A stretch of 64,000 bases of DNA. Source: Candidatus Heimdallarchaeota archaeon. Its GTDB lineage: Archaea; Asgardarchaeota; Heimdallarchaeia; Hodarchaeales; Hodarchaeaceae. This document shows, piece after piece, positions 1 to 64,000 of this stretch. A model generated the notes under the pieces. That model had not been told where the DNA came from. It worked only from the letters and a program-made list of their open reading frames with translations, and did not search any database. Positions within the stretch are counted from its first letter, which is position 1. Each line of letters begins with the position of its first letter. The stretch is taken from positions 64,146-128,145 of the forward strand of contig DXJL01000156.1 in NCBI GenBank assembly GCA_019057635.1, read 5' to 3'. Position numbers and translations under genes: made by a program.

Positions 1-10
1 GGAAAATCAA

Positions 11-367
11 TCAACGCATAGCAATAACGTCTATCATTAATCCTGCATTTAAAGGTAGCGCAGCTGCTTGTAAAGTTGATCGAGTTGGAGGGTCACTTGG
101 GAATGATTTTGCATATTCCTCATTAACTTGTTTGAAATCCTCAATATTTGTGAGATATATTGTAGTTTTGACCACATCGCTCATAAAAGCACCCGCATTC
201 TTTAATAAATTTTCTATCTTCTTCATTATTTGTTGTGTTTGAACTATAATGTTTGCATCTAGGTCAGTGGCAATTTGTCCTGAAAGAAAGATAAAATTTG
301 TTCCTGAAGCAACTATCGCTGGAGAATATGGTCCAACAATCTTTCCTGTTTGAATTATTTGTCGCAT
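11..367 (-). CDS. RidA/YjgF/TdcF-family protein (reactive enamine/imine deaminase-like), 118 aa
   Basis: Full ORF with a size and sequence profile typical of the RidA family (…GPYSPAIV…, C-terminal …PTRSTLQAAALP…). Confidence 0.65.
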   Translation of the reverse strand: MRQIIQTGKIVGPYSPAIVASGTNFIFLSGQIATDLDANIIVQTQQIMKKIENLLKNAGAFMSDVVKTTIYLTNIEDFKQVNEEYAKSFPSDPPTRSTLQAAALPLNAGLMIDVIAMR

Positions 368-385
368 ATTATTTCATCTCAATAT

Positions 386-814
386 TCACATTTTTTCTGG
401 AAGCGATAGGAGTTTCAAGTTTGTTTCGGAATCTAATTCACGAATAACTTTAGGTTTGAATACCATGACAGAAAGCTCACAGGTAACCGAAATAATACAC
501 CCTGGTAAAATATGCCCCCCCACACAAGTTCCATCGACTCTACCAAAAATTCCATGAAGATGAACAATTTGGTTCTCTGCAATATTACCAATTATCGACA
601 GTACTTCAAGATTTTCTTCCAAAATAGTTTCTAGATATTTTTCTCCGTTAAAAAACCCATATATTGCTTGTGATACAGCCCCTATCCCATAAATCGACCC
701 AGCTCCAATATCTGGATGTTTCTCACAAAACTTTTCTAATGATAGAAGTAGATCTTCACCTTTTAATAATCGTATTAAGAAGCTATATTGGTGTGTTTGT
801 CGCATAAATTCCAT
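386..814 (-). CDS. PPC/DUF296-domain (putative DNA-binding) protein, 142 aa
   Basis: Sequence pattern …GAGSIYGIGAVSQA…LSIIGNIA…HLHGIF… resembles the PPC/DUF296 fold. Family assignment is by recall only. Confidence 0.4.
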   Translation of the reverse strand: MEFMRQTHQYSFLIRLLKGEDLLLSLEKFCEKHPDIGAGSIYGIGAVSQAIYGFFNGEKYLETILEENLEVLSIIGNIAENQIVHLHGIFGRVDGTCVGGHILPGCIISVTCELSVMVFKPKVIRELDSETNLKLLSLPEKM

Positions 815-1056
815 AATTTATCAACGCTACGTGATGTCTATATTCGGGAAGAATATTTGCGAAATTATAAATTTATTCTGTAAATAAAAAGAGTTTTACA
901 CCTCAGAGATTTAATTAAAGAGTAATCCTTGTGCAAAGTATCAATTGAGTATAATTTGAACCACAAAATTTTTAAATAATAGATCGTAGAAGTTCCTAGT
1001 AGTGGGAGAATTAAGAAATAACCCTTCTTCCGAGATTTCGCTCAGGTGCTAGAACC

Positions 1057-2034
1057 ATGAAGATTCATTGTGATAGTGATTGCCGACCATGTGTCTTTGA
1101 AGGGGGGCCAAGTCGTGATATTTCAGATCAATTCGAAGCTAATTATTGCCCTACCTGCAGGAAAGCTTTTTTCTGTGATGTAGGAGTAATTCAACACTTC
1201 TCTGCCGCTAGTAGCGTTTCCTATTCTTGTGTGGATTGCAATACTCCTCTACTGACAAAATCTCTTGAAGAAATTAGTATGCTTCAAGCTCGTTTCTCCT
1301 TGAAGAATCAATCACATTCTAGTCGTCTCTCTTATAAACAAAAATTTATTCCCAAAAAGGATTTAGCGTCTCTTAAATCGCTTTCAATGTTATACGATAT
1401 TAAATCTGTAAGTACTTATCACCGCTCACTGATTGATGAAATCCGTCATATTTCAGGGTTATCACCACAGGTTATCAGAAATTTTGCCCGGGAGTATGGG
1501 ATTAGCGAGACGATTATTTCTAACCTATCTGGAGAACGAGAAGAAATTCTTCTCACACTTGCCAGCTTACAACCAAAATTCATTGAAATACTGTATGCAA
1601 TAATAATTGGTCGCGATCCTTCTATCGAAGGAGGAATAGCGTTAAGATTCACTGTTTACTCTGAAAATATTGGAGATATTGTTTTTATTCAGCCATCTGG
1701 GGCATTAATAGAAAGCGGTCCATTTGACCTAATCGCTTATGATCATCAAGGTATGATGATTTGGATTTTTTGCATACAAGAAACTGTCGATATTGACGAT
1801 ATAAGTAAAATCGTAAGCCCAATATTAAATCAAACATTAGATGAATTTAAGGGTATTTCAAGTATTTATATTGTCGCTCAAGCATTTTCGTGGGTATCTA
1901 AACAAATTTTAAAGAAATATCAAGGTATTATTATCAGAGAGGGAGAAAAAACACGAACTATTCCTTTCAAGTTATGGACTGAGGAAAAAAAATCAGATCA
2001 AGCTCAAATCTTATTTAAATCGGAAATCCTCTGA
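1057..2034 (+). CDS. Hypothetical protein with N-terminal Cys-rich zinc-ribbon-like region, 325 aa
   Basis: The N-terminus has CDSDCRPC…CPTCRK…CVDC motifs, giving at least two CxxC pairs. It lies immediately upstream of a small GTPase, 16 nt from it. No recognisable catalytic motifs. Confidence 0.4.
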   Translation: MKIHCDSDCRPCVFEGGPSRDISDQFEANYCPTCRKAFFCDVGVIQHFSAASSVSYSCVDCNTPLLTKSLEEISMLQARFSLKNQSHSSRLSYKQKFIPKKDLASLKSLSMLYDIKSVSTYHRSLIDEIRHISGLSPQVIRNFAREYGISETIISNLSGEREEILLTLASLQPKFIEILYAIIIGRDPSIEGGIALRFTVYSENIGDIVFIQPSGALIESGPFDLIAYDHQGMMIWIFCIQETVDIDDISKIVSPILNQTLDEFKGISSIYIVAQAFSWVSKQILKKYQGIIIREGEKTRTIPFKLWTEEKKSDQAQILFKSEIL

Positions 2035-2050
2035 AGGCGTGTGAGTTTTT

Positions 2051-2581
2051 TTGTCTTCCCCGACACAAGTAAATGGTTTTCATCCGTATTATAAAATAGT
2101 ATTCCTTGGAAAACAAGGAGTTGGGAAAACCTCAATTATAAGAAGACTAGTTGCTTCAAATGTTGATACAGAATATGTACCTACTCTTGGAATTTACTAT
2201 TATAATTTAGAATTAGAGTATCAGAAACACAATTACTATCTCCAATTCTGGGATATATCTAATAGCTTGGATTATCAAATAAAGAACTTCTTGCAGAATG
2301 CAGCAGTCGTCGTATTGATTTTTGACTTTGCTGATAGGGAATCCCACATCTATGTAAATCAGGTTTTTGAGACTATTAAAGAAGCAAACCCCTTCATGAA
2401 ATTCCTTCTTGTTGGAAATCGATCAAAAGGGGAAAAAGAAAAACCTCCCAAGAATTTGAATAATTTAGTGAATGAACACAATTTAACAATATACCCTATG
2501 TCCCCTCAAAATAACTCGGGGATGTCTTTGCTATTACAAGCAATTGTACATGATCTACCTCGTCCTACCGAGAGAGATTAG
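2051..2581 (+). CDS. Ras-superfamily small GTPase-like protein with degenerate G3/G4 motifs (possible pseudo-GTPase), 176 aa, TTG start
   Basis: P-loop GKQGVGKTS (G1) is intact. At the G3 position the sequence is WDISNS instead of DxxGQ, so the switch II glycine and glutamine are absent. At G4 it is GNRSK instead of NKxD. No clear SAK (G5). Confidence 0.65.
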   Translation: MSSPTQVNGFHPYYKIVFLGKQGVGKTSIIRRLVASNVDTEYVPTLGIYYYNLELEYQKHNYYLQFWDISNSLDYQIKNFLQNAAVVVLIFDFADRESHIYVNQVFETIKEANPFMKFLLVGNRSKGEKEKPPKNLNNLVNEHNLTIYPMSPQNNSGMSLLLQAIVHDLPRPTERD

Positions 2582-2587
2582 ATCCTC

Positions 2588-2989
2588 TTATTTCCATTCC
2601 TCTTCATCATTTGGTAAGCAAGAGGCTTGGACAATTTCACACTCCCACCAGCGTGTACCAACTTCAAATGGGCAGCTATCATCCGTGATTTGGCACTTTC
2701 TCTCCTCTGTTAAGTATAAACAAAAACTTGACATTGTTAGACGTAGATTCATTTTCCCTGGTGCTTCTCCCATCTCATACTTCTTTGATATGGTTTCCTT
2801 TATTTCTTGATAATTCTGAATCTGTAAGGTGGTGATAATACTTCCAGTTTTAAAAGTAATTCCCCCAGCAAGAGAATCATCGAATTCAAGAAATTTAAAT
2901 AACTGTCTTTGCAGATTATCAAGAATTTCGTCATCGATATCCATTACGCCCATGAGTTGTAGCATTTCGCGCAATTTCTTTCTAAACAT
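2588..2989 (-). CDS. Hypothetical protein, 133 aa (Cys-containing C-terminus)
   Basis: ORF convergent on the GTPase gene with only a 6-nt gap. No recognisable domain, so it may be spurious. Confidence 0.25.
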   Translation of the reverse strand: MFRKKLREMLQLMGVMDIDDEILDNLQRQLFKFLEFDDSLAGGITFKTGSIITTLQIQNYQEIKETISKKYEMGEAPGKMNLRLTMSSFCLYLTEERKCQITDDSCPFEVGTRWWECEIVQASCLPNDEEEWK

Positions 2990-3158
2990 CCAACTTTACA
3001 CCAGATATTTTATGGGGGAGGGAGTAAAATAATCATAAATCCCATTTTCTACGTATGTATCATGTACGAGATTATATTTATAATATTGCTAACGGATTCG
3101 GTACAAGAATTTTTGTCTTTCTCGAAAACTTTTTCGATTCTCTAAAGGTGTTACAATT

Positions 3159-6026
3159 TTGACAGACCATGATTTTCAACCAGTTGCATGGGTTTCACTC
3201 GCCTCTCTATCAGGATTAAGCCTGGTGTCTTTAGGACAACCAGGATTAAAATCTGTGGACGAACAAGTATATACAGGTGGTTTAACAGCTGTACAACAGA
3301 TGTTGGGTGGAGAAATTGGTGGAGATACGAGCCGTTTTGTTGGGGGCAGTCATAACAATAAAACTGGGAGATTTCTTGTAAAAACACCTGATTATGAACT
3401 TGTTGGCCAGTTTTTATTAATTTCTCGTCAGCATATTGCCGTAGCGCCTGTTCTTGTCGAGTTTTATGAGCAATTGGTTACATTCTTTGCTGAGGAGACC
3501 CTAAAAACTGATCTTGTTGAACGTGCAGAGAAGGAATTTACTGCGTTTGGAATCTCGGATGTTTTAGATTTCTTTCTGAGTAGTATAAAGAAAGCCAGGA
3601 AAAAAGTATCAATCCCTCATAATGATAATCTTTTCAGTCAATCACTTGAAGAAAGCCTTGAAAAATCAATCAGTGATTATGAATACTCTGCTTCCTTGGT
3701 TAAAATTTCAAATCTAAAAGGAAAGTTTCATGAAATTGTTCCAACGATCCAAGCTGAAAGAAAAGATCTACTAGAAAAATTTACACATGAATTAATGGAA
3801 TTCCTGGCAAGTGAATATCCTCACTCGGTTGTAATGTATTCTAAAGCGAGTTCGCTTCTAAAAGAAGTAAGAAAGTATGTTGAAAGAAACCTGGGTACTT
3901 TCAAATTTGATGCTGCATTGCAAGAAGTGATCCGTGAGTTCGAAGAGAACGATCTTCGAATGTTTCTTGAAGATATTTCCTTACATGAAGTTACTAAGAA
4001 AAACCTTCGTTCTCGTATTGAAGATGCGATTTTTCGTAAATATCTCAAAGAGTTTCCCCTTTATTTTTTAGCAAACCCAGAAATAACCTCCTTTAACACC
4101 GAAGTAGGTCATTTAACGACACGAATAAACGAAAATTATGATATTGGGGGTACACTATCGCGAATTGCAGAAAAAATGATCGAAGATAAGATTTTTGCTA
4201 ATTTACTAATACCTTACATAAGATATTTTTGTGAAGAATTTTCTGCAGGATTAACTCCTTCTGCATGGAAGTATATGCAAATCGTTTTTAAATTAATAAG
4301 TAATGAAACAAAAATTGATATCTTAGATGTATTACCCGCGATGAAAGATGAAATTCCTCCTTCTCATTTCAGTACTATCGAAAAAATGATGACTAAATTC
4401 AAGTTGACCGGAACCAAATTATCTCCGCTTTCTTTCACAGTAAAAAAAGCCAGTGATGTACTTCCTTTTTATCGTGCTCTTTTTTCGTCTCTTGCTTTCG
4501 GTGTAAATGCAGTTATCTCGGAATTAGCATTCAGTGAGGAGAACCCAAATAATCTGCTTGAAACATTGAATAAAAATCTTGATCTTTTAGCTCGTGATCT
4601 TCACCAATCTCATGGAATTTTCAAAGTATATTCCTATTTAGAGAGCGTCCAGTCAAAAGTCTCATTTTCTTTTGCATTCCCCGATGACAAGATTACTTCG
4701 GAAAAAATCTTGAGTAATCAGCTTACAATCGATGAGTTGATGCAATCGGTGATTGATGCAAATGTGAAGAGCTTGTCAGAAGAAGGACAGCTTATTAAAA
4801 AGAAAATTACAGCGTTTCGTTCAGAATTCGATGATGAGATTAAGAATATTCTAAGATATTTATCTCAAAAACCGCAGGATATTTCTAAAGGGTACCAACT
4901 CAAGATTGCTAAGCGACACTCGTTAAAATTTACTATAAGGCCCATATCCGAAGTAAATTCAAACATAACGAAAAATCTTTCTGAATTTGATAAATTAATG
5001 ACAGACCTGCAAGAAAATCTTAAGAAATCGAAAAATGCTTCAAAAGAATTTGTAAATGGAAAATTAAAAGAGCAGGAACTTAAAAAAGTTTTGAAGAACC
5101 AAGGATTTATCAAAGACACTGAGAAAGAATTCCGAAAAATTACTGAAAAAATGGAATCAGCCGTAACAAAAAGTTACAGCAATGTATTATCTCTGGTAGA
5201 AAAGCAAGTAAAGGGTGTGTCAAAAGAAGCCTCAAAAACGTTTATGCAAGCCTGCAATTTCTTAAATATAAACAGAAAAAATCTTGCTAATCAAGATAGT
5301 AAATTAATTTCGGCCTCCTCTGCGTCAATGAAAAGCATTCAAAAATCTATCACAGAAAGTTTCGAAAAAGACCCATTCTTTGAATTTAAGAACGTAGGAC
5401 GATATTATTTTTATGCAATATACAGATCTTTACCTAATAATTTACAGTCAGAAGTTTTAGACGCTCTTGTTACCAAAAAGAGTTATCCTTTTTTGAAAGA
5501 ATCGATTACTAAAGTTACATCGTCATCCGATATATTCCGTAGTTATGCTAAAGTATTAGAAACGCATGCTTATGAGCTCTTATCGAATGTGTTTAGTTCT
5601 TCTGGGAAACTTGTCGGAAAAAACGTATTTAAATCTGATCCAGAAGTTAAAATAGTAATTCAAAATAATATCCCTGTTCCAACACTTGAAGTGGGTTATC
5701 TTACAAATGAAAGGGCAGTTAAATCGTTAAAATCCCTTTATGGAACACGAATTGTTGTTGAAACAGAAAAATCAGAGAATAATGCCATTTATAGAATTTT
5801 ACTTGTTGTTCCAAGTTTTAAAAGTGATTATAGTACAATGAAACATTTCTGGGAAACCAAGGATTGGACCCTGAAAAAGACTGTAATTACTCTGAGTTGG
5901 TTTTCCTTATTAGCACAGAACAAATTCTATTTGGACCTTCTTCGTTTCTCATCAGATTTGTATTCTTCAAGAGTCAGAGGATCACTTGAAGAAATATTTG
6001 ATCAAATTGGAAAAGGAATGGTTTGA
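3159..6026 (+). CDS. Large α-helical hypothetical protein (955 aa) with N-terminal roadblock/longin-like region
   Basis: Uninterrupted ORF of 2.87 kb. The first 130 aa or so show alternating small-hydrophobic/Gly patterning (…VAWVSLASLSGLSLVSLGQPGL…GGLTAVQQMLGG…GRFLVKTPDYELVGQFLLISRQ…) typical of roadblock/LC7/longin folds. The rest is Lys/Glu-rich and helical. Confidence 0.55.
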   Translation: MTDHDFQPVAWVSLASLSGLSLVSLGQPGLKSVDEQVYTGGLTAVQQMLGGEIGGDTSRFVGGSHNNKTGRFLVKTPDYELVGQFLLISRQHIAVAPVLVEFYEQLVTFFAEETLKTDLVERAEKEFTAFGISDVLDFFLSSIKKARKKVSIPHNDNLFSQSLEESLEKSISDYEYSASLVKISNLKGKFHEIVPTIQAERKDLLEKFTHELMEFLASEYPHSVVMYSKASSLLKEVRKYVERNLGTFKFDAALQEVIREFEENDLRMFLEDISLHEVTKKNLRSRIEDAIFRKYLKEFPLYFLANPEITSFNTEVGHLTTRINENYDIGGTLSRIAEKMIEDKIFANLLIPYIRYFCEEFSAGLTPSAWKYMQIVFKLISNETKIDILDVLPAMKDEIPPSHFSTIEKMMTKFKLTGTKLSPLSFTVKKASDVLPFYRALFSSLAFGVNAVISELAFSEENPNNLLETLNKNLDLLARDLHQSHGIFKVYSYLESVQSKVSFSFAFPDDKITSEKILSNQLTIDELMQSVIDANVKSLSEEGQLIKKKITAFRSEFDDEIKNILRYLSQKPQDISKGYQLKIAKRHSLKFTIRPISEVNSNITKNLSEFDKLMTDLQENLKKSKNASKEFVNGKLKEQELKKVLKNQGFIKDTEKEFRKITEKMESAVTKSYSNVLSLVEKQVKGVSKEASKTFMQACNFLNINRKNLANQDSKLISASSASMKSIQKSITESFEKDPFFEFKNVGRYYFYAIYRSLPNNLQSEVLDALVTKKSYPFLKESITKVTSSSDIFRSYAKVLETHAYELLSNVFSSSGKLVGKNVFKSDPEVKIVIQNNIPVPTLEVGYLTNERAVKSLKSLYGTRIVVETEKSENNAIYRILLVVPSFKSDYSTMKHFWETKDWTLKKTVITLSWFSLLAQNKFYLDLLRFSSDLYSSRVRGSLEEIFDQIGKGMV

Positions 6027-6075
6027 CTAGAAGAAAAGAAAAGCTTCCTTCAGAAATAGGAATGGCAAGTAGCTA

Positions 6076-6705
6076 ATGAAATGGCGAGAAAAATTCTCTG
6101 TAAGATCAAAACCTGAAGTATATCCTCCAAGTGAGGATACTTGGTTCCTTACAGAATTCTTATCGGATTTTCTCTCCAGATATAAAATCGAGAAGGGTCT
6201 GTCGGGAATAATTTGTGAAGTAGGGATTGGAACGGGATATATTTTGATATGCCTGTATCTGGCATATCCCTATTTACGATTTTTTGGAACCGATATTTCT
6301 CCAATGGCGGTTTCATTGAGTATCGAAAATATCAAAGAATGGATTCCTGATAGTAATGCTTATTTCTGCTGTGCAAGATATCTTGATTGTTTTAATCCTC
6401 AAAATTTTTCCCCAGATATCATATATTTTAATCCACCATATGTACGAACATCTTTTGACGAATACATTCAATCAGATTCTCCAATAGTTAGGACTTGGGC
6501 GGGTGGGCCAAGTGGAGTTATACCAGTCACCAAGTTTTTAGATGGACTTCATAGATTCAAATTCAAGTACGCCTTTTTTCTCTCGTCATCATTAAATGAC
6601 AACAGCGATATCATGAGGTACACTCAATTTCATATAGTGGAAATGGCGAGGAAAAAAATAGAGGGTGAGCAGTTAATATGCTATCAAGCGACCCCTCGCT
6701 CGTAG
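6076..6705 (+). CDS. HemK/Mtq2-family protein N5-glutamine methyltransferase (release-factor MTase-like)
   Basis: Motifs VYPPSEDT, EVGIGTGYI (SAM motif I), GTDIS and NPPY (the substrate-amide-binding tetrad of N6-adenine/N5-Gln methyltransferases). Confidence 0.7.
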   Translation: MKWREKFSVRSKPEVYPPSEDTWFLTEFLSDFLSRYKIEKGLSGIICEVGIGTGYILICLYLAYPYLRFFGTDISPMAVSLSIENIKEWIPDSNAYFCCARYLDCFNPQNFSPDIIYFNPPYVRTSFDEYIQSDSPIVRTWAGGPSGVIPVTKFLDGLHRFKFKYAFFLSSSLNDNSDIMRYTQFHIVEMARKKIEGEQLICYQATPRS

Positions 6706-6718
6706 TAACAGTACAATG

Positions 6719-7432
6719 TCAATTTTTTGTTAAAAAGTCCACTAGATTTTTCAAAGATTCTTGAGAATCCTCCAAATATAACAGTAATCGATCTTTTTCT
6801 TGGAATGGAAGTTCTATTGGTAGAAGTTTTTTCTTATACTCCTCTCTCAAGATTCGTAGAATGCGTACTTTAGGGATATTTACATGAATTAGAGAGGAGT
6901 TAATTAATTTTGGAGGAACGGGGATAGATATGATTGGAGGTCTACTTAGAGGTAAGTCCATTTTAGCATATAACTCATTTACTATTTGAAAAATATTATT
7001 TACAATGAGTATCTGGCCAGGTTTCTGACCTGATAAATATTTAACAAATGGTGGAGCGAATTGGGATAATAATATGACCTGTAAATCGCTACCTGTGACA
7101 AAAGACATTATATTTTGAATTATTACAGGATCTTCGTGAAGAATAATGACTTTTTTTGCATTTTGAAAACCCAGAGTTTCGTACAAATTTCTTTTTGCAT
7201 ATTCTTCCGTTTTTTCTTCATATAGCACATTTATCTGCGATTTTACTTCTTCTATCCAGTTTAGTTTGATATCAGAAATTAAAGAAACTTTACTTTCAGC
7301 ACCGATCTGGAGTAATTGATCGATAAAGGCCTCTGTAAAATTGTTGCTACCGAAAACATAAAAATCACTTTGTTGTTCCACAGCTTTCTCAGCGAACTTA
7401 CGGACTCTTCTTTTCTTAAAAAAACCCATCAT
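6719..7432 (-). CDS. Soluble RCK (TrkA-N-like) domain protein, 237 aa
   Basis: Paralogous to the C-terminal part of the next gene (…YVFGS…VSLISD…NLYETLGFQNAKKVIILHED…ILLSQFAPP…). Rossmann-like TrkA-N pattern with a degenerate Gly loop. Its start overlaps the upstream gene stop (ATGA). Confidence 0.55.
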   Translation of the reverse strand: MMGFFKKRRVRKFAEKAVEQQSDFYVFGSNNFTEAFIDQLLQIGAESKVSLISDIKLNWIEEVKSQINVLYEEKTEEYAKRNLYETLGFQNAKKVIILHEDPVIIQNIMSFVTGSDLQVILLSQFAPPFVKYLSGQKPGQILIVNNIFQIVNELYAKMDLPLSRPPIISIPVPPKLINSSLIHVNIPKVRILRILREEYKKKLLPIELPFQEKDRLLLYLEDSQESLKNLVDFLTKN

Positions 7433-8670
7433 AAATCCTCCTTTTCTACAGTATTCGCTTGGTTTAAACTGCTTTCCTCAGATTGACTTTTATCTTCATC
7501 TGACCCTTCAAGATTGATAATTTCGTGTGTATCCACTACTTTACTTTTTTTTACTTTTTTCTTCTTTTTTTTGTAAGGTAATTCCGTTACGACTCTATTA
7601 GTGCGTTTCATATCGAAATTACTGTAGTAATATACAATAATTCTATCATCAGGACGCATTGATTCATGGGAGGGAAGAAGTTCATCTCCCCTGCGTATTA
7701 AAATAACTTCTAATTTGGGAATATCGGAGCTCATCGTATCTCCAGTTTTTCCGATATAAGTTCTAGGAATGTCTATCTCTGCTGTTTGGGGAAAGTCAAA
7801 ATCTAAACTTAATGACAAAACAAGGCCTTGTACAGTAACGTCTAGATCTTCGATTAACGATAAGTTCTCATCATTGACTAAGTCACTAAAGACAAAATTA
7901 GGTGCATATTGTGATAGTAAGATTATCTCCACATCAGGTCTGACTTGTCTAATGTTTGTTAAGATGTTTTGATTTAGTTCTATACTTTCTGTTAGAATCA
8001 TGACACGAGTGGCATTTTTAAATCCGATAATTTCATATAAATTTGGTTTTTCAAATTCCTTCATGTCCTCAACCACGTATACATCAATTTGAGTCTTCAA
8101 TTTCCGAATCCATAATAAATCCGAGTCAGCGATTAAAGAGACACGTTCTTCATATCCATATCTGTGAACCATTTCAAAAAGAAACTGTTCGGCTGGTTTA
8201 GAGCTTCCAAAGATGTATGTGACATCTTTTCGGGCGTTGACCTTACCACGGTATTTATTTATCGGAGATTTTATCATCATCCTGATCAAAATTGTTACAA
8301 TTCCAATAATAGCAGCAGCCCAACGAATGACTTCAGGACTAGTTAAAGAATCAATCATCCACGACTGATACGCGCTTACATCAGTGGAACTATCAAGGAT
8401 AACCATTAATAATGGTACAAAAATGAGGAAAAAAAGGAGAACAAGTATTATAAGACCAAGCACTATTGAGAGAAGAATAAAGAGATCTGTCATTGGAATG
8501 AAATACTTTATTTCTCTATACACGACTCTTCGAATATATTTCAGATCTGCACGAACAGCAGTTAAATTGAATTTCAGTTGACGTAAATTATCTAATAATG
8601 ATCTTTTTTTTGTTGGAAGGGGTGTAGATTTTACATCAGTTTGAGTAGCAGTCATTGTTTCACCTAACAT
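7429..8670 (-). CDS. Membrane-anchored RCK (TrkA-N + TrkA-C) domain protein with poly-Lys tail, 413 aa
   Basis: Two hydrophobic segments (…LFILLSIVLGLIILVLLFFLIFVPLLMVIL… and …AAAIIGIVTILIRMMI…) precede a TrkA-N-like region and a TrkA-C-like region (…IGKTGDTMSSDIPKLEVILIRRGDELLPSHESMRPDDRIIVYY…). The C-terminus carries KKKKKKVKKSK. No K+ selectivity-filter (GYG) motif. Confidence 0.55.
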   Translation of the reverse strand: MLGETMTATQTDVKSTPLPTKKRSLLDNLRQLKFNLTAVRADLKYIRRVVYREIKYFIPMTDLFILLSIVLGLIILVLLFFLIFVPLLMVILDSSTDVSAYQSWMIDSLTSPEVIRWAAAIIGIVTILIRMMIKSPINKYRGKVNARKDVTYIFGSSKPAEQFLFEMVHRYGYEERVSLIADSDLLWIRKLKTQIDVYVVEDMKEFEKPNLYEIIGFKNATRVMILTESIELNQNILTNIRQVRPDVEIILLSQYAPNFVFSDLVNDENLSLIEDLDVTVQGLVLSLSLDFDFPQTAEIDIPRTYIGKTGDTMSSDIPKLEVILIRRGDELLPSHESMRPDDRIIVYYYSNFDMKRTNRVVTELPYKKKKKKVKKSKVVDTHEIINLEGSDEDKSQSEESSLNQANTVEKEDL

Positions 8671-8674
8671 TGAT

Positions 8675-8902
8675 TTAATCGTCTTTTTTTAAGGATGAGG
8701 GTGGTTTACCATCTCTCCATTCGAGCTCGTGCTTGAGGAGATCTCGAATAGCCATGCGTATTGCTTCAGATCGGGAGCTATAAACCCCTCCTCTAACTAA
8801 TTCATCTAAATCCTCCAGAAAAGATTTAGGAGCTTTAAAACTAATTAACTTCACAAACTTCACATCTGTATTAGTTATTAATTGCATTGAATCAGTTAGC
8901 AC
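8675..8902 (-). CDS. Ribbon-helix-helix (CopG/NikR-like) DNA-binding protein, 75 aa
   Basis: …VKFVKLISFKAPKSFLEDLDELVRGGVYSSRSEAIRMAIRDLL… matches the RHH β-strand/helix pattern. Confidence 0.6.
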   Translation of the reverse strand: MLTDSMQLITNTDVKFVKLISFKAPKSFLEDLDELVRGGVYSSRSEAIRMAIRDLLKHELEWRDGKPPSSLKKDD

Positions 8903-9099
8903 TCATTATTTGTGGAGTTAACCACTCTGAATTAATTAATAAACAAGAACTAAACCCGATTCGAGTAATAAAAATCGCGAATATGGAGGTTAATATTGTT
9001 AGCTCAAATATCGTTGATATCATGAAAGGTCATTTTCACAACAATAGCAAACTTGTTTGTGTTTTTGGATTAGGTTGATATTTCATTCATGACTATATT

Positions 9100-9445
9100 T
9101 GTCAGACAACGCAGTAGAACCACGTTCTGGACAGGATGAGTCACACATCCGCTATCCAGAAAAAACCAATTCAGCTGGTGAATTCGTTTTCGAGGGACTA
9201 CTTGTTACAATCGGGTTGGCATTCTCTCTTGATTCCTCGAATTTCAAAAACTACTGGCCTTACCCCCCTCACCTTTGACGGGTAACTCGTCTAACGTAGT
9301 TACGAGGGAGGTACTCCAAAAATTTTGAGTACTTTTCTGTTCATCACCTCCGATTCTTAAGACTTCAAGGGGAGGAAGTCCTTTTAAGGCTTTCAGAGAC
9401 AGAGTGAGGTGAAAATGAGCTTGTAAATTTGTCTGATAAATTGGA
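9100..9445. ncRNA. Candidate structured ncRNA (GC-rich island; identity unresolved, RNase P RNA or SRP RNA are the obvious candidates)
   Basis: About 340 nt at roughly 50% GC set in AT-rich intergenic DNA, with no long ORF. Several clean stems are visible: CUGGA-CA-GGAUG…CAUCC-GCUA-UCCAG (9127-9159); GUAACU…AGUUAC (9281-9303); GACUUC-AAGGGGAG-GAAGUC (9361-9382); UCAGAgAC…GUCUGA (9393-9437). The string GAGGAAGUCC resembles RNase P CR-I (GGAAAGUCC), but the other conserved blocks are not found in the expected order. Confidence 0.3.
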
Positions 9446-9557
9446 TCATGCGCATATATAATATGCTCTTGAGTGGTATTTCTGTCTAATAGTGAAAGGA
9501 AAAATTGAAAAGTACTGAAATTTTATATTATGTACTTCAATACAATCTAACCCCAAG

Positions 9558-9968
9558 GTGTATGATATGGCCAATTCATTTGACGAAGTGAACACAGAAG
9601 TAAACGCGATTAAAGCAAATGTTCAACAAGCCTTTAAAAAAATAGAACCTTTGATTTCTCAATTAGATACACTAATTAAGGAAAAAAATGTTTTCAAACA
9701 ACAGGTCGATGAGATACAAAGAAAATATGACGATTTGGGCAAGGAATTGTCTGAACTACAAAAGAAGTTTAGCGAGCAAAAAGTGGAATTTGAATCCCAG
9801 AAACAGACAAATGAAAATCGTCTCGTTTCATTACAACGTGAGGTCGATCTTTTAACCTTGGATAAGAAGAAGCTTTCAGAAAAAACAAAGACGCAAGATG
9901 AAAAAATAACCACGCTGGAATCTCAGAAAGAGGAATTACTTCAATCTCTCCGTGATCGTAGCAGCTAA
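9558..9968 (+). CDS. Coiled-coil protein, 136 aa
   Basis: Continuous heptad-like, Lys/Glu/Gln-rich sequence (…LISQLDTLIKEKNVFKQQVDEIQRKYDDLGKELSELQKKF…). No enzymatic motifs. Confidence 0.5.
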   Translation: MYDMANSFDEVNTEVNAIKANVQQAFKKIEPLISQLDTLIKEKNVFKQQVDEIQRKYDDLGKELSELQKKFSEQKVEFESQKQTNENRLVSLQREVDLLTLDKKKLSEKTKTQDEKITTLESQKEELLQSLRDRSS

Positions 9969-9998
9969 ATTAGATCTGACTTATCTGAGTCAAATACG

Positions 9999-10736
9999 TT
10001 GAAAATAGCTATAATTTCTGATATTCACGGAAATTTGGAAGCTCTAAATTCCGTTATCAACAATTTTAAAATCCATGGTAATATGGATCACGTTGTGTGT
10101 CTCGGAGATATCGTGGGCTATTATGCAAATCCCGTAGAATGTATTGATATCATCAAAAAACGATGCGACATTATAATTCAAGGTAATCATGATTCAGCTA
10201 TAACTGCTATAAATTTTGAGAAGAGAATAAAAGGGTTCAATGACACGGCGGCCAGTTCGCTAAGGTGGACTCGGAAACAATTATTACAAGAAGATAATAA
10301 AGATCAGTATCAATTCTTGAGAAAATTAAGAGGGAAAAAATCACTTTTGATTAATAAAAATGAATTTCTGTTCGTGCATGGAACTCCTGACAAGAAATGG
10401 GAATATTTTTTGTTTCCTTATTGGAATAATGAACCCTTGGATGAACAAAAGGTCAAATTAGACAAGTGGCTTGATCAATGGAATCTAGTAGCAATGGGAC
10501 ATACACACTGGGCTTTCCAATATGAAAAAAATAACCGTTATGTGATTAACCCTGGTAGTGTAGGCCAACCTAGAGATGAAAATCCTAACGCAAGTTATTA
10601 TATAGTAGAAGTCTCAGAAACACGGTTAAAAGTTGAGAACTTCCGAGTAAAATATGAAGTCGAAAAGACGTGTGAAGCGTTGAAACTGGCAAATCTTGAT
10701 GAATCCTTGTGTAGTCGGCTATTTCTTGGACAATAA
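9999..10736 (+). CDS. Calcineurin-like metallophosphoesterase (MJ0936/YfcE-type)
   Basis: Metal-binding motifs DIHGN, GDIVGY, GNHD and GHTH are in the canonical order. Confidence 0.8.
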   Translation: MKIAIISDIHGNLEALNSVINNFKIHGNMDHVVCLGDIVGYYANPVECIDIIKKRCDIIIQGNHDSAITAINFEKRIKGFNDTAASSLRWTRKQLLQEDNKDQYQFLRKLRGKKSLLINKNEFLFVHGTPDKKWEYFLFPYWNNEPLDEQKVKLDKWLDQWNLVAMGHTHWAFQYEKNNRYVINPGSVGQPRDENPNASYYIVEVSETRLKVENFRVKYEVEKTCEALKLANLDESLCSRLFLGQ

Positions 10737-10987
10737 TCTGTTGATTTTCTTCTATAATCAGTAAATAATAGCACCTATGGATTATAATCATGTAAATAAG
10801 TAAAATTTGTTTTGAAAATATTTCTACGGATTAATTTGCCATAGAAAGGGATGAATTCTAATAAGAAGATTTAAATAGGGAGCTCTTCAAAGAATAATTG
10901 AGTTAAATTTAATTTTTACTCATTACAATAACAATACACAATGATTTTGTGTATCGTTTCATTTTTCGGGACCATCGGTGTTAAATT

Positions 10988-13009
10988 TTGTCAAGTGAAT
11001 ATGATGCAAGTAGTATACAGGTTTTAGAAGGCCTTGAAGCGGTTCGTCGCCGTCCTGCTATGTATATTGGAAGTATAGATGAAAATGGGCTCCATCATCT
11101 GGTTTGGGAAATTGTTGACAATTCAGTAGACGAAGCCATGGCTGATTATTGTGATCAGATAAATGTGATATTAAGTCAAACAGAGCATGGACAAGAATCG
11201 ATAACCATCCAGGATAATGGTAGGGGAATTCCCACTGAAATTCATCCATATTATAATATATCTTCTTTAGAACTAGTGACTACTCGATTACATTCTGGGG
11301 GGAAATTTGACCATAAGTCATACAAAGTTAGCGGTGGACTTCATGGGGTCGGGATTGCTGTTGTGAACGCATTATCTCGGTGGATGCAAGTAAAAGTAAA
11401 AAGAAATAACCTGGTACAAATGCAAGAGTATGTTAGGGGTGAAACAATATCCCATGGAGTGATTACTGTTGAGGAGGAATGGGACCATGAGAGTGGAACC
11501 TATATTACTTTTATCCCAGATCCTGAAATCTTCGAAGTAACTAGTGTAGATGTTGTTACTATCCGAAATCGCTTACGGGAATTAGCTTTCTTAAATAAAG
11601 GTCTTACAATTACGCTTATAGACGAAAGAAAACCTGAAATTCCTATTTTTGAGTCACAGAGCGATTTAGGAGAAAATGAATCCCATACACAGTCTGAATC
11701 TGCAGAAGATTTGGGTAGTGAATTGCCAGTTAACAAATGGATTTTTCATTTCGATGGAGGGATAAAAGCATATGTCGATCAACTTGCAGCAACTCGTATT
11801 CATGATGATATCCCCTATTTTGATGTGAACGTAGAGAAAATGCAAGTAGAAGTAGCACTTGTTTATGACCGTTCCGAAAGAGATTTGATTAATACCTTTA
11901 CCAATAATATTAATACAAGACACGGGGGAACACATTTATCAGGTTTCAAATCCGGATTAACACGAGCTTTAAATGCCTATGTTTTGAAAAATGAGCAATT
12001 AATCCGTAATCCACATTTGAAGAAGGGACTAAAAGAAAAAAGATCAATTTTTACTGGAAACGATGTCCGTGAAGGCCTAGTCGCGGTGGTTTCTGTGAAA
12101 ATCATGAACCCTCAATTTGAAGGGCAAACTAAAAGTAAATTAGGAAATAGTGAGGTAAAGGGAGTGGTAGAGAGCTGTGTGTATGAAAATGTACTCAAAT
12201 TTCTTGATGAACACCCTGAAAGTTCTCGGAGTATCATAGAAAAATGTGAAGCGGCCGCTACCCTGCGTATGAAGTTTCGGCAAATTCGAGAGGCAGTTAG
12301 AAAAACGCAAGGAAAGGGTTCGGGAAAATTAGTAGATTGTGCTGTTTCAGATCCTGCGAAACGGGAAATCTTTTTGGTTGAAGGAGATTCCGCTGGTGGA
12401 AGTGCTATTGAAGGTCGCTTTAGTGAATTTCAAGCAATTCTACCTTTACGTGGCAAGGTTATTAACGTAGAAAAGGCTCGATTAGAGAAAGCAATGAAAA
12501 ATAAGGAAATACTTGAGATTATACGAGCAATCGGAGCAGGTTATAAAGAAAATTTCCGGATTGAGAAAGTTCGTTATCATAAAATTGTTTTATTAATGGA
12601 TGCAGATATTGATGGTCATCATATCGTATGTCTTCTTCTAACATTCTTCTTCAGATATATGCCTGAACTAATTGATGAGGGATATCTTTATATTGCGCAA
12701 CCTCCTTTATTTCGGGTTAAAAAGGGAAATAAGGAAACATACGTTGTTTCGGAACAAGAAAGAGATGAAATTATACAATCGTGGGGAGGAAAGGTGGAAA
12801 TAAGCCGATTTAAAGGCCTTGGAGAGATGAACCCAATTCAACTTCGTGAAACCGTAATGGATCCAGAGAAAAGAACTCTGCTTCAGGTAACTCGGAAGAA
12901 TCTCATTGATGCTGAACGAATGTTCGTCACACTGATGGGTGAAGAAGTGGCGCCTAGACGTGAGTTCATTGAAGCTCATGCTTTAGAAGTGGAGAATTTA
13001 GATATATAG
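10988..13009 (+). CDS. gyrB: DNA gyrase subunit B (type IIA topoisomerase ATPase subunit), TTG start
   Basis: GHKL ATPase N-terminus (…YDASSIQVLEGLEAVRRRPAMYIG…, IVDNSVDEA, QDNGRGIP). Toprim motifs EGDSAGGSA and DADIDGHHI. C-terminal …GLGEMNPIQL…. Confidence 0.95.
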   Translation: MSSEYDASSIQVLEGLEAVRRRPAMYIGSIDENGLHHLVWEIVDNSVDEAMADYCDQINVILSQTEHGQESITIQDNGRGIPTEIHPYYNISSLELVTTRLHSGGKFDHKSYKVSGGLHGVGIAVVNALSRWMQVKVKRNNLVQMQEYVRGETISHGVITVEEEWDHESGTYITFIPDPEIFEVTSVDVVTIRNRLRELAFLNKGLTITLIDERKPEIPIFESQSDLGENESHTQSESAEDLGSELPVNKWIFHFDGGIKAYVDQLAATRIHDDIPYFDVNVEKMQVEVALVYDRSERDLINTFTNNINTRHGGTHLSGFKSGLTRALNAYVLKNEQLIRNPHLKKGLKEKRSIFTGNDVREGLVAVVSVKIMNPQFEGQTKSKLGNSEVKGVVESCVYENVLKFLDEHPESSRSIIEKCEAAATLRMKFRQIREAVRKTQGKGSGKLVDCAVSDPAKREIFLVEGDSAGGSAIEGRFSEFQAILPLRGKVINVEKARLEKAMKNKEILEIIRAIGAGYKENFRIEKVRYHKIVLLMDADIDGHHIVCLLLTFFFRYMPELIDEGYLYIAQPPLFRVKKGNKETYVVSEQERDEIIQSWGGKVEISRFKGLGEMNPIQLRETVMDPEKRTLLQVTRKNLIDAERMFVTLMGEEVAPRREFIEAHALEVENLDI

Positions 13010-13031
13010 CATATAAAGTGATGAATTTAAG

Positions 13032-15539
13032 ATGAGTAGTAATATTAGGATTACTCCTATTGAAAAAACCATGGCCAAGAGTTATTTGGAGTATTCGATG
13101 TCTGTTATAACAAGCAGAGCGCTTCCCCACGTGAGAGATGGTTTGAAACCTGTTCATAGGCGAATTTTATGGGCAATGTATAATTTGGGTTTGACTCATA
13201 ACCGACCACCGAGGAAATGTGCTCGAACAATTGGAGAAACAAGTGCAAAATATCATCCACACGGAGGAAATTCGGTTTATGATGCACTGGTTCGAATGGC
13301 CCAACCTTTTTCTCTCAGATATCCCTTAATTCAGGGTCAAGGTAACTTTGGAAGTATGGATGGACAACCCGCTGCAGCTATGCGTTATACTGAAGCCAGA
13401 ATGGCTGAGATTTCCAATGAAATTCTTATGGACATCAATAAAAACACTGTTGATCTCATAGACAATTTTGATGGGTTAGATAAAGAACCAGTTATTCTTC
13501 CTGCTAAGATTCCTAATCTTCTAATTAATGGAGTAATGGGGATAGCTGTTGGAATGGCTACCTCAATGCCCCCTCACAATTTAGGGGAAGTTTTAGATGG
13601 AGTTAAAGCCGTTATTGAAAACCCAGAAATTTCCATAATAGATTTAATGAATTATATTCCAGGCCCCGATTTTCCCACGGGAGGAGTTATTTTCGGCACC
13701 AAGGGGATAAAGCGAGCTTATCACACAGGAACAGGTAATGTAGTACTTAGGGCAAAATATGAATTTGAAGAGAAAAAAAATAAAACTAGTATTGTTATAA
13801 CAGAAGTTCCTTATCTCGTAAAACGACAGGATACAATAGAACATCGCGGTTTAGTTGATATAATTGAGGGAATGAAAGAAGCAGGTAAATTCCCAGAAAT
13901 CGGTAGTGTTAAGAATGAGTCCAACATCATTCGGGGTACAAGAATTGTTATCAATCTGAAGCACTCAGCCAACATCGAAGTTGTGCTGAATCGCTTGTTT
14001 AAATTCACTCCTATGCAAATCTCGTTTTCCATCAGAAATATGGTTCTTGTAGATGCAAAGGTGGGTGATGAGGTCAAAATTCGTCCGAAAAATTTAAACT
14101 TAAAAGAACTCCTAACTCAATTCATTGATCACAGACATGAGATAGTCGTACGTAGAACAGAATTTGATCTAAAAAAAGCCCGTGAGAGAGCTCATATATT
14201 AGAAGGAAGAAAAATTGTTGTTGAAAATCTTGATGAAGTAATTAAAATCATTAGAGGGTCAAGTAATGGATCTGAAGCGCAAACTGCTTTGATTAGTAAG
14301 TTTTTGTTTTCCGAGATCCAAGCAAAAGACATTCTCGCATTACCACTTAGGAGCTTAACACGATTTGATAGAGACAAAATACTCCAAGAGTATAAGGAAA
14401 CACTAGAAGCAATTAAGGATTATGAAGACATATTGGGGAGTGAACAACGCATCATAGACATAATAGTTAATGAAATTGATGAAATTAAATCCAAATATGG
14501 AGACCCAAGAAGAAGTAAAATTGTCCTTGATGACTCAGATAGCTATGAAAATTGGACTGACAAAACAGAAGAAGATTTCATCACGAAAGAAGATATTGTT
14601 ATCACTTTAACATCTAATGGTTATATTAAGTCGATATCCACCGATATGTACAATTCCCAACATCGTGGGGGTAAAGGTATTAAGTCAATGGATTTAGGAA
14701 AAGACGATTTCTTGCAGGAAATGATCGTTGCCTCTACTCACGACACAATTTTGTTCTTCACTGTTCATGGTACTGTCTATCGTTTTCGCGGATTTCAGAT
14801 TCCGATGTCTAAACAACGGGTTACAAAAGGAGTGAATATTGTAAATCTTCTCAAGATGGATAGAAGTGATAAAATCGTTGCCATCATCCGTGTTACTGAA
14901 TTCAATCCAGATCACTATCTGGTTTTAGCAACTAAAAATGGAATAATTAAGAAGTCTTCTTTGTCTGAATATGAAAATATTCGTTCTACTGGGATTATTG
15001 CACAAAAACTACGCGAGAATGATATGATAATTGGAGCTAAAGTTACTGATGGCACTAAAGGTATCATCCTTGCCACGAAAAAGGGAAAAGCGATTCGATT
15101 CAAAGAATCTGATGTACGAGTTGTGGGTAGGAGTAGTATCGGGGTAATGGGAATACGACTCAATTCGGACGATTCTGTTATAGATTTAGCTATTGTGGAT
15201 GAAAATAGGACTCTTTTGACCATATGTGAGAATGGCTATGGTAAACGATCTTCATTTGATAAATATCGAATTACAAGGCGAAATGGAAAAGGAGTTATTA
15301 ATATCAAAGCAACTAAACGAAATGGCGATGTGATTGCTGTAAAAAGTGTAAACGAAAAGGATTTACTTTTAATGGTTGCGAATGATGGGAAATTAATTCA
15401 AATACCACTAGAAGATATACGGGCGATTGGTCGTGCAACTTCTGGAGTAACTTTGATGCGTTTAGAGAAAGATAGTGGGGTGAAAATTTCATCTGTTGCA
15501 ATAATTGCAGGTGGTAATTCTAACCAGGGAGTTGATTGA
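13032..15539 (+). CDS. gyrA: DNA gyrase subunit A
   Basis: …LKPVHRRILWAM…; catalytic-Tyr context AAMRYTEARM; C-terminal β-pinwheel with GyrA-box QHRGGKGIKS, diagnostic of supercoiling gyrase. The stop abuts the next start (TGA-ATG). Confidence 0.95.
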   Translation: MSSNIRITPIEKTMAKSYLEYSMSVITSRALPHVRDGLKPVHRRILWAMYNLGLTHNRPPRKCARTIGETSAKYHPHGGNSVYDALVRMAQPFSLRYPLIQGQGNFGSMDGQPAAAMRYTEARMAEISNEILMDINKNTVDLIDNFDGLDKEPVILPAKIPNLLINGVMGIAVGMATSMPPHNLGEVLDGVKAVIENPEISIIDLMNYIPGPDFPTGGVIFGTKGIKRAYHTGTGNVVLRAKYEFEEKKNKTSIVITEVPYLVKRQDTIEHRGLVDIIEGMKEAGKFPEIGSVKNESNIIRGTRIVINLKHSANIEVVLNRLFKFTPMQISFSIRNMVLVDAKVGDEVKIRPKNLNLKELLTQFIDHRHEIVVRRTEFDLKKARERAHILEGRKIVVENLDEVIKIIRGSSNGSEAQTALISKFLFSEIQAKDILALPLRSLTRFDRDKILQEYKETLEAIKDYEDILGSEQRIIDIIVNEIDEIKSKYGDPRRSKIVLDDSDSYENWTDKTEEDFITKEDIVITLTSNGYIKSISTDMYNSQHRGGKGIKSMDLGKDDFLQEMIVASTHDTILFFTVHGTVYRFRGFQIPMSKQRVTKGVNIVNLLKMDRSDKIVAIIRVTEFNPDHYLVLATKNGIIKKSSLSEYENIRSTGIIAQKLRENDMIIGAKVTDGTKGIILATKKGKAIRFKESDVRVVGRSSIGVMGIRLNSDDSVIDLAIVDENRTLLTICENGYGKRSSFDKYRITRRNGKGVINIKATKRNGDVIAVKSVNEKDLLLMVANDGKLIQIPLEDIRAIGRATSGVTLMRLEKDSGVKISSVAIIAGGNSNQGVD

Positions 15540-18500
15540 ATGTCGCCTGCTTCAAAACCGTCTAAAAAAACTATTACTAGTGAAAAGGTTGTAAGAAGAT
15601 CCGCAGCGGATTTTTTCCAAGATAATAAAGCTATAGCGGGTTTCGATAATAGTATGAGGGTTGTTTTTACCAGTGTTCGTGAATTAGTAGAAAACGGTCT
15701 GGATGCAGCAGAACGAATGGGTCATTTGCCAGAACTCCATGTAACCATCAAGAAATTGCAGAAAGAAGAAATTGCTAGATTGTTAAACGTTAAGTCGTTT
15801 GAATCTTCAGAAAAACTCGATTTTCTACGTTTAACAGTAAGAGATAATGGGAGTGGGATACAGTGTGAATTTATACCACCTCTATTTGGTCGTGTTTTAA
15901 CTGGCAGTAATTATGGGTCTCGACAATCTCGTGGACGATTTGGCCTTGGGGCGAAAATGGTATTGTTAAACGCAATGTCTTCTGTGGACTTACCCTTGAT
16001 AATCAAATCTAAATATATCAATGAAGATTTTACAAGTTATCACGAATTAATGATTAATCTAGCTGAAAATGAACCAATAATTCTCGCTCAACGAGAAATC
16101 CCCCAAAATACAGCAGAAGCAATTTTTGAGTCGGGTACAGAGGTTTCTGTTACTTTTACTGGAGCTTGGAACCTTGCTTCCCGATATATTTATGAGTATT
16201 TCTTCCAATTAGCAATGATCACCCCATATGCGAGTTTTTTTATCCAATATCCCGATTCAGAGGCACCAATTGCGTTAGAACGAGTAGTTGAGGAGATGCC
16301 AACATATCCTCGTATTGCTAAAGTCCATCCATGGGGGACCGATATAACTCAATTCAAAAGAGAACTGAGTGTTACTAACAGTGAAACCATGGAAGTATTT
16401 CTCCAAGAACATTTCCAAGGTATGGGTCCTAAAATAGCACGTGATTTCCTCGACTTTGTTAAAATCGATTATCTGTTAAATCCCAAAAAACTTAGTGCCA
16501 CTGCAATTCGGAGAATTATCCATGAAGGCTTTGCAGTACCCGACCGGGACAAAACCAAGAGAAAAGACCAAAAATACTTTCCATTCAAACGACCTAGTGG
16601 AGATTCATTATCGCCTCTTAGCTGGGAATTACTAGAGAAGGGTATTAGCAAAGAATTATCCCCTCAATTTGCAAAAGCAACCTCTGGAGATGTTTCAGCA
16701 CATAGTGGACATCCTTTTATAGTAGAGGCTGCATTAGCATATGGTGGTCCAAACCTTTCAAAAGATGAAGGTTCTAGAGGAGCTAATCCTAAGATTTATC
16801 GTTTTGCAAACCGAATTCCCTTACTTTTTGGTGCAGGAAATGATATTATATCGAAATGCGTTCAAAAGATGAACTGGAAGAATTATAAAATTAATATTAA
16901 TAAAGCACCAATAGCAATTGTTGTTTCGGTTGTATCTTCTAAAATTCCTTTCCCCGAGACTAGTAAGGAATATATTGCTGATGTTGATGAATTAAGAGAC
17001 GAAATTTACAGAGTTTTGAAGAAATTAGCAAGAGGATTAAGTCAACATCTGGGGCGAGCTGAACGAGAAAGAAGAGAGAACCAACGACAATCACGATTTG
17101 AAAGCGCAGCTCCAAAAGTCATTCAAAATCTTTCACAAATTCTGATTTCAGAAAACTCACCATATCTCTTAACATCAGCAGAAGAGATATCCAAATTACA
17201 AAAGGCACTCGCCTCTGCTATTCCACGGTTAGTAAGAAGAGCTTATCCTCCTAGTCCACAGATTTCTACGATCGGCGAATGGCTTCCAATGGATATTCAC
17301 CTGAAGCTTGTTGAAAATAATATCCAGACTATATATCAATTTTTACGAACACCTGTTCCTGAATTAAACCGCATTACAGGTATGTCTGTAGAAAGAATAG
17401 ATGCTATTGTTAGGAAGACTGTTACAAAACAAGAACAAACTTATCGCTCTCCAATTATTAGGGAGTTTGAATTCTTTTCTAAGGAAATTGAAAGGGATTT
17501 TTCGAAGTATAGAAACAGTAATACCATCCATAAGTCATTGAATAAACGATGGATTGTAAATGCCTTTGATTTTTTCTCTACTCCTGCTTCTCAGCTACGA
17601 GAAGTAGATGAATTTCCCGAGAAACTTGTTTATGAAACTAAAATAAAGACGATAAGTGAATTTTCAGAATCTACTTCCGATGACACATTTAGCCTAGAAT
17701 TACTTCCTTGGATAACTGGAGATATTGAGAAGGGATTTAACAGTGCGAAAATCAAAAATATATTGGAATATCTTGTCACATTCCCAGAAAAACTTTCCTC
17801 TATTCCAAAATTGGCGATCCGTCTAATTGAGAATGCAAAAGAAGAAATTCGAGAAGGTGTGAAAGAAGGATATATTGATCCAGAAAAAGTTATCGGAGCT
17901 TCAACCTTTGATTGGATGGATTATCATGTAACACCAAAATTAAGAGGAAGGAAAATTTCCAAGATTATTGAGTTCCTTAATACACCCTCAGAAAAGTTAG
18001 CTGAATTGAATGAATTAATTGACAACTTGATAATTAAATCCAAACATAAGTTGAAGGAAGCTTTTCATTCGTATAATGACAAAACTTCATTATTCAGAAT
18101 ACCTGGCATTCATGAATCGATGCTATCCGATTTGGATAGATTAAATGTTCAGGGTTTTATAGATTTTCTCTTGATAAATGAGAAGGACTTACTTATCGTC
18201 CGTGGACTAATAGATGCTCTAATACTCATCAAACAGGATGAAATTCTTGACGAGATAAATTCTACGTTTGACCCTGTTCCAATTAAGAAAGCATATTGGC
18301 TTGATTTAGAATTAGAGAAGATCCTCCTGAAGAAAGGCATCTCAACGATTTTTGATTTTATTAGTTATCCAACTACGGAATTACGGAAAATAAAAGGGAT
18401 GGATTCCATGGTTTTAGAGACAATAAAGAAGACTTATGGAACTCCCATTACATTACTTGATAGTGCTGCTGTAGGGAAATTGGAATCATTAGAAATTTTA

Positions 18501-21500
18501 TGTCTTGAAGAGCTGATTTCTGTCCTTTCACGGAATAAAATCAAACCTAAACCATTATCTGATAAAGTTAAAGGAATATTGGAACAGTTAAAAGTACCAA
18601 TATGTTATTTACCAATCCCTAGTAAATATTATGCCTTACTTCATCATCTAGGAATATCAAAAGTAATAAATTTTCTTATCTGGCCAGATCATGATTTACA
18701 TAGAAAGTCGGGAATTTCTTATAAAATAATTGAAGACATTAAGAGTAAGATTACCTTAGAGAGTATTCAAAAGCAGATCTTACTAAAGAAACGACCAATT
18801 TCAATACTGGCAAATAACCTGGAAGGAAAATATTGGGCAAAACTTCTCAATTCAGATTTAAGTGTCCAAGAACTTTATTATAATCTACCGTATAATGAGA
18901 GCTCAATTCAAAAGCTTCAACTAACTCAAAAAGAAACCAATATGTTGATAGACCTATTTAATACACCCATTACTCGATTATCGCACATTCGACCAAGATG
19001 GGTAGATAGTTTAAGAAGTGGGGGAATAAAATCATTCATCGATTTTATTTCATGGTCCCCTGATGAAATAGCAGGAATAATAGGCCGAGATACAGAATAT
19101 GTTTCAGAATTAACAAAGAATATCCCTAAATTTTCTGATGGAATGGCTTTGATAGATCTTGGGGTATTTACAGCAGCTGAAATGAAAACATTAAAGACTC
19201 GTGGATATTCCACGGTTGAAAGTGTCTATTTCTGCGCAGATAAACAAACTTTTGGAATAATGGGCGTTAAATGGAAAAAGATTGAGAGATATCAAAGAAT
19301 TCTTGAAACCCCAATTGCAATGATTCAATTACAAGCGAGCAGTGATGAATCCCAAATCAGATTTTCTCATGATGGTTTGGAAGGCCTTGCAAACAATGGA
19401 ATAGACCAAATTATCAAACTGATCTATTGGCCACCAAATGAACTTAAATCAATACTAAACATATCTCAAAAGCGAATAGATGAATTAAAACAGGCTGTTG
19501 CAATCAAAGAACATGGAATGCCCTTGGAACAAGTCGCTGGGTATAATCGCAAAACAATTTCCACATTAACTAATTATGGTATTGAAACCGTCGAAGATTT
19601 ATATTTTAGTGCTAATGAAGATATGCTAGATGAAGAAGATGACTTAGATTTTTCGTATGTGAATAAAAGTATCGAAGCTCTTGATCTTCCAATAACTTAT
19701 CTAAATGGAATTATCCCTACTAAATATGTTGAAAAACTTGTCAACTATAGACTTGACACAATTTTACGATTTTTAATTTCTTCTCCAAATGAATTATCAA
19801 CTGTTTTGGAGACTCCACCGGAAAATGTTGAGAACCTCCGTAATAAAATAAACCTTATGCGTCTACGGGAATCAACAGAGACTTCTGTTTCAATAATCGA
19901 GGGATTAACTAGACAACAAACCCGTGCATTGGCTGAAGAAAACATTTTATCGATTTATAAATTTTTAACTACACCAGATGAACAGATTGCTAATATAATT
20001 GAGATAGAGCCGGAATTTCTTAAAACAATGAAGCTAGAATTAAATTTCGCGGGCATTAAAACAATTAAGGAAGAAAAAATGATTCCTCTAACAAAAATAT
20101 CATTGTTCGATAAAAATACCGTTAAAAAATTCGCCCGATATGGAATCGAAAGCTTAGCTGACCTTTATTATGTCGCTACTCCCAAATCAATTGAGGAAAG
20201 TGATTTGGAATGGCAAACTATATTAGACACCAGACTAGTGCTGGAAATGCCCATTGAGACGAGTACTATAATTACTAAGTCTGAACTCAAGGCCTTTCAC
20301 CAAAAGAAAATTTATTCTATATTCGATTTAATGATAGATTCATGGGAGGAGCTGAATAAGAAAACTGGGATTGAAATCGAAAGAATTAAGAAGATCCAAG
20401 ATTCTATTCGCATTAATGAAATAATTAACTTACTAAAAAATCTTTCAATTGAAAGAATCGATTTTCCACTCGATTATTTACAAAAGATAAATGCAAAGAA
20501 TTTAACCACGGTTTATAATCTACTTATCTCCACGGAAGAAGATCTATTTCTGAAAAAGCATAAGGAAAAGAAAATCCGTGTAACAACTGAATTGTGGACT
20601 GAATTATTTACAATTTTAGCAATTCCACTTTACCTAATACTAGGATCTGATAATGAGGACGTCAAAAAATTAAAGCAGAAGAAAGTTGATACGATTCGGC
20701 ATGTGTACTCTATTGATTCTGAAAAACTTACAAATATTTTAGGCCAACCTGCAGAAACTCTCTATTCTGAGTTAAGTAATCTCGACACTAAGGAACTTAA
20801 TCAACTATTAGCTATACCAATTAGTTTTATCCCCTCTCTGCCAATAGAATGGTTTTTCTCATTACGAAATGATTCTATTCTTCGAGTAGGTGATTTTATT
20901 AGGCTTAACCATCGAGATTTGGTATCATTGGTATCAGCGTCTTTTCCTAAGATTCGATCTGTATTCAATGATATCAATTTCGCTTCTTTAATGAAAAAAT
21001 TAGAGGAAGAGGCTATTGAAGTAACCAAATTATCAGGTGTTTTACCTCCCCAAACTATTAAAAAACTATCAACGAAAGGAATAACTTCTTTGCAAGCGTT
21101 AATTCTATTTAGTTCCGATGAATCGAAACTGGATGGAGTCGATGACTTTTTGCGAATACTGGATGGTCCAATTAATAGATTATCTGAGGAGTTTCAAGTA
21201 GCTGATTTACGTAAAATGTCTAATTCTGGCATTACTACCCTTGCTTCATGGTTTTCTGCTCCTAACGACGGCTTATCAACAATTTTGAGAATGAGATGTA
21301 AAGAAATAAATGATTTAAAACAGAATTTTAATTTCGAATTGGCTGGAAAGGCCGTTGATTCTGAAATAACGGTGTCTAGTATTATTGAATCTGGTTTTAT
21401 TGATTTTAGTGAATTATCTTCACATAAAGTCAACACTCTTGAAGATCTTTTATTCATTGAAATTGAGAGGATTGACGCATCTGATCAGTTTAAATCTCGA

Positions 21501-22496
21501 TTAAATGGCCTACGTGATGCTCTAAACTCTTCCCTTGCATACTATTCTTTAGTTCCCTCCGCTTATATAGTACCGCTTGCATTTAATGGAATTACATCTG
21601 TTTACAATCTAATTCAAACAGAATTTTCCCAATTAGAAGATCCTACTGGGGTAATAACAGAGGAATCTTATAACTTCGCTAGAAATTCAGTAAATTTAGT
21701 AGACATCTTAACTCACAAGAAAACAGAGTCTGAATTCCGAGTGAAGCTTTCTTCTTTACGAGCTTTTACTCCTAATCAACTTACAAAGATACAGGAACTC
21801 GGTGTTGATAACATAATTGATTTATACTTTCGATTAGACTCCGAAAGGTGTCCAAAATCCTTGATACCAGCGATAGATGGTGTTAAGCGAGTTCTTGAGA
21901 AACCTGTTGCAGTTTTACCTCTTGTTAAGGAAACATTCCCCGAAAAAATTCCTTTGCTGTATAATGTTGGTCTAACCTCAATTATAGAATTCTTGTTCTG
22001 GAATAAGGATGAACTGGCTGAAATTCTTGAGGTGAAAAGATATGAAATTTCCAAATATCGAAAAGTCAATCTCTCTGAGTTGAAACGGAAGAAGAATTTG
22101 GGAACTCCTATCCAGAATTTTGTTCGGCTTTCAGAGAAATATTATGAACCACTACATGAATTTGGCATTGACAATATTGAAGATCTGTATTTTAATGGTA
22201 AACGGTATGCTAAATTAATACCTGATGAGCTAGTTCCTCAAAAAGTATTGAATGCCTGCATATCTGACTTAGAAATGCCAGTAGTAAAACTAGCTGAACT
22301 ACCCATACCATCTGCTCAGGAGTTAGTAAAGAAAAGAATCACGAGAATTATTGATTTTATTTATTGGCCTGATGAGGATTTGAAGAAAACCCGTGGTCTT
22401 TCTGCTGCAAAAATAAAGAAGATAAGATCTAATGTTAGATTACGAAGGAAAACTGATGTTTTAGGTCAATTGGACTCCTATATGGGAGGAAATTAA
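15540..22496 (+). CDS. top6B: Giant topoisomerase VI subunit B fused to about 25 tandem (HhH)2-like repeats, 2318 aa
   Basis: The N-terminal 520 aa or so align collinearly with Top6B. The Bergerat/GHKL fold reads …FFQDNKAIAGFDN…VRELVENGLDAAE…DNGSGI…FGRVLTGSNYG…RGRFGLGAK…, and the transducer region reads …GHPFIVEAALAYGG…YRFANRIPLLF…. The remaining 1800 aa form repeated units of about 70 aa with consensus L..xGIxTφxDφφ..P.EL..I.GI…..KI, i.e. two helix-hairpin-helix-like motifs per unit. The ORF runs 6957 nt without a stop. Confidence 0.9.
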   Translation: MSPASKPSKKTITSEKVVRRSAADFFQDNKAIAGFDNSMRVVFTSVRELVENGLDAAERMGHLPELHVTIKKLQKEEIARLLNVKSFESSEKLDFLRLTVRDNGSGIQCEFIPPLFGRVLTGSNYGSRQSRGRFGLGAKMVLLNAMSSVDLPLIIKSKYINEDFTSYHELMINLAENEPIILAQREIPQNTAEAIFESGTEVSVTFTGAWNLASRYIYEYFFQLAMITPYASFFIQYPDSEAPIALERVVEEMPTYPRIAKVHPWGTDITQFKRELSVTNSETMEVFLQEHFQGMGPKIARDFLDFVKIDYLLNPKKLSATAIRRIIHEGFAVPDRDKTKRKDQKYFPFKRPSGDSLSPLSWELLEKGISKELSPQFAKATSGDVSAHSGHPFIVEAALAYGGPNLSKDEGSRGANPKIYRFANRIPLLFGAGNDIISKCVQKMNWKNYKININKAPIAIVVSVVSSKIPFPETSKEYIADVDELRDEIYRVLKKLARGLSQHLGRAERERRENQRQSRFESAAPKVIQNLSQILISENSPYLLTSAEEISKLQKALASAIPRLVRRAYPPSPQISTIGEWLPMDIHLKLVENNIQTIYQFLRTPVPELNRITGMSVERIDAIVRKTVTKQEQTYRSPIIREFEFFSKEIERDFSKYRNSNTIHKSLNKRWIVNAFDFFSTPASQLREVDEFPEKLVYETKIKTISEFSESTSDDTFSLELLPWITGDIEKGFNSAKIKNILEYLVTFPEKLSSIPKLAIRLIENAKEEIREGVKEGYIDPEKVIGASTFDWMDYHVTPKLRGRKISKIIEFLNTPSEKLAELNELIDNLIIKSKHKLKEAFHSYNDKTSLFRIPGIHESMLSDLDRLNVQGFIDFLLINEKDLLIVRGLIDALILIKQDEILDEINSTFDPVPIKKAYWLDLELEKILLKKGISTIFDFISYPTTELRKIKGMDSMVLETIKKTYGTPITLLDSAAVGKLESLEILCLEELISVLSRNKIKPKPLSDKVKGILEQLKVPICYLPIPSKYYALLHHLGISKVINFLIWPDHDLHRKSGISYKIIEDIKSKITLESIQKQILLKKRPISILANNLEGKYWAKLLNSDLSVQELYYNLPYNESSIQKLQLTQKETNMLIDLFNTPITRLSHIRPRWVDSLRSGGIKSFIDFISWSPDEIAGIIGRDTEYVSELTKNIPKFSDGMALIDLGVFTAAEMKTLKTRGYSTVESVYFCADKQTFGIMGVKWKKIERYQRILETPIAMIQLQASSDESQIRFSHDGLEGLANNGIDQIIKLIYWPPNELKSILNISQKRIDELKQAVAIKEHGMPLEQVAGYNRKTISTLTNYGIETVEDLYFSANEDMLDEEDDLDFSYVNKSIEALDLPITYLNGIIPTKYVEKLVNYRLDTILRFLISSPNELSTVLETPPENVENLRNKINLMRLRESTETSVSIIEGLTRQQTRALAEENILSIYKFLTTPDEQIANIIEIEPEFLKTMKLELNFAGIKTIKEEKMIPLTKISLFDKNTVKKFARYGIESLADLYYVATPKSIEESDLEWQTILDTRLVLEMPIETSTIITKSELKAFHQKKIYSIFDLMIDSWEELNKKTGIEIERIKKIQDSIRINEIINLLKNLSIERIDFPLDYLQKINAKNLTTVYNLLISTEEDLFLKKHKEKKIRVTTELWTELFTILAIPLYLILGSDNEDVKKLKQKKVDTIRHVYSIDSEKLTNILGQPAETLYSELSNLDTKELNQLLAIPISFIPSLPIEWFFSLRNDSILRVGDFIRLNHRDLVSLVSASFPKIRSVFNDINFASLMKKLEEEAIEVTKLSGVLPPQTIKKLSTKGITSLQALILFSSDESKLDGVDDFLRILDGPINRLSEEFQVADLRKMSNSGITTLASWFSAPNDGLSTILRMRCKEINDLKQNFNFELAGKAVDSEITVSSIIESGFIDFSELSSHKVNTLEDLLFIEIERIDASDQFKSRLNGLRDALNSSLAYYSLVPSAYIVPLAFNGITSVYNLIQTEFSQLEDPTGVITEESYNFARNSVNLVDILTHKKTESEFRVKLSSLRAFTPNQLTKIQELGVDNIIDLYFRLDSERCPKSLIPAIDGVKRVLEKPVAVLPLVKETFPEKIPLLYNVGLTSIIEFLFWNKDELAEILEVKRYEISKYRKVNLSELKRKKNLGTPIQNFVRLSEKYYEPLHEFGIDNIEDLYFNGKRYAKLIPDELVPQKVLNACISDLEMPVVKLAELPIPSAQELVKKRITRIIDFIYWPDEDLKKTRGLSAAKIKKIRSNVRLRRKTDVLGQLDSYMGGN

Positions 22497-22498
22497 GC

Positions 22499-23908
22499 GT
22501 GTCTGAAAAAAAACAACAAACAATAGTTTTGGAAGATTATTCTTTCAAGAATAAAGTAATTAAAGTGAAAATGGAACAAAATGATACGGTTCAAGGAGTT
22601 ATTGGTCTGATAAAGACTGCTCTTGGACTTAAAAAAGAAAAAATTCATATTTTATTTGGATTGAAGAAATCAAAATCCTTTGAAGTTTTAACAAAAAAGA
22701 GTCTCTCAAAATTATGGGAAATGACTGATCAAGGAGATGTTGTACTCCAGGTTCGTCGGAAAGTAAGCTTAACTGGATTAAAAAAAATAAGAGATACTGT
22801 CCGTGATTCAGATATTGATCTTCCAGTATCCATCTTGAAAGTTGATAATGTTTCTGCTGAAGAAACAAAATCTCGCTTAAATAGAGTCGCTTTAGAATTT
22901 CTGGATGAAATTGCAGAGGATCCACGGAATGCAGCTTTTCGGATTCCCTCCCGAAGTTCTGAAAATGTCGGTTATGATAATAATTCTAGAATGGTTCTTC
23001 TAGGGAGTAATGTTGTTGACAGACAATTCCGTCATTTAAGTAGTGTTCAAAGCGTCGTCCAATTAACTGGTTTAATGCGATATGTTACTGAAATTCTTGC
23101 AACTGAAAAACATGCAACAAAAAGACATTTATTTTATCGTGATGTGAACCTTTTCGGAAATCAAAGAGTTTCTGATGGATTGATCGAGGATCTTGGAGCC
23201 TTACTACGTGTATCGAGAAATTCGTTAAACGTTATTGCTTCTGCGAAAGGAAAAGTTATTGGAAGGCTTTCTTTCACCGAAGGTGGTGATCATATTGATT
23301 GTACGAAAGGATTGGGTGGGCACGCAATTACACCTATGCTTGATCAGGTGGAGAACTTTGATAGTGATGCAGAATTCATGTTAATAATTGAGAAAGATGC
23401 AGTTTTCCAAGATTTAGCGGAGGATAAATTCTTTAATTATCTCCCCTGCATACTAATAACTGCCTCAGGACAACCTGACATGGCTACTCGGTTATTTATA
23501 AAAAAGGCATATCAAGAATTAAAAATTCCTATTTTAGGGTTTTTAGATGCTGATCCTTATGGATTAGACATTTTGAGAGTATATTCAATAGGTAGTAAAG
23601 CTTTGAGTTTTGAAAGTGTTGAGTTGGCTGTACCTGATATTCGATGGTTGGGTTTATTACCTTCTGATATTGAGGAATATCAAATTCCAAAATCGGTTTT
23701 AATTAAAATGACAGAAAATGACAATAAACGGGCTGATGACTTGTTGAAAGAAGATTTTGTCAAATCACGTCCTGAGTGGGAAAAACAGATACTTATTATG
23801 AAAAATACAGGCAATAAAGCTGAAATACAGGCGTTAGCAAGTAAGAATTGGCGGTATATGACTGGAACATATCTTCCGACAAAGATTGATTCAGCAGACT
23901 GGGTATAG
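22499..23908 (+). CDS. top6A: Topoisomerase VI subunit A (Spo11 family) with extra N-terminal domain of about 95 aa, GTG start
   Basis: Toprim DxD motif FLDADPYGLDI. Winged-helix/5Y-CAP region …ATKRHLFYRD…. At 469 aa it is longer than the 370-390 aa typical of Top6A. The N-terminal extension has β-α-β patterning (VIKVKM…TVQGVIGLIKTALGL…IHILFG…DVVLQVRRK). Confidence 0.9.
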   Translation: MSEKKQQTIVLEDYSFKNKVIKVKMEQNDTVQGVIGLIKTALGLKKEKIHILFGLKKSKSFEVLTKKSLSKLWEMTDQGDVVLQVRRKVSLTGLKKIRDTVRDSDIDLPVSILKVDNVSAEETKSRLNRVALEFLDEIAEDPRNAAFRIPSRSSENVGYDNNSRMVLLGSNVVDRQFRHLSSVQSVVQLTGLMRYVTEILATEKHATKRHLFYRDVNLFGNQRVSDGLIEDLGALLRVSRNSLNVIASAKGKVIGRLSFTEGGDHIDCTKGLGGHAITPMLDQVENFDSDAEFMLIIEKDAVFQDLAEDKFFNYLPCILITASGQPDMATRLFIKKAYQELKIPILGFLDADPYGLDILRVYSIGSKALSFESVELAVPDIRWLGLLPSDIEEYQIPKSVLIKMTENDNKRADDLLKEDFVKSRPEWEKQILIMKNTGNKAEIQALASKNWRYMTGTYLPTKIDSADWV

Positions 23909-23920
23909 GTCTTTGGATAT

Positions 23921-24589
23921 ATGTGTCCTCTTACATTCAGCATTTTTCCTGAATTTAAGGAGAATTATTCCTATTATGCCCTCCAAAAAAATCTTGAATT
24001 AGTTGAAAGCGTTGTCCACTTCTCTAGAGGCCAATTCATGGGTCCAGAGAAAATTGAACTAATCAAAGAAAAACTCGGAAAAAAGTTGAAAGGGACCCGT
24101 TTTTACCCAGGAGGATCTAGTGTTCTTTTTGGATGGAGTTTTCCGTCTGAACAAGTAGGAAGGTTGATGTACAAACCATATTATAAACGGCATTTGACTC
24201 AATTGCTTATCCATTATTTTTGTATTGGTGAATTCGTAACTTCACTTAAAGAAATTGATCTAGAACCTGATATGCAAAAAATTCATTTTATGACCCCAAA
24301 AGTAATTGGGATAGCAAAAATAGAGGCTTTTGAAAAAGAATTTCCAACTCTCATTGTTGAAGAAGTCCAAGGTGAAACTATTAAAAAGGATCTGCATTTA
24401 GTGAAAGCTATTAGTCATATAACGAAAAATCTAGGCTTGAAGGGACTTATATGCGACCCATATCCTGCTAATTGGAAGTATTACTCCGACCAAGACAAAA
24501 AACATATTTCTTACATTGATCTCTTTAGTTCAAACACGCTTAAAGATATTAATGCACGCATTGCAAAATTGATTAATCAGTTACAATGA
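23921..24589 (+). CDS. Hypothetical protein, 222 aa (last gene of the topoisomerase cluster)
   Basis: Starts 13 nt after the top6A stop on the same strand. No recognisable motifs. Confidence 0.5.
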   Translation: MCPLTFSIFPEFKENYSYYALQKNLELVESVVHFSRGQFMGPEKIELIKEKLGKKLKGTRFYPGGSSVLFGWSFPSEQVGRLMYKPYYKRHLTQLLIHYFCIGEFVTSLKEIDLEPDMQKIHFMTPKVIGIAKIEAFEKEFPTLIVEEVQGETIKKDLHLVKAISHITKNLGLKGLICDPYPANWKYYSDQDKKHISYIDLFSSNTLKDINARIAKLINQLQ

Positions 24590-24603
24590 GTTGAGAATGA
24601 ATA

Positions 24604-25170
24604 TCAACTCTGGTCACGATACGATACAGCGCGTCTAATAGCAGATGCAAATGCAGAAATAACACCAATGTTCTTAACTGCTGAAGTGGGAAAATATTGA
24701 GCATGCATTTTGTCTGCAAATCTCTGTCCGATATCGTCACTCACTTCCCTGTCAGCCTCTAAATCTACTTTATTACCAATTAGAACAGCTGGACTCTCTG
24801 GAATTACCTTTTTTGCTTCTTTAAACCAACTGGGAAGAGATAAAACTGTGAATTCCCTTGAGATATCAAAAACATAGATTATTGCGTGAGCACCTTCGTA
24901 AAAGAGCGGTCGAACTTTATGAAAGGCGGGTTGGCCTGAGAGATCCCAAAAAATAGCAGTGGTTGTACTTTTTCCTTCACTAGGGCTTTTGAGTTTAATA
25001 AAGGAGATATCTGCGCCAGCTGTAGGTTTATGTTCAAAATTACGTTTAGTAAAGACGGAAACAAGTTGTGTTTTTCCAACTAATGCATCGCCTGCTACAA
25101 CAATTTTATATTGACTATAATGAGGGATTTCAAATAGTATATCATTAGGTGCGGACAAGATAAGAACCAC
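24604..25170 (-). CDS. Ras/Rab-like small GTPase
   Basis: G1 GDALVGKT, G3 WDLSGQ, G4 GNKVDL. Confidence 0.85.
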   Translation of the reverse strand: MVLILSAPNDILFEIPHYSQYKIVVAGDALVGKTQLVSVFTKRNFEHKPTAGADISFIKLKSPSEGKSTTTAIFWDLSGQPAFHKVRPLFYEGAHAIIYVFDISREFTVLSLPSWFKEAKKVIPESPAVLIGNKVDLEADREVSDDIGQRFADKMHAQYFPTSAVKNIGVISAFASAIRRAVSYRDQS

Positions 25171-25415
25171 TCATACATTTAATCTTGAAAATAAGTTTTT
25201 TTTCTTTGAATTGATGATCATATGATAATCCAACTTGAAGTTTATAAGAAACTTTGCTTATTCAGATATCTTTGGTGAAAGGGAATTATTTTTTTCTTCT
25301 TGAAGGAATTCTTCTAAGTGCTTAACACAGAAATACATATTTTTATAGCTTGCATACAAAGGTTCTTGGCACCTAGAGCAAATTTTTTTATCATTCATGG
25401 ATACATCACACTTAA

Positions 25416-26615
25416 CTACGTTTTCTTGTACTTTTTTAAAGCTGAAACGATTTTTTTCATACCAAGATTTAATTGTTCTTTGTTAGCGGTGAAACAGATT
25501 CTAAAGTATTGATTATGCCCTTCTATCTGTTCCATAGAGAAGTAGGAGCCTGGAACTATAGTAACTCCATAATTATACTTCAACCATTTGCAGAAAATTG
25601 TCATATCAAGATTTGCTACCTTTGGAAAAAGGTAAAATGCACCTCGTGGTTTAGAGATCGAAAAGGTATCTGATTTCATGAGAATTTCCAGACACAAATC
25701 TCGACGATCCTGATACGTTTTGACCAGCTCTGAAATCGAACGTTTTAATTGAATTCTATCTTCTAATGCTTTGTAAGCAGCATATTGGGCGAGACTATTC
25801 GCACATATGTTCATGGTATGATGAATTACCTTGATTTGATCAATTATGGGAGAAGGAGCTAATATGTAACCAATTCGGAATCCACACATCGACAACATCT
25901 TGCTAAAGCTTTGAATTATAATTGTTCGTTCCCATGCCTCTGGAAAGGAAGCTATGGATTGATACGCAAGATCATCAAAAACAATATCACTGTAAATCTC
26001 ATCAGAAATGATCAAAAAGTTAAATTCGATTGAAAAATCAACTATTTCCTGTAAAATTTTCTTAGGAATAATTGTACCTGTTGGATTACCAGGACTAATT
26101 AATAATAGTGCTTTAACTGGCTCATTTTCCAGAATTGACCTTAATCTTCCAGCATCAATGTTAAAATTATCATTCACCATAGTCTCAAGTGAGAGAATCT
26201 TTGCATCGTTATACTTGATGGCATTAATATAGGGGGGATAACTTGGGAAGGGAATAATTATATTATCATTAGGGGATAAAATGGCCTTCAATACTGCAAA
26301 TATCGCGCTCTGTCCTCCAGCGGTGACTAAAACTTCTCTAGGCGAATATGTAAGGTTATGAAAAGCTTGTTGAAATGCCACAATTGCTTTTCGGAGATAT
26401 TCTTCACCCATTAGATCTGTATATCTGGTTAAATTCTTATTGAGAGCGTCCACAACGGCTTCCTTAATATAAGCGGGAGTGGAAAGATCTGGTTGTCCTA
26501 TATTCAAATGAATTTGTTCTCTCAGAGGTATCTTTGATTCCCATGAATTAACAAGACGAATTCCCGAGATGGGAGTATCAAGCACAACAGGGTTCATGAA
26601 TTGGTCGTAAAACAA
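25416..26615 (-). CDS. PLP-dependent aminotransferase, class I/II (aspartate aminotransferase family)
   Basis: PLP-lysine motif SFSKMLSMCGFRIGY. Fold-type I size of 399 aa. N-terminal …RLVNSWESKIPL…. Confidence 0.85.
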   Translation of the reverse strand: MFYDQFMNPVVLDTPISGIRLVNSWESKIPLREQIHLNIGQPDLSTPAYIKEAVVDALNKNLTRYTDLMGEEYLRKAIVAFQQAFHNLTYSPREVLVTAGGQSAIFAVLKAILSPNDNIIIPFPSYPPYINAIKYNDAKILSLETMVNDNFNIDAGRLRSILENEPVKALLLISPGNPTGTIIPKKILQEIVDFSIEFNFLIISDEIYSDIVFDDLAYQSIASFPEAWERTIIIQSFSKMLSMCGFRIGYILAPSPIIDQIKVIHHTMNICANSLAQYAAYKALEDRIQLKRSISELVKTYQDRRDLCLEILMKSDTFSISKPRGAFYLFPKVANLDMTIFCKWLKYNYGVTIVPGSYFSMEQIEGHNQYFRICFTANKEQLNLGMKKIVSALKKYKKT

Positions 26616-26714
26616 TGTACATAATCCACGAGAAAAATGTAAATTAAGGTTTGTTCTAAATATCCAAAGGTAATTTTTGAGATGGAGTCATTATTGATTG
26701 AGAGAGAAATGAGA

Positions 26715-27386
26715 TTAATCCCACACTATTGAGTCAAGGACTTTTGAGGCAATATTCACTCCTAAATCGCCTAGAAATGATAAGTCTGAACTATCTTTTT
26801 GAGTACCTAATCTTATACACCTATCCTCAGTTGCGATTGTAATTCCATCATGTGGATCGACCTGGACAAGTGAGTTTTCTCCCTTTCGCACTGATATCTT
26901 CTTTTTATGGATTAAAACAAAGTTATCAGTTGATCCAAGTAGAAATAAATTACTCTTACCGAAAATAATGTATTTTACATCAGAGTCATTATCAATCTGA
27001 ATCTTGGTTTCTTTTTTTGTTAAAGATTTTCTGAGCTTGTAAATTAGTTTGTTTGCTTCGCTCCATATACCTTCTGTCTCATTTGAATCACCATTAACCT
27101 TGTATAAAGATTCTTGGACATCTGCTAGTTCTAATCCGAGAATAGCTAAACTTGATCCTATAAACTCAGTTGTTTCACCTATAGCTCCATGAGAACGTGT
27201 ATAAATGACTGAATCCACAATAACACTAATTTTTCCAATCAAAACAACCCCATTCAGTTCAGAATTACTTTGAAGTTCAACAAAATGCAATTTATCGAGA
27301 TTTCTTACTTTGAAGTATTTTTCATCAAGAATCTCAGGAGAGCCTCTCCAGGAATATAACTCATCCCCTAGTTCGAGTCTGATCAA
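26715..27386 (-). CDS. Hypothetical protein, 223 aa
   Basis: ORF directly downstream of the wHTH gene, 6 nt from it. Weak internal duplication with roadblock-like patterning. No firm family call. Confidence 0.45.
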   Translation of the reverse strand: MIRLELGDELYSWRGSPEILDEKYFKVRNLDKLHFVELQSNSELNGVVLIGKISVIVDSVIYTRSHGAIGETTEFIGSSLAILGLELADVQESLYKVNGDSNETEGIWSEANKLIYKLRKSLTKKETKIQIDNDSDVKYIIFGKSNLFLLGSTDNFVLIHKKKISVRKGENSLVQVDPHDGITIATEDRCIRLGTQKDSSDLSFLGDLGVNIASKVLDSIVWD

Positions 27387-27391
27387 TATAT

Positions 27392-28183
27392 TTATTCCTC
27401 CTCTTCATATTTAGAGTCTGATTCCTCTTCATCAATAATAATTGGAACGCTTACTGGTTTTTTTGCTCTATGATAAAGAAATTCTGCTAGCTTTAATGCT
27501 TCACGTCCTGCAAAGGTTAACATGTATCTTTCTCTAACTCCTTCTTGATGGACCAACCCTTCATCTTTGAGGATTGTAATATGGTGTTTGAAGTTACCAC
27601 CCCGAATATTTGTCTTTTCAGATAGATCAGATTGACGCAAAGGTTCTTTTTCTAACTCTTTCAACATTTGTAATCGTTTTTGATCCGATAATGCACTTAG
27701 AAGTTCAGCGCCTCGTTGATAAAATTGATCTAATTCTTCTTCAGGAATTGAAATGTAAATGTCATTTTTATCACGTTTACTCCTTCTTGTGCGAGGAGTT
27801 GCCGAGGAATGGAATAAAGTTCCAACAGATTGATCTATTGAATCCCAAACGGATTCTAATATACTTCCAATGTATCGTTCCAGTGATGATCCAATATTTT
27901 CGCCCCAATCTTTCCAATCTTCTTCATCCCGTGATCTGCGATGTGGGCGTCTCCGACTTCGGGTTTTTTTCCCTGTCTTTATTTCTGAATCCTTTACATG
28001 TTCGATTTCTTCTCGGATATCATGAAATTCATCTCGAATTTCCCTTTTTAGGTCGGCGAAGAGATTCTTTATTTCATCAAAGTCCCCAGAATTTCTCTTG
28101 GATGAAAATTCATCCTCATCTTTTTCAAATTTATCTGTCAATAATTGATCCTCCAGAAAGCAATCTAAATTTTCACTCAACAT
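27392..28183 (-). CDS. Acidic protein with C-terminal winged-HTH (ArsR/MarR-like) domain, 263 aa
   Basis: C-terminus …QSDLSEKTNIRGGNFKHHITILKDEGLV…RERYMLTFAGREAL… fits a wHTH. The N-terminal half is Glu/Asp/Arg-rich. Confidence 0.5.
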   Translation of the reverse strand: MLSENLDCFLEDQLLTDKFEKDEDEFSSKRNSGDFDEIKNLFADLKREIRDEFHDIREEIEHVKDSEIKTGKKTRSRRRPHRRSRDEEDWKDWGENIGSSLERYIGSILESVWDSIDQSVGTLFHSSATPRTRRSKRDKNDIYISIPEEELDQFYQRGAELLSALSDQKRLQMLKELEKEPLRQSDLSEKTNIRGGNFKHHITILKDEGLVHQEGVRERYMLTFAGREALKLAEFLYHRAKKPVSVPIIIDEEESDSKYEEEE

Positions 28184-28359
28184 ATGTATGAAGATTGCAA
28201 TTTACATGAATGTGTAAAAGTCTTACTATTTCCTTTATATACTCTCCTCTTTTGGCAAAAAATTAGAACTGAAGTCTTACCTGAATTAGTTAAAACATTA
28301 GAAATACTGAAATTCTGTCAGAAAATATCAATAAGTGAGATAGTCTGCAGGAAATGAGA

Positions 28360-29700
28360 TTAAATAACTGTTGATAGCAGTAATAACCAAATTGTTCCAA
28401 GAAACAAATGTATAAGACCTAAAAGACCACCTATTTTCATAAATAGCATGAATGAGATGGGTGAACCTTCTCTATTTGATAAATTGATGGCTAGAATATT
28501 AGCAGGGCTTCCAATAGGTAGAATATTACTTCCTATGTTAACGGCAATTACCAAAGCCCACCATTGAATAGGGCCTATAATTTGGTCCTCTTGAAGATCA
28601 AAGAAAACTGGTGCAAGAGCTGCTGAAATTGGTATATTATCGACAACGGCTGATATTATTCCGATTCCAAATGAAATAAATGGTAGAGAGAAGATTAGGG
28701 GTAGTTCTAGAAACGGTGTTAGGATTTCTCCCAAAATCTTTAAGAGGCCCAGAAGTTCTATCGATCCTACAAGAATAAATAACCCCATAATGAAATAAAT
28801 CGAAATCCATTCAACATCTTCAAATACTTCTTTTGGGTGCATTCCTGAAAAAAGTAATAAACATGCAGCAATGAGAAGCGCGATTTCTGCCGCTTTCAAA
28901 TTGATTATACTTCCAAATATAAAGCCTATTACTAAAGTAATCAATCCAATAATTACTACGAAGAAAGTTCTTCGGTCTTCAACTAATATGTTGGGGTCAA
29001 GGAGAAATATGTCCTCTACTAGGATTTTCGGAGGATCTACGAAAGAGCTGCGGGCAAAAAGATAATAAACTGGGATTGCAGTGATAAAAAGTATTATACT
29101 TAACGGACCCATTACTACAACAAAGTCAAGGAAACTAGCACCGCTTTTTTCCGCAAGCACTATATTTGGGATACTACCGACAAGAGAGGATATCGAAGCA
29201 AAATTCGCCGTTATTGCTTCAATAATAAGCATTGGTCGGAAATCAAATTCTAAAATCTTGTAAATCTCCACTGTTAAGGGTGCGATTATTAACATCGTGG
29301 TTATTACATCAAAAACGAAGCTAATGACAAATGTTAAAAGGGATAATGATAGTAAGAGTGTTCTTGGATTGCCTCTAGTAAACCTTACAATTAAAATTGA
29401 AATATATTGAAATAATCCTGATTTACTGGAGATAATAGTGATAATCATCATTGCCGTTATAAAAATTATAGTATTCCATTCTACTTTGGCAACAATTGTA
29501 TGAAATTCTATTGGATGACCTTCAAACGGCCATTGGCTTACGATAAGCAGGATGGATAATGCACTTGCCCCTAGAAGTGCCGAAATTGGTCGATGTAGTT
29601 TTTCGCTCGAAATTAGAATGTAAGTTGCTATGAAGATTAAAAGGCCGATAAGTTGCACTGTTTGATCTTCCATTAAGAACCACTTCATATATTCTCGCAA
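28360..29700 (-). CDS. Polytopic membrane transporter (ion-transporter superfamily, ArsB/NhaD/CitMHS-like)
   Basis: 446 aa with about 10-12 hydrophobic helices and an internal two-fold repeat. No soluble domains. Confidence 0.55.
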   Translation of the reverse strand: MREYMKWFLMEDQTVQLIGLLIFIATYILISSEKLHRPISALLGASALSILLIVSQWPFEGHPIEFHTIVAKVEWNTIIFITAMMIITIISSKSGLFQYISILIVRFTRGNPRTLLLSLSLLTFVISFVFDVITTMLIIAPLTVEIYKILEFDFRPMLIIEAITANFASISSLVGSIPNIVLAEKSGASFLDFVVVMGPLSIILFITAIPVYYLFARSSFVDPPKILVEDIFLLDPNILVEDRRTFFVVIIGLITLVIGFIFGSIINLKAAEIALLIAACLLLFSGMHPKEVFEDVEWISIYFIMGLFILVGSIELLGLLKILGEILTPFLELPLIFSLPFISFGIGIISAVVDNIPISAALAPVFFDLQEDQIIGPIQWWALVIAVNIGSNILPIGSPANILAINLSNREGSPISFMLFMKIGGLLGLIHLFLGTIWLLLLSTVI

Positions 29701-30000
29701 TTCAGATTTGAAATTTGATCGTATTTCCTAGCTAAAAAGAATTTTGGTAGGATGACATGGGGAGGGAAATAAAATAATTTTTTATATCTAATGTTTGAAG
29801 TAATCGAAATACGGGTTGTGTAGGAATTCAGGAGTGAATTCTTGTTATGATACACGGATTAAACACTAAAGGTTTTGAATTAGCCCTCTAATTACTGACA
29901 TTGAATTTAGAATATTCTGTTTTAAATCTGGGAATTCCATTAGTTTTTGTTACAACAGGTTAGACAACTAATCGTGAAGTGAATGGTCGATTTATTCGCT

Positions 30001-31410
30001 TCATTGATGAATAGGTCTGCCGAGGGCACATAGAACAGCTTCCTTAAGTGATTCATAAACCACAGGATGTGCATGTTGTACTTTGATCAAATCTTCTGCT
30101 TTCATTCGATTGGCTACTGCTAATGCTCCTTCTGAAATTATTTCAGTTGCGTAAGGACCAATAATATGAACACCAACAATCTCTGTAGTTTTTGCATCTA
30201 ATATAACTTTTACAAATCCTCGGTTGTGTCCAGCAATAATTGCTCTACCATTACCTTGAAATGGAAATTTCCCAACTAGAATGTCGCCAAAAATTTCACG
30301 TGCTTTCTCCTCGGAATGTCCCACAGAGGAAACTTCGGGATTCGTGAAAATTGTGCTTGGAATGGCGTGGTAACTCATTTCGACATCATGACCGAGTGCA
30401 TTTTCAACAGCTACCTCACCTTCTTGAGAAGCGGTATAAGCAAGCATTGGTGAGGGAACTCCCTGTACCACGTCACCAGCAGCATAGATATCAGGGACAT
30501 TTGTTTCCATTCGTCCATTTACGAAAATACCCCGATCATATTTAATTCCAGCGGCCCTCAGATTTAATCCATCTATACATGGAATTCGGCCTATAGATAC
30601 TAAAACAAATTCAGCTTCAATATTATTTTCCTTCCCTTCTTCATCAGTAAACGTTACTCGCTTATTTCCTGCAGGTGTATCTGAAATACGAGTCACACGA
30701 GAACTTGTGTGAACCCCAATACCAATTTTTTCGAATGAAGCTTTTAATTCCTCACCTAGGTCAGCATCTTCCATAGGGAGTAAGCGGGGAAGCATTTCGA
30801 CTACTGTGACTTCTGTTTCTTCAAAACATCTAAATACACAGGCGAACTCACCTCCCACTACTCCTCCTCCAATTACGATTAGACTTTGTGGTAGGGCACC
30901 GATTTCCAGCATTTCCTTACTAGTTAATACTTTAGCACCATCAATTCCAGGAATTGGAACAAAGAATGGTTTGCTACCTGATGCAATCACCGTTTTTTTA
31001 GTAGTTACTTTGTAATTTGTTTCTAACGATGAAACTGAGATGGTATGCGCATCCAAAAATCTTCCTTCACCATTTAGTACCCGAATGTTATTCTTCTTCA
31101 TCAGAAAATTTACCCCCCTAACCAGTCGCTTAACAATCATTGTTTTTCTTTTCAGAATACTCGGAAAATCCACTCCTATATATTCTGATTTAAGACCAAA
31201 TCTTGCCATTTCTCGTAATGATTTACAGTGTTTTGCAGATTGTACAAAAACTTTTGTTGGAATACAACCTCGATTGAGACAGGTACCCCCAATTTGTCCT
31301 TTTTCAACTATAACAACATTTGCTCCTAGTTGAGCGGCACGAATAGCGGCAACATAACCAGCAGGGCCACCACCAATGATTGTAATATCAGTAGCGATTG
31401 ATTCTTCCAT
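30001..31410 (-). CDS. lpdA: Dihydrolipoamide dehydrogenase (class I pyridine nucleotide-disulfide oxidoreductase)
   Basis: FAD motif GGGPAGYVAA. Redox-active disulfide GGTCLNRGCIPTK. NAD motif GGGVVGGEF. C-terminal dimerisation His-Pro-x-x-x-E. Confidence 0.9.
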   Translation of the reverse strand: MEESIATDITIIGGGPAGYVAAIRAAQLGANVVIVEKGQIGGTCLNRGCIPTKVFVQSAKHCKSLREMARFGLKSEYIGVDFPSILKRKTMIVKRLVRGVNFLMKKNNIRVLNGEGRFLDAHTISVSSLETNYKVTTKKTVIASGSKPFFVPIPGIDGAKVLTSKEMLEIGALPQSLIVIGGGVVGGEFACVFRCFEETEVTVVEMLPRLLPMEDADLGEELKASFEKIGIGVHTSSRVTRISDTPAGNKRVTFTDEEGKENNIEAEFVLVSIGRIPCIDGLNLRAAGIKYDRGIFVNGRMETNVPDIYAAGDVVQGVPSPMLAYTASQEGEVAVENALGHDVEMSYHAIPSTIFTNPEVSSVGHSEEKAREIFGDILVGKFPFQGNGRAIIAGHNRGFVKVILDAKTTEIVGVHIIGPYATEIISEGALAVANRMKAEDLIKVQHAHPVVYESLKEAVLCALGRPIHQ

Positions 31411-31644
31411 TTAATAACAACTCTGTACTTAGTAATGTTCGATAATACCTATTGGTATTCCTTTAAATTAATTCTTAAGTTGCATTGTAGCAAATGCCTC
31501 TAACAAGATATTCGTAATAAAAATCTAAAAAGTATATTGAGGAATCAATGTAAGGAAGTATTTTACCCTGATTCTCAATTTAAATATTCACCAGTTAATC
31601 TACTGTTGGATAAGTGATTTTTATTCAGTCCAACCTCATGAGGA

Positions 31645-33672
31645 TTATTTCCTTTTCTTTGTTTTTCTTTGAACCAGTTTTGGTACTTTTTTCGTTTCAG
31701 GGCTTTCTAAAGTCAGAATCATATCCCGTATCTCTGCAGCTTTCTCAAATTCAAGATTTTTCGCTGCAAGCTGCATTTCATCTTTTAATGCTTTAAGATA
31801 CTCCGGTAAGTCTTCTTTTGGAATTTTCTCTCTTTTAATGTCCGTAAAACTCGTTTCTAGTTCAATCAGCGGTGATCGAATCTGCTTTGTTATTGTCTTA
31901 GGCGTAAGTCCCATTTTTTCGTTGAACTTAAGCTGAATACGTCGTCTTCGTTTTGTTTCTCTGATAGCGGCCTCCATAGACTCTGAAATTCTGTCGGCAT
32001 AGAATATTACTCTACCATGTACATTTCTGGAAGCACGCCCAATTGTTTGTATCAGAGCTCTTTCATTTCGCAAAAAACCTTGTTTATCCGCATCAAGAAT
32101 GGCGACTAAGGAAACTTCAGGAAGATCAAGACCTTCACGCAATAAATTAATTCCCACTAATACATCGAAGTCTCCTAAGCGGAGTGATCGTAGAATGTCT
32201 GTTCTTTCCAAAGTTTTTATCTCGGAATGTAGATATCTTGATCGAATTCCTATTTCATCAAAGTAATCTGCTAGATTTTCTGCCATTCGTTTTGTTAATG
32301 TAGTTACTAGTGTTCTTTCCCCTTTTTCAGTAGTCTTTTGAATTTCAGTGACTAAATCATCAATATGATTTGGTAAATTTAGCCGTACTATAATTTCAGG
32401 GTCTATCAGCCCAGTTGGACGTATTATTTGCTCTACAACGTTATTTTTCCCACTCTTATGTAACTCATACTGACTAGGAGTCGCACTAAGAAAAATTGTT
32501 TTACCCATTCCTTCTTCAAACTCACCAAAAGTTAATGGTCGGTGATCATAGGCAGAGGGCAAACGAAATCCATAATCAATAAGATTCCTTTTCCTTGAAA
32601 AATCCCCTTCTCTCATTCCCCCTATTTGAGGGATTGTCATATGTGATTCATCAACAATGAGCAAATAATTATCAGAGAAGAAGTTAAATAATGTGGCTGG
32701 AGGGTCACCTGGTTCCCGTCCATCGAAATATCTAGAATAATTTTCCATCCCTGGAGCATATCCTATTTGGTCAATCAACTCCAGATCATATTGAGTCCGT
32801 TGTTGCAGGCGCTGAGCTTCGACGAGTTTATTCTGCTTAGTTAACTCACTAAGCCGTTCCTTTAATTCTTTCCGAATATCTCCAAGTACAGCCTGCAATT
32901 CTTCTTTTGGTCTGACATAGTGTTTTGCAGGAAAAATATATGTACGCTCCAATTCTGCAATACGTTTACCGGAAACGGGATGAATTATTGAAATACGTTC
33001 AATTTCATCTCCAAACAATTCTATACGGACAGCTGTATCATCATAAACGGGCCATATATCGATAATATCCCCTTTTGATCGAATCTTTCCCCTAGTAAGT
33101 GCAATCTCATTCCTTTCGTAGAGGATTTCTATCAAGTGTGATAAAATTTTCTCTTTGGTAATCTGCATACCTTTGTGAGCAGAAAAGCTCATATTTTTGT
33201 AATGTTCAGGTTTTCCAAGACCATATATACAAGAGACTGATGCTACAACGAGTACATCGTCCCGTTCCAATAGACTCCTGGTAGTTGACGCACGCATTTT
33301 GTCAATTTCCTCATTTATATCAGAGTCCTTTTCTATATAACGATCAGGAGTGGGAAGATACGCTTCTGGTTGATAATAATCATAAAAAGATACAAAATAT
33401 TCTACTGCATTTTCTGGAAAATATTCTTTAAATTCTTGATATAATTGGGCAGCAAGAGTTTTGTTATGAGAAATCACTAGAGTAGGCTTATTGATTTTTT
33501 CAACAACATTTGCAACTGTAAACGTCTTACCTGAACCTGTAACTCCTAATAAGGTTTGAAAATTTTTTCCAGCCTTTATTCCCTCTACTAATGCTTGGAT
33601 TGCCTGAATTTGATCTCCACGTGGTTTAAACTCAGAAACTAACTTGAATTTTGACAGTAGGATACTCTCCAA
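31645..33672 (-). CDS. uvrB: Excinuclease ABC subunit B
   Basis: …FKPRGDQIQAIQAL…; Walker A GVTGSGKT; helicase motifs; C-terminal UVR domain …EFEKAAEIRDMI…. Confidence 0.95.
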   Translation of the reverse strand: MESILLSKFKLVSEFKPRGDQIQAIQALVEGIKAGKNFQTLLGVTGSGKTFTVANVVEKINKPTLVISHNKTLAAQLYQEFKEYFPENAVEYFVSFYDYYQPEAYLPTPDRYIEKDSDINEEIDKMRASTTRSLLERDDVLVVASVSCIYGLGKPEHYKNMSFSAHKGMQITKEKILSHLIEILYERNEIALTRGKIRSKGDIIDIWPVYDDTAVRIELFGDEIERISIIHPVSGKRIAELERTYIFPAKHYVRPKEELQAVLGDIRKELKERLSELTKQNKLVEAQRLQQRTQYDLELIDQIGYAPGMENYSRYFDGREPGDPPATLFNFFSDNYLLIVDESHMTIPQIGGMREGDFSRKRNLIDYGFRLPSAYDHRPLTFGEFEEGMGKTIFLSATPSQYELHKSGKNNVVEQIIRPTGLIDPEIIVRLNLPNHIDDLVTEIQKTTEKGERTLVTTLTKRMAENLADYFDEIGIRSRYLHSEIKTLERTDILRSLRLGDFDVLVGINLLREGLDLPEVSLVAILDADKQGFLRNERALIQTIGRASRNVHGRVIFYADRISESMEAAIRETKRRRRIQLKFNEKMGLTPKTITKQIRSPLIELETSFTDIKREKIPKEDLPEYLKALKDEMQLAAKNLEFEKAAEIRDMILTLESPETKKVPKLVQRKTKKRK

Positions 33673-33801
33673 TAGGGGATTTATGATAAATGTCTTATAA
33701 ATTTTGATGCTGGTAATAAAATCAACTTTTTGTATGGTAAGAATTCCTCAAATTATAGGAACTAATCGATTCACAGCGTCAAAAAGTACAGAGGATCAAA
33801 T

Positions 33802-34476
33802 GTGTTTGGTAGAAAAATTCGAATATCAATTCTTGGGAATACTGGGGTAGGTAAAACAACTTTAATTGATAGAATGAAATGAACAGATGTTCGAGTTTTA
33901 AGAAGTAAGAAAATTTACGATATTAACATTGAACGAATAAAAATTAGACTTCAAAGTTCTAATTCATTCCCATAGTATCATCCTGAAGCCTATCGTAAAT
34001 ATTAAATCCTCGCTATCGACAATCCAGGAGAAATTAAATTTCGAAGACAATGGAAAGAGGGTCTACGGACATTTAACACCGATGGAATGCTTTTTTTGCT
34101 TGATCCGCAACAATCAATCGATTCCACTCGTCTGGCGATGGAGTATGCTTACAACTATTTTTTAGATTCGATTGATCTGAAACCTGATAAAGCTGATGAA
34201 AAGGCCAAATTCAAGAAGTACATTTTTCATTTTGTTGTAAATTAATGTGATACGTATTTATCAATCCCATTTGAGGGTAGGAGTTTCCAACTCACATCTG
34301 AGGTAAAAGATCACGCTGTAGACTTTCTTTCGGAATTCACGTCGCCTAAAGATATTAATAAAGAAACATGTCCTCTATCAAACTTTGGAATATCTTATAT
34401 CTCCGCTCTTTACAGTCCCTATCATGAGATTGACAAGTTGTTTGAAATTTTGAAAGTATATCTTTATGAGACTTAA
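33802..34476 (+). pseudogene. Decayed Ras/Arf-like small GTPase gene (in-frame stops and a frameshift)
   Basis: One frame reads KIRISILGNTGVGKTTLIDRMK, then TGA at 33880. GTPase-like sequence continues in the same frame through TAG (33973) and TAA (34003) to …ILAIDNPGEIKFRRQWKEGLRTFNTDGMLFLLD…KFKKYIFHFVVN, then TAA at 34243. A −1 frame continues with a G-domain C-terminus-like segment …ISALYSPYHEIDKLFEILKVYL…. Confidence 0.6.
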
Positions 34477-34490
34477 GAAAAGGTCATCTC

Positions 34491-35315
34491 TTATCTCGGA
34501 GCAACAGAAGGAGTGATAAGTTTCACGACTTCACTGACAGTATAAGTCCTAGGTTCAAACCTTATTTCTATTCCTTTTTTCTTTTTTTCAGTTATTAATG
34601 ATGACTGTAACAGATTTAACATACGAAATTTTCTAAGTAATGGACTAATTATGCTGAAAGAAATACTTTGATATTCAGAAATAAGCTTGGCCTGATTTAA
34701 TAAGATGGTTTGTAAATCCTGATGTAGATTTAAAAATGTGGGAAAATCTCTATTGATTACCTCAAGAGCAGCTTTTAATTTTTCTTCTTCTGCCACCCCA
34801 TCTCTGTGATATGCTCCGATAACCCTTTGTTTGAATGGAACAAAAACATTTTTGTCAAAAGTCGCTACAGCTGTCGTAATTGAATCTTCTTGTTGTTCTG
34901 CGAGCTTGTAAAACTCTTCGTATACATTTGGATGTAATGAGTGTAAATTATAAAAACCAGGCCCCATTTCATTATCAATAAAGGGTAGCATATTACCATA
35001 TATGAAATCAAGAGCGGATTTTGTCAATTTCTGATCTGAACTATTTGGAAGAAAATTTATTTCAGTTTTTCCTTCACAGATTTGTCGGAAAAGTTGAAAA
35101 CTATCGAAATTAGATTCAGGTGGAAGTTTAGTAAATACACCAAATCCTTCAGAAGGATGTAAGACCAAAAAATCCGTTATCGAATTTGCTAGTTTATATT
35201 GCACTAGATTTTGAGATATTTCAAAGTGACCACGACGGCCTACGACAAGTTGTTTTTTCCGTCCGACTATCTCAAAAGGTGGGCACATGAAAAAATATCG
35301 TTTTTCCTTTTCCAC
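34491..35315 (-). CDS. Hypothetical protein, 274 aa
   Basis: Clean ORF with no recognisable motifs. Confidence 0.5.
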   Translation of the reverse strand: MEKEKRYFFMCPPFEIVGRKKQLVVGRRGHFEISQNLVQYKLANSITDFLVLHPSEGFGVFTKLPPESNFDSFQLFRQICEGKTEINFLPNSSDQKLTKSALDFIYGNMLPFIDNEMGPGFYNLHSLHPNVYEEFYKLAEQQEDSITTAVATFDKNVFVPFKQRVIGAYHRDGVAEEEKLKAALEVINRDFPTFLNLHQDLQTILLNQAKLISEYQSISFSIISPLLRKFRMLNLLQSSLITEKKKKGIEIRFEPRTYTVSEVVKLITPSVAPR

Positions 35316-35494
35316 AGTAAAGATCCTCGTTAATTAATTTTATTAAATGATATTTTGCTTTCTTCTTGAGGGGTATGAGACTTTTATTGAAATCAGGGAT
35401 CACCTCTTATATCTTATATCATTTCACGCGACGAAGAAAAAACCAATAAATTCTAAGGATAGATCTTTAAAAGTACAAGATGGATATGACATGA

Positions 35495-37327
35495 GTGGAA
35501 ACTCCTACTTTACAAACTGATCTGGCAAAGTTACCTCATCGTCCAGGTGTGTATCTCATGTTGGATGAAACAGGGAAAGTTATCTATGTAGGAGCAGCTA
35601 AGGATTTAAAAAAGCGAGTAAGTTCATATTTTCGTCGTGATATTTCAGACATTAAAACACGTAAGTTAGTCGCTAATATCAAATCTTTTGATTATGAGAT
35701 CCACGATTCAAAAGAAGCAGCATTCATACGTGAAAGAGACTTAATTCGAATACACTATCCTCGTTATAATATAGATTGGAAGGATGATAAAGATTATCCT
35801 CTTGTCCAAATTACAGTTCCATCAGAAACTGAAAGATTTAGTCGTCTTTTTATCGTGCGTAGTTCTTTAAATTCATATGATTGGTTTTTTGGGCGAAAAA
35901 AAGATGTTACAGCATTAAGATCTTCTGTCCGAATTCTTCGACGTATATTTCCAATTGCGAACAAAAGCTATTGTTTCAGAACTAAGAAACCTTGTTTGGA
36001 TTATTCAATTAAGAGGTGTAGTGCACCATGTGTCGAAAAAATTTCCCTTAATGAATATCAACAGATTGTTGATGAATTTATACTATTTCTTCAAGGGAAA
36101 AGAGAAGATCTCCTCGAAATTTTATATTCTGAAATGAATAATCAAGCAGACAAACTTGATTTTGAAGGGGCTGCTAAAATAAGGGATAGAATTTCACAAA
36201 TAGAACGAACAGTCGCATCACAGAAGAGTTTAGCAATTCCAAGAGACAAAGATATTGTAATCCTCCTTTCAGAAGAAAATAATTACCTTTTACTTAATTT
36301 CTGGATACAAAACAGGGAGATAATCAATATAGAGGAAAGAAATTGGGGAATATTAAATTCCTTGTCCGAAGTGGAAATCGTTCGAAGTTACATTCAAAAT
36401 TTCTACTTGGACTCGGATTTCATACCTCAAATCATAGAATCGTCTGTAGATTTAAGTGAAGATCAAGAAACTCTAGAAATTTGGCTTTCTAAAAGACAAG
36501 GAAAGACTGTTCAGATATCCTATAGGCCTGACATTCCTAAGGATAAATTACTTGCACCAATAATCCTGAAAAACAGGTTTAAACTTGGAGAACAGGTTCG
36601 AAAGGAGAAGAGAAAGCTAGAAATTAAAAATATAGCGCTGAAAGAGCTGAAAGAACGATTAAATTTGAGTACTCTACCTAATAGGATTGAAACATATGAC
36701 ATTTCAAATCTTCAAGGTCAATTACCAGTCGGCTCTATGGTGGTATTTTCAGAGGGTTTACCCCAAAAGTCTCAATATCGAAAGTTTAAGATTAAATCTT
36801 TACCTTCTGAACCGAATGACGTTGCAATGATGCAAGAAGTATTACTTCGCCGTCTAGAACATAGAGATAAGAAATTTTCTAAAGAGCTACCAGATTTGAT
36901 TGTAATAGATGGAGGAAAACCACAAGTCAATGCAATTGGGAAGATTATATCATCTTTAAAACTCGGATTACCCGTTATTGGCTTAGCAAAAAGAGAAGAA
37001 GAAGTTTTCCTTCCCCACAAAAAAACTGCGGTTCCTTTTCCTGATGGTAGCCCTGCTCTAAGACTGTTAAAACAAACTCGTGATGAAGCTCATCGATTCG
37101 CGATTACCTACCACAAAAAACGGCGTGTACTTCAACAAAAATCAGGGTTGGATAATATTCCAGGAGTAGGTGCCAAACGTAGAAGGAATTTACTCACACA
37201 TTTTGGAAGTATCGATAAAATAAGAAATGCAAGTGTTGAAGAGCTATGCCAAGTCGAAGGTATTAATAGATCAATAGGAGAAAAAATTTTCCTACATTTT
37301 AATTCGAATCCCAAAATGAATCACTGA
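35495..37327 (+). CDS. uvrC: Excinuclease ABC subunit C (GTG start)
   Basis: N-terminal GIY-YIG domain (…PGVYLMLDETGKVIYVGAAKDLKKRVSSYF…). UvrBC-interaction and RNase-H-like endonuclease region. C-terminal (HhH)2 (…IPGVGAKRRRNLLTHFGSIDKIRNASVEEL…). Confidence 0.9.
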   Translation: METPTLQTDLAKLPHRPGVYLMLDETGKVIYVGAAKDLKKRVSSYFRRDISDIKTRKLVANIKSFDYEIHDSKEAAFIRERDLIRIHYPRYNIDWKDDKDYPLVQITVPSETERFSRLFIVRSSLNSYDWFFGRKKDVTALRSSVRILRRIFPIANKSYCFRTKKPCLDYSIKRCSAPCVEKISLNEYQQIVDEFILFLQGKREDLLEILYSEMNNQADKLDFEGAAKIRDRISQIERTVASQKSLAIPRDKDIVILLSEENNYLLLNFWIQNREIINIEERNWGILNSLSEVEIVRSYIQNFYLDSDFIPQIIESSVDLSEDQETLEIWLSKRQGKTVQISYRPDIPKDKLLAPIILKNRFKLGEQVRKEKRKLEIKNIALKELKERLNLSTLPNRIETYDISNLQGQLPVGSMVVFSEGLPQKSQYRKFKIKSLPSEPNDVAMMQEVLLRRLEHRDKKFSKELPDLIVIDGGKPQVNAIGKIISSLKLGLPVIGLAKREEEVFLPHKKTAVPFPDGSPALRLLKQTRDEAHRFAITYHKKRRVLQQKSGLDNIPGVGAKRRRNLLTHFGSIDKIRNASVEELCQVEGINRSIGEKIFLHFNSNPKMNH

Positions 37328-37344
37328 TAGACTTTTAGTTTGCG

Positions 37345-39945
37345 TTATTTTATGGAATCTAGTTCGGTAATTTCACCTCCAATTTGATTAACTGTCTCTT
37401 TTATCAGAGACAGAGTCATCTTGTTACTCATCTTCCCTGGATTTTTAATATAAATGGTAATTCCTAGCTGTAAACCCTCTAATTCCTTTTCCAATGGTTT
37501 AAGTATTCCTTTATTTACAGATTGGAGATCAATCAAACTGAGATGTGTAAATCTAAATGATAATCCTTTAGGAATTTTTTTACTAGATTTATCAACTATA
37601 ATGGTGTCTGTTTCAATTTTGTGTTCATGTATCTGACTTGGAAGTATTAAGCACTCTTTTTCTGTGAAAGAGAGAGTATCGGGATATTTGCCTTGATGAG
37701 AGAAATTTGATTTTTGATATTGATCCGATGTGTCTTCAAATAAGAATAACCCTTTTTCAATACCCTCAAGTATGGATCTTTGTAGTATTTGCATTTCTAA
37801 CAGTTTAGGCATTTTGAGGTCTTTTAAGAACTGATCTAATAAACTACGGGTTTCAATACTCTTTTTATTTGTTAAGAAATTTTCTTTAATATAATTAGGA
37901 TTGATATCTGTTACAATTACTTCATTTTTAATAAGTTCTTGGATTATCCATTTGGCAATTGATCCTTTAGATTGTTTAGGAGGGATCAAGTGATATTGAT
38001 GGGAAGTATCAGTAAATTCTAAGTAGAGTCGATTTAGAAGATAATCTACACTATTTTCTATTATTAATAGTCTTGAATTTAACGTTTGACGATCTTCATT
38101 GAATTCTAACTCGTTCTTTCTATCCATAAGGATTCCTTTAATCGCAATTTTCTCTTGAATTATATCTATTAATCGTTCCAAATTAATTGCATTCGGCATA
38201 CCGAATAAAATTGTATTCTGAAACTTTCGAAATTTGTTTCCCTTGAACTTTATCCAAGAATCCAAATTTATTTCATGGAAATCTAGTGATAACACTACTA
38301 GCTTTAATTCTGTATCATCAGGGATTTCCTCTGAGGATTCAGGCCAAACAACAATTTTTATGGGATAGTCAGTTTTCTGTGCCTTAAATTTTTCTTTAAT
38401 TTCATGTAGGGCATCATCTACAAATTTATGTTTCAATTCCTTAATTATTTTATTCATATTAGGAGCTTCAGAAAGAAAATATCTATTATCTTTCTTATGA
38501 AGGAATTCTGACGTATGTATAAGAGAACCGAGCACTTCTGAGATTAATACTATGTTTACTTCAGGTCTCCAAATAGCTAAATTGATTTCCTGAAGTAATG
38601 CTCCATAATTTTTAATTGCGTGAGGGATTGAATTAAGGAATGTTACAGCAATAATGTTTCTTCCTAATTCTTCCCTCTTATCCAAAGTCATAAGAGTCTG
38701 AGTTGTTTTTACACTTATATCTAGTTCGTGAACCAGAATTTCTGTGAAACCTGATGGAAGATGACGAAAAAATAGTAGATTCTGAGACGTTTTTGTGAAA
38801 TCAATATCTGATTGATTAATAATCGAAATATTCCGTTGATCTATTCTTAGTTCGTATAAGAGTTTAGCTAATATGCTTAAAATAGTTCTTGTACCTTGAA
38901 ACGTTGATTGTTTATTCCATTTTTCAATTAGGATATCAATTAATGCCGGATGAAAAGGGTATGCTTTTTCCATAAGAGGACGATAGGAATTTATTGCAGT
39001 ATTAACAGGAAAAACCTTCTTATTATCGTAGTAAAACTGCGAGAATGTTTCAACAATTTGATTTAATGAATCTCTATCTAATACATCTTCTATCAGTTTC
39101 TTTTGGATAATTTGGTAAAGATCTGTTCTTTCTGATGGAATGGCCGAGGAGGCAAGCCGACCTAAAATTTGATCAATCTCAATGAGTAGTGGTTTATCAT
39201 CACTATGGGTTGCTTGGTATTCTCTATCAGGGAGGGTTATAATTAGAATCGATTTTTTAAGAGATCGCATACATTCAGTCAGTTCTTGCAGAAAAATAAG
39301 CGTTTGGAGCCCTAGATTAGAGTCATTGACTCGCACTCCTCTTGCTTTTGTCATGTATTCAGTAATTTCATCCAATAATATTACAATAGGTTCACATGAT
39401 TGTAAAAGAGTAAAAAGACTTGCTTTACCAGGAGAAATACGTTTTTGGTCATTGTCTCGGACGATTTCAAATCCTTCATTTCCCCTTACCTGATACGCAA
39501 GCTCTCCCCAAAGTGTGTATATATGGCTATCTGTCTCTTGACGCCCCTCTAAAGGATTAAGATGAGTTCCAATAATTCTCACAATTTTAGGATTGCACGA
39601 AAGGGTACTGACAGATATGTTCTGAGAAAAAAAACTCCGATTAGTCAAAAAATGGTGAACAGCAATTAAACTGTGTGTTTTTCCTCCACCAAACCGGGTT
39701 TGAACTCTGATTATACTGTTACCCTCACCTGTTGCTATTTTCCTCTGAATAGACTCGAGAAATTGGATTAAACCGCTTGTGAAATGAGTAGTTTTCACAA
39801 AAAGCTCTGGATCTCGATACATTAGATGGGCTACTCCCGTTAAGACATCTCCCAAATCCGCTACTAAAAGATCCTCCCGTTTCCCTAAGGATTCAATAAA
39901 TTGATAAGGTTTAACAACTTTAAACCAAGGTTGCATAAATATCAT
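37345..39945 (-). CDS. DUF499/COG1483-type predicted P-loop ATPase (BrxC/PglY-like N-terminus), 866 aa
   Basis: N-terminal …PWFKVVKPY…ADLGDVLTGVAHLMYRDPELFVKTTHFTSGL…TRFGGGKTHSLIAVHHF… (Walker A GGGKTHS). Walker B-like …PIVILLDEITEY…. Family assignment is from recalled family signatures, not a database search. Confidence 0.45.
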   Translation of the reverse strand: MIFMQPWFKVVKPYQFIESLGKREDLLVADLGDVLTGVAHLMYRDPELFVKTTHFTSGLIQFLESIQRKIATGEGNSIIRVQTRFGGGKTHSLIAVHHFLTNRSFFSQNISVSTLSCNPKIVRIIGTHLNPLEGRQETDSHIYTLWGELAYQVRGNEGFEIVRDNDQKRISPGKASLFTLLQSCEPIVILLDEITEYMTKARGVRVNDSNLGLQTLIFLQELTECMRSLKKSILIITLPDREYQATHSDDKPLLIEIDQILGRLASSAIPSERTDLYQIIQKKLIEDVLDRDSLNQIVETFSQFYYDNKKVFPVNTAINSYRPLMEKAYPFHPALIDILIEKWNKQSTFQGTRTILSILAKLLYELRIDQRNISIINQSDIDFTKTSQNLLFFRHLPSGFTEILVHELDISVKTTQTLMTLDKREELGRNIIAVTFLNSIPHAIKNYGALLQEINLAIWRPEVNIVLISEVLGSLIHTSEFLHKKDNRYFLSEAPNMNKIIKELKHKFVDDALHEIKEKFKAQKTDYPIKIVVWPESSEEIPDDTELKLVVLSLDFHEINLDSWIKFKGNKFRKFQNTILFGMPNAINLERLIDIIQEKIAIKGILMDRKNELEFNEDRQTLNSRLLIIENSVDYLLNRLYLEFTDTSHQYHLIPPKQSKGSIAKWIIQELIKNEVIVTDINPNYIKENFLTNKKSIETRSLLDQFLKDLKMPKLLEMQILQRSILEGIEKGLFLFEDTSDQYQKSNFSHQGKYPDTLSFTEKECLILPSQIHEHKIETDTIIVDKSSKKIPKGLSFRFTHLSLIDLQSVNKGILKPLEKELEGLQLGITIYIKNPGKMSNKMTLSLIKETVNQIGGEITELDSIK

Positions 39946-40287
39946 CTCAAATTTGATAGTCTAAAAGGATTAGGAGGGGTATCCTCACTATCCAATAGCA
40001 TTTGTTTATGTGCCTGAATACGAATCCTTTTTTTATCACTGGATAAAGTTCTTTCGGGATATGAATGAAAAAGCTGGTTAAGGATGCAACGAAAAAAGTA
40101 GGTAAAGAAGCTTTAAATCTCTCGACAAGAGCGGTTTCTGGAGCAATATCCGAGATTGCGAAAGAATCCATTAAAGAAGAATTGGAAAAGAGTGGAGTAA
40201 CTGAATCATTCAAAGAAACATTTTCAAGAAGGGTGAAGAAGTAGACAGACGAATAAACTCAAGAAAAAAACGCATGAGAATTCTATT

Positions 40288-40629
40288 ATGAAAATAAAAG
40301 AAAGTTTGAATATTGAATCAGAGAATATTACGATGTATAACTCAACTGGCACATCAATTCAGTGGTTGTGGGCAAAAAAAGACGGAGCTCCTAACTTTGC
40401 GCTCCGTAGATTCGTAATTGAACCTGGAGGCCAAATAGGAATTCATAACCACAATGAGGAACATGAAATCTTTATTCTTGCTGGAAATGGCTCTGTAGCC
40501 AATGATTCAGGGGATAAATATAATATAAAAGCGAATGATACAATTTTTGTTCCTCCGAATGAACCCCATGGCTATACTAATACAGGAAATTGTGATTTAG
40601 TATTCCTTTGCATAATTCCTCTCATGTAG
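40288..40629 (+). CDS. Cupin-2 domain protein, 113 aa
   Basis: Cupin motifs G(x)5HxH…E (…GGQIGIHNHNEEHEIFIL…) and …PPNEPHGYTN…. Confidence 0.7.
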   Translation: MKIKESLNIESENITMYNSTGTSIQWLWAKKDGAPNFALRRFVIEPGGQIGIHNHNEEHEIFILAGNGSVANDSGDKYNIKANDTIFVPPNEPHGYTNTGNCDLVFLCIIPLM

Positions 40630-42014
40630 GACAATTAGGAAGCAGAAATATGAATGGAGTATATGGCTCTGAATGGTTGGCTACTTACCATGAAGGTGAT
40701 TCACGGCTTCAAAACAAACGTCATGGAATATTAAGGATAAATACAGAAAAACAAAGAATAGAATTTGCTGTTCAGACAAAAGAAACTGAACATGCTCCCT
40801 TCATTCTGGTAAATTATCCTATTCAATACTTACAAGAGATTAAGAAAATCGAAAAGAGAAAAAACTTCAAAAAACAGGAATTTCTCGAATTTATTTTTGG
40901 AGATTCCCCCAATGTAATAAAACCTCTCTTTTCATTTAATTTAGTAGAACTAGACACCATTTCAAAAGAAATTCTCCGTTATCAACAAGAATTCAAGCAG
41001 ATTTCATCAGAAAAGAAATCCTCCCCAGAACCTGATATTGTCAAAGTTCTTTCTAATTTGTTGATGAAGCCAGTTGAACAACTACAGCATCTTTTTGATG
41101 ATGTAACCTCCCAATTTCGTTTTTTTACGCAGAAACCAATATCTTTCGGGTCAAAAATTCTAACAACGATTGATCCCCCTCAAGAATATGAAATTCAGGA
41201 AGTATCTTTGCATAATAGAGTGATTCATTTTTATCAATCAACCAACAAATTCCAGAGTACATTCATCATGCTTTCACCTTTGGGAGGGAAATTGGAAGAT
41301 TTATTCCCAATTAATAAATCCATGACTATGCGTAGTTTCAATGTGGTTTTTCTTGGAGTCAGAGGATTTACTTCTCCAATAGAGCAAGATACAGATTTTA
41401 AATTGAAAAACTATGTTGACGATTTAAGAAATACCATTGAGTTTCTAGCACCTAATAAAAAAGTAATTTTAGGTGCACATTCCATTTTATCGGCAGTAAT
41501 ATTTGAAGAATTCATGAAAGAAGAATACAATAATATTGAGAAATTTGTGGTTCTGTCAGGGATTCACCGTGCTCCGAATACTTTCAGGAATGGAGTAAAA
41601 GCATTACCACCAGTCAAACTCTGGGGACCATTTAAAGGACAAGTGAAGAAGATGGCACCAAATGTACTTTTCACTAAGAAATGTCCATCTGATATTCATC
41701 AACCCTTTGTAAAAGAGGCCTTTACAGTTCCTGACAAAGTATATTCGAACATTTTCAGGGATTTTTTACCAAAATTCGATTACAGTTCGACTTTGGAAAC
41801 GATTAATAAGCCCCTCTTATGTTTATGGGGAAACGAGGATCAAATTATTCCCATCGAATTGAGAGAAGAAATGAGACAGACCTTACCAAATGATTATTTT
41901 TATCATAAGACTTTACCTGGAGGACACATGCTCCCCTATGAATCTCCAACTCAAGTCGGGCAGGAAATAACCAAGTTCATTAATGCAAGAAGGAGTCGAA
42001 TTCATATTGAGTAA
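40608..42014 (+). CDS. α/β-hydrolase-fold protein with N-terminal domain of unknown function (start probably at the internal Met near 40650)
   Basis: C-terminal …LCLWGNEDQIIPIE…GGHMLPYESP… is typical of the α/β-hydrolase tail. The degenerate nucleophile elbow is ILGAHSILS. Confidence 0.55.
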   Translation: MHNSSHVGQLGSRNMNGVYGSEWLATYHEGDSRLQNKRHGILRINTEKQRIEFAVQTKETEHAPFILVNYPIQYLQEIKKIEKRKNFKKQEFLEFIFGDSPNVIKPLFSFNLVELDTISKEILRYQQEFKQISSEKKSSPEPDIVKVLSNLLMKPVEQLQHLFDDVTSQFRFFTQKPISFGSKILTTIDPPQEYEIQEVSLHNRVIHFYQSTNKFQSTFIMLSPLGGKLEDLFPINKSMTMRSFNVVFLGVRGFTSPIEQDTDFKLKNYVDDLRNTIEFLAPNKKVILGAHSILSAVIFEEFMKEEYNNIEKFVVLSGIHRAPNTFRNGVKALPPVKLWGPFKGQVKKMAPNVLFTKKCPSDIHQPFVKEAFTVPDKVYSNIFRDFLPKFDYSSTLETINKPLLCLWGNEDQIIPIELREEMRQTLPNDYFYHKTLPGGHMLPYESPTQVGQEITKFINARRSRIHIE

Positions 42015-42333
42015 TGAAACAAAACACCAATTTTTTACAATAAAATTTAGTGATAAATCCGAATGGAATAATTTTAAGGAAGATTTTAAGAGTATTTTAC
42101 GTGAACATGAAGTAAAATATCAGTATTCCGAGAAAGTCCCAACCTTTCACATTTTATACAAGAGTGAAGACATAAAGTTACGAATTGATTGGAAAGACGA
42201 GAATCTTATCGTAAATCTTCATACATTAAAGATATTAACTCCAGAATCTCAAGAAGCGTGTAATGAGATATACGAATTACTTCTTCTCTTTGAAGGAAAG
42301 CTTGAAGATGGGAGTTCTCCCTATGATTGGTAA
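41983..42333 (+). CDS. Hypothetical protein, about 105-116 aa
   Basis: ORF overlapping the end of the previous gene. No motifs. Confidence 0.3.
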   Translation: MQEGVEFILSNETKHQFFTIKFSDKSEWNNFKEDFKSILREHEVKYQYSEKVPTFHILYKSEDIKLRIDWKDENLIVNLHTLKILTPESQEACNEIYELLLLFEGKLEDGSSPYDW

Positions 42334-42550
42334 AACATCAATCAGTGCATGTTTTTTCGAGTGCTTTAATGAACTCTTTTAATAGTGAGTAAAAAGGACG
42401 AAGTTGTCCTTCTTCCCATTTTGCCGCAATATTTTTGTAAAGATCTCCTTCTAAGTTGAGTTGAAGTCCAGTAGAGGTTTGTTGTACTGATATTCCCTCT
42501 GTTTCCATAGTCATCACGTAGCAAGTGTAAATGTGGTAAATAATACGAAT

Positions 42551-42612
42551 CTAGCAAAAACTACTACGTATAAAGTTTTGCTAGGCTAAAAAACAAAATA
42601 AAAAAACTAGCT
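42551..42612 (-). terminator. Hairpin plus oligo-T tract downstream of the 2-oxoacid:ferredoxin oxidoreductase operon (candidate terminator)
   Basis: Stem-loop CUAGCAAAAACU…AGUUUUGCUAG (42551-42586). On the minus strand a T7/T6 tract (42588-42610) lies about 100 nt past the porB stop. Confidence 0.3.
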
Positions 42613-42713
42613 AAAAATTGATACTCAATTTTTTCGACTGGAACAAGTTTTACACGATTACAGCAAAAAATAAGAGAACAAAAGTGGGAAAAGAGAGAAA
42701 AATGGGGGAGTAT

Positions 42714-43691
42714 TTAAACTCCACATTTTGCTTTAATTTCATCCCAACGTTTATCGATATCTTCTTGGAACAACGTTATCAAATCGTCTCGCTGTTCAGG
42801 TTTATAAAGATGTCTAAATCGACCCTGAGCCCTTAAATATTCATCAATAGGTTTTTTCTTGCTTGAATCATTGGCAATACGAAGACTGGGACGATCCATT
42901 GTGTACTCTCCATCTATAACACGATAAAGAGGCTGGATACACGTTTGAACAGCTAATCTAGTGATTTCGATTGAAAGAGATGGATCGAATCGTTGTCCAC
43001 GAGTACAAGAGGCATCCACATGAATAAAAGCTGGTCCTTCTACATCTAATCCCTGTCGAACCTTTTCAATCAGATCTTTAGGCTCTGCAGGAACTGCGGT
43101 TGCAACGAATGGAATTCGATGTGCAACTACGATATCAACAAGAGGTTTTTTAAATTGGCCCTTACCTGGAACAACAGATCCTGCGGGGGATGTTGTGGTA
43201 TTTGCAGCAAACGGAGTTCCACTAGAACGTTGAATACCTGTGTTCATATAGGCTCCATTGTCATAACAGATATAGAGGAAATCATGACCTCGTTCCAATG
43301 CACCAGAAAGCGATTGCAAACCGATATCAAATGTACCACCATCACCGCCAAACGCTACGATATCAATATGTTCGTCTTTAATCATGCCTTTACGTCGCAT
43401 GGCATTATATGCAGCTTCAATTCCGCTAGCTACCGCAGATGTGTTTTCAAAAGCTACATGTAACCAAGGTACTTCCCATGCTGTAAAAGGGTAAATTGTG
43501 CTTGCTACTTCTAAACAACCTGTCGCATTACAAACAACTGTAGGTTTATTGAAAGCCATTGTGACTTGACGTGCCATAGATCCCGCAGCACATCCAGCAC
43601 ATAAACGATGTCCACCTGAAAAATGAATTTTTTCTTTTGCATATTCTTTGAGTGTAGGCATATTCATTCCTCCTATTCTCGGACACCCCAC
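42714..43691 (-). CDS. porB: 2-oxoacid (pyruvate/2-ketoisovalerate):ferredoxin oxidoreductase, β subunit (TPP-binding)
   Basis: TPP-binding GDGG…(N) region (…AFGGDGGTFDIGLQSLSGALERGHDFLYICYDNGAYMNTG…). Cys-rich N-terminus for the proximal [4Fe-4S] cluster. Confidence 0.9.
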   Translation of the reverse strand: MGCPRIGGMNMPTLKEYAKEKIHFSGGHRLCAGCAAGSMARQVTMAFNKPTVVCNATGCLEVASTIYPFTAWEVPWLHVAFENTSAVASGIEAAYNAMRRKGMIKDEHIDIVAFGGDGGTFDIGLQSLSGALERGHDFLYICYDNGAYMNTGIQRSSGTPFAANTTTSPAGSVVPGKGQFKKPLVDIVVAHRIPFVATAVPAEPKDLIEKVRQGLDVEGPAFIHVDASCTRGQRFDPSLSIEITRLAVQTCIQPLYRVIDGEYTMDRPSLRIANDSSKKKPIDEYLRAQGRFRHLYKPEQRDDLITLFQEDIDKRWDEIKAKCGV

Positions 43692-44896
43692 CAGAAATAA
43701 GGAAGGTTTTCACCTTCATTAAAGCCTTGTATTGATCGATTATAGATCTCAGTCCATTCTTTGACTAAGCAATCACGGCCTCCTAATCCATAGCAATACT
43801 CTGCTATGTAAGGCGTTTGTTTCGCATCAAATAGTGTAGATTTAACATCTTGCCCCAAAATACCTCCAGGACTTCCGAAAGAATGTGCTCGTTCAACGGA
43901 AATAATACCCTTAATGTTCTTGGTCAGGGTAGAAAATTCGTTTCCGAACCAAGGACGGTAAACCCTTACTTTGATAAGGCCCACCTTTTCTCCATTTGCG
44001 CGTAGTTCATCGACCGCTGTTCGGGCATTTCCAGCCCCACTTCCCATTGTTACAAATGCATAATCTGCATCATCGATTTGGTAGCTTTCTATGGGGTTGT
44101 ATTCTCTACCTGTTAATTTTTGCCAATCCTTGAAAGTATCAATAATGATTTGTTTTGATCGTTGTTGAGCATCTCTTACTTGTGCTCGTGCTTCCATGTA
44201 ATAATCCTGTAGGTGTAATAACCCAATACTTACTGGATTATCAGGATCCAATCGTAGAGTGGATTTCCGTTCTCCACCAAGAAAATCTGATACGAGTTCC
44301 TTTGTTACTGGTTCAACACCCTCTATCGCGTGAGAGAGGATGAACCCATCAATCCCTACAGCAACTGGGAGAAGAACTTCAGGGTGTTCGCCAATTTTAA
44401 AAGCCATAATTGTTTGATCATAAGCTTCTTGGTTGGTTTCAGCAAATTGACTAATCCAGCCACTGTCTCTGAATAAAAGTTGATCCGTTTGTTCTCCATG
44501 AATATTGATGGGGCCAGATATTGCTCGATTAGCTATAGCACATACTATTGGAGTACGGGAGGAAGAGGCAATTTGCACAATCTCAAACATAAGCATTAGG
44601 CCTGCACTTGCAGAGGAAGTAAATACTCTACCACCAGCAGTACTTGCTCCAATACATGCGGACATTGCTGAATGTTCTGATTCTACACATACAAATTCCG
44701 TATCAACTTCCCCATTAGCAACAAAATCAGAAAAGCGTTCAACAATAATTGTTTGGGGGGTAATCGGATAAGCTGCTACTACATCGGGATTGACTAATTT
44801 AGCTGCTTGGGCGATAGCATCATCGCCAGTAACTGCAATTTTACTCATTTCAAATCCTCCATAATAATTGCTTTTTCTCCTTTTCTCCCTGGACAC
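43673..44896 (-). CDS. porA: 2-oxoacid:ferredoxin oxidoreductase, α subunit
   Basis: …SKIAVTGDDAIAQAAKLVNPDVVAAYPITPQT… is a typical POR/VOR α N-terminus. The 3′ end overlaps porB. Confidence 0.9.
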   Translation of the reverse strand: MSREKRRKSNYYGGFEMSKIAVTGDDAIAQAAKLVNPDVVAAYPITPQTIIVERFSDFVANGEVDTEFVCVESEHSAMSACIGASTAGGRVFTSSASAGLMLMFEIVQIASSSRTPIVCAIANRAISGPINIHGEQTDQLLFRDSGWISQFAETNQEAYDQTIMAFKIGEHPEVLLPVAVGIDGFILSHAIEGVEPVTKELVSDFLGGERKSTLRLDPDNPVSIGLLHLQDYYMEARAQVRDAQQRSKQIIIDTFKDWQKLTGREYNPIESYQIDDADYAFVTMGSGAGNARTAVDELRANGEKVGLIKVRVYRPWFGNEFSTLTKNIKGIISVERAHSFGSPGGILGQDVKSTLFDAKQTPYIAEYCYGLGGRDCLVKEWTEIYNRSIQGFNEGENLPYFWWGVRE

Positions 44897-45198
44897 TCAT
44901 ATGCACAGACACCACACCCTTTACAGTAGAACATGTCGAATTCAGGATGAGCTTTCCCATCTTCACCTGCAACCATTGTAATGGCACTATCTGGACAGTA
45001 GAAATAACATTTATAGCAGCTTGTGCAATTTTCTACTATTAAACGAGGTTGCTTTGCAGCCCAATCTCCTGTTCGGAAGAATTTGGCTGTTCCTGCAGGT
45101 GTGCTACCCGCCATGGGGAGTTTTTTGTAACCCCATTTCTCGGCTACCCATTTCTTAAATTCCACGTCACTAACATCTGTAGGTAATACGTCTGGCAT
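44845..45198 (-). CDS. porD: 2-oxoacid:ferredoxin oxidoreductase, δ subunit (2×[4Fe-4S] ferredoxin)
   Basis: Two Cx2Cx2Cx3CP motifs (CTSCYKCYFYCP, CKGCGVCAYECP). Confidence 0.9.
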   Translation of the reverse strand: MPDVLPTDVSDVEFKKWVAEKWGYKKLPMAGSTPAGTAKFFRTGDWAAKQPRLIVENCTSCYKCYFYCPDSAITMVAGEDGKAHPEFDMFYCKGCGVCAYECPGRKGEKAIIMEDLK

Positions 45199-45776
45199 TA
45201 GATTGAAACCTCCGAGTAAGAACGATTTATTGCTTTAATATTTTTATCAGAAATTGCTCCTTTCCCTTTAAAACGATTCTTAATTGCAGTTTCAAGGACT
45301 TCTAGCTTGATGATTTTATTGTCAGTTACTTTACACAAAGCACCCAATATTGCAGTGTTGGTAACAGCTAAACCAATCTCTTCTTTTGCAATTTTTGATG
45401 CATCGACAGTAGCTAACTTTACGTCAGGTCGTTTTTGTTTTACTGCTTGTACATCCGCTTTATTGGGATCATTGGTGTTTATCAGAATCAAACCACCTTG
45501 TTGTAATCCTGCAGTCACATCTATCTGACTAAGCAGTGATGGGTCCTGGACAATCACAATATCGGGTTCATATACTTCTGTCTTCATGTAGAACTTTTCG
45601 TCCGAAATACGGGCAAATGCAGCTATGGGTGCACCGCTCCGTTCAGGCCCAAAAGTTGGGAAGGCGTGAACATGCTTATCTTCTAGTAGCGCAGCTTCTG
45701 CTATTAAATAACTACTAGTCATGACACCTTGCCCGCCTCTACCATGTAATCGGATATCTATTATATTAATTATCAA
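45198..45776 (-). CDS. porG: 2-oxoacid:ferredoxin oxidoreductase, γ subunit
   Basis: …IRLHGRGGQGVMTSS…AFPTFGPERSGAP… is the γ-subunit signature. It is the first gene of the G-D-A-B order. Confidence 0.9.
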   Translation of the reverse strand: MIINIIDIRLHGRGGQGVMTSSYLIAEAALLEDKHVHAFPTFGPERSGAPIAAFARISDEKFYMKTEVYEPDIVIVQDPSLLSQIDVTAGLQQGGLILINTNDPNKADVQAVKQKRPDVKLATVDASKIAKEEIGLAVTNTAILGALCKVTDNKIIKLEVLETAIKNRFKGKGAISDKNIKAINRSYSEVSI

Positions 45777-45992
45777 AACAAGTACATCTCCTAGTTATTA
45801 AGAGTACAGTAATCGGCTCTAATAACCTTACTAGGCAAATAATTGTTCCCCATGAATAATATTAGTAATAATGCTTAACAATAATAAACATTAATTTCTC
45901 TCTCATTATCATTAGTGCAGGTCAAGAGGAGTGTATATAAGTAATCAAATATCAATTATCATAGAGTTATAATCAGAAGTTTTCCTATCAAA

Positions 45993-46598
45993 TTGAGATC
46001 GTTAACGATACGACTTCAGAACTTCCTTGATTGGGGAAACAGTTCAGAACCGAGTAATAAGGGGCATGAATCAATGAAGGATCAATATGTTTTGAAAATT
46101 TGTTCTTCAGGATCCTACCAAGTCGGCAAAACCTCACTTATTAGACGATATGCAGAAGGAGCCTTTGCCTCGAACTACATGCCTACAATTGGAGTTGATA
46201 TCACCAGTAAAGTAATAACGGTCAACAACCAAGAAGTTAAGCTGATATTACATGATACTGCAGGTCAGGAAGTTTTTGGCAAGCTTCGTAGATTCTATTA
46301 TGAAGGTTCTGTTGGATGCTTAATCGTTTATGACATTACGCGAAGAGAATCTTTCGAATCACTAGAATATTGGGTAAATGATTATCGAAGTGTGCGGGGA
46401 GAGGAAAGACCCATTGCTATTATTGGAAATAAGATAGATTTAGAGGATGAAAGACAAGTGTCTACAGAAGAAGGTGTCTCAATGGCCAAATCATTCGGTA
46501 TTCCATTTTATGAGTGTTCAGCAAAAACTGGGGGAGATATTATTCCTGAAATCTATACAACGATCGTTAAATTCAATATTGAAAAATTGGCAGTTTGA
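45993..46598 (+). CDS. Rab-like small GTPase (probable true start at internal Met about 46074)
   Basis: G1 GSYQVGKTS, G3 DTAGQE, G4 GNKIDL, G5 CSAKTG. Confidence 0.85.
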   Translation: MRSLTIRLQNFLDWGNSSEPSNKGHESMKDQYVLKICSSGSYQVGKTSLIRRYAEGAFASNYMPTIGVDITSKVITVNNQEVKLILHDTAGQEVFGKLRRFYYEGSVGCLIVYDITRRESFESLEYWVNDYRSVRGEERPIAIIGNKIDLEDERQVSTEEGVSMAKSFGIPFYECSAKTGGDIIPEIYTTIVKFNIEKLAV

Positions 46599-46605
46599 GC
46601 TTAGT

Positions 46606-47805
46606 TTATTCCTCTTCTCCCTTTTCCTCTATTTTTACATCTGCGACTTCTTTTATCAGATTACCAGTACTTTCAACAGGTTCTCCATGAGAAATGGACG
46701 TCTTTTCCTCCGTATGAGTGGCCATATCTTCATGAATTTGATTCTCCTCTAATGAATTAGGTTCATCCTGACCACCATTTACGGTTTCAATAACAGGTTC
46801 TTGTCGGGACGATGTAGACTCGACTGAGGGTATATCAGACGCTCTTTCATCATCATCTTCTATATCCTCAATTTGTTCAGCTTCAAAATCACCCATCAAA
46901 CGTTTTAATCTCCATAACATCTGTAATTTTAATCTACGACTCTCATTATCGAATCCAAAAGATTTCGCAAATTTAGGTGTCGATGTAAATATTAAGGATC
47001 GTGCTCGTTGTTCACTAACAATGAAATTATTTTCTTCTAATTTCCTACAAATTTCAGTTACTCTCAAGGGGCCAATACCTGTAACCATTTTCTTTACCAA
47101 TGATAAAGATATTGGTTGACGGTAAGCAATCTCTGTTAAAACTCTCCTCTCATCTGAAAGAAGGAATAGATCAGGTGTTAGTGATTGAAAAAATTCATGA
47201 AAAAGTGGGTTAAGCTGCATTACCCATCGATCTTTGGATATTTCTTCAATAACAATCGCGGAAGTCCTTTTTCTTTTTCGACTAAGCTTTCTTATGGCTC
47301 GTTTTATTGTAGGAGAATCCTCTTCAAAATTTTCAATGAGCTCATTTGAATGGATTGGCCTTCCAATGGAAAATAAAGCACCTTCAATTCGCTCTGCAAG
47401 AGAGGCAGGGGGAATCTCCTTCCGTGAAATAATATATTCTTCTTCCATTGGTTGTAAAAGTTCAGCCGAAGTTTTACTCAAGATTTGTGGAGAAACGAAA
47501 TCAGCAAATGATGAGTCTTGTTCGATTACATTTTTGATAAATGGGAGGATTATTTGTTCATCTGTTATTGTATCCTCTTCAAGCAATGATTCGGGGAGGA
47601 TACGGGTTAAATGGGCAAACTTATCTTCAAATGGTGTTTCTTTTATTTCAAAGACTTCAACTTCTTGCACTTTTTCCTCGACTATTTCATCAACGGTTGT
47701 TTCAGAAGGTATCTGCTTTTCTTCTATTACTTCTTCTGCAGATATTTCCTTTATTGCAGTTACATCTGTATTTTCTTTCTTTTTTCTCCGAAATAAGCGA
47801 AACAT
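46606..47805 (-). CDS. scpB: ScpB (kite) condensin subunit with long acidic N- and C-terminal extensions, 399 aa
   Basis: Core …ERIEGALFSIGRPIHSNELIENF…RRVLTEIAYRQPISLSLVKKMVTGIGPLRVTEICRKLEENNFI…FTSTPKFAKSFGFDNE… matches the two ScpB winged helices. Flanking regions of about 130 aa (N-terminal) and 110 aa (C-terminal) are Glu/Asp-rich. Confidence 0.75.
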   Translation of the reverse strand: MFRLFRRKKKENTDVTAIKEISAEEVIEEKQIPSETTVDEIVEEKVQEVEVFEIKETPFEDKFAHLTRILPESLLEEDTITDEQIILPFIKNVIEQDSSFADFVSPQILSKTSAELLQPMEEEYIISRKEIPPASLAERIEGALFSIGRPIHSNELIENFEEDSPTIKRAIRKLSRKRKRTSAIVIEEISKDRWVMQLNPLFHEFFQSLTPDLFLLSDERRVLTEIAYRQPISLSLVKKMVTGIGPLRVTEICRKLEENNFIVSEQRARSLIFTSTPKFAKSFGFDNESRRLKLQMLWRLKRLMGDFEAEQIEDIEDDDERASDIPSVESTSSRQEPVIETVNGGQDEPNSLEENQIHEDMATHTEEKTSISHGEPVESTGNLIKEVADVKIEEKGEEE

Positions 47806-47828
47806 CGTTTTTCCTCATTTTAGGGGTT

Positions 47829-48392
47829 CTAGTCAGTAAGTTGCAGTTGACTCATGGCGTAATCTTTTAAACCTCGCTGAATAGCGATTTTAACCTTATC
47901 AGAGTCATGAGGGAATTTAAACAAGTTTAAAAAATTTTCTGTTACAGTTATTTCTCGTTTATTACCTTTAGGAGTGACATTAATTAATGACATGGTTTGG
48001 AGTTCATCAATATCTTGTGAGACCCTCTTTCCAAAGATTCGTTGTAATTTGCTTGGACTAACAATTTCTTCAAGTACATACTCTTTAAAAGCAATAAGAC
48101 TTAGAATCTTTAGAAGGTGTCTGGGAACATCACTACGCTTTATAAATGGCCAATGGAGATGTGGTGCAACCTCGTCCCGTAATTGTAACTGAACTACGTT
48201 ATCTTCTAGGCTGACAATATGATAAGCGTTATTTTTATCTATATGTTCATCTCTAAGTTCCTCAATATAGCGTTCAATTTCATTTTCTTCTTTCTGGATG
48301 ATTTCTGACAGTTCGTGGTAGGTAACTGGCCGATCAAAAAGAAATAATGCTGCTTCAATAATATCAGTTTCATTTAATGAGTTTAAATCCAC
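47829..48392 (-). CDS. Divergent ScpB-like paralogue, 187 aa
   Basis: …IIEAALFLFDRPVTYHELSEII…YHIVSLEDNVVQLQL…HLLKILSLIAFKEY…LINVTPKGNKREITVTENFLNLFKF… is collinear with ScpB but more diverged. Confidence 0.6.
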   Translation of the reverse strand: MDLNSLNETDIIEAALFLFDRPVTYHELSEIIQKEENEIERYIEELRDEHIDKNNAYHIVSLEDNVVQLQLRDEVAPHLHWPFIKRSDVPRHLLKILSLIAFKEYVLEEIVSPSKLQRIFGKRVSQDIDELQTMSLINVTPKGNKREITVTENFLNLFKFPHDSDKVKIAIQRGLKDYAMSQLQLTD

Positions 48393-48903
48393 CAGTTCAT
48401 CACCAAGTTACCCTGAATTGTAGAAGGTTTTCTAGATTTATAATAATTTTTAAATAAGTTCCTAATAAAAAACCATTAGTGTGATAAAGCCAAACTATTG
48501 ATCATTTGTGAAAAACAGCTTTATACCAGAAAATACTGGAATAAAATGTCGTATTTGTGGAATGAGTTAATAATTTAATAACTTTGCTCGTATAATACAC
48601 TTTCTACCTTTTGTTTGAGTAATAGTATCTAAAACTAATCCTTTTCTGCTTCTATCTTAGAAAGAGTATCTTTATAACATCTTAGCAGCTTTTATTTTAA
48701 GCGAATCCCTCAATTGAGGATTTCACTTTTTGATACGTTCAATGAACTGCCTACTCAGAATGATAAATGTATAGTGAGAAATACGATTAGACTGGTGAGT
48801 AGATGTGTCTATTTCAATCTGTGTAGGAAAAACGTTCTGATTGTATTAAAAGAGAGGAAATTGATCCCCAAATGAGAAATAAGAGAATTAAAAAGGTGAT
48901 TAT

Positions 48904-51303
48904 ATGAGTCTGGGACTCGAATCATTAGATTTAGATAATCAGGAAAGTAAACTTTACATAATCTTGTTAGCAAACGGTCCACAAAGCTTAGGTGAACTGA
49001 TTAAGAATACTGAGTTTTCCTCGGCCGAGATAACTAAAGCGTTGGAAGGGTTGAAGAAAAAAGAATATGCCTTCGATATCCCTGGTATCAACATGAGATA
49101 TCACGCAATTTTACCCTTTAAAGATTTGAAAACGGCAGGAGAAAAGACAATTGCTGAAATAGAAGCTCTTGCTGCACAAATAGGGGAGCATGTTGCAAAA
49201 AAAATGGATATCATTCTTTCTACAATGCGTGATGAGTCTGAGCGGATGAAAACAACCATAACCAGTGCTCAATCATCAATTAATCAGTCTGATACACAAT
49301 CCCAAACAGAAATTGAGGAACTAACAGCAAAAGCAGTTCTCGAAATAGAACAAATTAATGGTGAAAGCATCAAAAATATGGGTGAAATTATTAAGAAAAA
49401 GGAATCAGAACATCAGGAATTGTTATCTGGAATTGGATCAGCATTTGAACAGAAAGCAGGAATGTTTCAAAATAAATACCAAGAAACAAATGCTATGCTA
49501 GAAAATGAATACAGTGAGGGACTAGATATCTTAAAAACTGCAGAAACTGATCGAGATGCAAATTTAAAGGAATCAGTTGAGGGACTATCTATAGGAACAA
49601 GAGCTAAACTAAGTCAGGGCTTTGAAGAAGTTCACACTTCAATGAAGAATACTGGAGAAACATTGATTACATCAATAGATAAACAAGAGGAAAATTCTAC
49701 TAATTTTATTACAAGATCTTCCTCCGAGTTATCAAGTGTTGTAAGTGACACGAGTTCTAAGGGTAAGCAGGAAATTAAAGGTTCGCTGAAAACATACCAC
49801 GATAATTTAAGCCAAAACCTTGATTTAAAGAAGGAAGAAGCAGTTAATTTATTCCAAAGCTCACGTGATCAATTCACTAGTAAGACCCTAGATAATGCTC
49901 AAAACATTCAAGATTCGATCAATGATGTACTTAGTACAGCTCAAAATCAAATTTCAGAAATGATGCAGAAAATCAATGATTCTCTCAACGAGAAATTTAC
50001 CGAAGCAAAGTCTCAAGTTGATAATTCAATGGGGATTTATTCTGACTCTTTGAAGCAACAGGTTGATAGTGATTTTGAGAAAGTGACTTCTGATACAACT
50101 GGTACCTTAGCTGATCTTGTTCAAAACGCAAACAGTACCTATGAGAAAGCTGTTACTGAGATAGAATCTCATTATACTCAGTTTGAAACAGATTCAAATA
50201 CTAAGATAGATACGTTTAAAGAATCTTCACTTAGTGATTTGAAGCAATCAATTTCTTCCTTAAAAACCGAGGTTCAGAAGCAAATTTCGGACTTCATACA
50301 AACGATGAAACCCCAAGAATTATTCCTAAAAGATGAGTTAAATCGCTTCACATCCGAATTTTCAGATAGTCAGAGTCAATCTCTTTTACAATTCACTGAA
50401 ACCATTGATTCATTCAAAGTAGAAGTAACGAACAAAAATCAGGAGTTATCTTCTCTCATCCAAAGCGAGATGAGCGGATTAAAGCAAACTATCCAAGAAG
50501 GGATAACTGAGATGAACTCTTTAGTACACTCTTATGATGAAAAGTATGGAACTACTCTAATGGATGCAGCTACAAAAGCATCTGAAGGACTAATCTCAAT
50601 AACTCGTGGTCTACAGGAGAAAACTGTTGCTACCATTAATCACATGTCAAAATCTGCAGTCAATCAGTTAGGTGAAGTAAACCAGGTAATATCAGATGGT
50701 ATCCAAACAGAAATATCCACTTTGGAGAAAGAGCTATCCGATTATTCTGCTAAATTTCAAGAAGTTGCTAAAAAGAACGATGATGCCATGAAGAATTATC
50801 TTTTCTCCCTAGAAAAGCTTGCATCACTTGTTACTGACACCAAACATCCTCCAGTCCAAACAGCTCCAATTGTTTCAAAGGAAGCTAATTTGACTTATAT
50901 TCAAGGAATGTTTAATCGATTGAAAGGCGGTATAACTCTCTTGATTCCATTTGTAGAGGATATTCCAGTGGACCTCATTTTAGCCACGAAAAGTCATCAA
51001 CGAGTAAATTTGGTAACAATGATAGATCCTAATACGCATATTGACTTATTAAAGAAACTTTTACAGAAACCAAATGTAAGAGTTCGTCAAATCGACTCTC
51101 ATAAATTTGAGGGCGTAGAAGGGTATTTAGCTGCCGATCGTGATGCAGAAGAAGTACTTATTGGGGTTAAAGAAGATAATGGGGATACTATAGGAATCGC
51201 TAGCCAAGCAGATTCTTTTATCGTCTTGATGGGAAAAATTGTTTTGGGAGATTATTTTTTGGCAAGATCTACAGAAATTACTCGTGCTGAAGTAGGGGTG
51301 TAA
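48904..51303 (+). CDS. TrmB-like wHTH fused to coiled coil of about 550 aa and a C-terminal globular domain, 799 aa
   Basis: N-terminal …SKLYIILLANGPQSLGELIKNTEFSSAEITKALEGLKKKEYAF… (wHTH), followed by a long Ser/Thr/Gln/Glu-rich heptad region. It sits between scpA and the scpB paralogues on the opposite strand. Confidence 0.6.
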   Translation: MSLGLESLDLDNQESKLYIILLANGPQSLGELIKNTEFSSAEITKALEGLKKKEYAFDIPGINMRYHAILPFKDLKTAGEKTIAEIEALAAQIGEHVAKKMDIILSTMRDESERMKTTITSAQSSINQSDTQSQTEIEELTAKAVLEIEQINGESIKNMGEIIKKKESEHQELLSGIGSAFEQKAGMFQNKYQETNAMLENEYSEGLDILKTAETDRDANLKESVEGLSIGTRAKLSQGFEEVHTSMKNTGETLITSIDKQEENSTNFITRSSSELSSVVSDTSSKGKQEIKGSLKTYHDNLSQNLDLKKEEAVNLFQSSRDQFTSKTLDNAQNIQDSINDVLSTAQNQISEMMQKINDSLNEKFTEAKSQVDNSMGIYSDSLKQQVDSDFEKVTSDTTGTLADLVQNANSTYEKAVTEIESHYTQFETDSNTKIDTFKESSLSDLKQSISSLKTEVQKQISDFIQTMKPQELFLKDELNRFTSEFSDSQSQSLLQFTETIDSFKVEVTNKNQELSSLIQSEMSGLKQTIQEGITEMNSLVHSYDEKYGTTLMDAATKASEGLISITRGLQEKTVATINHMSKSAVNQLGEVNQVISDGIQTEISTLEKELSDYSAKFQEVAKKNDDAMKNYLFSLEKLASLVTDTKHPPVQTAPIVSKEANLTYIQGMFNRLKGGITLLIPFVEDIPVDLILATKSHQRVNLVTMIDPNTHIDLLKKLLQKPNVRVRQIDSHKFEGVEGYLAADRDAEEVLIGVKEDNGDTIGIASQADSFIVLMGKIVLGDYFLARSTEITRAEVGV

Positions 51304-51307
51304 GCTC

Positions 51308-52168
51308 CTACTGCTCTTTTTTTCTTTTTCCAATAACCTTGATGTAAATTTCATAAGGTGGATTTAGTTCCTGTTCAGCGGTTATCGATTCATCGCGGAA
51401 TAAATATAACAGGGATATTAGAACTCTTGCCCGAGTTAACCGTTTTTGCTCTTCTGAACCATCTTTTGTTTCCATTCCCCTAACCAACTTAGTAAATTCA
51501 GCCTCGTCATTTTTATCTCGTTTAGCAAGGGTTTGAATCACTTCAAATGTTCGATTGACAATATCTTCAATCGCTACCCGGTCTAAATCTAATTCATAAT
51601 CAAAGCTCTCAAAGTCAGAAATTACTAATTTTCGTCTTTTACGTATTTCTTCCCCAGATCCCCTTTGTTTCCTCTTTTCTTCTTTAATCCTTTCAATTTT
51701 AAGCTTTTCATCCTCCTCTTGCAGACCTAATAATAATTCCGCGTAGAACTCATCTGGATTAGCACTTTCTGCAAGTGATAATAATTCTCTCGTAATATAA
51801 TATGGTAAGGGAATTTTAAACTGAAAAGCTCGTCTTTTTGTTCTTACAGAAATTTTTTCTTCTTGTTTTTTTTCGTATTGGATAGCTAGACTTACTTTCT
51901 TCTTATGAATTCGTGCAGCAGAATAGATGGCTTGCCCCAGAATACGAAAATCTAATCCTTGGTCCAATAATTTACGATAAAACTCAGGAAGAATTTCCTT
52001 TAGTTTGAATTCCTTGATGTAAGCAACTCTTTCAGGAAATAGATCTGGATTTATTAAATAAACAAAGGGTTCTTCCAAGAAAAATTGTTCACTATGGCTA
52101 AAAAGCCTGATGTACTCGTCTTCAGTATCAGAAGATTCTTCATCTTGAATGTTTTCAGGTTCAGCCAT
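51308..52168 (-). CDS. scpA: ScpA (kleisin) condensin subunit
   Basis: Size of 286 aa and a position immediately downstream of smc. N-terminal helical region and a C-terminal winged-helix-like …RARVLISLLYLFRDESITAEQELNPPYEIYIKV…. Confidence 0.65.
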   Translation of the reverse strand: MAEPENIQDEESSDTEDEYIRLFSHSEQFFLEEPFVYLINPDLFPERVAYIKEFKLKEILPEFYRKLLDQGLDFRILGQAIYSAARIHKKKVSLAIQYEKKQEEKISVRTKRRAFQFKIPLPYYITRELLSLAESANPDEFYAELLLGLQEEDEKLKIERIKEEKRKQRGSGEEIRKRRKLVISDFESFDYELDLDRVAIEDIVNRTFEVIQTLAKRDKNDEAEFTKLVRGMETKDGSEEQKRLTRARVLISLLYLFRDESITAEQELNPPYEIYIKVIGKRKKEQ

Positions 52169-52208
52169 AGTAAAATCCGCTTGTTCTTGTTAATTTGATA
52201 AACTATGA

Positions 52209-55200
52209 TTAAAATGTTTGATCTCTTTCTAATTGTTGATCTTCACTCATTTGTATAGAGAAGACAGAACTTAATCCTTTTACATTTGTGCAACCGTATA
52301 ATCTATCTGCCCAGGCCATCAAAATATCACGATGACTTATGACAAGAAATTGTGCTGCAGGTGATGCTGATTTCCTTGATTTTTTGCCATTCTCCTCTGT
52401 TCCATCCCTTCCTACGCTACGAGACATCTTATACAACAATTTCGCTACTCTCCTTACATTCATTGGATCAAGGGCGGCATCAATTTCATCTAGGATATAG
52501 AATGGTTGTGCATCAACGGTTTGAACCGCAAAAATAAATGCTAATGCAGTTAGTGCCTTCTCTCCACCAGACATGCTTTCTAAAGAAGCAACTTTTTTAC
52601 CTGCAGGGTGTGCTTCAATAAAAAGACCTCCTTCAAAAATATCTTCCCCCTTCTTGGGATCTTTTTCAAGAATAAGCCGTGCGTCTCCTCCAGAGAGCTC
52701 ATTGAATATCTGGCCAAAATGTCTATTTACAGATTTGTAAACTTTCATGAATACTGAATATTTTTCTGTTTCAATCTCTTCTATGAAGTCTAGGATTACT
52801 TGTCGTTCCTCAATTAATATATCTCTACGATCCAGCAATTCCATATATCTCGAATTTTCAGATTGAAATTCCTTCAAAGCGCGCATATTGACTGGTTCTA
52901 ATCGTTTTTTCTCATCCGACTTACGATTTATTTCTGATTTGATCTTAGATTCATTTATTTTTTCTAATTCCTCTGCATCTGCAGGAATGATCTCAATCTG
53001 TGCCTCAAATGCTTCACTTTGTAATTTTTCCGTTTCTACAGCGATTCTTTCCCGTTGTAATTTTATATCGGTAACCTTTTCTTCATCTTTCGCAATCTTT
53101 TCGTTTAATCGATCTTTATCTTTAATCAGTTGTCCTTGATACTTCTTTTGAGTTGATAGATCAGATTTATAATCCTTTATTTCTGTTAGAAGAGTTTCTT
53201 CATTTTCTAAGATCTTTTCTAAATCTGAATTGAATTGTTCTACCTGTTCAACTAGTACTTGAATTTCTCCTTCCAAATTTGCTGTTTCAACCTTAATTGT
53301 ATTAATTTCATTCTTCGTTTCTGATAATCGGGCTGTTCTTTCCTCTTTTTGGGTCTCAAGGCTATCAATTCGTGAATCTATACCACTTAATTGGCCCTGT
53401 GATTTTCCCAACCTCTGTTCAATTTGATTCATTTTTTCTAACAAAGGCCGTGTATCTGCCGCCTCAAGCTGTTCTTCAATATTTTTTGCCTCCTCCCCGA
53501 TGACTTCAAGATTCTGCTCGTGGTGCTCCATCTCTCGTTTTTGTTTATCTCGATCAATGTGGCGTTCTTCGAGCTTTTGTTTTAATGGGGCAAGTTCACC
53601 TTCAATACTTTGCTGATTTTCACCATATAGTTTAATTTCACTTTCTTGTTGACTTAATTGAAGTGTGGCTCCCTGTATGCTTTTTTGTAATTTTTCTATC
53701 GAAGAAACAATTACTTTCTCTATTCCTAGGAGTTTTTTCTGATTCTCCTTTGCTTGGGATAAATCAGACTTATTTTCACCAAGTTTGGTAGTAATTTGTT
53801 CCATCTCTATTTGTAAAGAATCTACAGAGGCTTGAGCAGATAATAGATGAAATCCTCCAAATATTATTCCATTTGAGTAAAAAATATCACCATCAGCAGT
53901 AGAGAGAGTTGAACCTTGTTTTTTCCAAAGATTGGCAGCTTCTGCTAAAGTAGAAACGACTTGATTTTGCTCTCGGATTTTTTTAACAATATTTGAGAAA
54001 TCATCAGTATATTTCAGTTTAAATTTCTCAAGAGGGATAAAATTTGCAGCGCCTATTGAATGTTCTTTCAAGAGATTAATACACTGTAAGCTAGAGTCAA
54101 TGGTATCAGTTATAATAGCATCAGAAAGATGTCCCACCTCAGGGGGAAGATTATTACCTTCTTCAGATAAATTTTGAAATTCACCAAGAATTCCCGATAT
54201 GGTTCCCTCGTTTTTCTTTCCACTTATGTAGGATACCGCTGGGTTTTCTTTTCCTGCTTCCGATTTAACAAATGATGAAATTGTTTCAATTTTCGCTTTT
54301 AGAACTAATTGTTTATCACTTAGTTCTCTTACATGACCATCAATTTCTTCAATCTGTCTTTCTAAATTCTCTTTTTTAGTTTTGATTTCTTCTAGTTTTG
54401 CAGAAGCTTCGGTTTGTTGAGTGTTTTCTTCTTCTATTTGGATTTTCAGTTCTTTAGCCTTCATTCCAGCCGAACTGATTAGTGCTTCCGCTTCTGATTG
54501 CCGTCGTTGATATTCATCAACATTATTCTGAAAAGCATTAACCATATTTTGAGATACTTCAAACGAAACCTGAGTTTTGGTTAATCGATCACCTTCAATT
54601 TTTTTGCGTCTTTCCGCATCCTCAAATTCTGCTTTTATCTCATCATACTCTTGATTTTTTAATTCTAGTTCTTCTTCAAGTGAAGTACGATCATTTTGGA
54701 TTTGTTCTATCCGTTCAACTAATTCTTCTTTTTTACCTGTCAACTCTTCCTTGGTTTGACTATCATCCAGAATTTTCTTTTGAATTTCTTCAGAGCGTGA
54801 TTCTAATTGTTTTACTCGATTTTCATTAGATTTTATTGTTTTCTTGTTATATTCCCTTTTTTCTTGAACTTTTGTTTTCTCAATATTTTTTTCCTCAGCT
54901 GACGATCGAATTTCTTTCAGAGAAGTCTCCACACGAATTAAAGAGTCTTCTAGCGTTCTGATTTTCTCAGTAACTTCTTCAACATTTGTATCGATTTGCG
55001 ACCGCTCTGATACAACATTTTCTTGACTGCTACGAATAGTAGCGATTTCTTCATCAAATTTTGTTAAAGCACGATTGTTATTATGATAGGAATAGGATAT
55101 TAAAAGAGCTTTCATATTTAAAATTTCGGTGTCTAATTGACTCCACCGTTCCGCATCTTCTTTTTCTTTCCGTAATAATTCAACACGTTTAGCAACTTCA

Positions 55201-55796
55201 TTTACTAGAAGCTGTAACTCAGCCATTCTTTTATTCGCTTCTTCGAGCTCTGAAAGGGCAGAATGCTTTTTTTTATCAAACTGTCCCACCCCTGCGAGAT
55301 TTTCCATCATTTGTCGACGTTCGATAGGGTTCATTCCTACTATTTCGCCAACTTGGCCTTGAGCTATTATATTATAGCTATTTACGACATCTATGCCCGC
55401 GATTCTTAGTTTATCCAAAATATCTGTTCGTGTTGTTCGTTTCCCATTCAATCTGTACGTGCCTGATCCATTTGTTTTTAGTTCACGGCTTACAATTACT
55501 TCTGATTCTTTAATAGGAATGGCATAATCACTATTGTCAAAGACAATTTCAACAAATGCCTTTTCTGACTTTTTTTTGCCCCCGATTCCATTATAGATGA
55601 GGCCCACCATCTTATCTGCCCGCATACTTTTTTTGGACAGAGCTCCAAGACAGAAATTAACCGCATCAATCGCATTAGATTTTCCACTCCCGTTTGGCCC
55701 AACAATTACAGTAAATCCTTTGGCAAGGGGCATTCGGATAGTACCAGGTCCATATGATTTCCAACCGGTCATCCTAATTTCTTTGATATGTACCAA
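52209..55796 (-). CDS. smc: Chromosome segregation protein SMC
   Basis: N-terminal Walker A …FKSYGPGT…IVGPNGSGKSNAIDAVNFCLG…. Hinge …GILGEF…. C-terminal signature/Walker B …LSGGEKALTALAFIFAVQ…FYILDEIDAALD…. Length 1195 aa. Confidence 0.95.
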   Translation of the reverse strand: MVHIKEIRMTGWKSYGPGTIRMPLAKGFTVIVGPNGSGKSNAIDAVNFCLGALSKKSMRADKMVGLIYNGIGGKKKSEKAFVEIVFDNSDYAIPIKESEVIVSRELKTNGSGTYRLNGKRTTRTDILDKLRIAGIDVVNSYNIIAQGQVGEIVGMNPIERRQMMENLAGVGQFDKKKHSALSELEEANKRMAELQLLVNEVAKRVELLRKEKEDAERWSQLDTEILNMKALLISYSYHNNNRALTKFDEEIATIRSSQENVVSERSQIDTNVEEVTEKIRTLEDSLIRVETSLKEIRSSAEEKNIEKTKVQEKREYNKKTIKSNENRVKQLESRSEEIQKKILDDSQTKEELTGKKEELVERIEQIQNDRTSLEEELELKNQEYDEIKAEFEDAERRKKIEGDRLTKTQVSFEVSQNMVNAFQNNVDEYQRRQSEAEALISSAGMKAKELKIQIEEENTQQTEASAKLEEIKTKKENLERQIEEIDGHVRELSDKQLVLKAKIETISSFVKSEAGKENPAVSYISGKKNEGTISGILGEFQNLSEEGNNLPPEVGHLSDAIITDTIDSSLQCINLLKEHSIGAANFIPLEKFKLKYTDDFSNIVKKIREQNQVVSTLAEAANLWKKQGSTLSTADGDIFYSNGIIFGGFHLLSAQASVDSLQIEMEQITTKLGENKSDLSQAKENQKKLLGIEKVIVSSIEKLQKSIQGATLQLSQQESEIKLYGENQQSIEGELAPLKQKLEERHIDRDKQKREMEHHEQNLEVIGEEAKNIEEQLEAADTRPLLEKMNQIEQRLGKSQGQLSGIDSRIDSLETQKEERTARLSETKNEINTIKVETANLEGEIQVLVEQVEQFNSDLEKILENEETLLTEIKDYKSDLSTQKKYQGQLIKDKDRLNEKIAKDEEKVTDIKLQRERIAVETEKLQSEAFEAQIEIIPADAEELEKINESKIKSEINRKSDEKKRLEPVNMRALKEFQSENSRYMELLDRRDILIEERQVILDFIEEIETEKYSVFMKVYKSVNRHFGQIFNELSGGDARLILEKDPKKGEDIFEGGLFIEAHPAGKKVASLESMSGGEKALTALAFIFAVQTVDAQPFYILDEIDAALDPMNVRRVAKLLYKMSRSVGRDGTEENGKKSRKSASPAAQFLVISHRDILMAWADRLYGCTNVKGLSSVFSIQMSEDQQLERDQTF

Positions 55797-56109
55797 ATGT
55801 CGGGCCCCTATTAAGAGACTAAAAGAAGTGCAATATTTGCAGATTGATTACTTGAATTAAAGCCCTTCCTAATAGAACTTCATTCTTTTCAAGGTCTTTG
55901 ATTGAAATGTCTATTAAAAAGGTATTCAAATGAGTCATTACTCGTTCTATGGATAACAGTAGAATCATTGAAATGAAAGTTATTTTTTAAAGGTTCTTTG
56001 AAAGAAAACAAACGTAAAAAGTTCATAACAAATGGATACTTTCATATAATGTATATACAGATATCCAGAATTATATTGGTAGAAGTATGGCGATATTCCC
56101 ATCCGTTTC

Positions 56110-56679
56110 TCAAAATTTCCAAGCTTTTCCCTTTTTTTCCCTCTCTACAAGTAAAATACCTAGATGAGAAAAGGGTGAACTAAGTCCCTCTCCAGATTTA
56201 GCTGAACAAAGATAATATCCAGATAATCCATAATCTTTAACAAAATTCTCTGCGGCATCAGCTATCAATTTTCTTTTATCTTCCTCTACTGTATCTATCT
56301 TATTTCCCAACAGAATTATCGGGAGATCAGAATCATTGTGGGTTTTCATCATATTAAGCCATTCAGGGATTTCTGAAAGAGTTTGAATCCGTGAAGTGTC
56401 AAATGCGACAACACCACCCGAGGATCCTTGACAGTAACCAGGAAAAAGTGATTTAAAACGATTTTCTCCCGCGTAATCCCAATAGGCTATTCTGAGTATT
56501 GTTTCGCCCACTTCATGATCTAAAACCAGAAAGTTCACTCCAATGGTACTTATTGCAGGAATATAGTTATTTGTTTCAAGACGTTTGAGTAAGGTAGTTT
56601 TTCCCACACCACCAGGACCTGCCACCACAACTTTAACAGTTAAAACATCTGGGGTAAATTGAAACTTACTGCTGGCCAT
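56110..56679 (-). CDS. Small GTPase (Ras/Rab-like)
   Basis: G1 GPGGVGKTT, G3 WDYAGE, G4 GNKIDT, G5 CSAKSG. Confidence 0.85.
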   Translation of the reverse strand: MASSKFQFTPDVLTVKVVVAGPGGVGKTTLLKRLETNNYIPAISTIGVNFLVLDHEVGETILRIAYWDYAGENRFKSLFPGYCQGSSGGVVAFDTSRIQTLSEIPEWLNMMKTHNDSDLPIILLGNKIDTVEEDKRKLIADAAENFVKDYGLSGYYLCSAKSGEGLSSPFSHLGILLVEREKKGKAWKF

Positions 56680-56703
56680 ATGTCAGTCATTTCCAAGTAA
56701 TGA

Positions 56704-57228
56704 TTACTCTTTGTTTTTCTGTTTCTCTAGAATACGAGTCACAAGTCTATGAAGGAGCTCTTGGGTGTTTTTTCCTGTGATTGCACTAGTTGTAAAATAT
56801 TCATCAATATTGTGCTGATTTCTGAATTCATTAATCTCAACAGGTGAAATAGACACACCAAGGTCGGCTTTTGTAGAGACTAGGAAATTTGTACTCTCTG
56901 TTTCCCTACCATATACCTGTATCCATTCATGGAGGGCATTAAAAGTTTGTTCTCGTGAGGGATCAAATGCGAGTATTAGTCCGTCGCAATCAGAGGAGTA
57001 TTGTGGAAAAATCGTCTGAAAACGCGGCTCTCCACCGAAATCAAATAGGTGAACGTCGATATTATCACCATTATCCAATGAAATACTTTTGACGGTAAAA
57101 TCAAATCCTACAGTGGAGTAAAGGTCTTTTAAAGGGAATTTTTCATGCATAAATCGATGTACAAGTGAGGATTTTCCCACGCGTTTTTCTCCTGCGATTA
57201 CCACTTTAACTGATTTATTCTGTGACAC
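56704..57228 (-). CDS. Small GTPase (Ras/Arf-like) with variant G4
   Basis: G1 GEKRVGKSS. G3 FDFGGE. G4 is TKAD in place of NKxD. G5 TSAITG. Confidence 0.8.
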   Translation of the reverse strand: MSQNKSVKVVIAGEKRVGKSSLVHRFMHEKFPLKDLYSTVGFDFTVKSISLDNGDNIDVHLFDFGGEPRFQTIFPQYSSDCDGLILAFDPSREQTFNALHEWIQVYGRETESTNFLVSTKADLGVSISPVEINEFRNQHNIDEYFTTSAITGKNTQELLHRLVTRILEKQKNKE

Positions 57229-57397
57229 CCAGTATTCCCATTCCGAAGATAAACTCTTTTTAGTTAAGTATCGTGTTTTGAGTTAATTATCTACAATTAA
57301 GTAAATTAGTGAAGTTTCATTTAAATCTTCTTAATTGGCCTTTTTCAGATAACCATTCATTCTGCCAGACGGGTTTTCCTTCATACTTTAGATCCAA

Positions 57398-58591
57398 TCA
57401 GGATACTTCATCTGGATTTAGATTATCGGAGTTTCCTTGGTTTTTATTTTCAACGATTGAAGATAATTCATTTGGTAAATGGATTTCTGCGGTTTTTATG
57501 AGCATAGAAAGTTCTTCAGCATGCAAAGCTACAGTTGAGAGTAACGAAAAGACCGCTTCATACTTTTCATTTACTTTTCGATCAATTACAGCCTGAACTT
57601 CACTTTGGATTCGTTCCAGTTCTTCTTTATATGTTTGCATACTCTGAGATTGAGATTCAATTATTGTTTCGTATTCTTTCATCGAATTTTGCAGGTATTG
57701 GGTAATCTCTTCTCTTGAACGTGACTTCTGGGTTTGAATTTCTTCACTGAAGCTAGCAAATGCCTGTTGAAGATCATCACCAACTTTTTTTCTTGTATAG
57801 TGTTCCGATACTTCATTCAGAATTTGAATATCGGATTCTTTGAGATTTTGTGTTGTGAGGGTAATTTCAGTCCTAATATTTTCATTAAAACTTTCCAACA
57901 TTCGGGAAAAATTTTCAAAATGAGATTGCTGGTCCTTTTTTGATAAAGAAATAATTTCCTGGAGCTTTTCTTTAAAGCTTAAGAGACTCTCCCTCACATT
58001 ACTAAACGCCTCTGTATGAATTTGAGTAATATTAGTTAATGAGTCGACACTAGCTTCTAGTGTAGTTGTAGTTTTTGTGACTTCTTCGAATTTTGTTCGT
58101 ACTAGCTCTCCCAAAGCAGAAACAGATGATTGTAAATTAGATTCACTCTTTTCAAGACGCCCTGAAATTTCCGAAAACCCCTCCTTTACTTCAGCTGTAA
58201 GATTGTCTAATTTCTCTTCCTGTTCTTGCAGAGAACTATTTAAGTTCTCCTGGTCTTGTTTCTGTGAAGATATTTCGTCTTTGAAATTATTTTCTTGTGT
58301 TTCCATTGCCACGGTAAGAGTCAGTATTTCAGAGGAAAATTCTTCCTGCACATGCTTTATCTCTGAATTAAAATTATCATTAAAATCGCTCAATTTTTTA
58401 CCAAGTTCTATATCAAGATCCTGAGATTTTGATTCCCAATTGTTTATTTTAGACTTTAATTCTTCAATTGTTGCAGAATTCTTTTGCAAAAATGTTGTTA
58501 ACTCTAAAATCCTCTCGGCTAATTCTAGTTCTTCAGGATTTGAATATATATTCTCTTCTTCAGCCAATCTCAGTCTTCTCCTTAAAATCAT
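57398..58591 (-). CDS. Coiled-coil protein, 397 aa
   Basis: Glu/Lys/Gln/Ser-rich heptad repeats throughout. It lies upstream of the GTPase pair on the same strand. Confidence 0.55.
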   Translation of the reverse strand: MILRRRLRLAEEENIYSNPEELELAERILELTTFLQKNSATIEELKSKINNWESKSQDLDIELGKKLSDFNDNFNSEIKHVQEEFSSEILTLTVAMETQENNFKDEISSQKQDQENLNSSLQEQEEKLDNLTAEVKEGFSEISGRLEKSESNLQSSVSALGELVRTKFEEVTKTTTTLEASVDSLTNITQIHTEAFSNVRESLLSFKEKLQEIISLSKKDQQSHFENFSRMLESFNENIRTEITLTTQNLKESDIQILNEVSEHYTRKKVGDDLQQAFASFSEEIQTQKSRSREEITQYLQNSMKEYETIIESQSQSMQTYKEELERIQSEVQAVIDRKVNEKYEAVFSLLSTVALHAEELSMLIKTAEIHLPNELSSIVENKNQGNSDNLNPDEVS

Positions 58592-58994
58592 TTATTGAAT
58601 CTTCAAAGGATATTCTAATATCTTCAAGACGGTTAAATAATCGTGTTTCAATACTTTCTTGTAGGATGAAATCGTTAATTTGGACTTTTTCACGAATCAC
58701 TGGAGCAAAACGTTTCCAATGTGATTGAATCTCAGTTATATTTTTTAAATTTGAGACAATTAGAACTTTCAATTCTTCACTTAACATATTTACTAGGAGT
58801 CCATACCTTTCTCTACCAACTTGAATCTCTAAGAACCCCTCTTCAAGTGTAGGAATTCTCTTAATTGCCAGATAAAAATTTGGGTTTTCTTGAACCACAG
58901 GGAATAGCTCTCGAGGCGTTTGGATGAATATACCGGCAACAGAAAACCCTATAGCGAATTTGTCAAGTAGCTCTCGTAAGCTCATTAGAATCAC
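58560..58994 (-). CDS. Hypothetical protein, 144 aa (possible roadblock/LC7-like fold)
   Basis: Overlaps the coiled-coil gene by 32 nt. α/β patterning …FAIGFSVAGIFIQT…GLLVNMLSEELKVLIVSNL…. The fold call is weak. Confidence 0.4.
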   Translation of the reverse strand: MILMSLRELLDKFAIGFSVAGIFIQTPRELFPVVQENPNFYLAIKRIPTLEEGFLEIQVGRERYGLLVNMLSEELKVLIVSNLKNITEIQSHWKRFAPVIREKVQINDFILQESIETRLFNRLEDIRISFEDSINDFKEKTEIG

Positions 58995-59092
58995 AAGTAT
59001 AGATATTGATTATTAGACTCAGTATGATGAGGACTATTAAAATAATCGATATTCAAGAAAAGTAAAAAGCTCATAAAACTACGATTTTAACA

Positions 59093-59809
59093 GTGATCCT
59101 CATGAGTAGCCCAAACCCCGGAAGCGAAACAACCGTTATTATCCCAACTTTGAACGAGGAGAAAAATATAGAAAATATGATTACTCAATTACTCAGTTAT
59201 TATCCTGGTATTTCTATTATAGTTGCTGATGATGGATCTAAGGACAAAACAGGAACAATAGTTTCCGATTTTCATGCAAAGAATGAACTAATACGATTTC
59301 TTGATCGGAAAGATGAAGAAATCAAGGGATTAACTATCTCACTAATTGATGCTTTGGAAATTACGCAGACACGATATTTTGTTGTAATCGATTCTGATTT
59401 TCAGCACCCTCCCGAAAAAATTGGTGAAGGAATAAAACTTTTCGATACGGGTAGTCAATTAATAATTGGTACACGTACGAGTGTTGAAGGCTGGGGTCTT
59501 AAAAGGAAAATTATTTCGTGGGGAGCAACAACATTGGGAAAAATCAGTTTATTCTTACGGAGACGACCGAGGCCTAAAGATATAATGAGTGGTTTTTTCG
59601 GAGGCCAGACGGAATACGTTAATACAATTATCCGTAATCATCCAAAAACAATTTCTCCACGTGGTTATAAACTTCTATTTGATATTTTAAAGGTTTTACC
59701 AAGAGATACTCAGATTGGAGAATATTATTATGAATTTCAAACGCGACAAGCAGGAGAATCAAAAATAGGTCTAAAACATATACTTGTTTATTTTCGTTCT
59801 CTTTTTTGA
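59093..59809 (+). CDS. Family-2 glycosyltransferase (dolichyl-phosphate sugar transferase-like)
   Basis: …VIIPTLNEEKNI…IVADDGSKDKT…VIDSDFQHPP… contains the GT-A DxD/DSD motifs. Confidence 0.8.
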   Translation: MILMSSPNPGSETTVIIPTLNEEKNIENMITQLLSYYPGISIIVADDGSKDKTGTIVSDFHAKNELIRFLDRKDEEIKGLTISLIDALEITQTRYFVVIDSDFQHPPEKIGEGIKLFDTGSQLIIGTRTSVEGWGLKRKIISWGATTLGKISLFLRRRPRPKDIMSGFFGGQTEYVNTIIRNHPKTISPRGYKLLFDILKVLPRDTQIGEYYYEFQTRQAGESKIGLKHILVYFRSLF

Positions 59810-59832
59810 GAAGAAAAAATCGCTTTAGAAAT

Positions 59833-60456
59833 TCAGGTTTGTCGCTGTTCTGGAACTGTGCGTTGGGGAGTAGCTTTTAGTCGACTTGTCGCTCGGCTAG
59901 TCTTTCGTTGATTTTCTACAAATCTCATGACATTCGTCCCAAGAACGCCAAAAGCATTCTGAATGTTGATGCCTGTCTTTGCTGATGTCTCTATATAATG
60001 ACATTCGAATCCCTCAGCTTTTGTAAGGTTCGATAAACGATTGGTGAATACTCGACCTTGTTCTGGGGAAACTGTATCGTCAGATAGTTCCCTCATATCA
60101 ATTTTGTTGGCTACCACCACTATAGGCACGCGTCCTCTCCCGTTGTTCGCCCAAAGTTCATTAATCCATTTCGGTGTATTAAAATAAGAATCAGGACGGG
60201 TCACATCATAGACCAAGAGGGCACCGACACATCCTTTATAGTATACTTCTCTGACGGCATCAAATCGTTGTTGTCCTGCTAAATCCCAGATTTGATAACG
60301 GATATCCAATCCATTAATAATATCGTCTCTCATAGCGAAATCTGCACCGATAGTCAGGAGATATTGTGATTTGAAACCTTTACCTAAGTACCGCTCTCGA
60401 ATAGCTGTTTTTCCTACCCCTCCATCTCCAATAAGTACGATTTTTAAAACGGTCAC
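59833..60456 (-). CDS. Rab-like small GTPase with basic C-terminal tail
   Basis: G1 GDGGVGKTA, G3 WDLAGQQ, G4 ANKIDM, G5 TSAKTG. The C-terminus reads …RKTSRATSRLKATPQRT…. Confidence 0.85.
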   Translation of the reverse strand: MTVLKIVLIGDGGVGKTAIRERYLGKGFKSQYLLTIGADFAMRDDIINGLDIRYQIWDLAGQQRFDAVREVYYKGCVGALLVYDVTRPDSYFNTPKWINELWANNGRGRVPIVVVANKIDMRELSDDTVSPEQGRVFTNRLSNLTKAEGFECHYIETSAKTGINIQNAFGVLGTNVMRFVENQRKTSRATSRLKATPQRTVPEQRQT

Positions 60457-60738
60457 TCGTCACTCTTCCAACTATCAATGGATAAAACTAAGAATAAAAC
60501 TTATTATGTCTTTCTAGTAATATTCTCCGAATATCCTGTGAATCAGTATTGTTAATTTCACTCTCAAGCGTTTTTCCACTAATTTGACGACGTAAGTATG
60601 CACATTTATTAACAGTATTTCAATTTTTAGATTTGATTAATGGAACTTTCAAAAGATTTTTTTAAGAAATGGGGTTACTTAAGCAGACATTAATGGAAAA
60701 GAGATTTCACTCAACTAAAAAAACAGTGGGTTAGTAAT

Positions 60739-61725
60739 ATGGGCAATGTATTGTTGTTGAATAGAAAACAGGTAGAAACTGTTTTGGATATGAAAGATAC
60801 AATTAAAGCAATGAAAACTGCATTTGGTCAGCTTTCAGATGGTACTGCAATCCTTCCACAACGGATTGTAATTTCGAGTAAGAAAGGTTTGAGCCTCTAT
60901 ATGCCTGCTTACCTTCCACAATCAAAATCACTTGCGGTTAAAGTGGTTACTGTCTTTAAAGACAATCTAAAATCGTACGATCTTCCGACGACACTGGGAA
61001 AAGTACTTTTACAAGATATTGAAACAGGTGATGTTATTTGTATCATGGATGGAGGTTTCTTAACAGCCATGCGGACAGGGGCAGTTTCTGGATGTGCTAT
61101 TGATTATTTAGCGAAAAAAGAAACTGAAACAGTGGGATTATTTGGTACAGGTGTACAGGGTATGACCCAGTTGTGGGCCGCTTGTGTAGCAAGACCATCT
61201 ATTACCAAGGGCAAGGTATTTGATGTTCGTAGGGATATTGCTGAAAATTTTGCCCAGCAAATGACTGATAAGCTGAAGATTCCAATAGAAGTAGCTAATT
61301 CAGCAGAAGATATCATTGAAAGTTCTGAAATTGTATTGACTGCTACTACATCTGCCGCACCGATTTTTCATGGAAAATGGATCCAACCAGGTACCCATAT
61401 ATCAGGGATCGGGTCGCATAGTCCCGGCACACGTGAATTAGATAGTGAAACAATTGTTCGTTCCAAAGTTGTATGCGACCAAGTTAGTGCATGCCTCGCA
61501 GAAGCAGGAGATATTATTATACCTATTACTGAAGGTATAATCACTAAAGAGCATATCTATGGAGAATTAGGTGAGATAATTACAGGAAAAAAGGCAGGTA
61601 GGGAAGATAATCAAGAAATTACGTTGTTTAAGTCAGTAGGTTTAGCAGTTCAAGATGCAGCTACCGCGAAATTAGTATTTGATAAGGCTAAAGCTGACAA
61701 CATTGGAACAACGGTCGATATTTAG
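60739..61725 (+). CDS. Ornithine cyclodeaminase/μ-crystallin family protein (archaeal alanine dehydrogenase-like)
   Basis: …LLNRKQVETVLDM…; Rossmann motif GLFGTGVQG; size of 328 aa is typical of the OCD family. Confidence 0.8.
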   Translation: MGNVLLLNRKQVETVLDMKDTIKAMKTAFGQLSDGTAILPQRIVISSKKGLSLYMPAYLPQSKSLAVKVVTVFKDNLKSYDLPTTLGKVLLQDIETGDVICIMDGGFLTAMRTGAVSGCAIDYLAKKETETVGLFGTGVQGMTQLWAACVARPSITKGKVFDVRRDIAENFAQQMTDKLKIPIEVANSAEDIIESSEIVLTATTSAAPIFHGKWIQPGTHISGIGSHSPGTRELDSETIVRSKVVCDQVSACLAEAGDIIIPITEGIITKEHIYGELGEIITGKKAGREDNQEITLFKSVGLAVQDAATAKLVFDKAKADNIGTTVDI

Positions 61726-62010
61726 TTTTTAGCTCGTACCAAATGCTCGTAAAAGCTTATATCACAGTTTTTTTGATTAGATGAAAACCAATAAACCAAA
61801 GCCACCCGATTGAAGCCGATAACTCAATTCGGATATTTTAACCCTTCGGGTAATCAGTGGAGAGAGAGTTTTTAAATGTTATCATCAGAGATCTTACCAT
61901 TTTGCATTTCAAGTAAGAGTATTGGCTTAACGAACCATCGGCTTTATTTTTATACATGGGCTTTCGATGAGCAAATAAAGGAGCAATTATTGGAGTATTG
62001 GGCAATTTAG

Positions 62011-62598
62011 ATGAATGGAGGCAAAAAAAGCAGCAGTCCCCCACATCATCGCAAAGTGTATGTATATACTCTAGGATTTGAAAATGTTGAAGATGTTGCA
62101 TTTTATTTAAACGCTTTTGCTATCCCTTTCCTTTTGATGGCTGTTCCAGCTGGTTTGATAGCTGCACGTATAGGTAGAGCAAAAACAATCAGAATTGGAC
62201 TCATAGGTATACTTATAGCTTTAGTTCCCCTTGCTGTATTACCTATGCGTTCTCTAGCCGAATCAAATCAATCTTCCGCCTTATCTATATTGGTTATCTG
62301 CCTTGTATTTGGTGGGTTAAGTTGGGCCTTAGTGAATATCAATAGTATAGTAATAGTGTGGGAGATTGGAGGAGAAAAACGAGGAGCGTATACGGGTTTG
62401 TACTATTTCTTCAGTATGTTGGCCGCAGTAGCTGGACCACCCATTGTAGGATTAATGCTTACCGTTACCAATATGTTTATTGGCGGCCCAGGAAAAGAAA
62501 TGGATTTTCTCTTTTTAATGTCAGTTACTTTTCTTTTTCTCGCATTCCTTGCGATGTTTAAAGTAAAAACAGGAGAATTGGGCCAAAAATTGGAATAA
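62011..62598 (+). CDS. Membrane protein resembling an MFS half-transporter (possible truncated remnant)
   Basis: About 5-6 hydrophobic helices. …LIAARIGRAKTI… resembles MFS motif A. It is too short for a full 12-TM MFS and there is no room upstream for a second half. Confidence 0.4.
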   Translation: MNGGKKSSSPPHHRKVYVYTLGFENVEDVAFYLNAFAIPFLLMAVPAGLIAARIGRAKTIRIGLIGILIALVPLAVLPMRSLAESNQSSALSILVICLVFGGLSWALVNINSIVIVWEIGGEKRGAYTGLYYFFSMLAAVAGPPIVGLMLTVTNMFIGGPGKEMDFLFLMSVTFLFLAFLAMFKVKTGELGQKLE

Positions 62599-62625
62599 GA
62601 GTTAATTCTTATTCTCACTTTTTTC

Positions 62626-64000
62626 CTAGACTAACATTTCAAAGAACCACACAAGATCCAATAATAAAGAATAACTGATTGTAATTCCTTCTTTTGACCT
62701 TGTTCCGAGGATAGAATATTCGATACCTTTTTCAGAACCCTTCACTTTAATATTTAAATTTCCAGCCTTACTAATTTGATTTGCAACAACAGTTCTGTGT
62801 TTAATTTGGCCTTGGATATATTGAGTACCAGTTATCTCGATGTTTTTCCATGGAGTATCCCAAGAAGGTGATCGTGAATTGTGGGGATTGTTTATTTGAA
62901 GAGAAAATTGTTGTTTGGGAATTTGTATGGAATTTCCCTTCAGAAGTGCTTGTTCAGAGGAAGGAAAAGTCACACGAATGAGGGGCAATTGAGATGAGAA
63001 CGTCTTAATATCAACTGAGTTCTCCTGATAATTAATATTTTTGGCTTGATACCGAATTGAGGTAAACAATGGGATTAAAAGATTAGATTCCGTTGATTTT
63101 TGGACAATATGCTTCGCATTTGGCGGTCTTACTGTTTCAAGTTGCTCAGTAATTACTTCCTTTTTCGGGTGAATTTTCTTTTCTTCCAGTTTTTTCAAAT
63201 CTCTCTCTGGATGAAGCTTGATTTTTGGAAGTTTAGTAAGTTCATACGAAACCTCCTCGGCTTGATATTTTTTCGTATACCTGTCTTTTGAAGTTTGAGT
63301 TACAGGGCTACTTGCTGGGAACCAAGATACTGTAAAGTCTCTTGAATCTTCCTGTGTTTTATCTGATTTTAGTAGATACCCTTTTTGATTCAGTAGACCC
63401 ACAGAGGCCAAAGCCATATTGTAAGCGTTGAGGAAGCTGTTCGAAGTCATAGATTCCATTCTGATTTGAATGACAGTTGTGCCATCTTGATACCAATAGA
63501 GGCTATATGCTTCAATATCGTAGTTTCGTCGAAGCATCTCTCCCAGTTCTGTTTCTAGAAACAAATTACGAACAAATACTGAATTCTCAGCACTTATTTT
63601 AAAACGCTGGTCAAACAGAGGAACTCCCAACTTAACTCTAGTTTTAGGATCATTCCAAGTAATTTGAGGAGATACTAAAAGATCTAACCTCTCATTACTT
63701 GACTGGCGAAATTTAGCCTTATCAATAACACCTCGCAAAATTAAATCGCGGTCTGTTACCCCTTCTTGTTTATTTGTTATAACTTTAATCTCAAGAGACT
63801 TGAAGGGACCTGCTTTGTGTGATTCTATAATTGGATCAGAAGATAACCCACCATAATCAATAATTTTGGTATCTGGATAACGACGGACAAGGTAATAGAA
63901 TACATCCTTCGCGAAGGTATTCTCGTCCTTTATATTTTGGGAGTATAAGGCGTAAATAATGAAATAAAGAAAAATGAGAACAATTCCTATTATGAATACA
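62626..64000 (-). CDS. Membrane-anchored extracytoplasmic protein, 5′-partial (runs off the window end)
   Basis: The minus-strand ORF continues in frame beyond 63738 to the window edge. The upstream part encodes a hydrophobic signal-anchor (…IIGIVLIFLYFIIYALY…). The rest is polar and Ser/Thr/Asn-rich. Confidence 0.55.
   Translation of the reverse strand, partial: VFIIGIVLIFLYFIIYALYSQNIKDENTFAKDVFYYLVRRYPDTKIIDYGGLSSDPIIESHKAGPFKSLEIKVITNKQEGVTDRDLILRGVIDKAKFRQSSNERLDLLVSPQITWNDPKTRVKLGVPLFDQRFKISAENSVFVRNLFLETELGEMLRRNYDIEAYSLYWYQDGTTVIQIRMESMTSNSFLNAYNMALASVGLLNQKGYLLKSDKTQEDSRDFTVSWFPASSPVTQTSKDRYTKKYQAEEVSYELTKLPKIKLHPERDLKKLEEKKIHPKKEVITEQLETVRPPNAKHIVQKSTESNLLIPLFTSIRYQAKNINYQENSVDIKTFSSQLPLIRVTFPSSEQALLKGNSIQIPKQQFSLQINNPHNSRSPSWDTPWKNIEITGTQYIQGQIKHRTVVANQISKAGNLNIKVKGSEKGIEYSILGTRSKEGITISYSLLLDLVWFFEMLV

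Follow-up and report, generated by a model that had tools for sequence, protein, structure and literature searches.

A collinear gyrase and Topo VI gene cluster in Hodarchaeales, with a Top6B subunit extended by a long array of HhH-like modules

How archaea that have acquired a bacterial gyrase avoid a clash between this enzyme and their native type II topoisomerase is an open question (Villain et al. 2022, PMC9348778). It is raised directly by a locus of the Asgard archaeon Candidatus Heimdallarchaeota (order Hodarchaeales): on the + strand of the window, that is, the whole stretch of 64,000 nucleotides of contig DXJL01000156.1 that was analysed, the genes of a gyrase and those of a Topo VI follow each other head to tail in the order gyrB, gyrA, top6B, top6A, with a further gene, orf222, behind them. 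An earlier note on this DNA had described four collinear, tightly spaced topoisomerase genes on one strand; the four open reading frames are indeed there, Pfam and NCBIfam searches uphold their identities, and the catalytic motifs are intact in all of them. Rfam and tRNA scans of the window gave no matches.

Judged by their sequences, the first two genes are confirmed as those of a DNA gyrase, for which a supercoiling activity is predicted. GyrB (10988..13009, + strand, 673 aa, TTG start) has a GHKL ATPase, a transducer, a Toprim and a C-terminal domain (Pfam HATPase_c, DNA_gyraseB, Toprim and DNA_gyraseB_C) and the motifs DNGRGIP, QTKSKLG, EGDSAGG, PLRGK and DADIDG; it scores above the family cut-offs of NCBIfam NF004189 (835, cut-off 740) and NF011501 (807, cut-off 796), and under the stricter TIGR01059 equivalog cut-off (804 vs 882). 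GyrA (13032..15539, + strand, 835 aa) scores 1041 with NF004043 (cut-off 902) and 1015 with TIGR01063 (cut-off 877), and combines a catalytic tyrosine within AAMRYTE (aa 115-121) with a C-terminal domain of six DNA_gyraseA_C blades (PF03989). The feature that tells a gyrase from a Topo IV is the GyrA box, and the QHRGGKGI to which the earlier note had drawn attention is present at aa 543-550 (nt 14658-14681).

The next gene, top6B (15540-22496, + strand, 2318 aa), encodes a protein with the catalytic core of a Topo VI and a variant architecture. The core (aa 1-545, 15540..17174, + strand) consists of a Bergerat-fold GHKL ATPase and a transducer: it scores 423 with NF003218 (cut-off 274), matches the Pfam domain Topo-VIb_trans (PF09239) with E=1e-49, and carries ELVENGLDA, DNGSGI, GRFGLGAK and PFPETSKEY, the N-box, G1 and G2 among these motifs, with a score below the TIGR01052 cut-off (339 vs 381). 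The Top6B chains 2zbk_B (E=7e-78) and 2q2e_B of the PDB match aa 14-552. The whole protein is about four times the canonical size, solved chains being 469-621 aa long. Top6A (22499..23908, + strand, 469 aa, GTG start with GGGAGG 8 nt upstream) has a winged-helix domain with its catalytic tyrosine in KRHLFY and a Toprim domain with its acidic residues in IIEKDA and DADPYG (Pfam TP6A_N, PF04406, and TOP6A-Spo11_Toprim, PF21180, E=8e-62); we regard it as a divergent member of its family since it scores below the cut-off of every NCBIfam equivalog model (best 262 vs 465). Its N-terminus bears an extra region of about 110 aa, of which aa 16-71 (nt 22544-22711) look ubiquitin-like: phmmer and profile searches of the PDB return almost only ubiquitins (single-domain E 0.017-0.2) and Pfam Ubiquitin_3 gives E=0.05, matches that are only suggestive of a ubiquitin-like domain.

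Are these genes expressed together? In the window the junctions measure 22 nt (gyrB/gyrA), 0 nt (gyrA/top6B, where a TGA stop abuts an ATG start), 2 nt (top6B/top6A) and 12 nt (top6A/orf222), the first three as the earlier note had read them and the last one nucleotide shorter than the 13 nt it gave. SD-like motifs stand ahead of the internal cistrons, top6B and top6A included, and none of the three runs of T>=6 in the cluster falls at a gene junction. The earlier note had named the lack of this synteny in close relatives as a possible refutation. The order is in fact the same in some 20 Hodarchaeales genomes, counted at species level, and two lineages further away keep part of it, so that the adjacency of the gyrase and Topo VI genes cannot be put down to chance. 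Across 17 Hodarchaeales-type loci the gaps are 15-22 nt for gyrB/gyrA, -4 to 17 nt for gyrA/top6B and 1-21 nt for top6B/top6A; the genes thus lie on the same strand with very short or overlapping junctions in all these loci. The synteny is retained in the lineage L073, where Top6B-core identity is only 60% and gyrB is enlarged (1237 aa), and gyrA-top6B-top6A are retained in L006 (the 55% lineage), with different flanks and gaps of 18 and 23 nt.

Upstream of gyrB, alignments of 5 and of 15 orthologous regions delimit a conserved non-coding leader (10850..10987, + strand). It contains a TATA-like tttaaata (10870-10877), with a purine-rich aagaaga just before it, and an SD-like GGTG (10977-10980) 7 nt ahead of the TTG start of gyrB. 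In 15 loci the box, the GGTG and the start codon have been preserved, although synonymous sites between the genomes aligned are saturated, and this TATA-like element is the sole conserved intergenic one of the cluster; the leader is a putative single promoter and 5' leader for the whole cluster. An RNA hairpin in it (ATACACAA...TTGTGTAT) was considered and dropped, being present in the closest relatives only and not conserved across the order. A scan of the cluster for bacterial sigma-70 promoters and intrinsic terminators gave counts equal to those of shuffled sequence, which is uninformative because the host is an archaeon. From the conserved order, the junctions of -4 to 21 nt and the sole conserved TATA-like element before gyrB, we think that gyrB-gyrA-top6B-top6A is likely to be an operon, and we infer both co-transcription and translational coupling. 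It would most likely be a single transcription unit, driven by a conserved TATA-type promoter some 118 nt before the gyrB TTG start, with the internal cistrons starting at SD-like sites; if so, we propose that gyrase (a type IIA supercoiling enzyme) and Topo VI (a type IIB decatenase/relaxase) would be made in a fixed ratio.

The pairing itself, which the earlier note had called unusual, has a precedent: gyrase and Topo VI genes are linked in haloarchaea and some methanogens, with divergent promoters (Berthon et al. 2008, as reported in Villain et al. 2022, PMC9348778). There as here, genes for a bacterial-type gyrase and an archaeal Topo VI are contiguous, which is read as a need for coordination. 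The two pairs are divergent there, as far as that report goes, whereas here the four genes are collinear with gaps of 0-22 nt, belong to an Asgard lineage, share a single conserved upstream element and are followed by a kinase-like ORF. The cluster is thus a variant of the published linkage, and what is new in it is the collinear layout.

The most unusual feature of the locus is another one, on which the earlier note was silent: the 2318-aa length of Top6B and the tail of about 1770 aa, made of HhH modules, that accounts for it. From aa ~582 to ~2296 (17283..22427, + strand), and within the same ORF, the sequence is a tandem array of about 28 (HhH)2-like modules of about 62 aa, which we call the arm. 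The modules are of the Rad51-NTD/RpoA-CTD type, and forms with 'F-L-x-W-P' and with 'E-D-L-Y-F' alternate in places. With an internal HMM, 24 units spaced 55-68 aa apart come out at iE<0.1, and the whole protein exceeds the Pfam cut-offs for RAD51D_N (70 bits, cut-off 27.3), HHH_5 (41, cut-off 27) and RNA_pol_A_CTD (28.6, cut-off 23.8), scores that are sums over many weak stretches. By sequence, then, these are tandem modules of the HhH family; a profile of the module weakly matches the RAD51 NTD (E=0.03), the RpoA CTD (E=0.17) and DMC1. The AF2 model of aa 905-1460 (556 aa, pLDDT 79) consists of nine modules of 4-5 helices, and the best-ranked PDB chains for it are Topo V-DNA complexes, a match that is not significant (E=0.03, probability 0.30, TM 0.13).

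Sequence comparison places the arm under purifying selection. There are almost no indels along it in 21 orthologs, dN/dS is 0.06-0.10 (core 0.02-0.11), and its length is 1777±1 aa in 27 of the 28 complete Hodarchaeales orthologs and 1772 aa in the remaining one. Its most conserved parts are aa 1200-1400 and 2000-2300. Giant homologues of this Top6B, 1100 to about 3900 aa long, are found across Heimdallarchaeia and also in Borrarchaeum and Sifarchaeum. GC skew falls over 16-22 kb of the window. An intein or a horizontally acquired insert was considered as a cause of both this drop and the size of Top6B, and rejected because there are no intein domains, the GC content is similar, and the repeat array is conserved and under purifying selection.

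We found no description of an Asgard Top6B with HhH repeats in the literature. Lineage-specific C-terminal additions to Top6B have been reported only in gyrase-encoding archaea, with the proposal that they specialise or sequester Topo VI, and those of Asgard archaea are called only a 'globular domain' (Villain et al. 2022, PMC9348778). One of them, in Methanosarcina mazei (Corbett 2007), likewise follows the transducer in an archaeon with gyrase, and is an Ig-like fold of about 100 aa, whereas the present one is a helical repeat array of about 1770 aa. The closest analogue of the arm seems to us to be the tail of 12 (HhH)2 domains of Topo V of Methanopyrus kandleri, in which a topoisomerase catalytic module is likewise continued by a long tandem (HhH)2 array in one polypeptide. 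The catalytic parts are unrelated (type IC there, type IIB GHKL/transducer here) and the arrays differ in size, with 12 modules in Topo V against about 28 here and about 48-54, estimated by length, in other Heimdallarchaeia; moreover, the arm has modules nearest to Rad51-NTD/RpoA-CTD families, a mildly acidic charge and no known AP-lyase sites. On this analogy, the Topo VI of Hodarchaeales, whose B subunit carries an arm of about 1770 aa and some 28 (HhH)2-like modules, would have in its A2B2 form two long, sequence-independent tethers for nucleic acid or chromatin. They would hold the enzyme on the chromosome or restrict it to particular DNA regions or crossings, and the task of Topo VI (decatenation, removal of positive supercoils) would thereby be separated from that of the co-expressed gyrase. 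Both the binding of DNA by the arm and this division of labour are proposals.

The last gene, orf222 (23921..24589, + strand, 222 aa), is predicted to encode a protein with a minimal protein-kinase-like fold. Its AF2 model (pLDDT 91, pTM 0.88) is bilobal, and all of the top 50 Foldseek matches in the PDB are protein kinases (MK2, Rio2, PknB, CK2 and others), with E values of 1e-4 to 1e-3 and TM of about 0.3-0.41. K85, D179, N184 and D200 do not vary among 25 relatives, some as low as 16% in identity; from their places in the model, which are beta3 and the segments behind helix E and beta8, they are candidate catalytic residues. Minimal atypical kinases of the RIO and Bud32 type offer the nearest comparison: the ORF222 model is similarly small (about 220 aa), has Rio2 among its best matches and does without an activation segment and most of the C-lobe; its Gly-rich loop is joined by a candidate catalytic Lys on beta3, a putative catalytic loop of the D-x4-N form and a putative DFG-like Asp. 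Unlike these kinases, ORF222 has no detectable sequence similarity to any kinase family of Pfam or the PDB, and TM is only about 0.4; in helix C, moreover, a His stands in place of the usual Glu. Searches of Pfam, NCBIfam and PDB sequences, with single sequences or as a profile, gave no informative match, and Pfam kinase families matched neither 22 members of the ORF222 family (E<=10) nor 10 distant ones (E<=1), so that by sequence it falls outside the kinase families described (Pkinase, RIO1, Kdo, APH and so on). We take it, from its model, to be a minimal kinase-like protein, which may have kinase activity.

Several other readings have to be weighed against this picture. One could ask whether the 2318-aa reading frame is itself an artefact, either of misassembly or of a fusion between top6B and a downstream repeat gene, as one metagenomic contig where the gene is in pieces of 611, 617 and 1033 aa might suggest. 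On that contig, however, the neighbouring GTPase gene is broken too, which points to frameshift errors, and over 25 assemblies, made independently and from several sources, have an uninterrupted ORF of 2311-2330 aa that is free of indels, the whole of it under purifying selection; we consider this reading effectively refuted already and give it practically no credence. A 611-aa 'short' Hodarchaeales Top6B (P0152), considered as a canonical paralog or a natural split, is likewise discarded as a frameshift-split copy on an error-prone contig. More serious is the argument that conservation of gene order is, taken alone, weak evidence of co-regulation, because the whole neighbourhood is syntenic within Hodarchaeales: the functionally unrelated flanking genes (Metallophos upstream, a small GTPase and an aminotransferase downstream) are equally order-conserved. 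The genes might then be neighbours by descent, gyrBA and top6BA each having a promoter inside the upstream coding sequence, and this would suit the other Heimdallarchaeia with even longer Top6B arms, where top6B lies apart from gyrase (in one case apart from top6A too), as well as the divergent promoters of the published linkage cases. We nevertheless find it rather improbable, for the gaps of -4 to 21 nt in Hodarchaeales-type loci and of 18 and 23 nt in L006 leave no room for an intergenic promoter, the gyrA-top6B linkage persists in L006 in spite of its different flanks and also in L073, top6B and top6A are each preceded by an SD-like motif, and the upstream region of gyrB is the only place with a conserved intergenic element.

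As for the arm, it could be a protein-protein scaffold or spacer rather than a DNA binder, which may recruit chromatin proteins, parts of the replisome or the gyrase. RpoA CTD and Rad51 NTD do mediate protein contacts too. The arm is slightly acidic as a whole (pI 5.96, net charge -16), which calls for caution about DNA binding, and only some modules retain the glycines and basic positions of a canonical hairpin, the motif being degenerate in many of them; an invariant acidic patch, EDMLDEEDDLD (aa ~1358-1368), lies near an invariant basic patch, GVKWKKIERYQR (aa 1242-1253), and tandem SAM domains of liprin are among the structural matches that follow the non-significant one to Topo V. On the other side, the sequence-level matches of the arm are all to DNA-binding HhH families (HHH_5, RAD51D_N, RNA_pol_A_CTD), some stretches of 200 aa are basic (pI 8.4-9.35), and Topo V, the only topoisomerase in which an array of this kind is known, is reported to use it on DNA. 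We regard a purely protein-binding arm as the less probable case, though one to be taken seriously. It is also doubtful that ORF222 serves Topo VI as a dedicated subunit, accessory or regulatory, for instance as a switch of the kinase or ATPase type that acts on Top6A or Top6B. The gene lies on the same strand, 12 nt past top6A in the window, it adjoins top6A in all Hodarchaeales, and its product has a kinase-like model with intact candidate catalytic residues. Against this, the gap behind top6A is anything from 6 to 225 nt wide, depending on the species, ORF222 evolves much faster than the topoisomerases (40% identity where Top6A has 74%), top6A is followed by a different gene or none outside Hodarchaeales, and one distant member of the family is encoded away from top6A. 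The suggestion of the earlier note that the 222-aa protein may be an accessory factor is not supported by this: orf222, the gene of a minimal kinase-like protein, stands at the end of the cluster in Hodarchaeales only, and may have a regulatory link to Topo VI.

The explanation that we prefer joins the operon, the fixed ratio of the two enzymes, the tether arms and a division of labour between Topo VI and gyrase, and we lean slightly towards its being right as a whole. The locus would then offer a testable answer to the clash between gyrase and Topo VI at two levels, a fixed co-expression unit and a rebuilt Topo VI. To our knowledge, the HhH-module arrays of Heimdallarchaeial Topo VI are the longest reported on any enzyme. 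Should the arms bind DNA, Topo V would be joined by a second, independent topoisomerase that uses an HhH array, and the arms would be a source of modules for processivity or salt tolerance, such as Topo V has already supplied. Further pieces not described before are the ORF222 family of kinase-like proteins and the fusion of a probable ubiquitin-like region to Top6A.

Of all archaea, the Heimdallarchaeia, Hodarchaeales among them, are at present placed nearest to eukaryotes, and Top6A and Top6B are the ancestors of Spo11 and its partners. A bolder reading of all these elements together, which we hold to be distinctly unlikely in full, is that Heimdallarchaeial Topo VI is a chromosome-scaffold enzyme with its arms on long stretches of DNA or chromatin, made stoichiometrically with gyrase and controlled through its Top6A ubiquitin-like domain and, in Hodarchaeales, through the neighbouring minimal kinase as well. 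If this were true, each A2B2 enzyme would have two arms of about 1,800-3,400 aa (28 to about 54 HhH modules), and the decatenase would be a structural, spatially confined component of the nucleoid, prefiguring the long, regulatory C-terminal domains that Topo II has in eukaryotes and the accessory proteins that bind DNA for Topo VI in plants.

The five collinear open reading frames on the + strand lie exactly where the earlier note had placed them: gyrB (10988-13009, TTG start, 673 aa), gyrA (13032-15539, 835 aa), top6B (15540-22496, 2318 aa), top6A (22499-23908, GTG start, 469 aa) and orf222, an ORF of 222 aa (23921-24589). The first three junctions are indeed 22, 0 (TGA then ATG directly) and 2 nt, and only the last had to be corrected, from 13 to 12 nt. 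Pfam and NCBIfam agree on all four topoisomerase identities, and the motifs are intact in GyrB (catalytic motifs DNGRGIP, QTKSKLG, EGDSAGG, DADIDG), GyrA (AAMRYTE and the GyrA box QHRGGKGI, already noticed earlier), the Top6B core (ELVENGLDA, DNGSGI, GRFGLGAK, PFPETSKEY) and Top6A (KRHLFY, IIEKDA, DADPYG). The closest named genome locus is that of Heimdallarchaeota archaeon B3_Heim (NJBF01000014.1), with 94-98% protein identity.

The earlier note had made the conservation of this order in close relatives a test of the cluster. We mapped the five genes on 76 loci with a gene related to the Top6B core and on several more found by exact protein look-up. The order did not vary among about 20 Hodarchaeales genomes at species level (78-94% identity in the Top6B core): Metallophos, gyrB, gyrA, top6B, top6A, orf222, then a small GTPase gene on the opposite strand. 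Across 17 Hodarchaeales-type loci the junctions measure 15-22 nt (gyrB-gyrA), -4 to 17 nt (gyrA-top6B) and 1-21 nt (top6B-top6A), and the gap before orf222 varies from 6 to 225 nt. As a caveat to any reading as an operon, unrelated flanking genes are just as syntenic within the order. Further away, gyrB, gyrA and top6B are still in line at L073, a locus from a more distant Heimdallarchaeia lineage (60% core identity), where gyrB (L073:3704-7417) encodes 1237 aa, about twice the normal size, and probably contains an intein. Another locus, L006 (55% core identity), keeps gyrA-top6B-top6A (junctions 23 and 18 nt) with different flanks and no gyrB at that place, so the gyrA-top6B link outlived a rearrangement. 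In more distant Heimdallarchaeia top6B, with or without top6A, lies apart from gyrase. Topo VI subunit genes are adjacent as a rule; a 2.85-Mb Heimdallarchaeia contig (ERZ25073868) carries a 3866-aa top6B alone, with no top6A downstream.

Upstream of gyrB, a TATA-like tttaaata (10870-10877) follows a purine-rich stretch, and these elements, a Shine-Dalgarno-like GGTG and the TTG start are kept in 15 loci, between whose genomes synonymous sites are saturated (dS 1 to >4 for the more distant genomes compared). The leader of about 140 nt (10850-10987) is about 90% identical in five genomes despite diverged or saturated synonymous sites, and includes a perfect hairpin, ATACACAA-TGAT-TTGTGTAT, at about 10943-10962; order-wide, only the TATA-like box, GGTG and TTG start persist. 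Shine-Dalgarno-like motifs precede top6B (GGGAG) and top6A (GGGAGG), and none of the three runs of at least six T in the cluster falls at a junction. From the conserved order, the short junctions, the L073 and L006 arrangements, the leader elements, the Shine-Dalgarno-like motifs and the placement of T runs, we infer that the cluster is best read as a single transcription unit. The leader could be a regulatory, supercoiling-sensing element of this gyrase/Topo VI unit.

The reading in the earlier note is partly right: an operon is likely, but gene linkage of the two enzymes, whose co-expression from one cluster it had considered unusual, was known in another form. Villain et al. 2022 (PMC9348778) record gyrase in Heimdall-, Kari- and Hodarchaeota and, citing Berthon 2008, describe halophiles and some methanogens in which the genes of gyrase and Topo VI lie next to each other, probably under divergent promoters. 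Co-localisation as such is thus not new; the layout here, collinear and tightly packed instead of divergent, is a variant of that linkage.

The suggestion that the product of orf222 is an accessory factor of Topo VI is possible but unsupported: orf222 accompanies top6A only in Hodarchaeales, and a distant family member does not lie beside top6A. The family is small, with 27 close homologs, all from Hodarchaeales-type sources, and 48 representatives at 50% clustering, and it has no match in Pfam, NCBIfam or PDB sequences. Its AlphaFold2 model is confident (pLDDT 91, pTM 0.88), and all of the 50 best-ranked Foldseek matches in the PDB are protein kinases, including MK2, Rio2, PknB, ULK1 and CK2 (E 1e-4 to 1e-3, with TM-scores of only 0.3-0.4). 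Among 25 relatives, the most distant at 16% identity, the initiator Met, K85, D179, N184, W185, Y198 and D200 are invariant and G65 nearly so; on the model the invariant residues occupy strand beta3, a D-x4-N loop that follows helix E, and a position past beta8, where in our reading a kinase would have its Lys, its catalytic loop and its DFG Asp. Model, matches and invariant residues together suggest a minimal kinase-like protein, of the size of RIO/Bud32 kinases. Convergent with orf222 after 14 nt, and syntenic in all Hodarchaeales loci, is a Ras/Roc/Arf-family small GTPase of eukaryotic-signature type (24604-25170, - strand, 188 aa). A 7-bp inverted repeat, GAGTTGA...TCAACTC (24588-24610), covers the stop codons of both genes and may be their shared terminator. 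Three ORFs near the cluster, 3159-6026 (955 aa), 7429-8670 (413 aa) and 26715-27386 (223 aa), match no Pfam family at E<=0.001, the last having a conserved syntenic counterpart at locus L001; the ORF at 9558-9968 (136 aa) looks like a coiled coil.

Top6A has an extra N-terminal region of about 110 aa, of which aa 16-71 (22544-22711) resemble ubiquitin: with either the single sequence or a profile as query, the matches among PDB sequences are almost all ubiquitins (single-domain E 0.017-0.2), and Pfam Ubiquitin_3 matches at E=0.05. Several Heimdallarchaeia lineages share it (e.g. L004:20771-21142 and L006:17264-17635), and no mention of such a fusion was found in the literature searched.

The size of Top6B, on which the earlier note made no comment, is 2318 aa against 469-621 aa in solved Top6B chains. 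The first 545 residues align over their whole length with a solved Top6B (2zbk_B, E=7e-78), and the remainder, the arm, is a repeat array. Summed over the whole protein from many weak stretches, the Pfam scores of three families pass their cut-offs (RAD51D_N 70 bits, HHH_5 41, RNA_pol_A_CTD 28.6), and PF26169 (HHH_XRCC3_RpoA) comes in addition from the precomputed annotation of the database. Iteration of an HMM on the protein itself recovers 24 units (iE<0.1, aa 582-2296) spaced by 55-68 aa; since double spacings mark degenerate units, the arm has about 28 modules. In its best conserved stretches (aa ~1026-1440 and 2076-2300), 'F-L-x-W-P' and 'E-D-L-Y-F' module types alternate, the pair recurring about every 122 aa. 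A 22-module profile matches the RAD51 N-terminal domain (E=0.03), RpoA CTD (0.17), DMC1 and RAD51C/D. The AlphaFold2 model of aa 905-1460 (14 orthologs; pLDDT 79, pTM 0.66) has nine successive modules of four to five helices each; Foldseek ranks Topo V-DNA complexes first among PDB entries (8df9_B, E=0.03, probability 0.30, not significant), followed by tandem SAM domains, RpoA CTD and RadA/Rad51 N-terminal domains, none significant.

This arm is not junk, because 21 Hodarchaeales orthologs align almost without indels over all 2318 residues, 27 of 28 complete orthologs have 1777±1 aa past PFPETSKEY (the other, P0027, has 1772 aa), and dN/dS is low (0.06-0.10; core 0.02-0.11). The arm (16001-22000) has a GC skew of about 0, compared with +0.17 to +0.19 over gyrB, gyrA and top6A, probably reflecting a different amino-acid composition; GC content is similar to that of the neighbouring topoisomerase genes, and no sign of foreign origin was seen in this region. 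In other clades the arms fall into discrete size classes of about 1,860-1,917, 2,400-2,440, 2,920-3,000 and 3,315-3,366 aa, the longest proteins reaching 3,917 aa, and in Heimdallarchaeaceae, two complete genomes among them, the top6B ORF extends beyond the 10-kb flank. Shorter forms (1108-1155 aa) also occur, and Sifarchaeum subterraneum and Asgardarchaeum abyssi have a canonical Top6B of 543-547 aa.

What might such an arm do? The closest functional analogue, going by the abstracts on it, is Topo V, in which 12 (HhH)2 domains that engage DNA come after the catalytic domain, much as the HhH arm comes after the core here. By this analogy we propose that Topo VI, as an A2B2 enzyme with two such arms, would be tethered by them to DNA or chromatin. 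Such a tether fits the published proposal that the lineage-specific C-terminal additions to Top6B in gyrase-encoding archaea, called only 'globular domain' in Asgard, specialise Topo VI, or sequester it, when there is also a gyrase (PMC9348778). A protein scaffold is nevertheless a serious rival, because the arm as a whole is mildly acidic (pI 5.96, net charge -16), some of its stretches being basic, the hairpins of many modules are degenerate, and its charged patches would fit contacts with proteins no less than with DNA. These patches, acidic EDMLDEEDDLD (aa 1358-1368; 19611-19643) and basic GVKWKKIERYQR (aa 1242-1253; 19263-19298), are nearly invariant among all Hodarchaeales orthologs, sit in the best-conserved modules (aa 1201-1400, ~74% identity) and are candidate sites of specific interaction.

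Full-text searches of the literature, with a look into the most relevant papers, found this architecture nowhere described. What stands out at the locus is Top6B with its HhH array, a known enzyme that takes a new architectural form in Heimdallarchaeia.

What the first reader, a model, noticed from the sequence alone, without database searches (positions are those of the whole stretch)
15540..22496. Giant topoisomerase VI-B fused to about 25 tandem (HhH)2-like repeats
Topo VI B subunits are normally about 500-650 aa. This one is 2318 aa.

The first 520 aa or so are an ordinary GHKL ATPase plus transducer. The remaining 1800 aa are about 25 degenerate units of about 70 aa.

Each unit carries two helix-hairpin-helix-like motifs. 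The first reads L..xGI.Tφ.Dφφ, as in …ARYGIESLADLYY… and …LKKGISTIFDFISY…. The second reads P.EL..I.GI…..KI, as in …PTTELRKIKGMDSMVLETIKK… and …PDEDLKKTRGLSAAKIKKIRS….

The only topoisomerase I know with a long C-terminal train of (HhH)2 domains is topoisomerase V of Methanopyrus, which has 12 (HhH)2 domains on a type IB-like core. Here the same processivity and DNA-tethering solution appears grafted onto a type IIB ATPase subunit.

The repeats are degenerate at the DNA level, so this is an old amplification rather than a recent one.
Basis: partly seen in the sequence, partly recalled or inferred. Interest (0 to 1): 0.9.

Follow-up and report, generated by a model that had tools for sequence, protein, structure and literature searches.

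The report
Giant topoisomerase VI-B with HhH-domain train
This Asgard (Hodarchaeales) archaeon encodes a DNA topoisomerase VI B subunit four times the usual size, because 28 small helix-hairpin-helix domains follow its normal ATPase core; the fusion is real, strongly conserved, shared by related lineages (up to 4,341 residues), and I found no description of it in the papers searched.

Summary
ORF 15540..22496 encodes 2,318 aa. Residues 11-541 are a complete Top6B with intact ATPase and transducer motifs. Residues 572-2318 are 28 tandem helical units, not about 25, averaging 62 aa.

Eighteen units carry two hairpins. Ten are shortened. Only 13 first hairpins and 10 second hairpins keep the glycine.

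Mis-assembly is excluded. The intact gene sits in a conserved gyrB-gyrA-top6B-top6A cluster in the species that were long enough to check. It has almost no indels at 52-85% identity, and dN/dS of the array is 0.06-0.10.

Heimdallarchaeaceae and Kariarchaeaceae carry still larger versions (3,563-4,341 aa).

What the array does is inferred, not shown. The best guess is two long arms beside the DNA gate that hold DNA through a few basic, glycine-bearing units. A protein-scaffold role is a serious rival, because the array is mildly acidic here.

Verdict: a new variant of a known kind.

The parts
10988..13009 (+). gyrB (673 aa), first gene of the co-directional cluster
   Evidence: Pfam DNA_gyraseB, HATPase_c, Toprim and DNA_gyraseB_C. 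Syntenic in all Hodarchaeales loci long enough to show it.
13032..15539 (+). gyrA (835 aa). Its stop codon directly abuts the top6B start codon.
   Evidence: Pfam DNA_topoisoIV E 7e-148, and six DNA_gyraseA_C blades. Coordinates.
15540..22496 (+). Giant top6B ORF, 2318 aa
   Evidence: An identical protein, P0001, is in NCBI on a 128.6-kb contig.
15540..17162 (+). Canonical Top6B core (aa 1-541): GHKL ATPase, H2TH and transducer
   Evidence: NF003218, 423 bits over aa 11-541. Motifs ELVENGLD48, DNGSG102, GRFGLG132, WKNY446 and ETSKE473 are present. pI 9.15.
17163..17252 (+). Helical connector (aa 542-571) between the transducer and the array
   Evidence: Helices at model residues 108-129. pLDDT is low because the core was not included in the model.
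17253..22493 (+). Array of 28 HhH (SAM-like) units, aa 572-2318. Unit boundaries in nt are listed.
18597..18794 (+). U08 (aa 1020-1085): full unit, both hairpin glycines conserved, net basic. A candidate DNA-contact unit.
   Evidence: Glycine at hairpin 1 in 100% and at hairpin 2 in 85% of orthologues. Mean charge +1.5. Closest unit is U28, hhalign 99%.
19143..19310 (+). U11 (aa 1202-1257): short 'DLYF'-type unit, consistently basic, both glycines conserved
   Evidence: Mean charge +4.8, range +3 to +8. Glycines in 96% and 100% of orthologues.
19518..19688 (+). U13 (aa 1327-1383): short unit with a near-invariant acidic loop, EDMLDEEDDLDF
   Evidence: Mean charge -9.4, conservation 0.84. Near-invariant E/D columns.
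21903..22106 (+). U26 (aa 2122-2189): the most conserved unit, basic
   Evidence: Conservation 0.87, mean charge +4.8. Hairpin-1 glycine in 100% of orthologues.
22278..22493 (+). U28 (aa 2247-2318): terminal full unit followed by a basic tail, RLRRK
   Evidence: Charge +8 here, mean +5.8. Hairpin-2 glycine in 100% of orthologues.
22499..23908 (+). top6A (469 aa), starting 2 nt after the top6B stop. Carries an N-terminal extension of about 115 aa.
   Evidence: Pfam TOP6A-Spo11_Toprim E 8e-62 and TP6A_N E 1.5e-17. Motifs RHLFY209, IIEK296 and DADPYG350. NCBIfam alignments begin at aa 114-137.
23921..24589 (+). orf222, a conserved downstream gene of unknown function. It may belong to the cluster.
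   Evidence: Found after top6A in every locus long enough to show it, 40-97% identity. No Pfam family.

Best explanation
SHOWN
- This is the functional B subunit of topoisomerase VI of a Hodarchaeales (Heimdallarchaeia, Asgard) archaeon.
- It is translated as one 2,318-aa chain from a gyrB-gyrA-top6B-top6A cluster.
- A normal GHKL-H2TH-transducer core (aa 1-541) is followed by 28 tandem domains of 50-79 aa. Each domain has the RAD51-N / RNAP alpha-CTD / NusA-AR type of helix-hairpin-helix fold.
- The array is ancient, fixed in unit number, and under purifying selection as strong as that on the catalytic core.

INFERRED
- The Top6B transducer ends at the interface with Top6A. In an A2B2 enzyme the two arrays would therefore leave the body next to the DNA gate, as two long, mostly rigid helical arms.
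- I think the arms most likely engage DNA without sequence preference. A minority of units would make the contacts: those that keep the hairpin glycines and a conserved positive charge (U08, U11, U26, U28 and its basic tail). The other units would serve as spacer and scaffold. This mirrors Topo V, where only some repeats touch the DNA.
- The effect would be to keep the enzyme on DNA, or to hold a second duplex near the gate. That would specialise Topo VI, for example towards decatenation or crossings, in a cell that also has gyrase.
For: Identity and integrity:
- Top6B equivalog at 423 bits, with all catalytic motifs. Top6A lies 2 nt downstream with Tyr, Toprim E and DxD motifs.

Fold of the units:
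- Unit profile against PDB sequences: DMC1 E 1.4e-4, RAD51 E 2e-3, alpha-CTD E 3e-3.

Reality and constraint:
- 27 full-length orthologues of 2,240-2,330 aa, 52-85% identical in the array, typically 0-8 indel residues over 1,780 aa.
- 18 GTDB species representatives. Most loci show a single uninterrupted tblastn alignment across the array, and synteny is conserved.
- dN/dS of the array is 0.06-0.10, against 0.03-0.11 for the core.
- Unit-specific charge and glycine patterns are conserved across orthologues.

Model quality:
- pLDDT 81 and pTM 0.55 for aa 1380-2318, with almost no disordered linkers.

Precedents:
- In Topo V the (HhH)2 train surrounds DNA, only repeats 3-6 and 9 contact it, and the train acts as a processivity factor (PMC9489208).
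- Lineage-specific Top6B C-terminal extensions correlate with the presence of gyrase in archaea, Asgard included (PMC9348778).
Against: - No DNA-binding test is possible with these tools.
- The array is net acidic in every Hodarchaeales orthologue (-11 to -51; pI 5.6-6.0). The DNA-contacting parts encoded in the same window are basic: Top6B core pI 9.15, GyrA CTD pI 9.3.
- Across units the conserved columns are those of the hydrophobic core. There is no shared basic patch; only one column reaches 56% K/R.
- 15 of 28 first hairpins and 18 of 28 second hairpins lack glycine.
- The closest structural relatives include domains that work by protein-protein contact: NusA AR1/AR2, RAD51-paralogue NTDs and SAM domains.
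- I had no model coordinates or PAE. The rigid-arm picture and the charge of any inner face are therefore unverified.
Confidence: 0.5

Rival explanations
1. The array is mainly a protein-protein scaffold, not a DNA binder. The HhH/SAM-like domains would recruit or anchor Topo VI to partners such as the replisome, SMC or chromatin proteins, gyrase, or other Topo VI molecules. Alternatively they would act as an autoinhibitory or steric cage that limits where the enzyme can act. NusA AR1/AR2, alpha-CTD-activator contacts, RAD51-paralogue NTDs and SAM domains work in this way.
For: - The array is net acidic in all Hodarchaeales orthologues.
- A near-invariant acidic loop sits in U13.
- Half or more of the hairpin glycines are lost.
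- There is no shared basic column pattern.
- Each unit has its own conserved sequence and there are no indels. That fits 28 distinct binding or packing surfaces better than 28 equivalent DNA clamps.
- Corbett's 'sequestration' idea for the Top6B CTD, as quoted in PMC9348778.
Against: - No partner has been identified.
- In Heimdallarchaeaceae the homologous arrays are basic (pI 8.7-9.0, +32 to +59), so acidity is not a property of the family.
- Several units keep the classic glycine hairpins together with conserved positive charge.
- The array is attached to a DNA enzyme next to its DNA gate.
Confidence: 0.35
2. The long ORF is an assembly or annotation artefact: a chimera of top6B with a separate repeat-protein gene.
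For: - In a few metagenome contigs the region is called as separate ORFs. L001 has 611 + 617 + 1033 aa. L021 has 622 aa plus 2,996 aa overlapping by 28 nt.
Against: - 27 independent full-length proteins of nearly identical length.
- Uninterrupted frame in most species loci, two of the 18 loci coming from chromosome-level assemblies.
- No stop codons in L003, L004, L005 or L019.
- The split cases keep the same gene order between gyrA or the Top6B core and top6A. They look like frameshifts in low-coverage assemblies.
Confidence: 0.01
3. The array is a weakly constrained, expandable low-complexity spacer with no specific function.
For: - Units are very degenerate relative to each other, about 20% identity.
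- Single units rarely reach Pfam significance on their own.
Against: - dN/dS 0.06-0.10.
- Fixed unit number and almost no indels across 52-85% identity.
- Confident helical models.
- No DNA-level repeats that would allow slippage.
Confidence: 0.03

Closest known systems
Topoisomerase V of Methanopyrus kandleri (type IC; 12 tandem (HhH)2 domains)
   Same: - A topoisomerase catalytic module followed by a long C-terminal train of tandem HhH-type domains.
- In Topo V the train surrounds DNA and only some repeats touch it (PMC9489208).
- Both trains are old and degenerate.
   Different: - The catalytic module is unrelated: a type IIB ATPase subunit here, a type IC core there.
- The units are not detectably homologous in sequence. 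There is no Topo V hit at E <= 1.
- This protein has 28 units against 12.
- The array is net acidic here.
- AP-lyase sites were not examined.
Canonical archaeal Top6B, including Methanosarcina mazei Top6B with its Ig-like C-terminal domain
   Same: - The same GHKL-H2TH-transducer core and motifs, and pairing with Top6A.
- Like group II Euryarchaeota, this gyrase-encoding lineage carries an extra C-terminal module after the transducer (PMC9348778).
   Different: - The extension is about 1,750 aa of HhH domains, not about 100 aa of Ig fold.
- Other Top6Bs found in the search are 505-650 aa.
RAD51/DMC1/RadA and RAD51-paralogue N-terminal domains; RNA polymerase alpha-CTD; NusA AR1/AR2
   Same: - The best sequence and structure matches for a single unit.
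- The same layout: PIxxL element, helix, hairpin, helix, kink, helix, hairpin, helix.
   Different: - Those occur as one or two copies attached to recombinases or transcription proteins.
- Here 28 copies sit in tandem on a topoisomerase subunit, and ten of them have lost the second hairpin.
Giant Top6B proteins of other Heimdallarchaeia (database entries annotated only as 'DNA topoisomerase VI subunit B')
   Same: - The same fusion of a Top6B core with an HhH-unit array.
- Examples: Heimdallarchaeaceae 4,136-4,200 aa, Kariarchaeaceae 3,563 aa, and an 'Asgard group archaeon' entry, NPD87881.1, of 4,170 aa.
   Different: - They are 1.5 to 1.9 times longer.
- Array sequence has diverged to about 23% identity.
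- The Heimdallarchaeaceae arrays are basic rather than acidic.
- In one such locus (L002) the gene is not next to gyrA or top6A.

Membership tests
Topoisomerase VI subunit B (type IIB) | GHKL/Bergerat ATP-binding fold with N, G1 and G2 boxes | tested here: met
   ELVENGLD at 48, DNGSG at 102 and GRFGLG at 132. Pfam HATPase_c E 2.4e-5, below Pfam's cut-off when taken alone. NCBIfam equivalog NF003218 scores 423 bits against a cut-off of 274.
Topoisomerase VI subunit B (type IIB) | Transducer domain with WKxY and the switch-lysine region | tested here: met
   Pfam Topo-VIb_trans E 1.3e-49 over aa 352-516, covering the full model. WKNY at 446 and ETSKE at 473.
Topoisomerase VI subunit B (type IIB) | Partner Top6A/Spo11 with catalytic tyrosine and Toprim acidic residues | tested here: met
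   top6A lies 2 nt downstream. Pfam Toprim E 8e-62. RHLFY at 209, IIEK at 296 and DADPYG at 350. The adjacency is conserved in the Hodarchaeales loci long enough to show it.
Topoisomerase VI subunit B (type IIB) | ATP-dependent strand passage by an A2B2 heterotetramer | not testable with these tools
   Needs biochemistry.
HhH / (HhH)2 domains of the SAM-like fold (RAD51-N, alpha-CTD, NusA-AR type) | Compact domain of 4-5 helices built from two helix-hairpin-helix elements | tested here: met
HhH / (HhH)2 domains of the SAM-like fold (RAD51-N, alpha-CTD, NusA-AR type) | Sequence-level similarity to family profiles | tested here: met
   Whole protein: RAD51D_N 70 bits (cut-off 27.3), HHH_5 41 bits (27) and RNA_pol_A_CTD 28.6 bits (23.8), each as a sum of weak stretches. 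The unit profile hits DMC1 at E 1.4e-4. Single units alone are mostly not significant.
HhH / (HhH)2 domains of the SAM-like fold (RAD51-N, alpha-CTD, NusA-AR type) | Glycine-containing hairpins that contact the DNA backbone | tested here: inconclusive
   Glycine is present in 13 of 28 first hairpins and 10 of 28 second hairpins, and the pattern is conserved between orthologues. DNA contact itself could not be tested.
Topoisomerase V (type IC) | N-terminal Topo V catalytic domain | tested here: not met
   The N-terminus is a Top6B core.
Topoisomerase V (type IC) | Repeats homologous to Topo V (HhH)2 domains | tested here: not met
Topoisomerase V (type IC) | AP/dRP-lyase lysine clusters within repeats | not tested
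   There is no alignment to Topo V repeats on which to map them.

The most novel reading that the evidence does not exclude
The 28-domain arms, and the arrays in relatives that run from about aa 570 to the C-terminus of proteins of up to 4,341 aa, form a defined DNA-enclosing or DNA-wrapping superstructure. This would give a type IIB topoisomerase a capability that no known Topo VI has. Examples are processive or crossing-geometry-selective decatenation, DNA wrapping that biases strand passage, or anchoring of chromosome loops. The structure would have evolved in the archaeal lineage closest to eukaryotes after it acquired gyrase. It would be a second, independent invention of the 'topoisomerase plus HhH clamp' principle known only from Topo V.
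Probability: 0.2. Interest if true: 0.85.

Novelty: new variant of a known kind. Interest (0 to 1): 0.7.

Why it matters
Topo VI is the archaeal ancestor of the Spo11 machinery. Its B subunit is normally 500-650 aa, with at most a small C-terminal domain.

Here, in Heimdallarchaeia, the archaeal group placed closest to eukaryotes, the B subunit is 2,300-4,300 aa because of an ancient, strongly selected train of RAD51-N/alpha-CTD-like HhH domains.

- It would be one of the largest topoisomerase subunits I know of. That comparison rests on my own knowledge, not on a tool result.
- It is a second, independent case, after Topo V, of a topoisomerase fused to a tandem HhH array.
- It fits the published idea that Topo VI acquires C-terminal modules when gyrase enters an archaeal lineage, and gives that idea its most extreme example.
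- The system is defined and can be expressed: full-length enzyme against a truncation at aa 571. That comparison would test what such arrays do for a type II enzyme.

Tried and rejected
1. Exact-sequence look-up of the 2,318-aa product found nothing. An identical protein, P0001, does exist. I treat the miss as a limit of that index.

3. Pfam on single units gave only 3 weak hits among 28 units. The evidence comes from profiles and structure, not from single units.

4. The afdb50 library was not available.

5. 'Short' Hodarchaeales Top6Bs such as P0035 (611 aa) looked like normal-size paralogues. They turned out to be frameshift-split copies of the giant gene.

6. P0034 (2,278 aa) looked like a distant relative of the same length. 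Its unit positions match the first half of proteins of about 4,160 aa, so it is probably a truncated call of the longer type. I did not verify this further.

7. I looked for a role of the Top6B CTD in Wendorff & Berger 2018 (PMC5922973) and in the 2026 cryo-EM paper (PMC13040014). Neither assigns it a DNA-binding function, so I make no such claim.

8. I tried net charge as a discriminator between DNA binding and protein binding. It differs between lineages and cannot decide the question.

9. I could not establish whether Hodarchaeales also carry a second, canonical Top6B. No complete short one carrying that name appeared among the best 120 hits, but whole genomes could not be scanned.
Full report
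**1. Observation**

ORF 15540..22496 on the + strand starts with ATG and encodes 2,318 aa.

The gene is the third in a tightly packed, co-directional set:
- gyrB, 10988..13009.
- gyrA, 13032..15539. Its stop codon abuts the top6B start codon.
- top6B, 15540..22496.
- top6A, 22499..23908.
- a conserved gene of unknown function, 23921..24589.

**2. The core is a complete Top6B**

NCBIfam's Top6B equivalog NF003218 scores 423 bits (cut-off 274) over aa 11-541. Pfam Topo-VIb_trans covers its whole model at aa 352-516, E 1e-49.

The N, G1 and G2 boxes, WKxY and the switch-lysine region are present. In Top6A the RxxFY tyrosine motif, the Toprim glutamate and DxDxxG are present. Nothing suggests a degenerate enzyme.

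**3. Anatomy of the extension**

A self-seeded HMM found 24 copies of a 38-aa core.

I made two AlphaFold2 models, each with 19 orthologue sequences aligned to the query:
- aa 440-1400: pLDDT 71, pTM 0.43.
- aa 1380-2318: pLDDT 81, pTM 0.55.

Both are all-helical and regular.

From the DSSP strings I defined 28 units between aa 572 and 2318, each 50-79 aa, mean about 62. In order, a unit has:
1. a short 'P-I-x-x-L' element;
2. helix A, 9 residues;
3. a 4-residue hairpin, often xxGI;
4. helix B, 6 residues;
5. a kink, often Pro;
6. helix C;
7. a 3-residue hairpin, sometimes xGI;
8. helix D;
9. often a linker helix E.

Eighteen units have this full layout. Ten are shortened and lack the second hairpin: U07, U09, U11, U13, U16, U18, U21, U23, U25 and U27. 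U18 carries a basic beta-hairpin in its place.

The 28 units align as one family at about 20% mean identity. An HMM of them finds 28 hits in the orthologue P0006, which is 69% identical.

Profile-profile comparison splits the units into three groups:
- a 'long/WP' subfamily;
- a 'short/DLYF' subfamily (U11, U13, U16, U25, U27);
- seven units recognisable only by structure.

Twenty-one of the 28 units have a partner at more than 90% probability.

There is no repetition at the DNA level.

**4. Fold of the unit**

The unit profile hits DMC1 (E 1.4e-4), RAD51 (E 2e-3) and the alpha-CTD (E 3e-3) among PDB sequences. It gives no Topo V chain at E <= 1.

On the whole protein Pfam gives RAD51D_N 70 bits, HHH_5 41 bits and RNA_pol_A_CTD 28.6 bits, each as a sum of weak stretches.

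The units are therefore HhH domains of the RAD51-N/alpha-CTD type. The resemblance to Topo V is one of architecture, not of homology.

**5. The gene is real and constrained**

The repeat region retrieves 27 full-length proteins of 2,240-2,330 aa. Where they are named, the names are Hodarchaeales, Hodarchaeota or Heimdallarchaeota.

In a MAFFT alignment the array is 52-85% identical, with typically 0-8 indel residues over 1,780 aa. The core is 78-91% identical.

A scan of one genome per GTDB species found 18 species, including B3_Heim and Ca. Hodarchaeum mangrovi.

In the loci long enough to check, the order gyrB-gyrA-top6B-top6A-orf222 is kept, with a Ras-like gene on the opposite strand. In most of them the array is one uninterrupted tblastn alignment.

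dN/dS of the array against three relatives is 0.06-0.10. The core gives 0.03-0.11.

Apparent 'short' versions are frameshift-split copies. Mis-assembly and weakly constrained spacer readings are therefore rejected.

**6. A wider family**

Searching 1.84 billion representative proteins with the unit profile gave 26 hits below E 1e-30. The long ones carry a full Top6B core at the N-terminus and measure 2,197-4,341 aa.

Source names place them in:
- Heimdallarchaeaceae, 4,136-4,200 aa;
- Kariarchaeaceae, 3,563 aa;
- further Hodarchaeales, 2,332-2,412 aa;
- an 'Asgard group archaeon' entry of 4,170 aa.

Array-only hits fall in the same clusters as these proteins and are fragments. In the long proteins, recognisable units run from about aa 570 to the C-terminus.

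The nearest Top6Bs outside this group are of ordinary size: Njordarchaeia 575 aa, and others 505-650 aa.

The window's protein is thus the short end of a Heimdallarchaeia-wide family.

**7. How it probably works**

Shown:
- an intact Topo VI;
- a fixed array of 28 domains;
- strong purifying selection;
- charge and glycine patterns that are specific to each unit and conserved between orthologues.

Inferred: the transducer C-terminus lies at the A/B interface, which is established Topo VI structure. An A2B2 enzyme would therefore carry two arms emerging beside the DNA gate.

Candidate DNA-contact units combine conserved hairpin glycines with conserved positive charge:
- U08, mean charge +1.5.
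- U11, +4.8.
- U26, +4.8.
- U28, +5.8, with the RLRRK tail.

In Topo V only repeats 3-6 and 9 touch DNA, while the train as a whole encloses it (PMC9489208). A minority of contact units is therefore compatible with a DNA-holding role.

Several points argue against a simple DNA-tether reading:
- The array is net acidic in all Hodarchaeales orthologues (-11 to -51; pI about 5.8). The Top6B core has pI 9.15 and the GyrA CTD pI 9.3.
- The columns conserved across units are those of the hydrophobic core. There is no common basic patch.
- U13 carries a near-invariant acidic loop.
- Close structural relatives include protein-binding modules.
- The Heimdallarchaeaceae arrays are basic (pI 8.7-9.0), so charge is not a family constant.

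I put the DNA-engaging-arm model at about 0.5 and a mainly protein-scaffold role at about 0.35.

**8. Context with gyrase**

Villain et al. (PMC9348778) reported that Top6B C-terminal extensions occur in gyrase-encoding archaea, Asgard included, and not in gyrase-less ones. They found gyrase in Heimdall-, Kari- and Hodarchaeota. Those are the lineages that carry the giant Top6B here.

In Hodarchaeales the four genes form one co-directional cluster. This fits co-regulation and a division of labour between the two enzymes, but it does not prove either.

**9. Literature**

I ran full-text searches combining topoisomerase VI or Top6B with HhH, Asgard, Heimdall or Hodarchaeales. I then read five papers:
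- Villain 2022 (PMC9348778);
- Brinkmeier 2022 (PMC9665070), which lists an Asgard TopoVIB 'CTD +';
- Allen 2024 (PMC11302465);
- the 2025 Asgard replisome paper (PMC12680538);
- Garnier 2021 (PMC8185306).

I found no description of an HhH array or of Top6B proteins longer than 2,000 aa. The sequences are in public databases, annotated simply as Top6B. The library does not hold subscription-only papers, so a prior description cannot be excluded.

**10. Verdict**

This is a new variant of a known kind, a type IIB topoisomerase subunit with an ancient RAD51-N/alpha-CTD-type HhH train. It is of clear interest to topoisomerase and Asgard biology. What the array does is still open.

Noticed in passing
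window 10988-23908: gyrB, gyrA, top6B and top6A lie head to tail on one strand with gaps of 0-22 nt, so gyrase and Topo VI look co-transcribed. The order is conserved in the Hodarchaeales loci long enough to show it.
   Followed up: yes
window 22499-22858 (Top6A aa 1-120): Top6A is 469 aa, with an N-terminal extension of about 115 aa ahead of the region matched by all Top6A models. The full length is conserved in the orthologues. The only hint to its nature is a weak Pfam Ubiquitin_3 match, E 0.048.
   Followed up: partly
window 23921-24589: A 222-aa ORF directly after top6A is found at the same place in every Hodarchaeales locus long enough to show it, at 40-97% identity. It has no Pfam family. 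It may be an accessory gene of the cluster.
   Followed up: partly
window 24604-25170 (- strand): A Ras/Roc-family small GTPase (Pfam Ras E 1e-33) lies next to the cluster and is syntenic in the orthologous loci. It is a typical Asgard eukaryote-like protein.
   Followed up: partly
P0163, P0168, P0280, P0286, P0297, P0317 (other metagenomes): Top6B proteins of 3,563-4,341 aa occur in Heimdallarchaeaceae and Kariarchaeaceae, with HhH units spread over the whole extension. The Heimdallarchaeaceae arrays are basic, unlike this one.
   Followed up: partly
L021:4978-15809 (GCA_024280435.1): A more distant lineage (43% identity in the core) has a 622-aa Top6B and a 2,996-aa HhH-array ORF overlapping it by 28 nt, followed by top6A. 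This is either a frameshift error or a truly split gene.
   Followed up: no
window 19518-19688 (U13) and 20445-20624 (U18): U13 has a near-invariant acidic loop, EDMLDEEDDLDF. In U18 a basic beta-hairpin (KKHKEKKIRV) replaces the second hairpin. Both look like specific functional insertions.
   Followed up: partly
window 10001-24000: GC skew is +0.17 to +0.19 over gyrB, gyrA and top6A but about 0 over the array part of top6B, on the same strand. This probably reflects the array's different amino-acid composition. I did not analyse it.
   Followed up: no
window 3159-6026 (+), 7429-8670 (-) and 26715-27386 (-): Three sizeable ORFs of 955, 413 and 223 aa have no Pfam family at E <= 1e-3.
   Followed up: no
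P0203, P0206, P0208, P0211 (weak hits of the unit profile): Unrelated proteins carry 3-7 tandem RNA_pol_A_CTD-type domains fused to other modules such as sigma-70 region 4, HTH, S1 and Clp_N. Tandem alpha-CTD-like arrays therefore exist outside topoisomerases.
   Followed up: no
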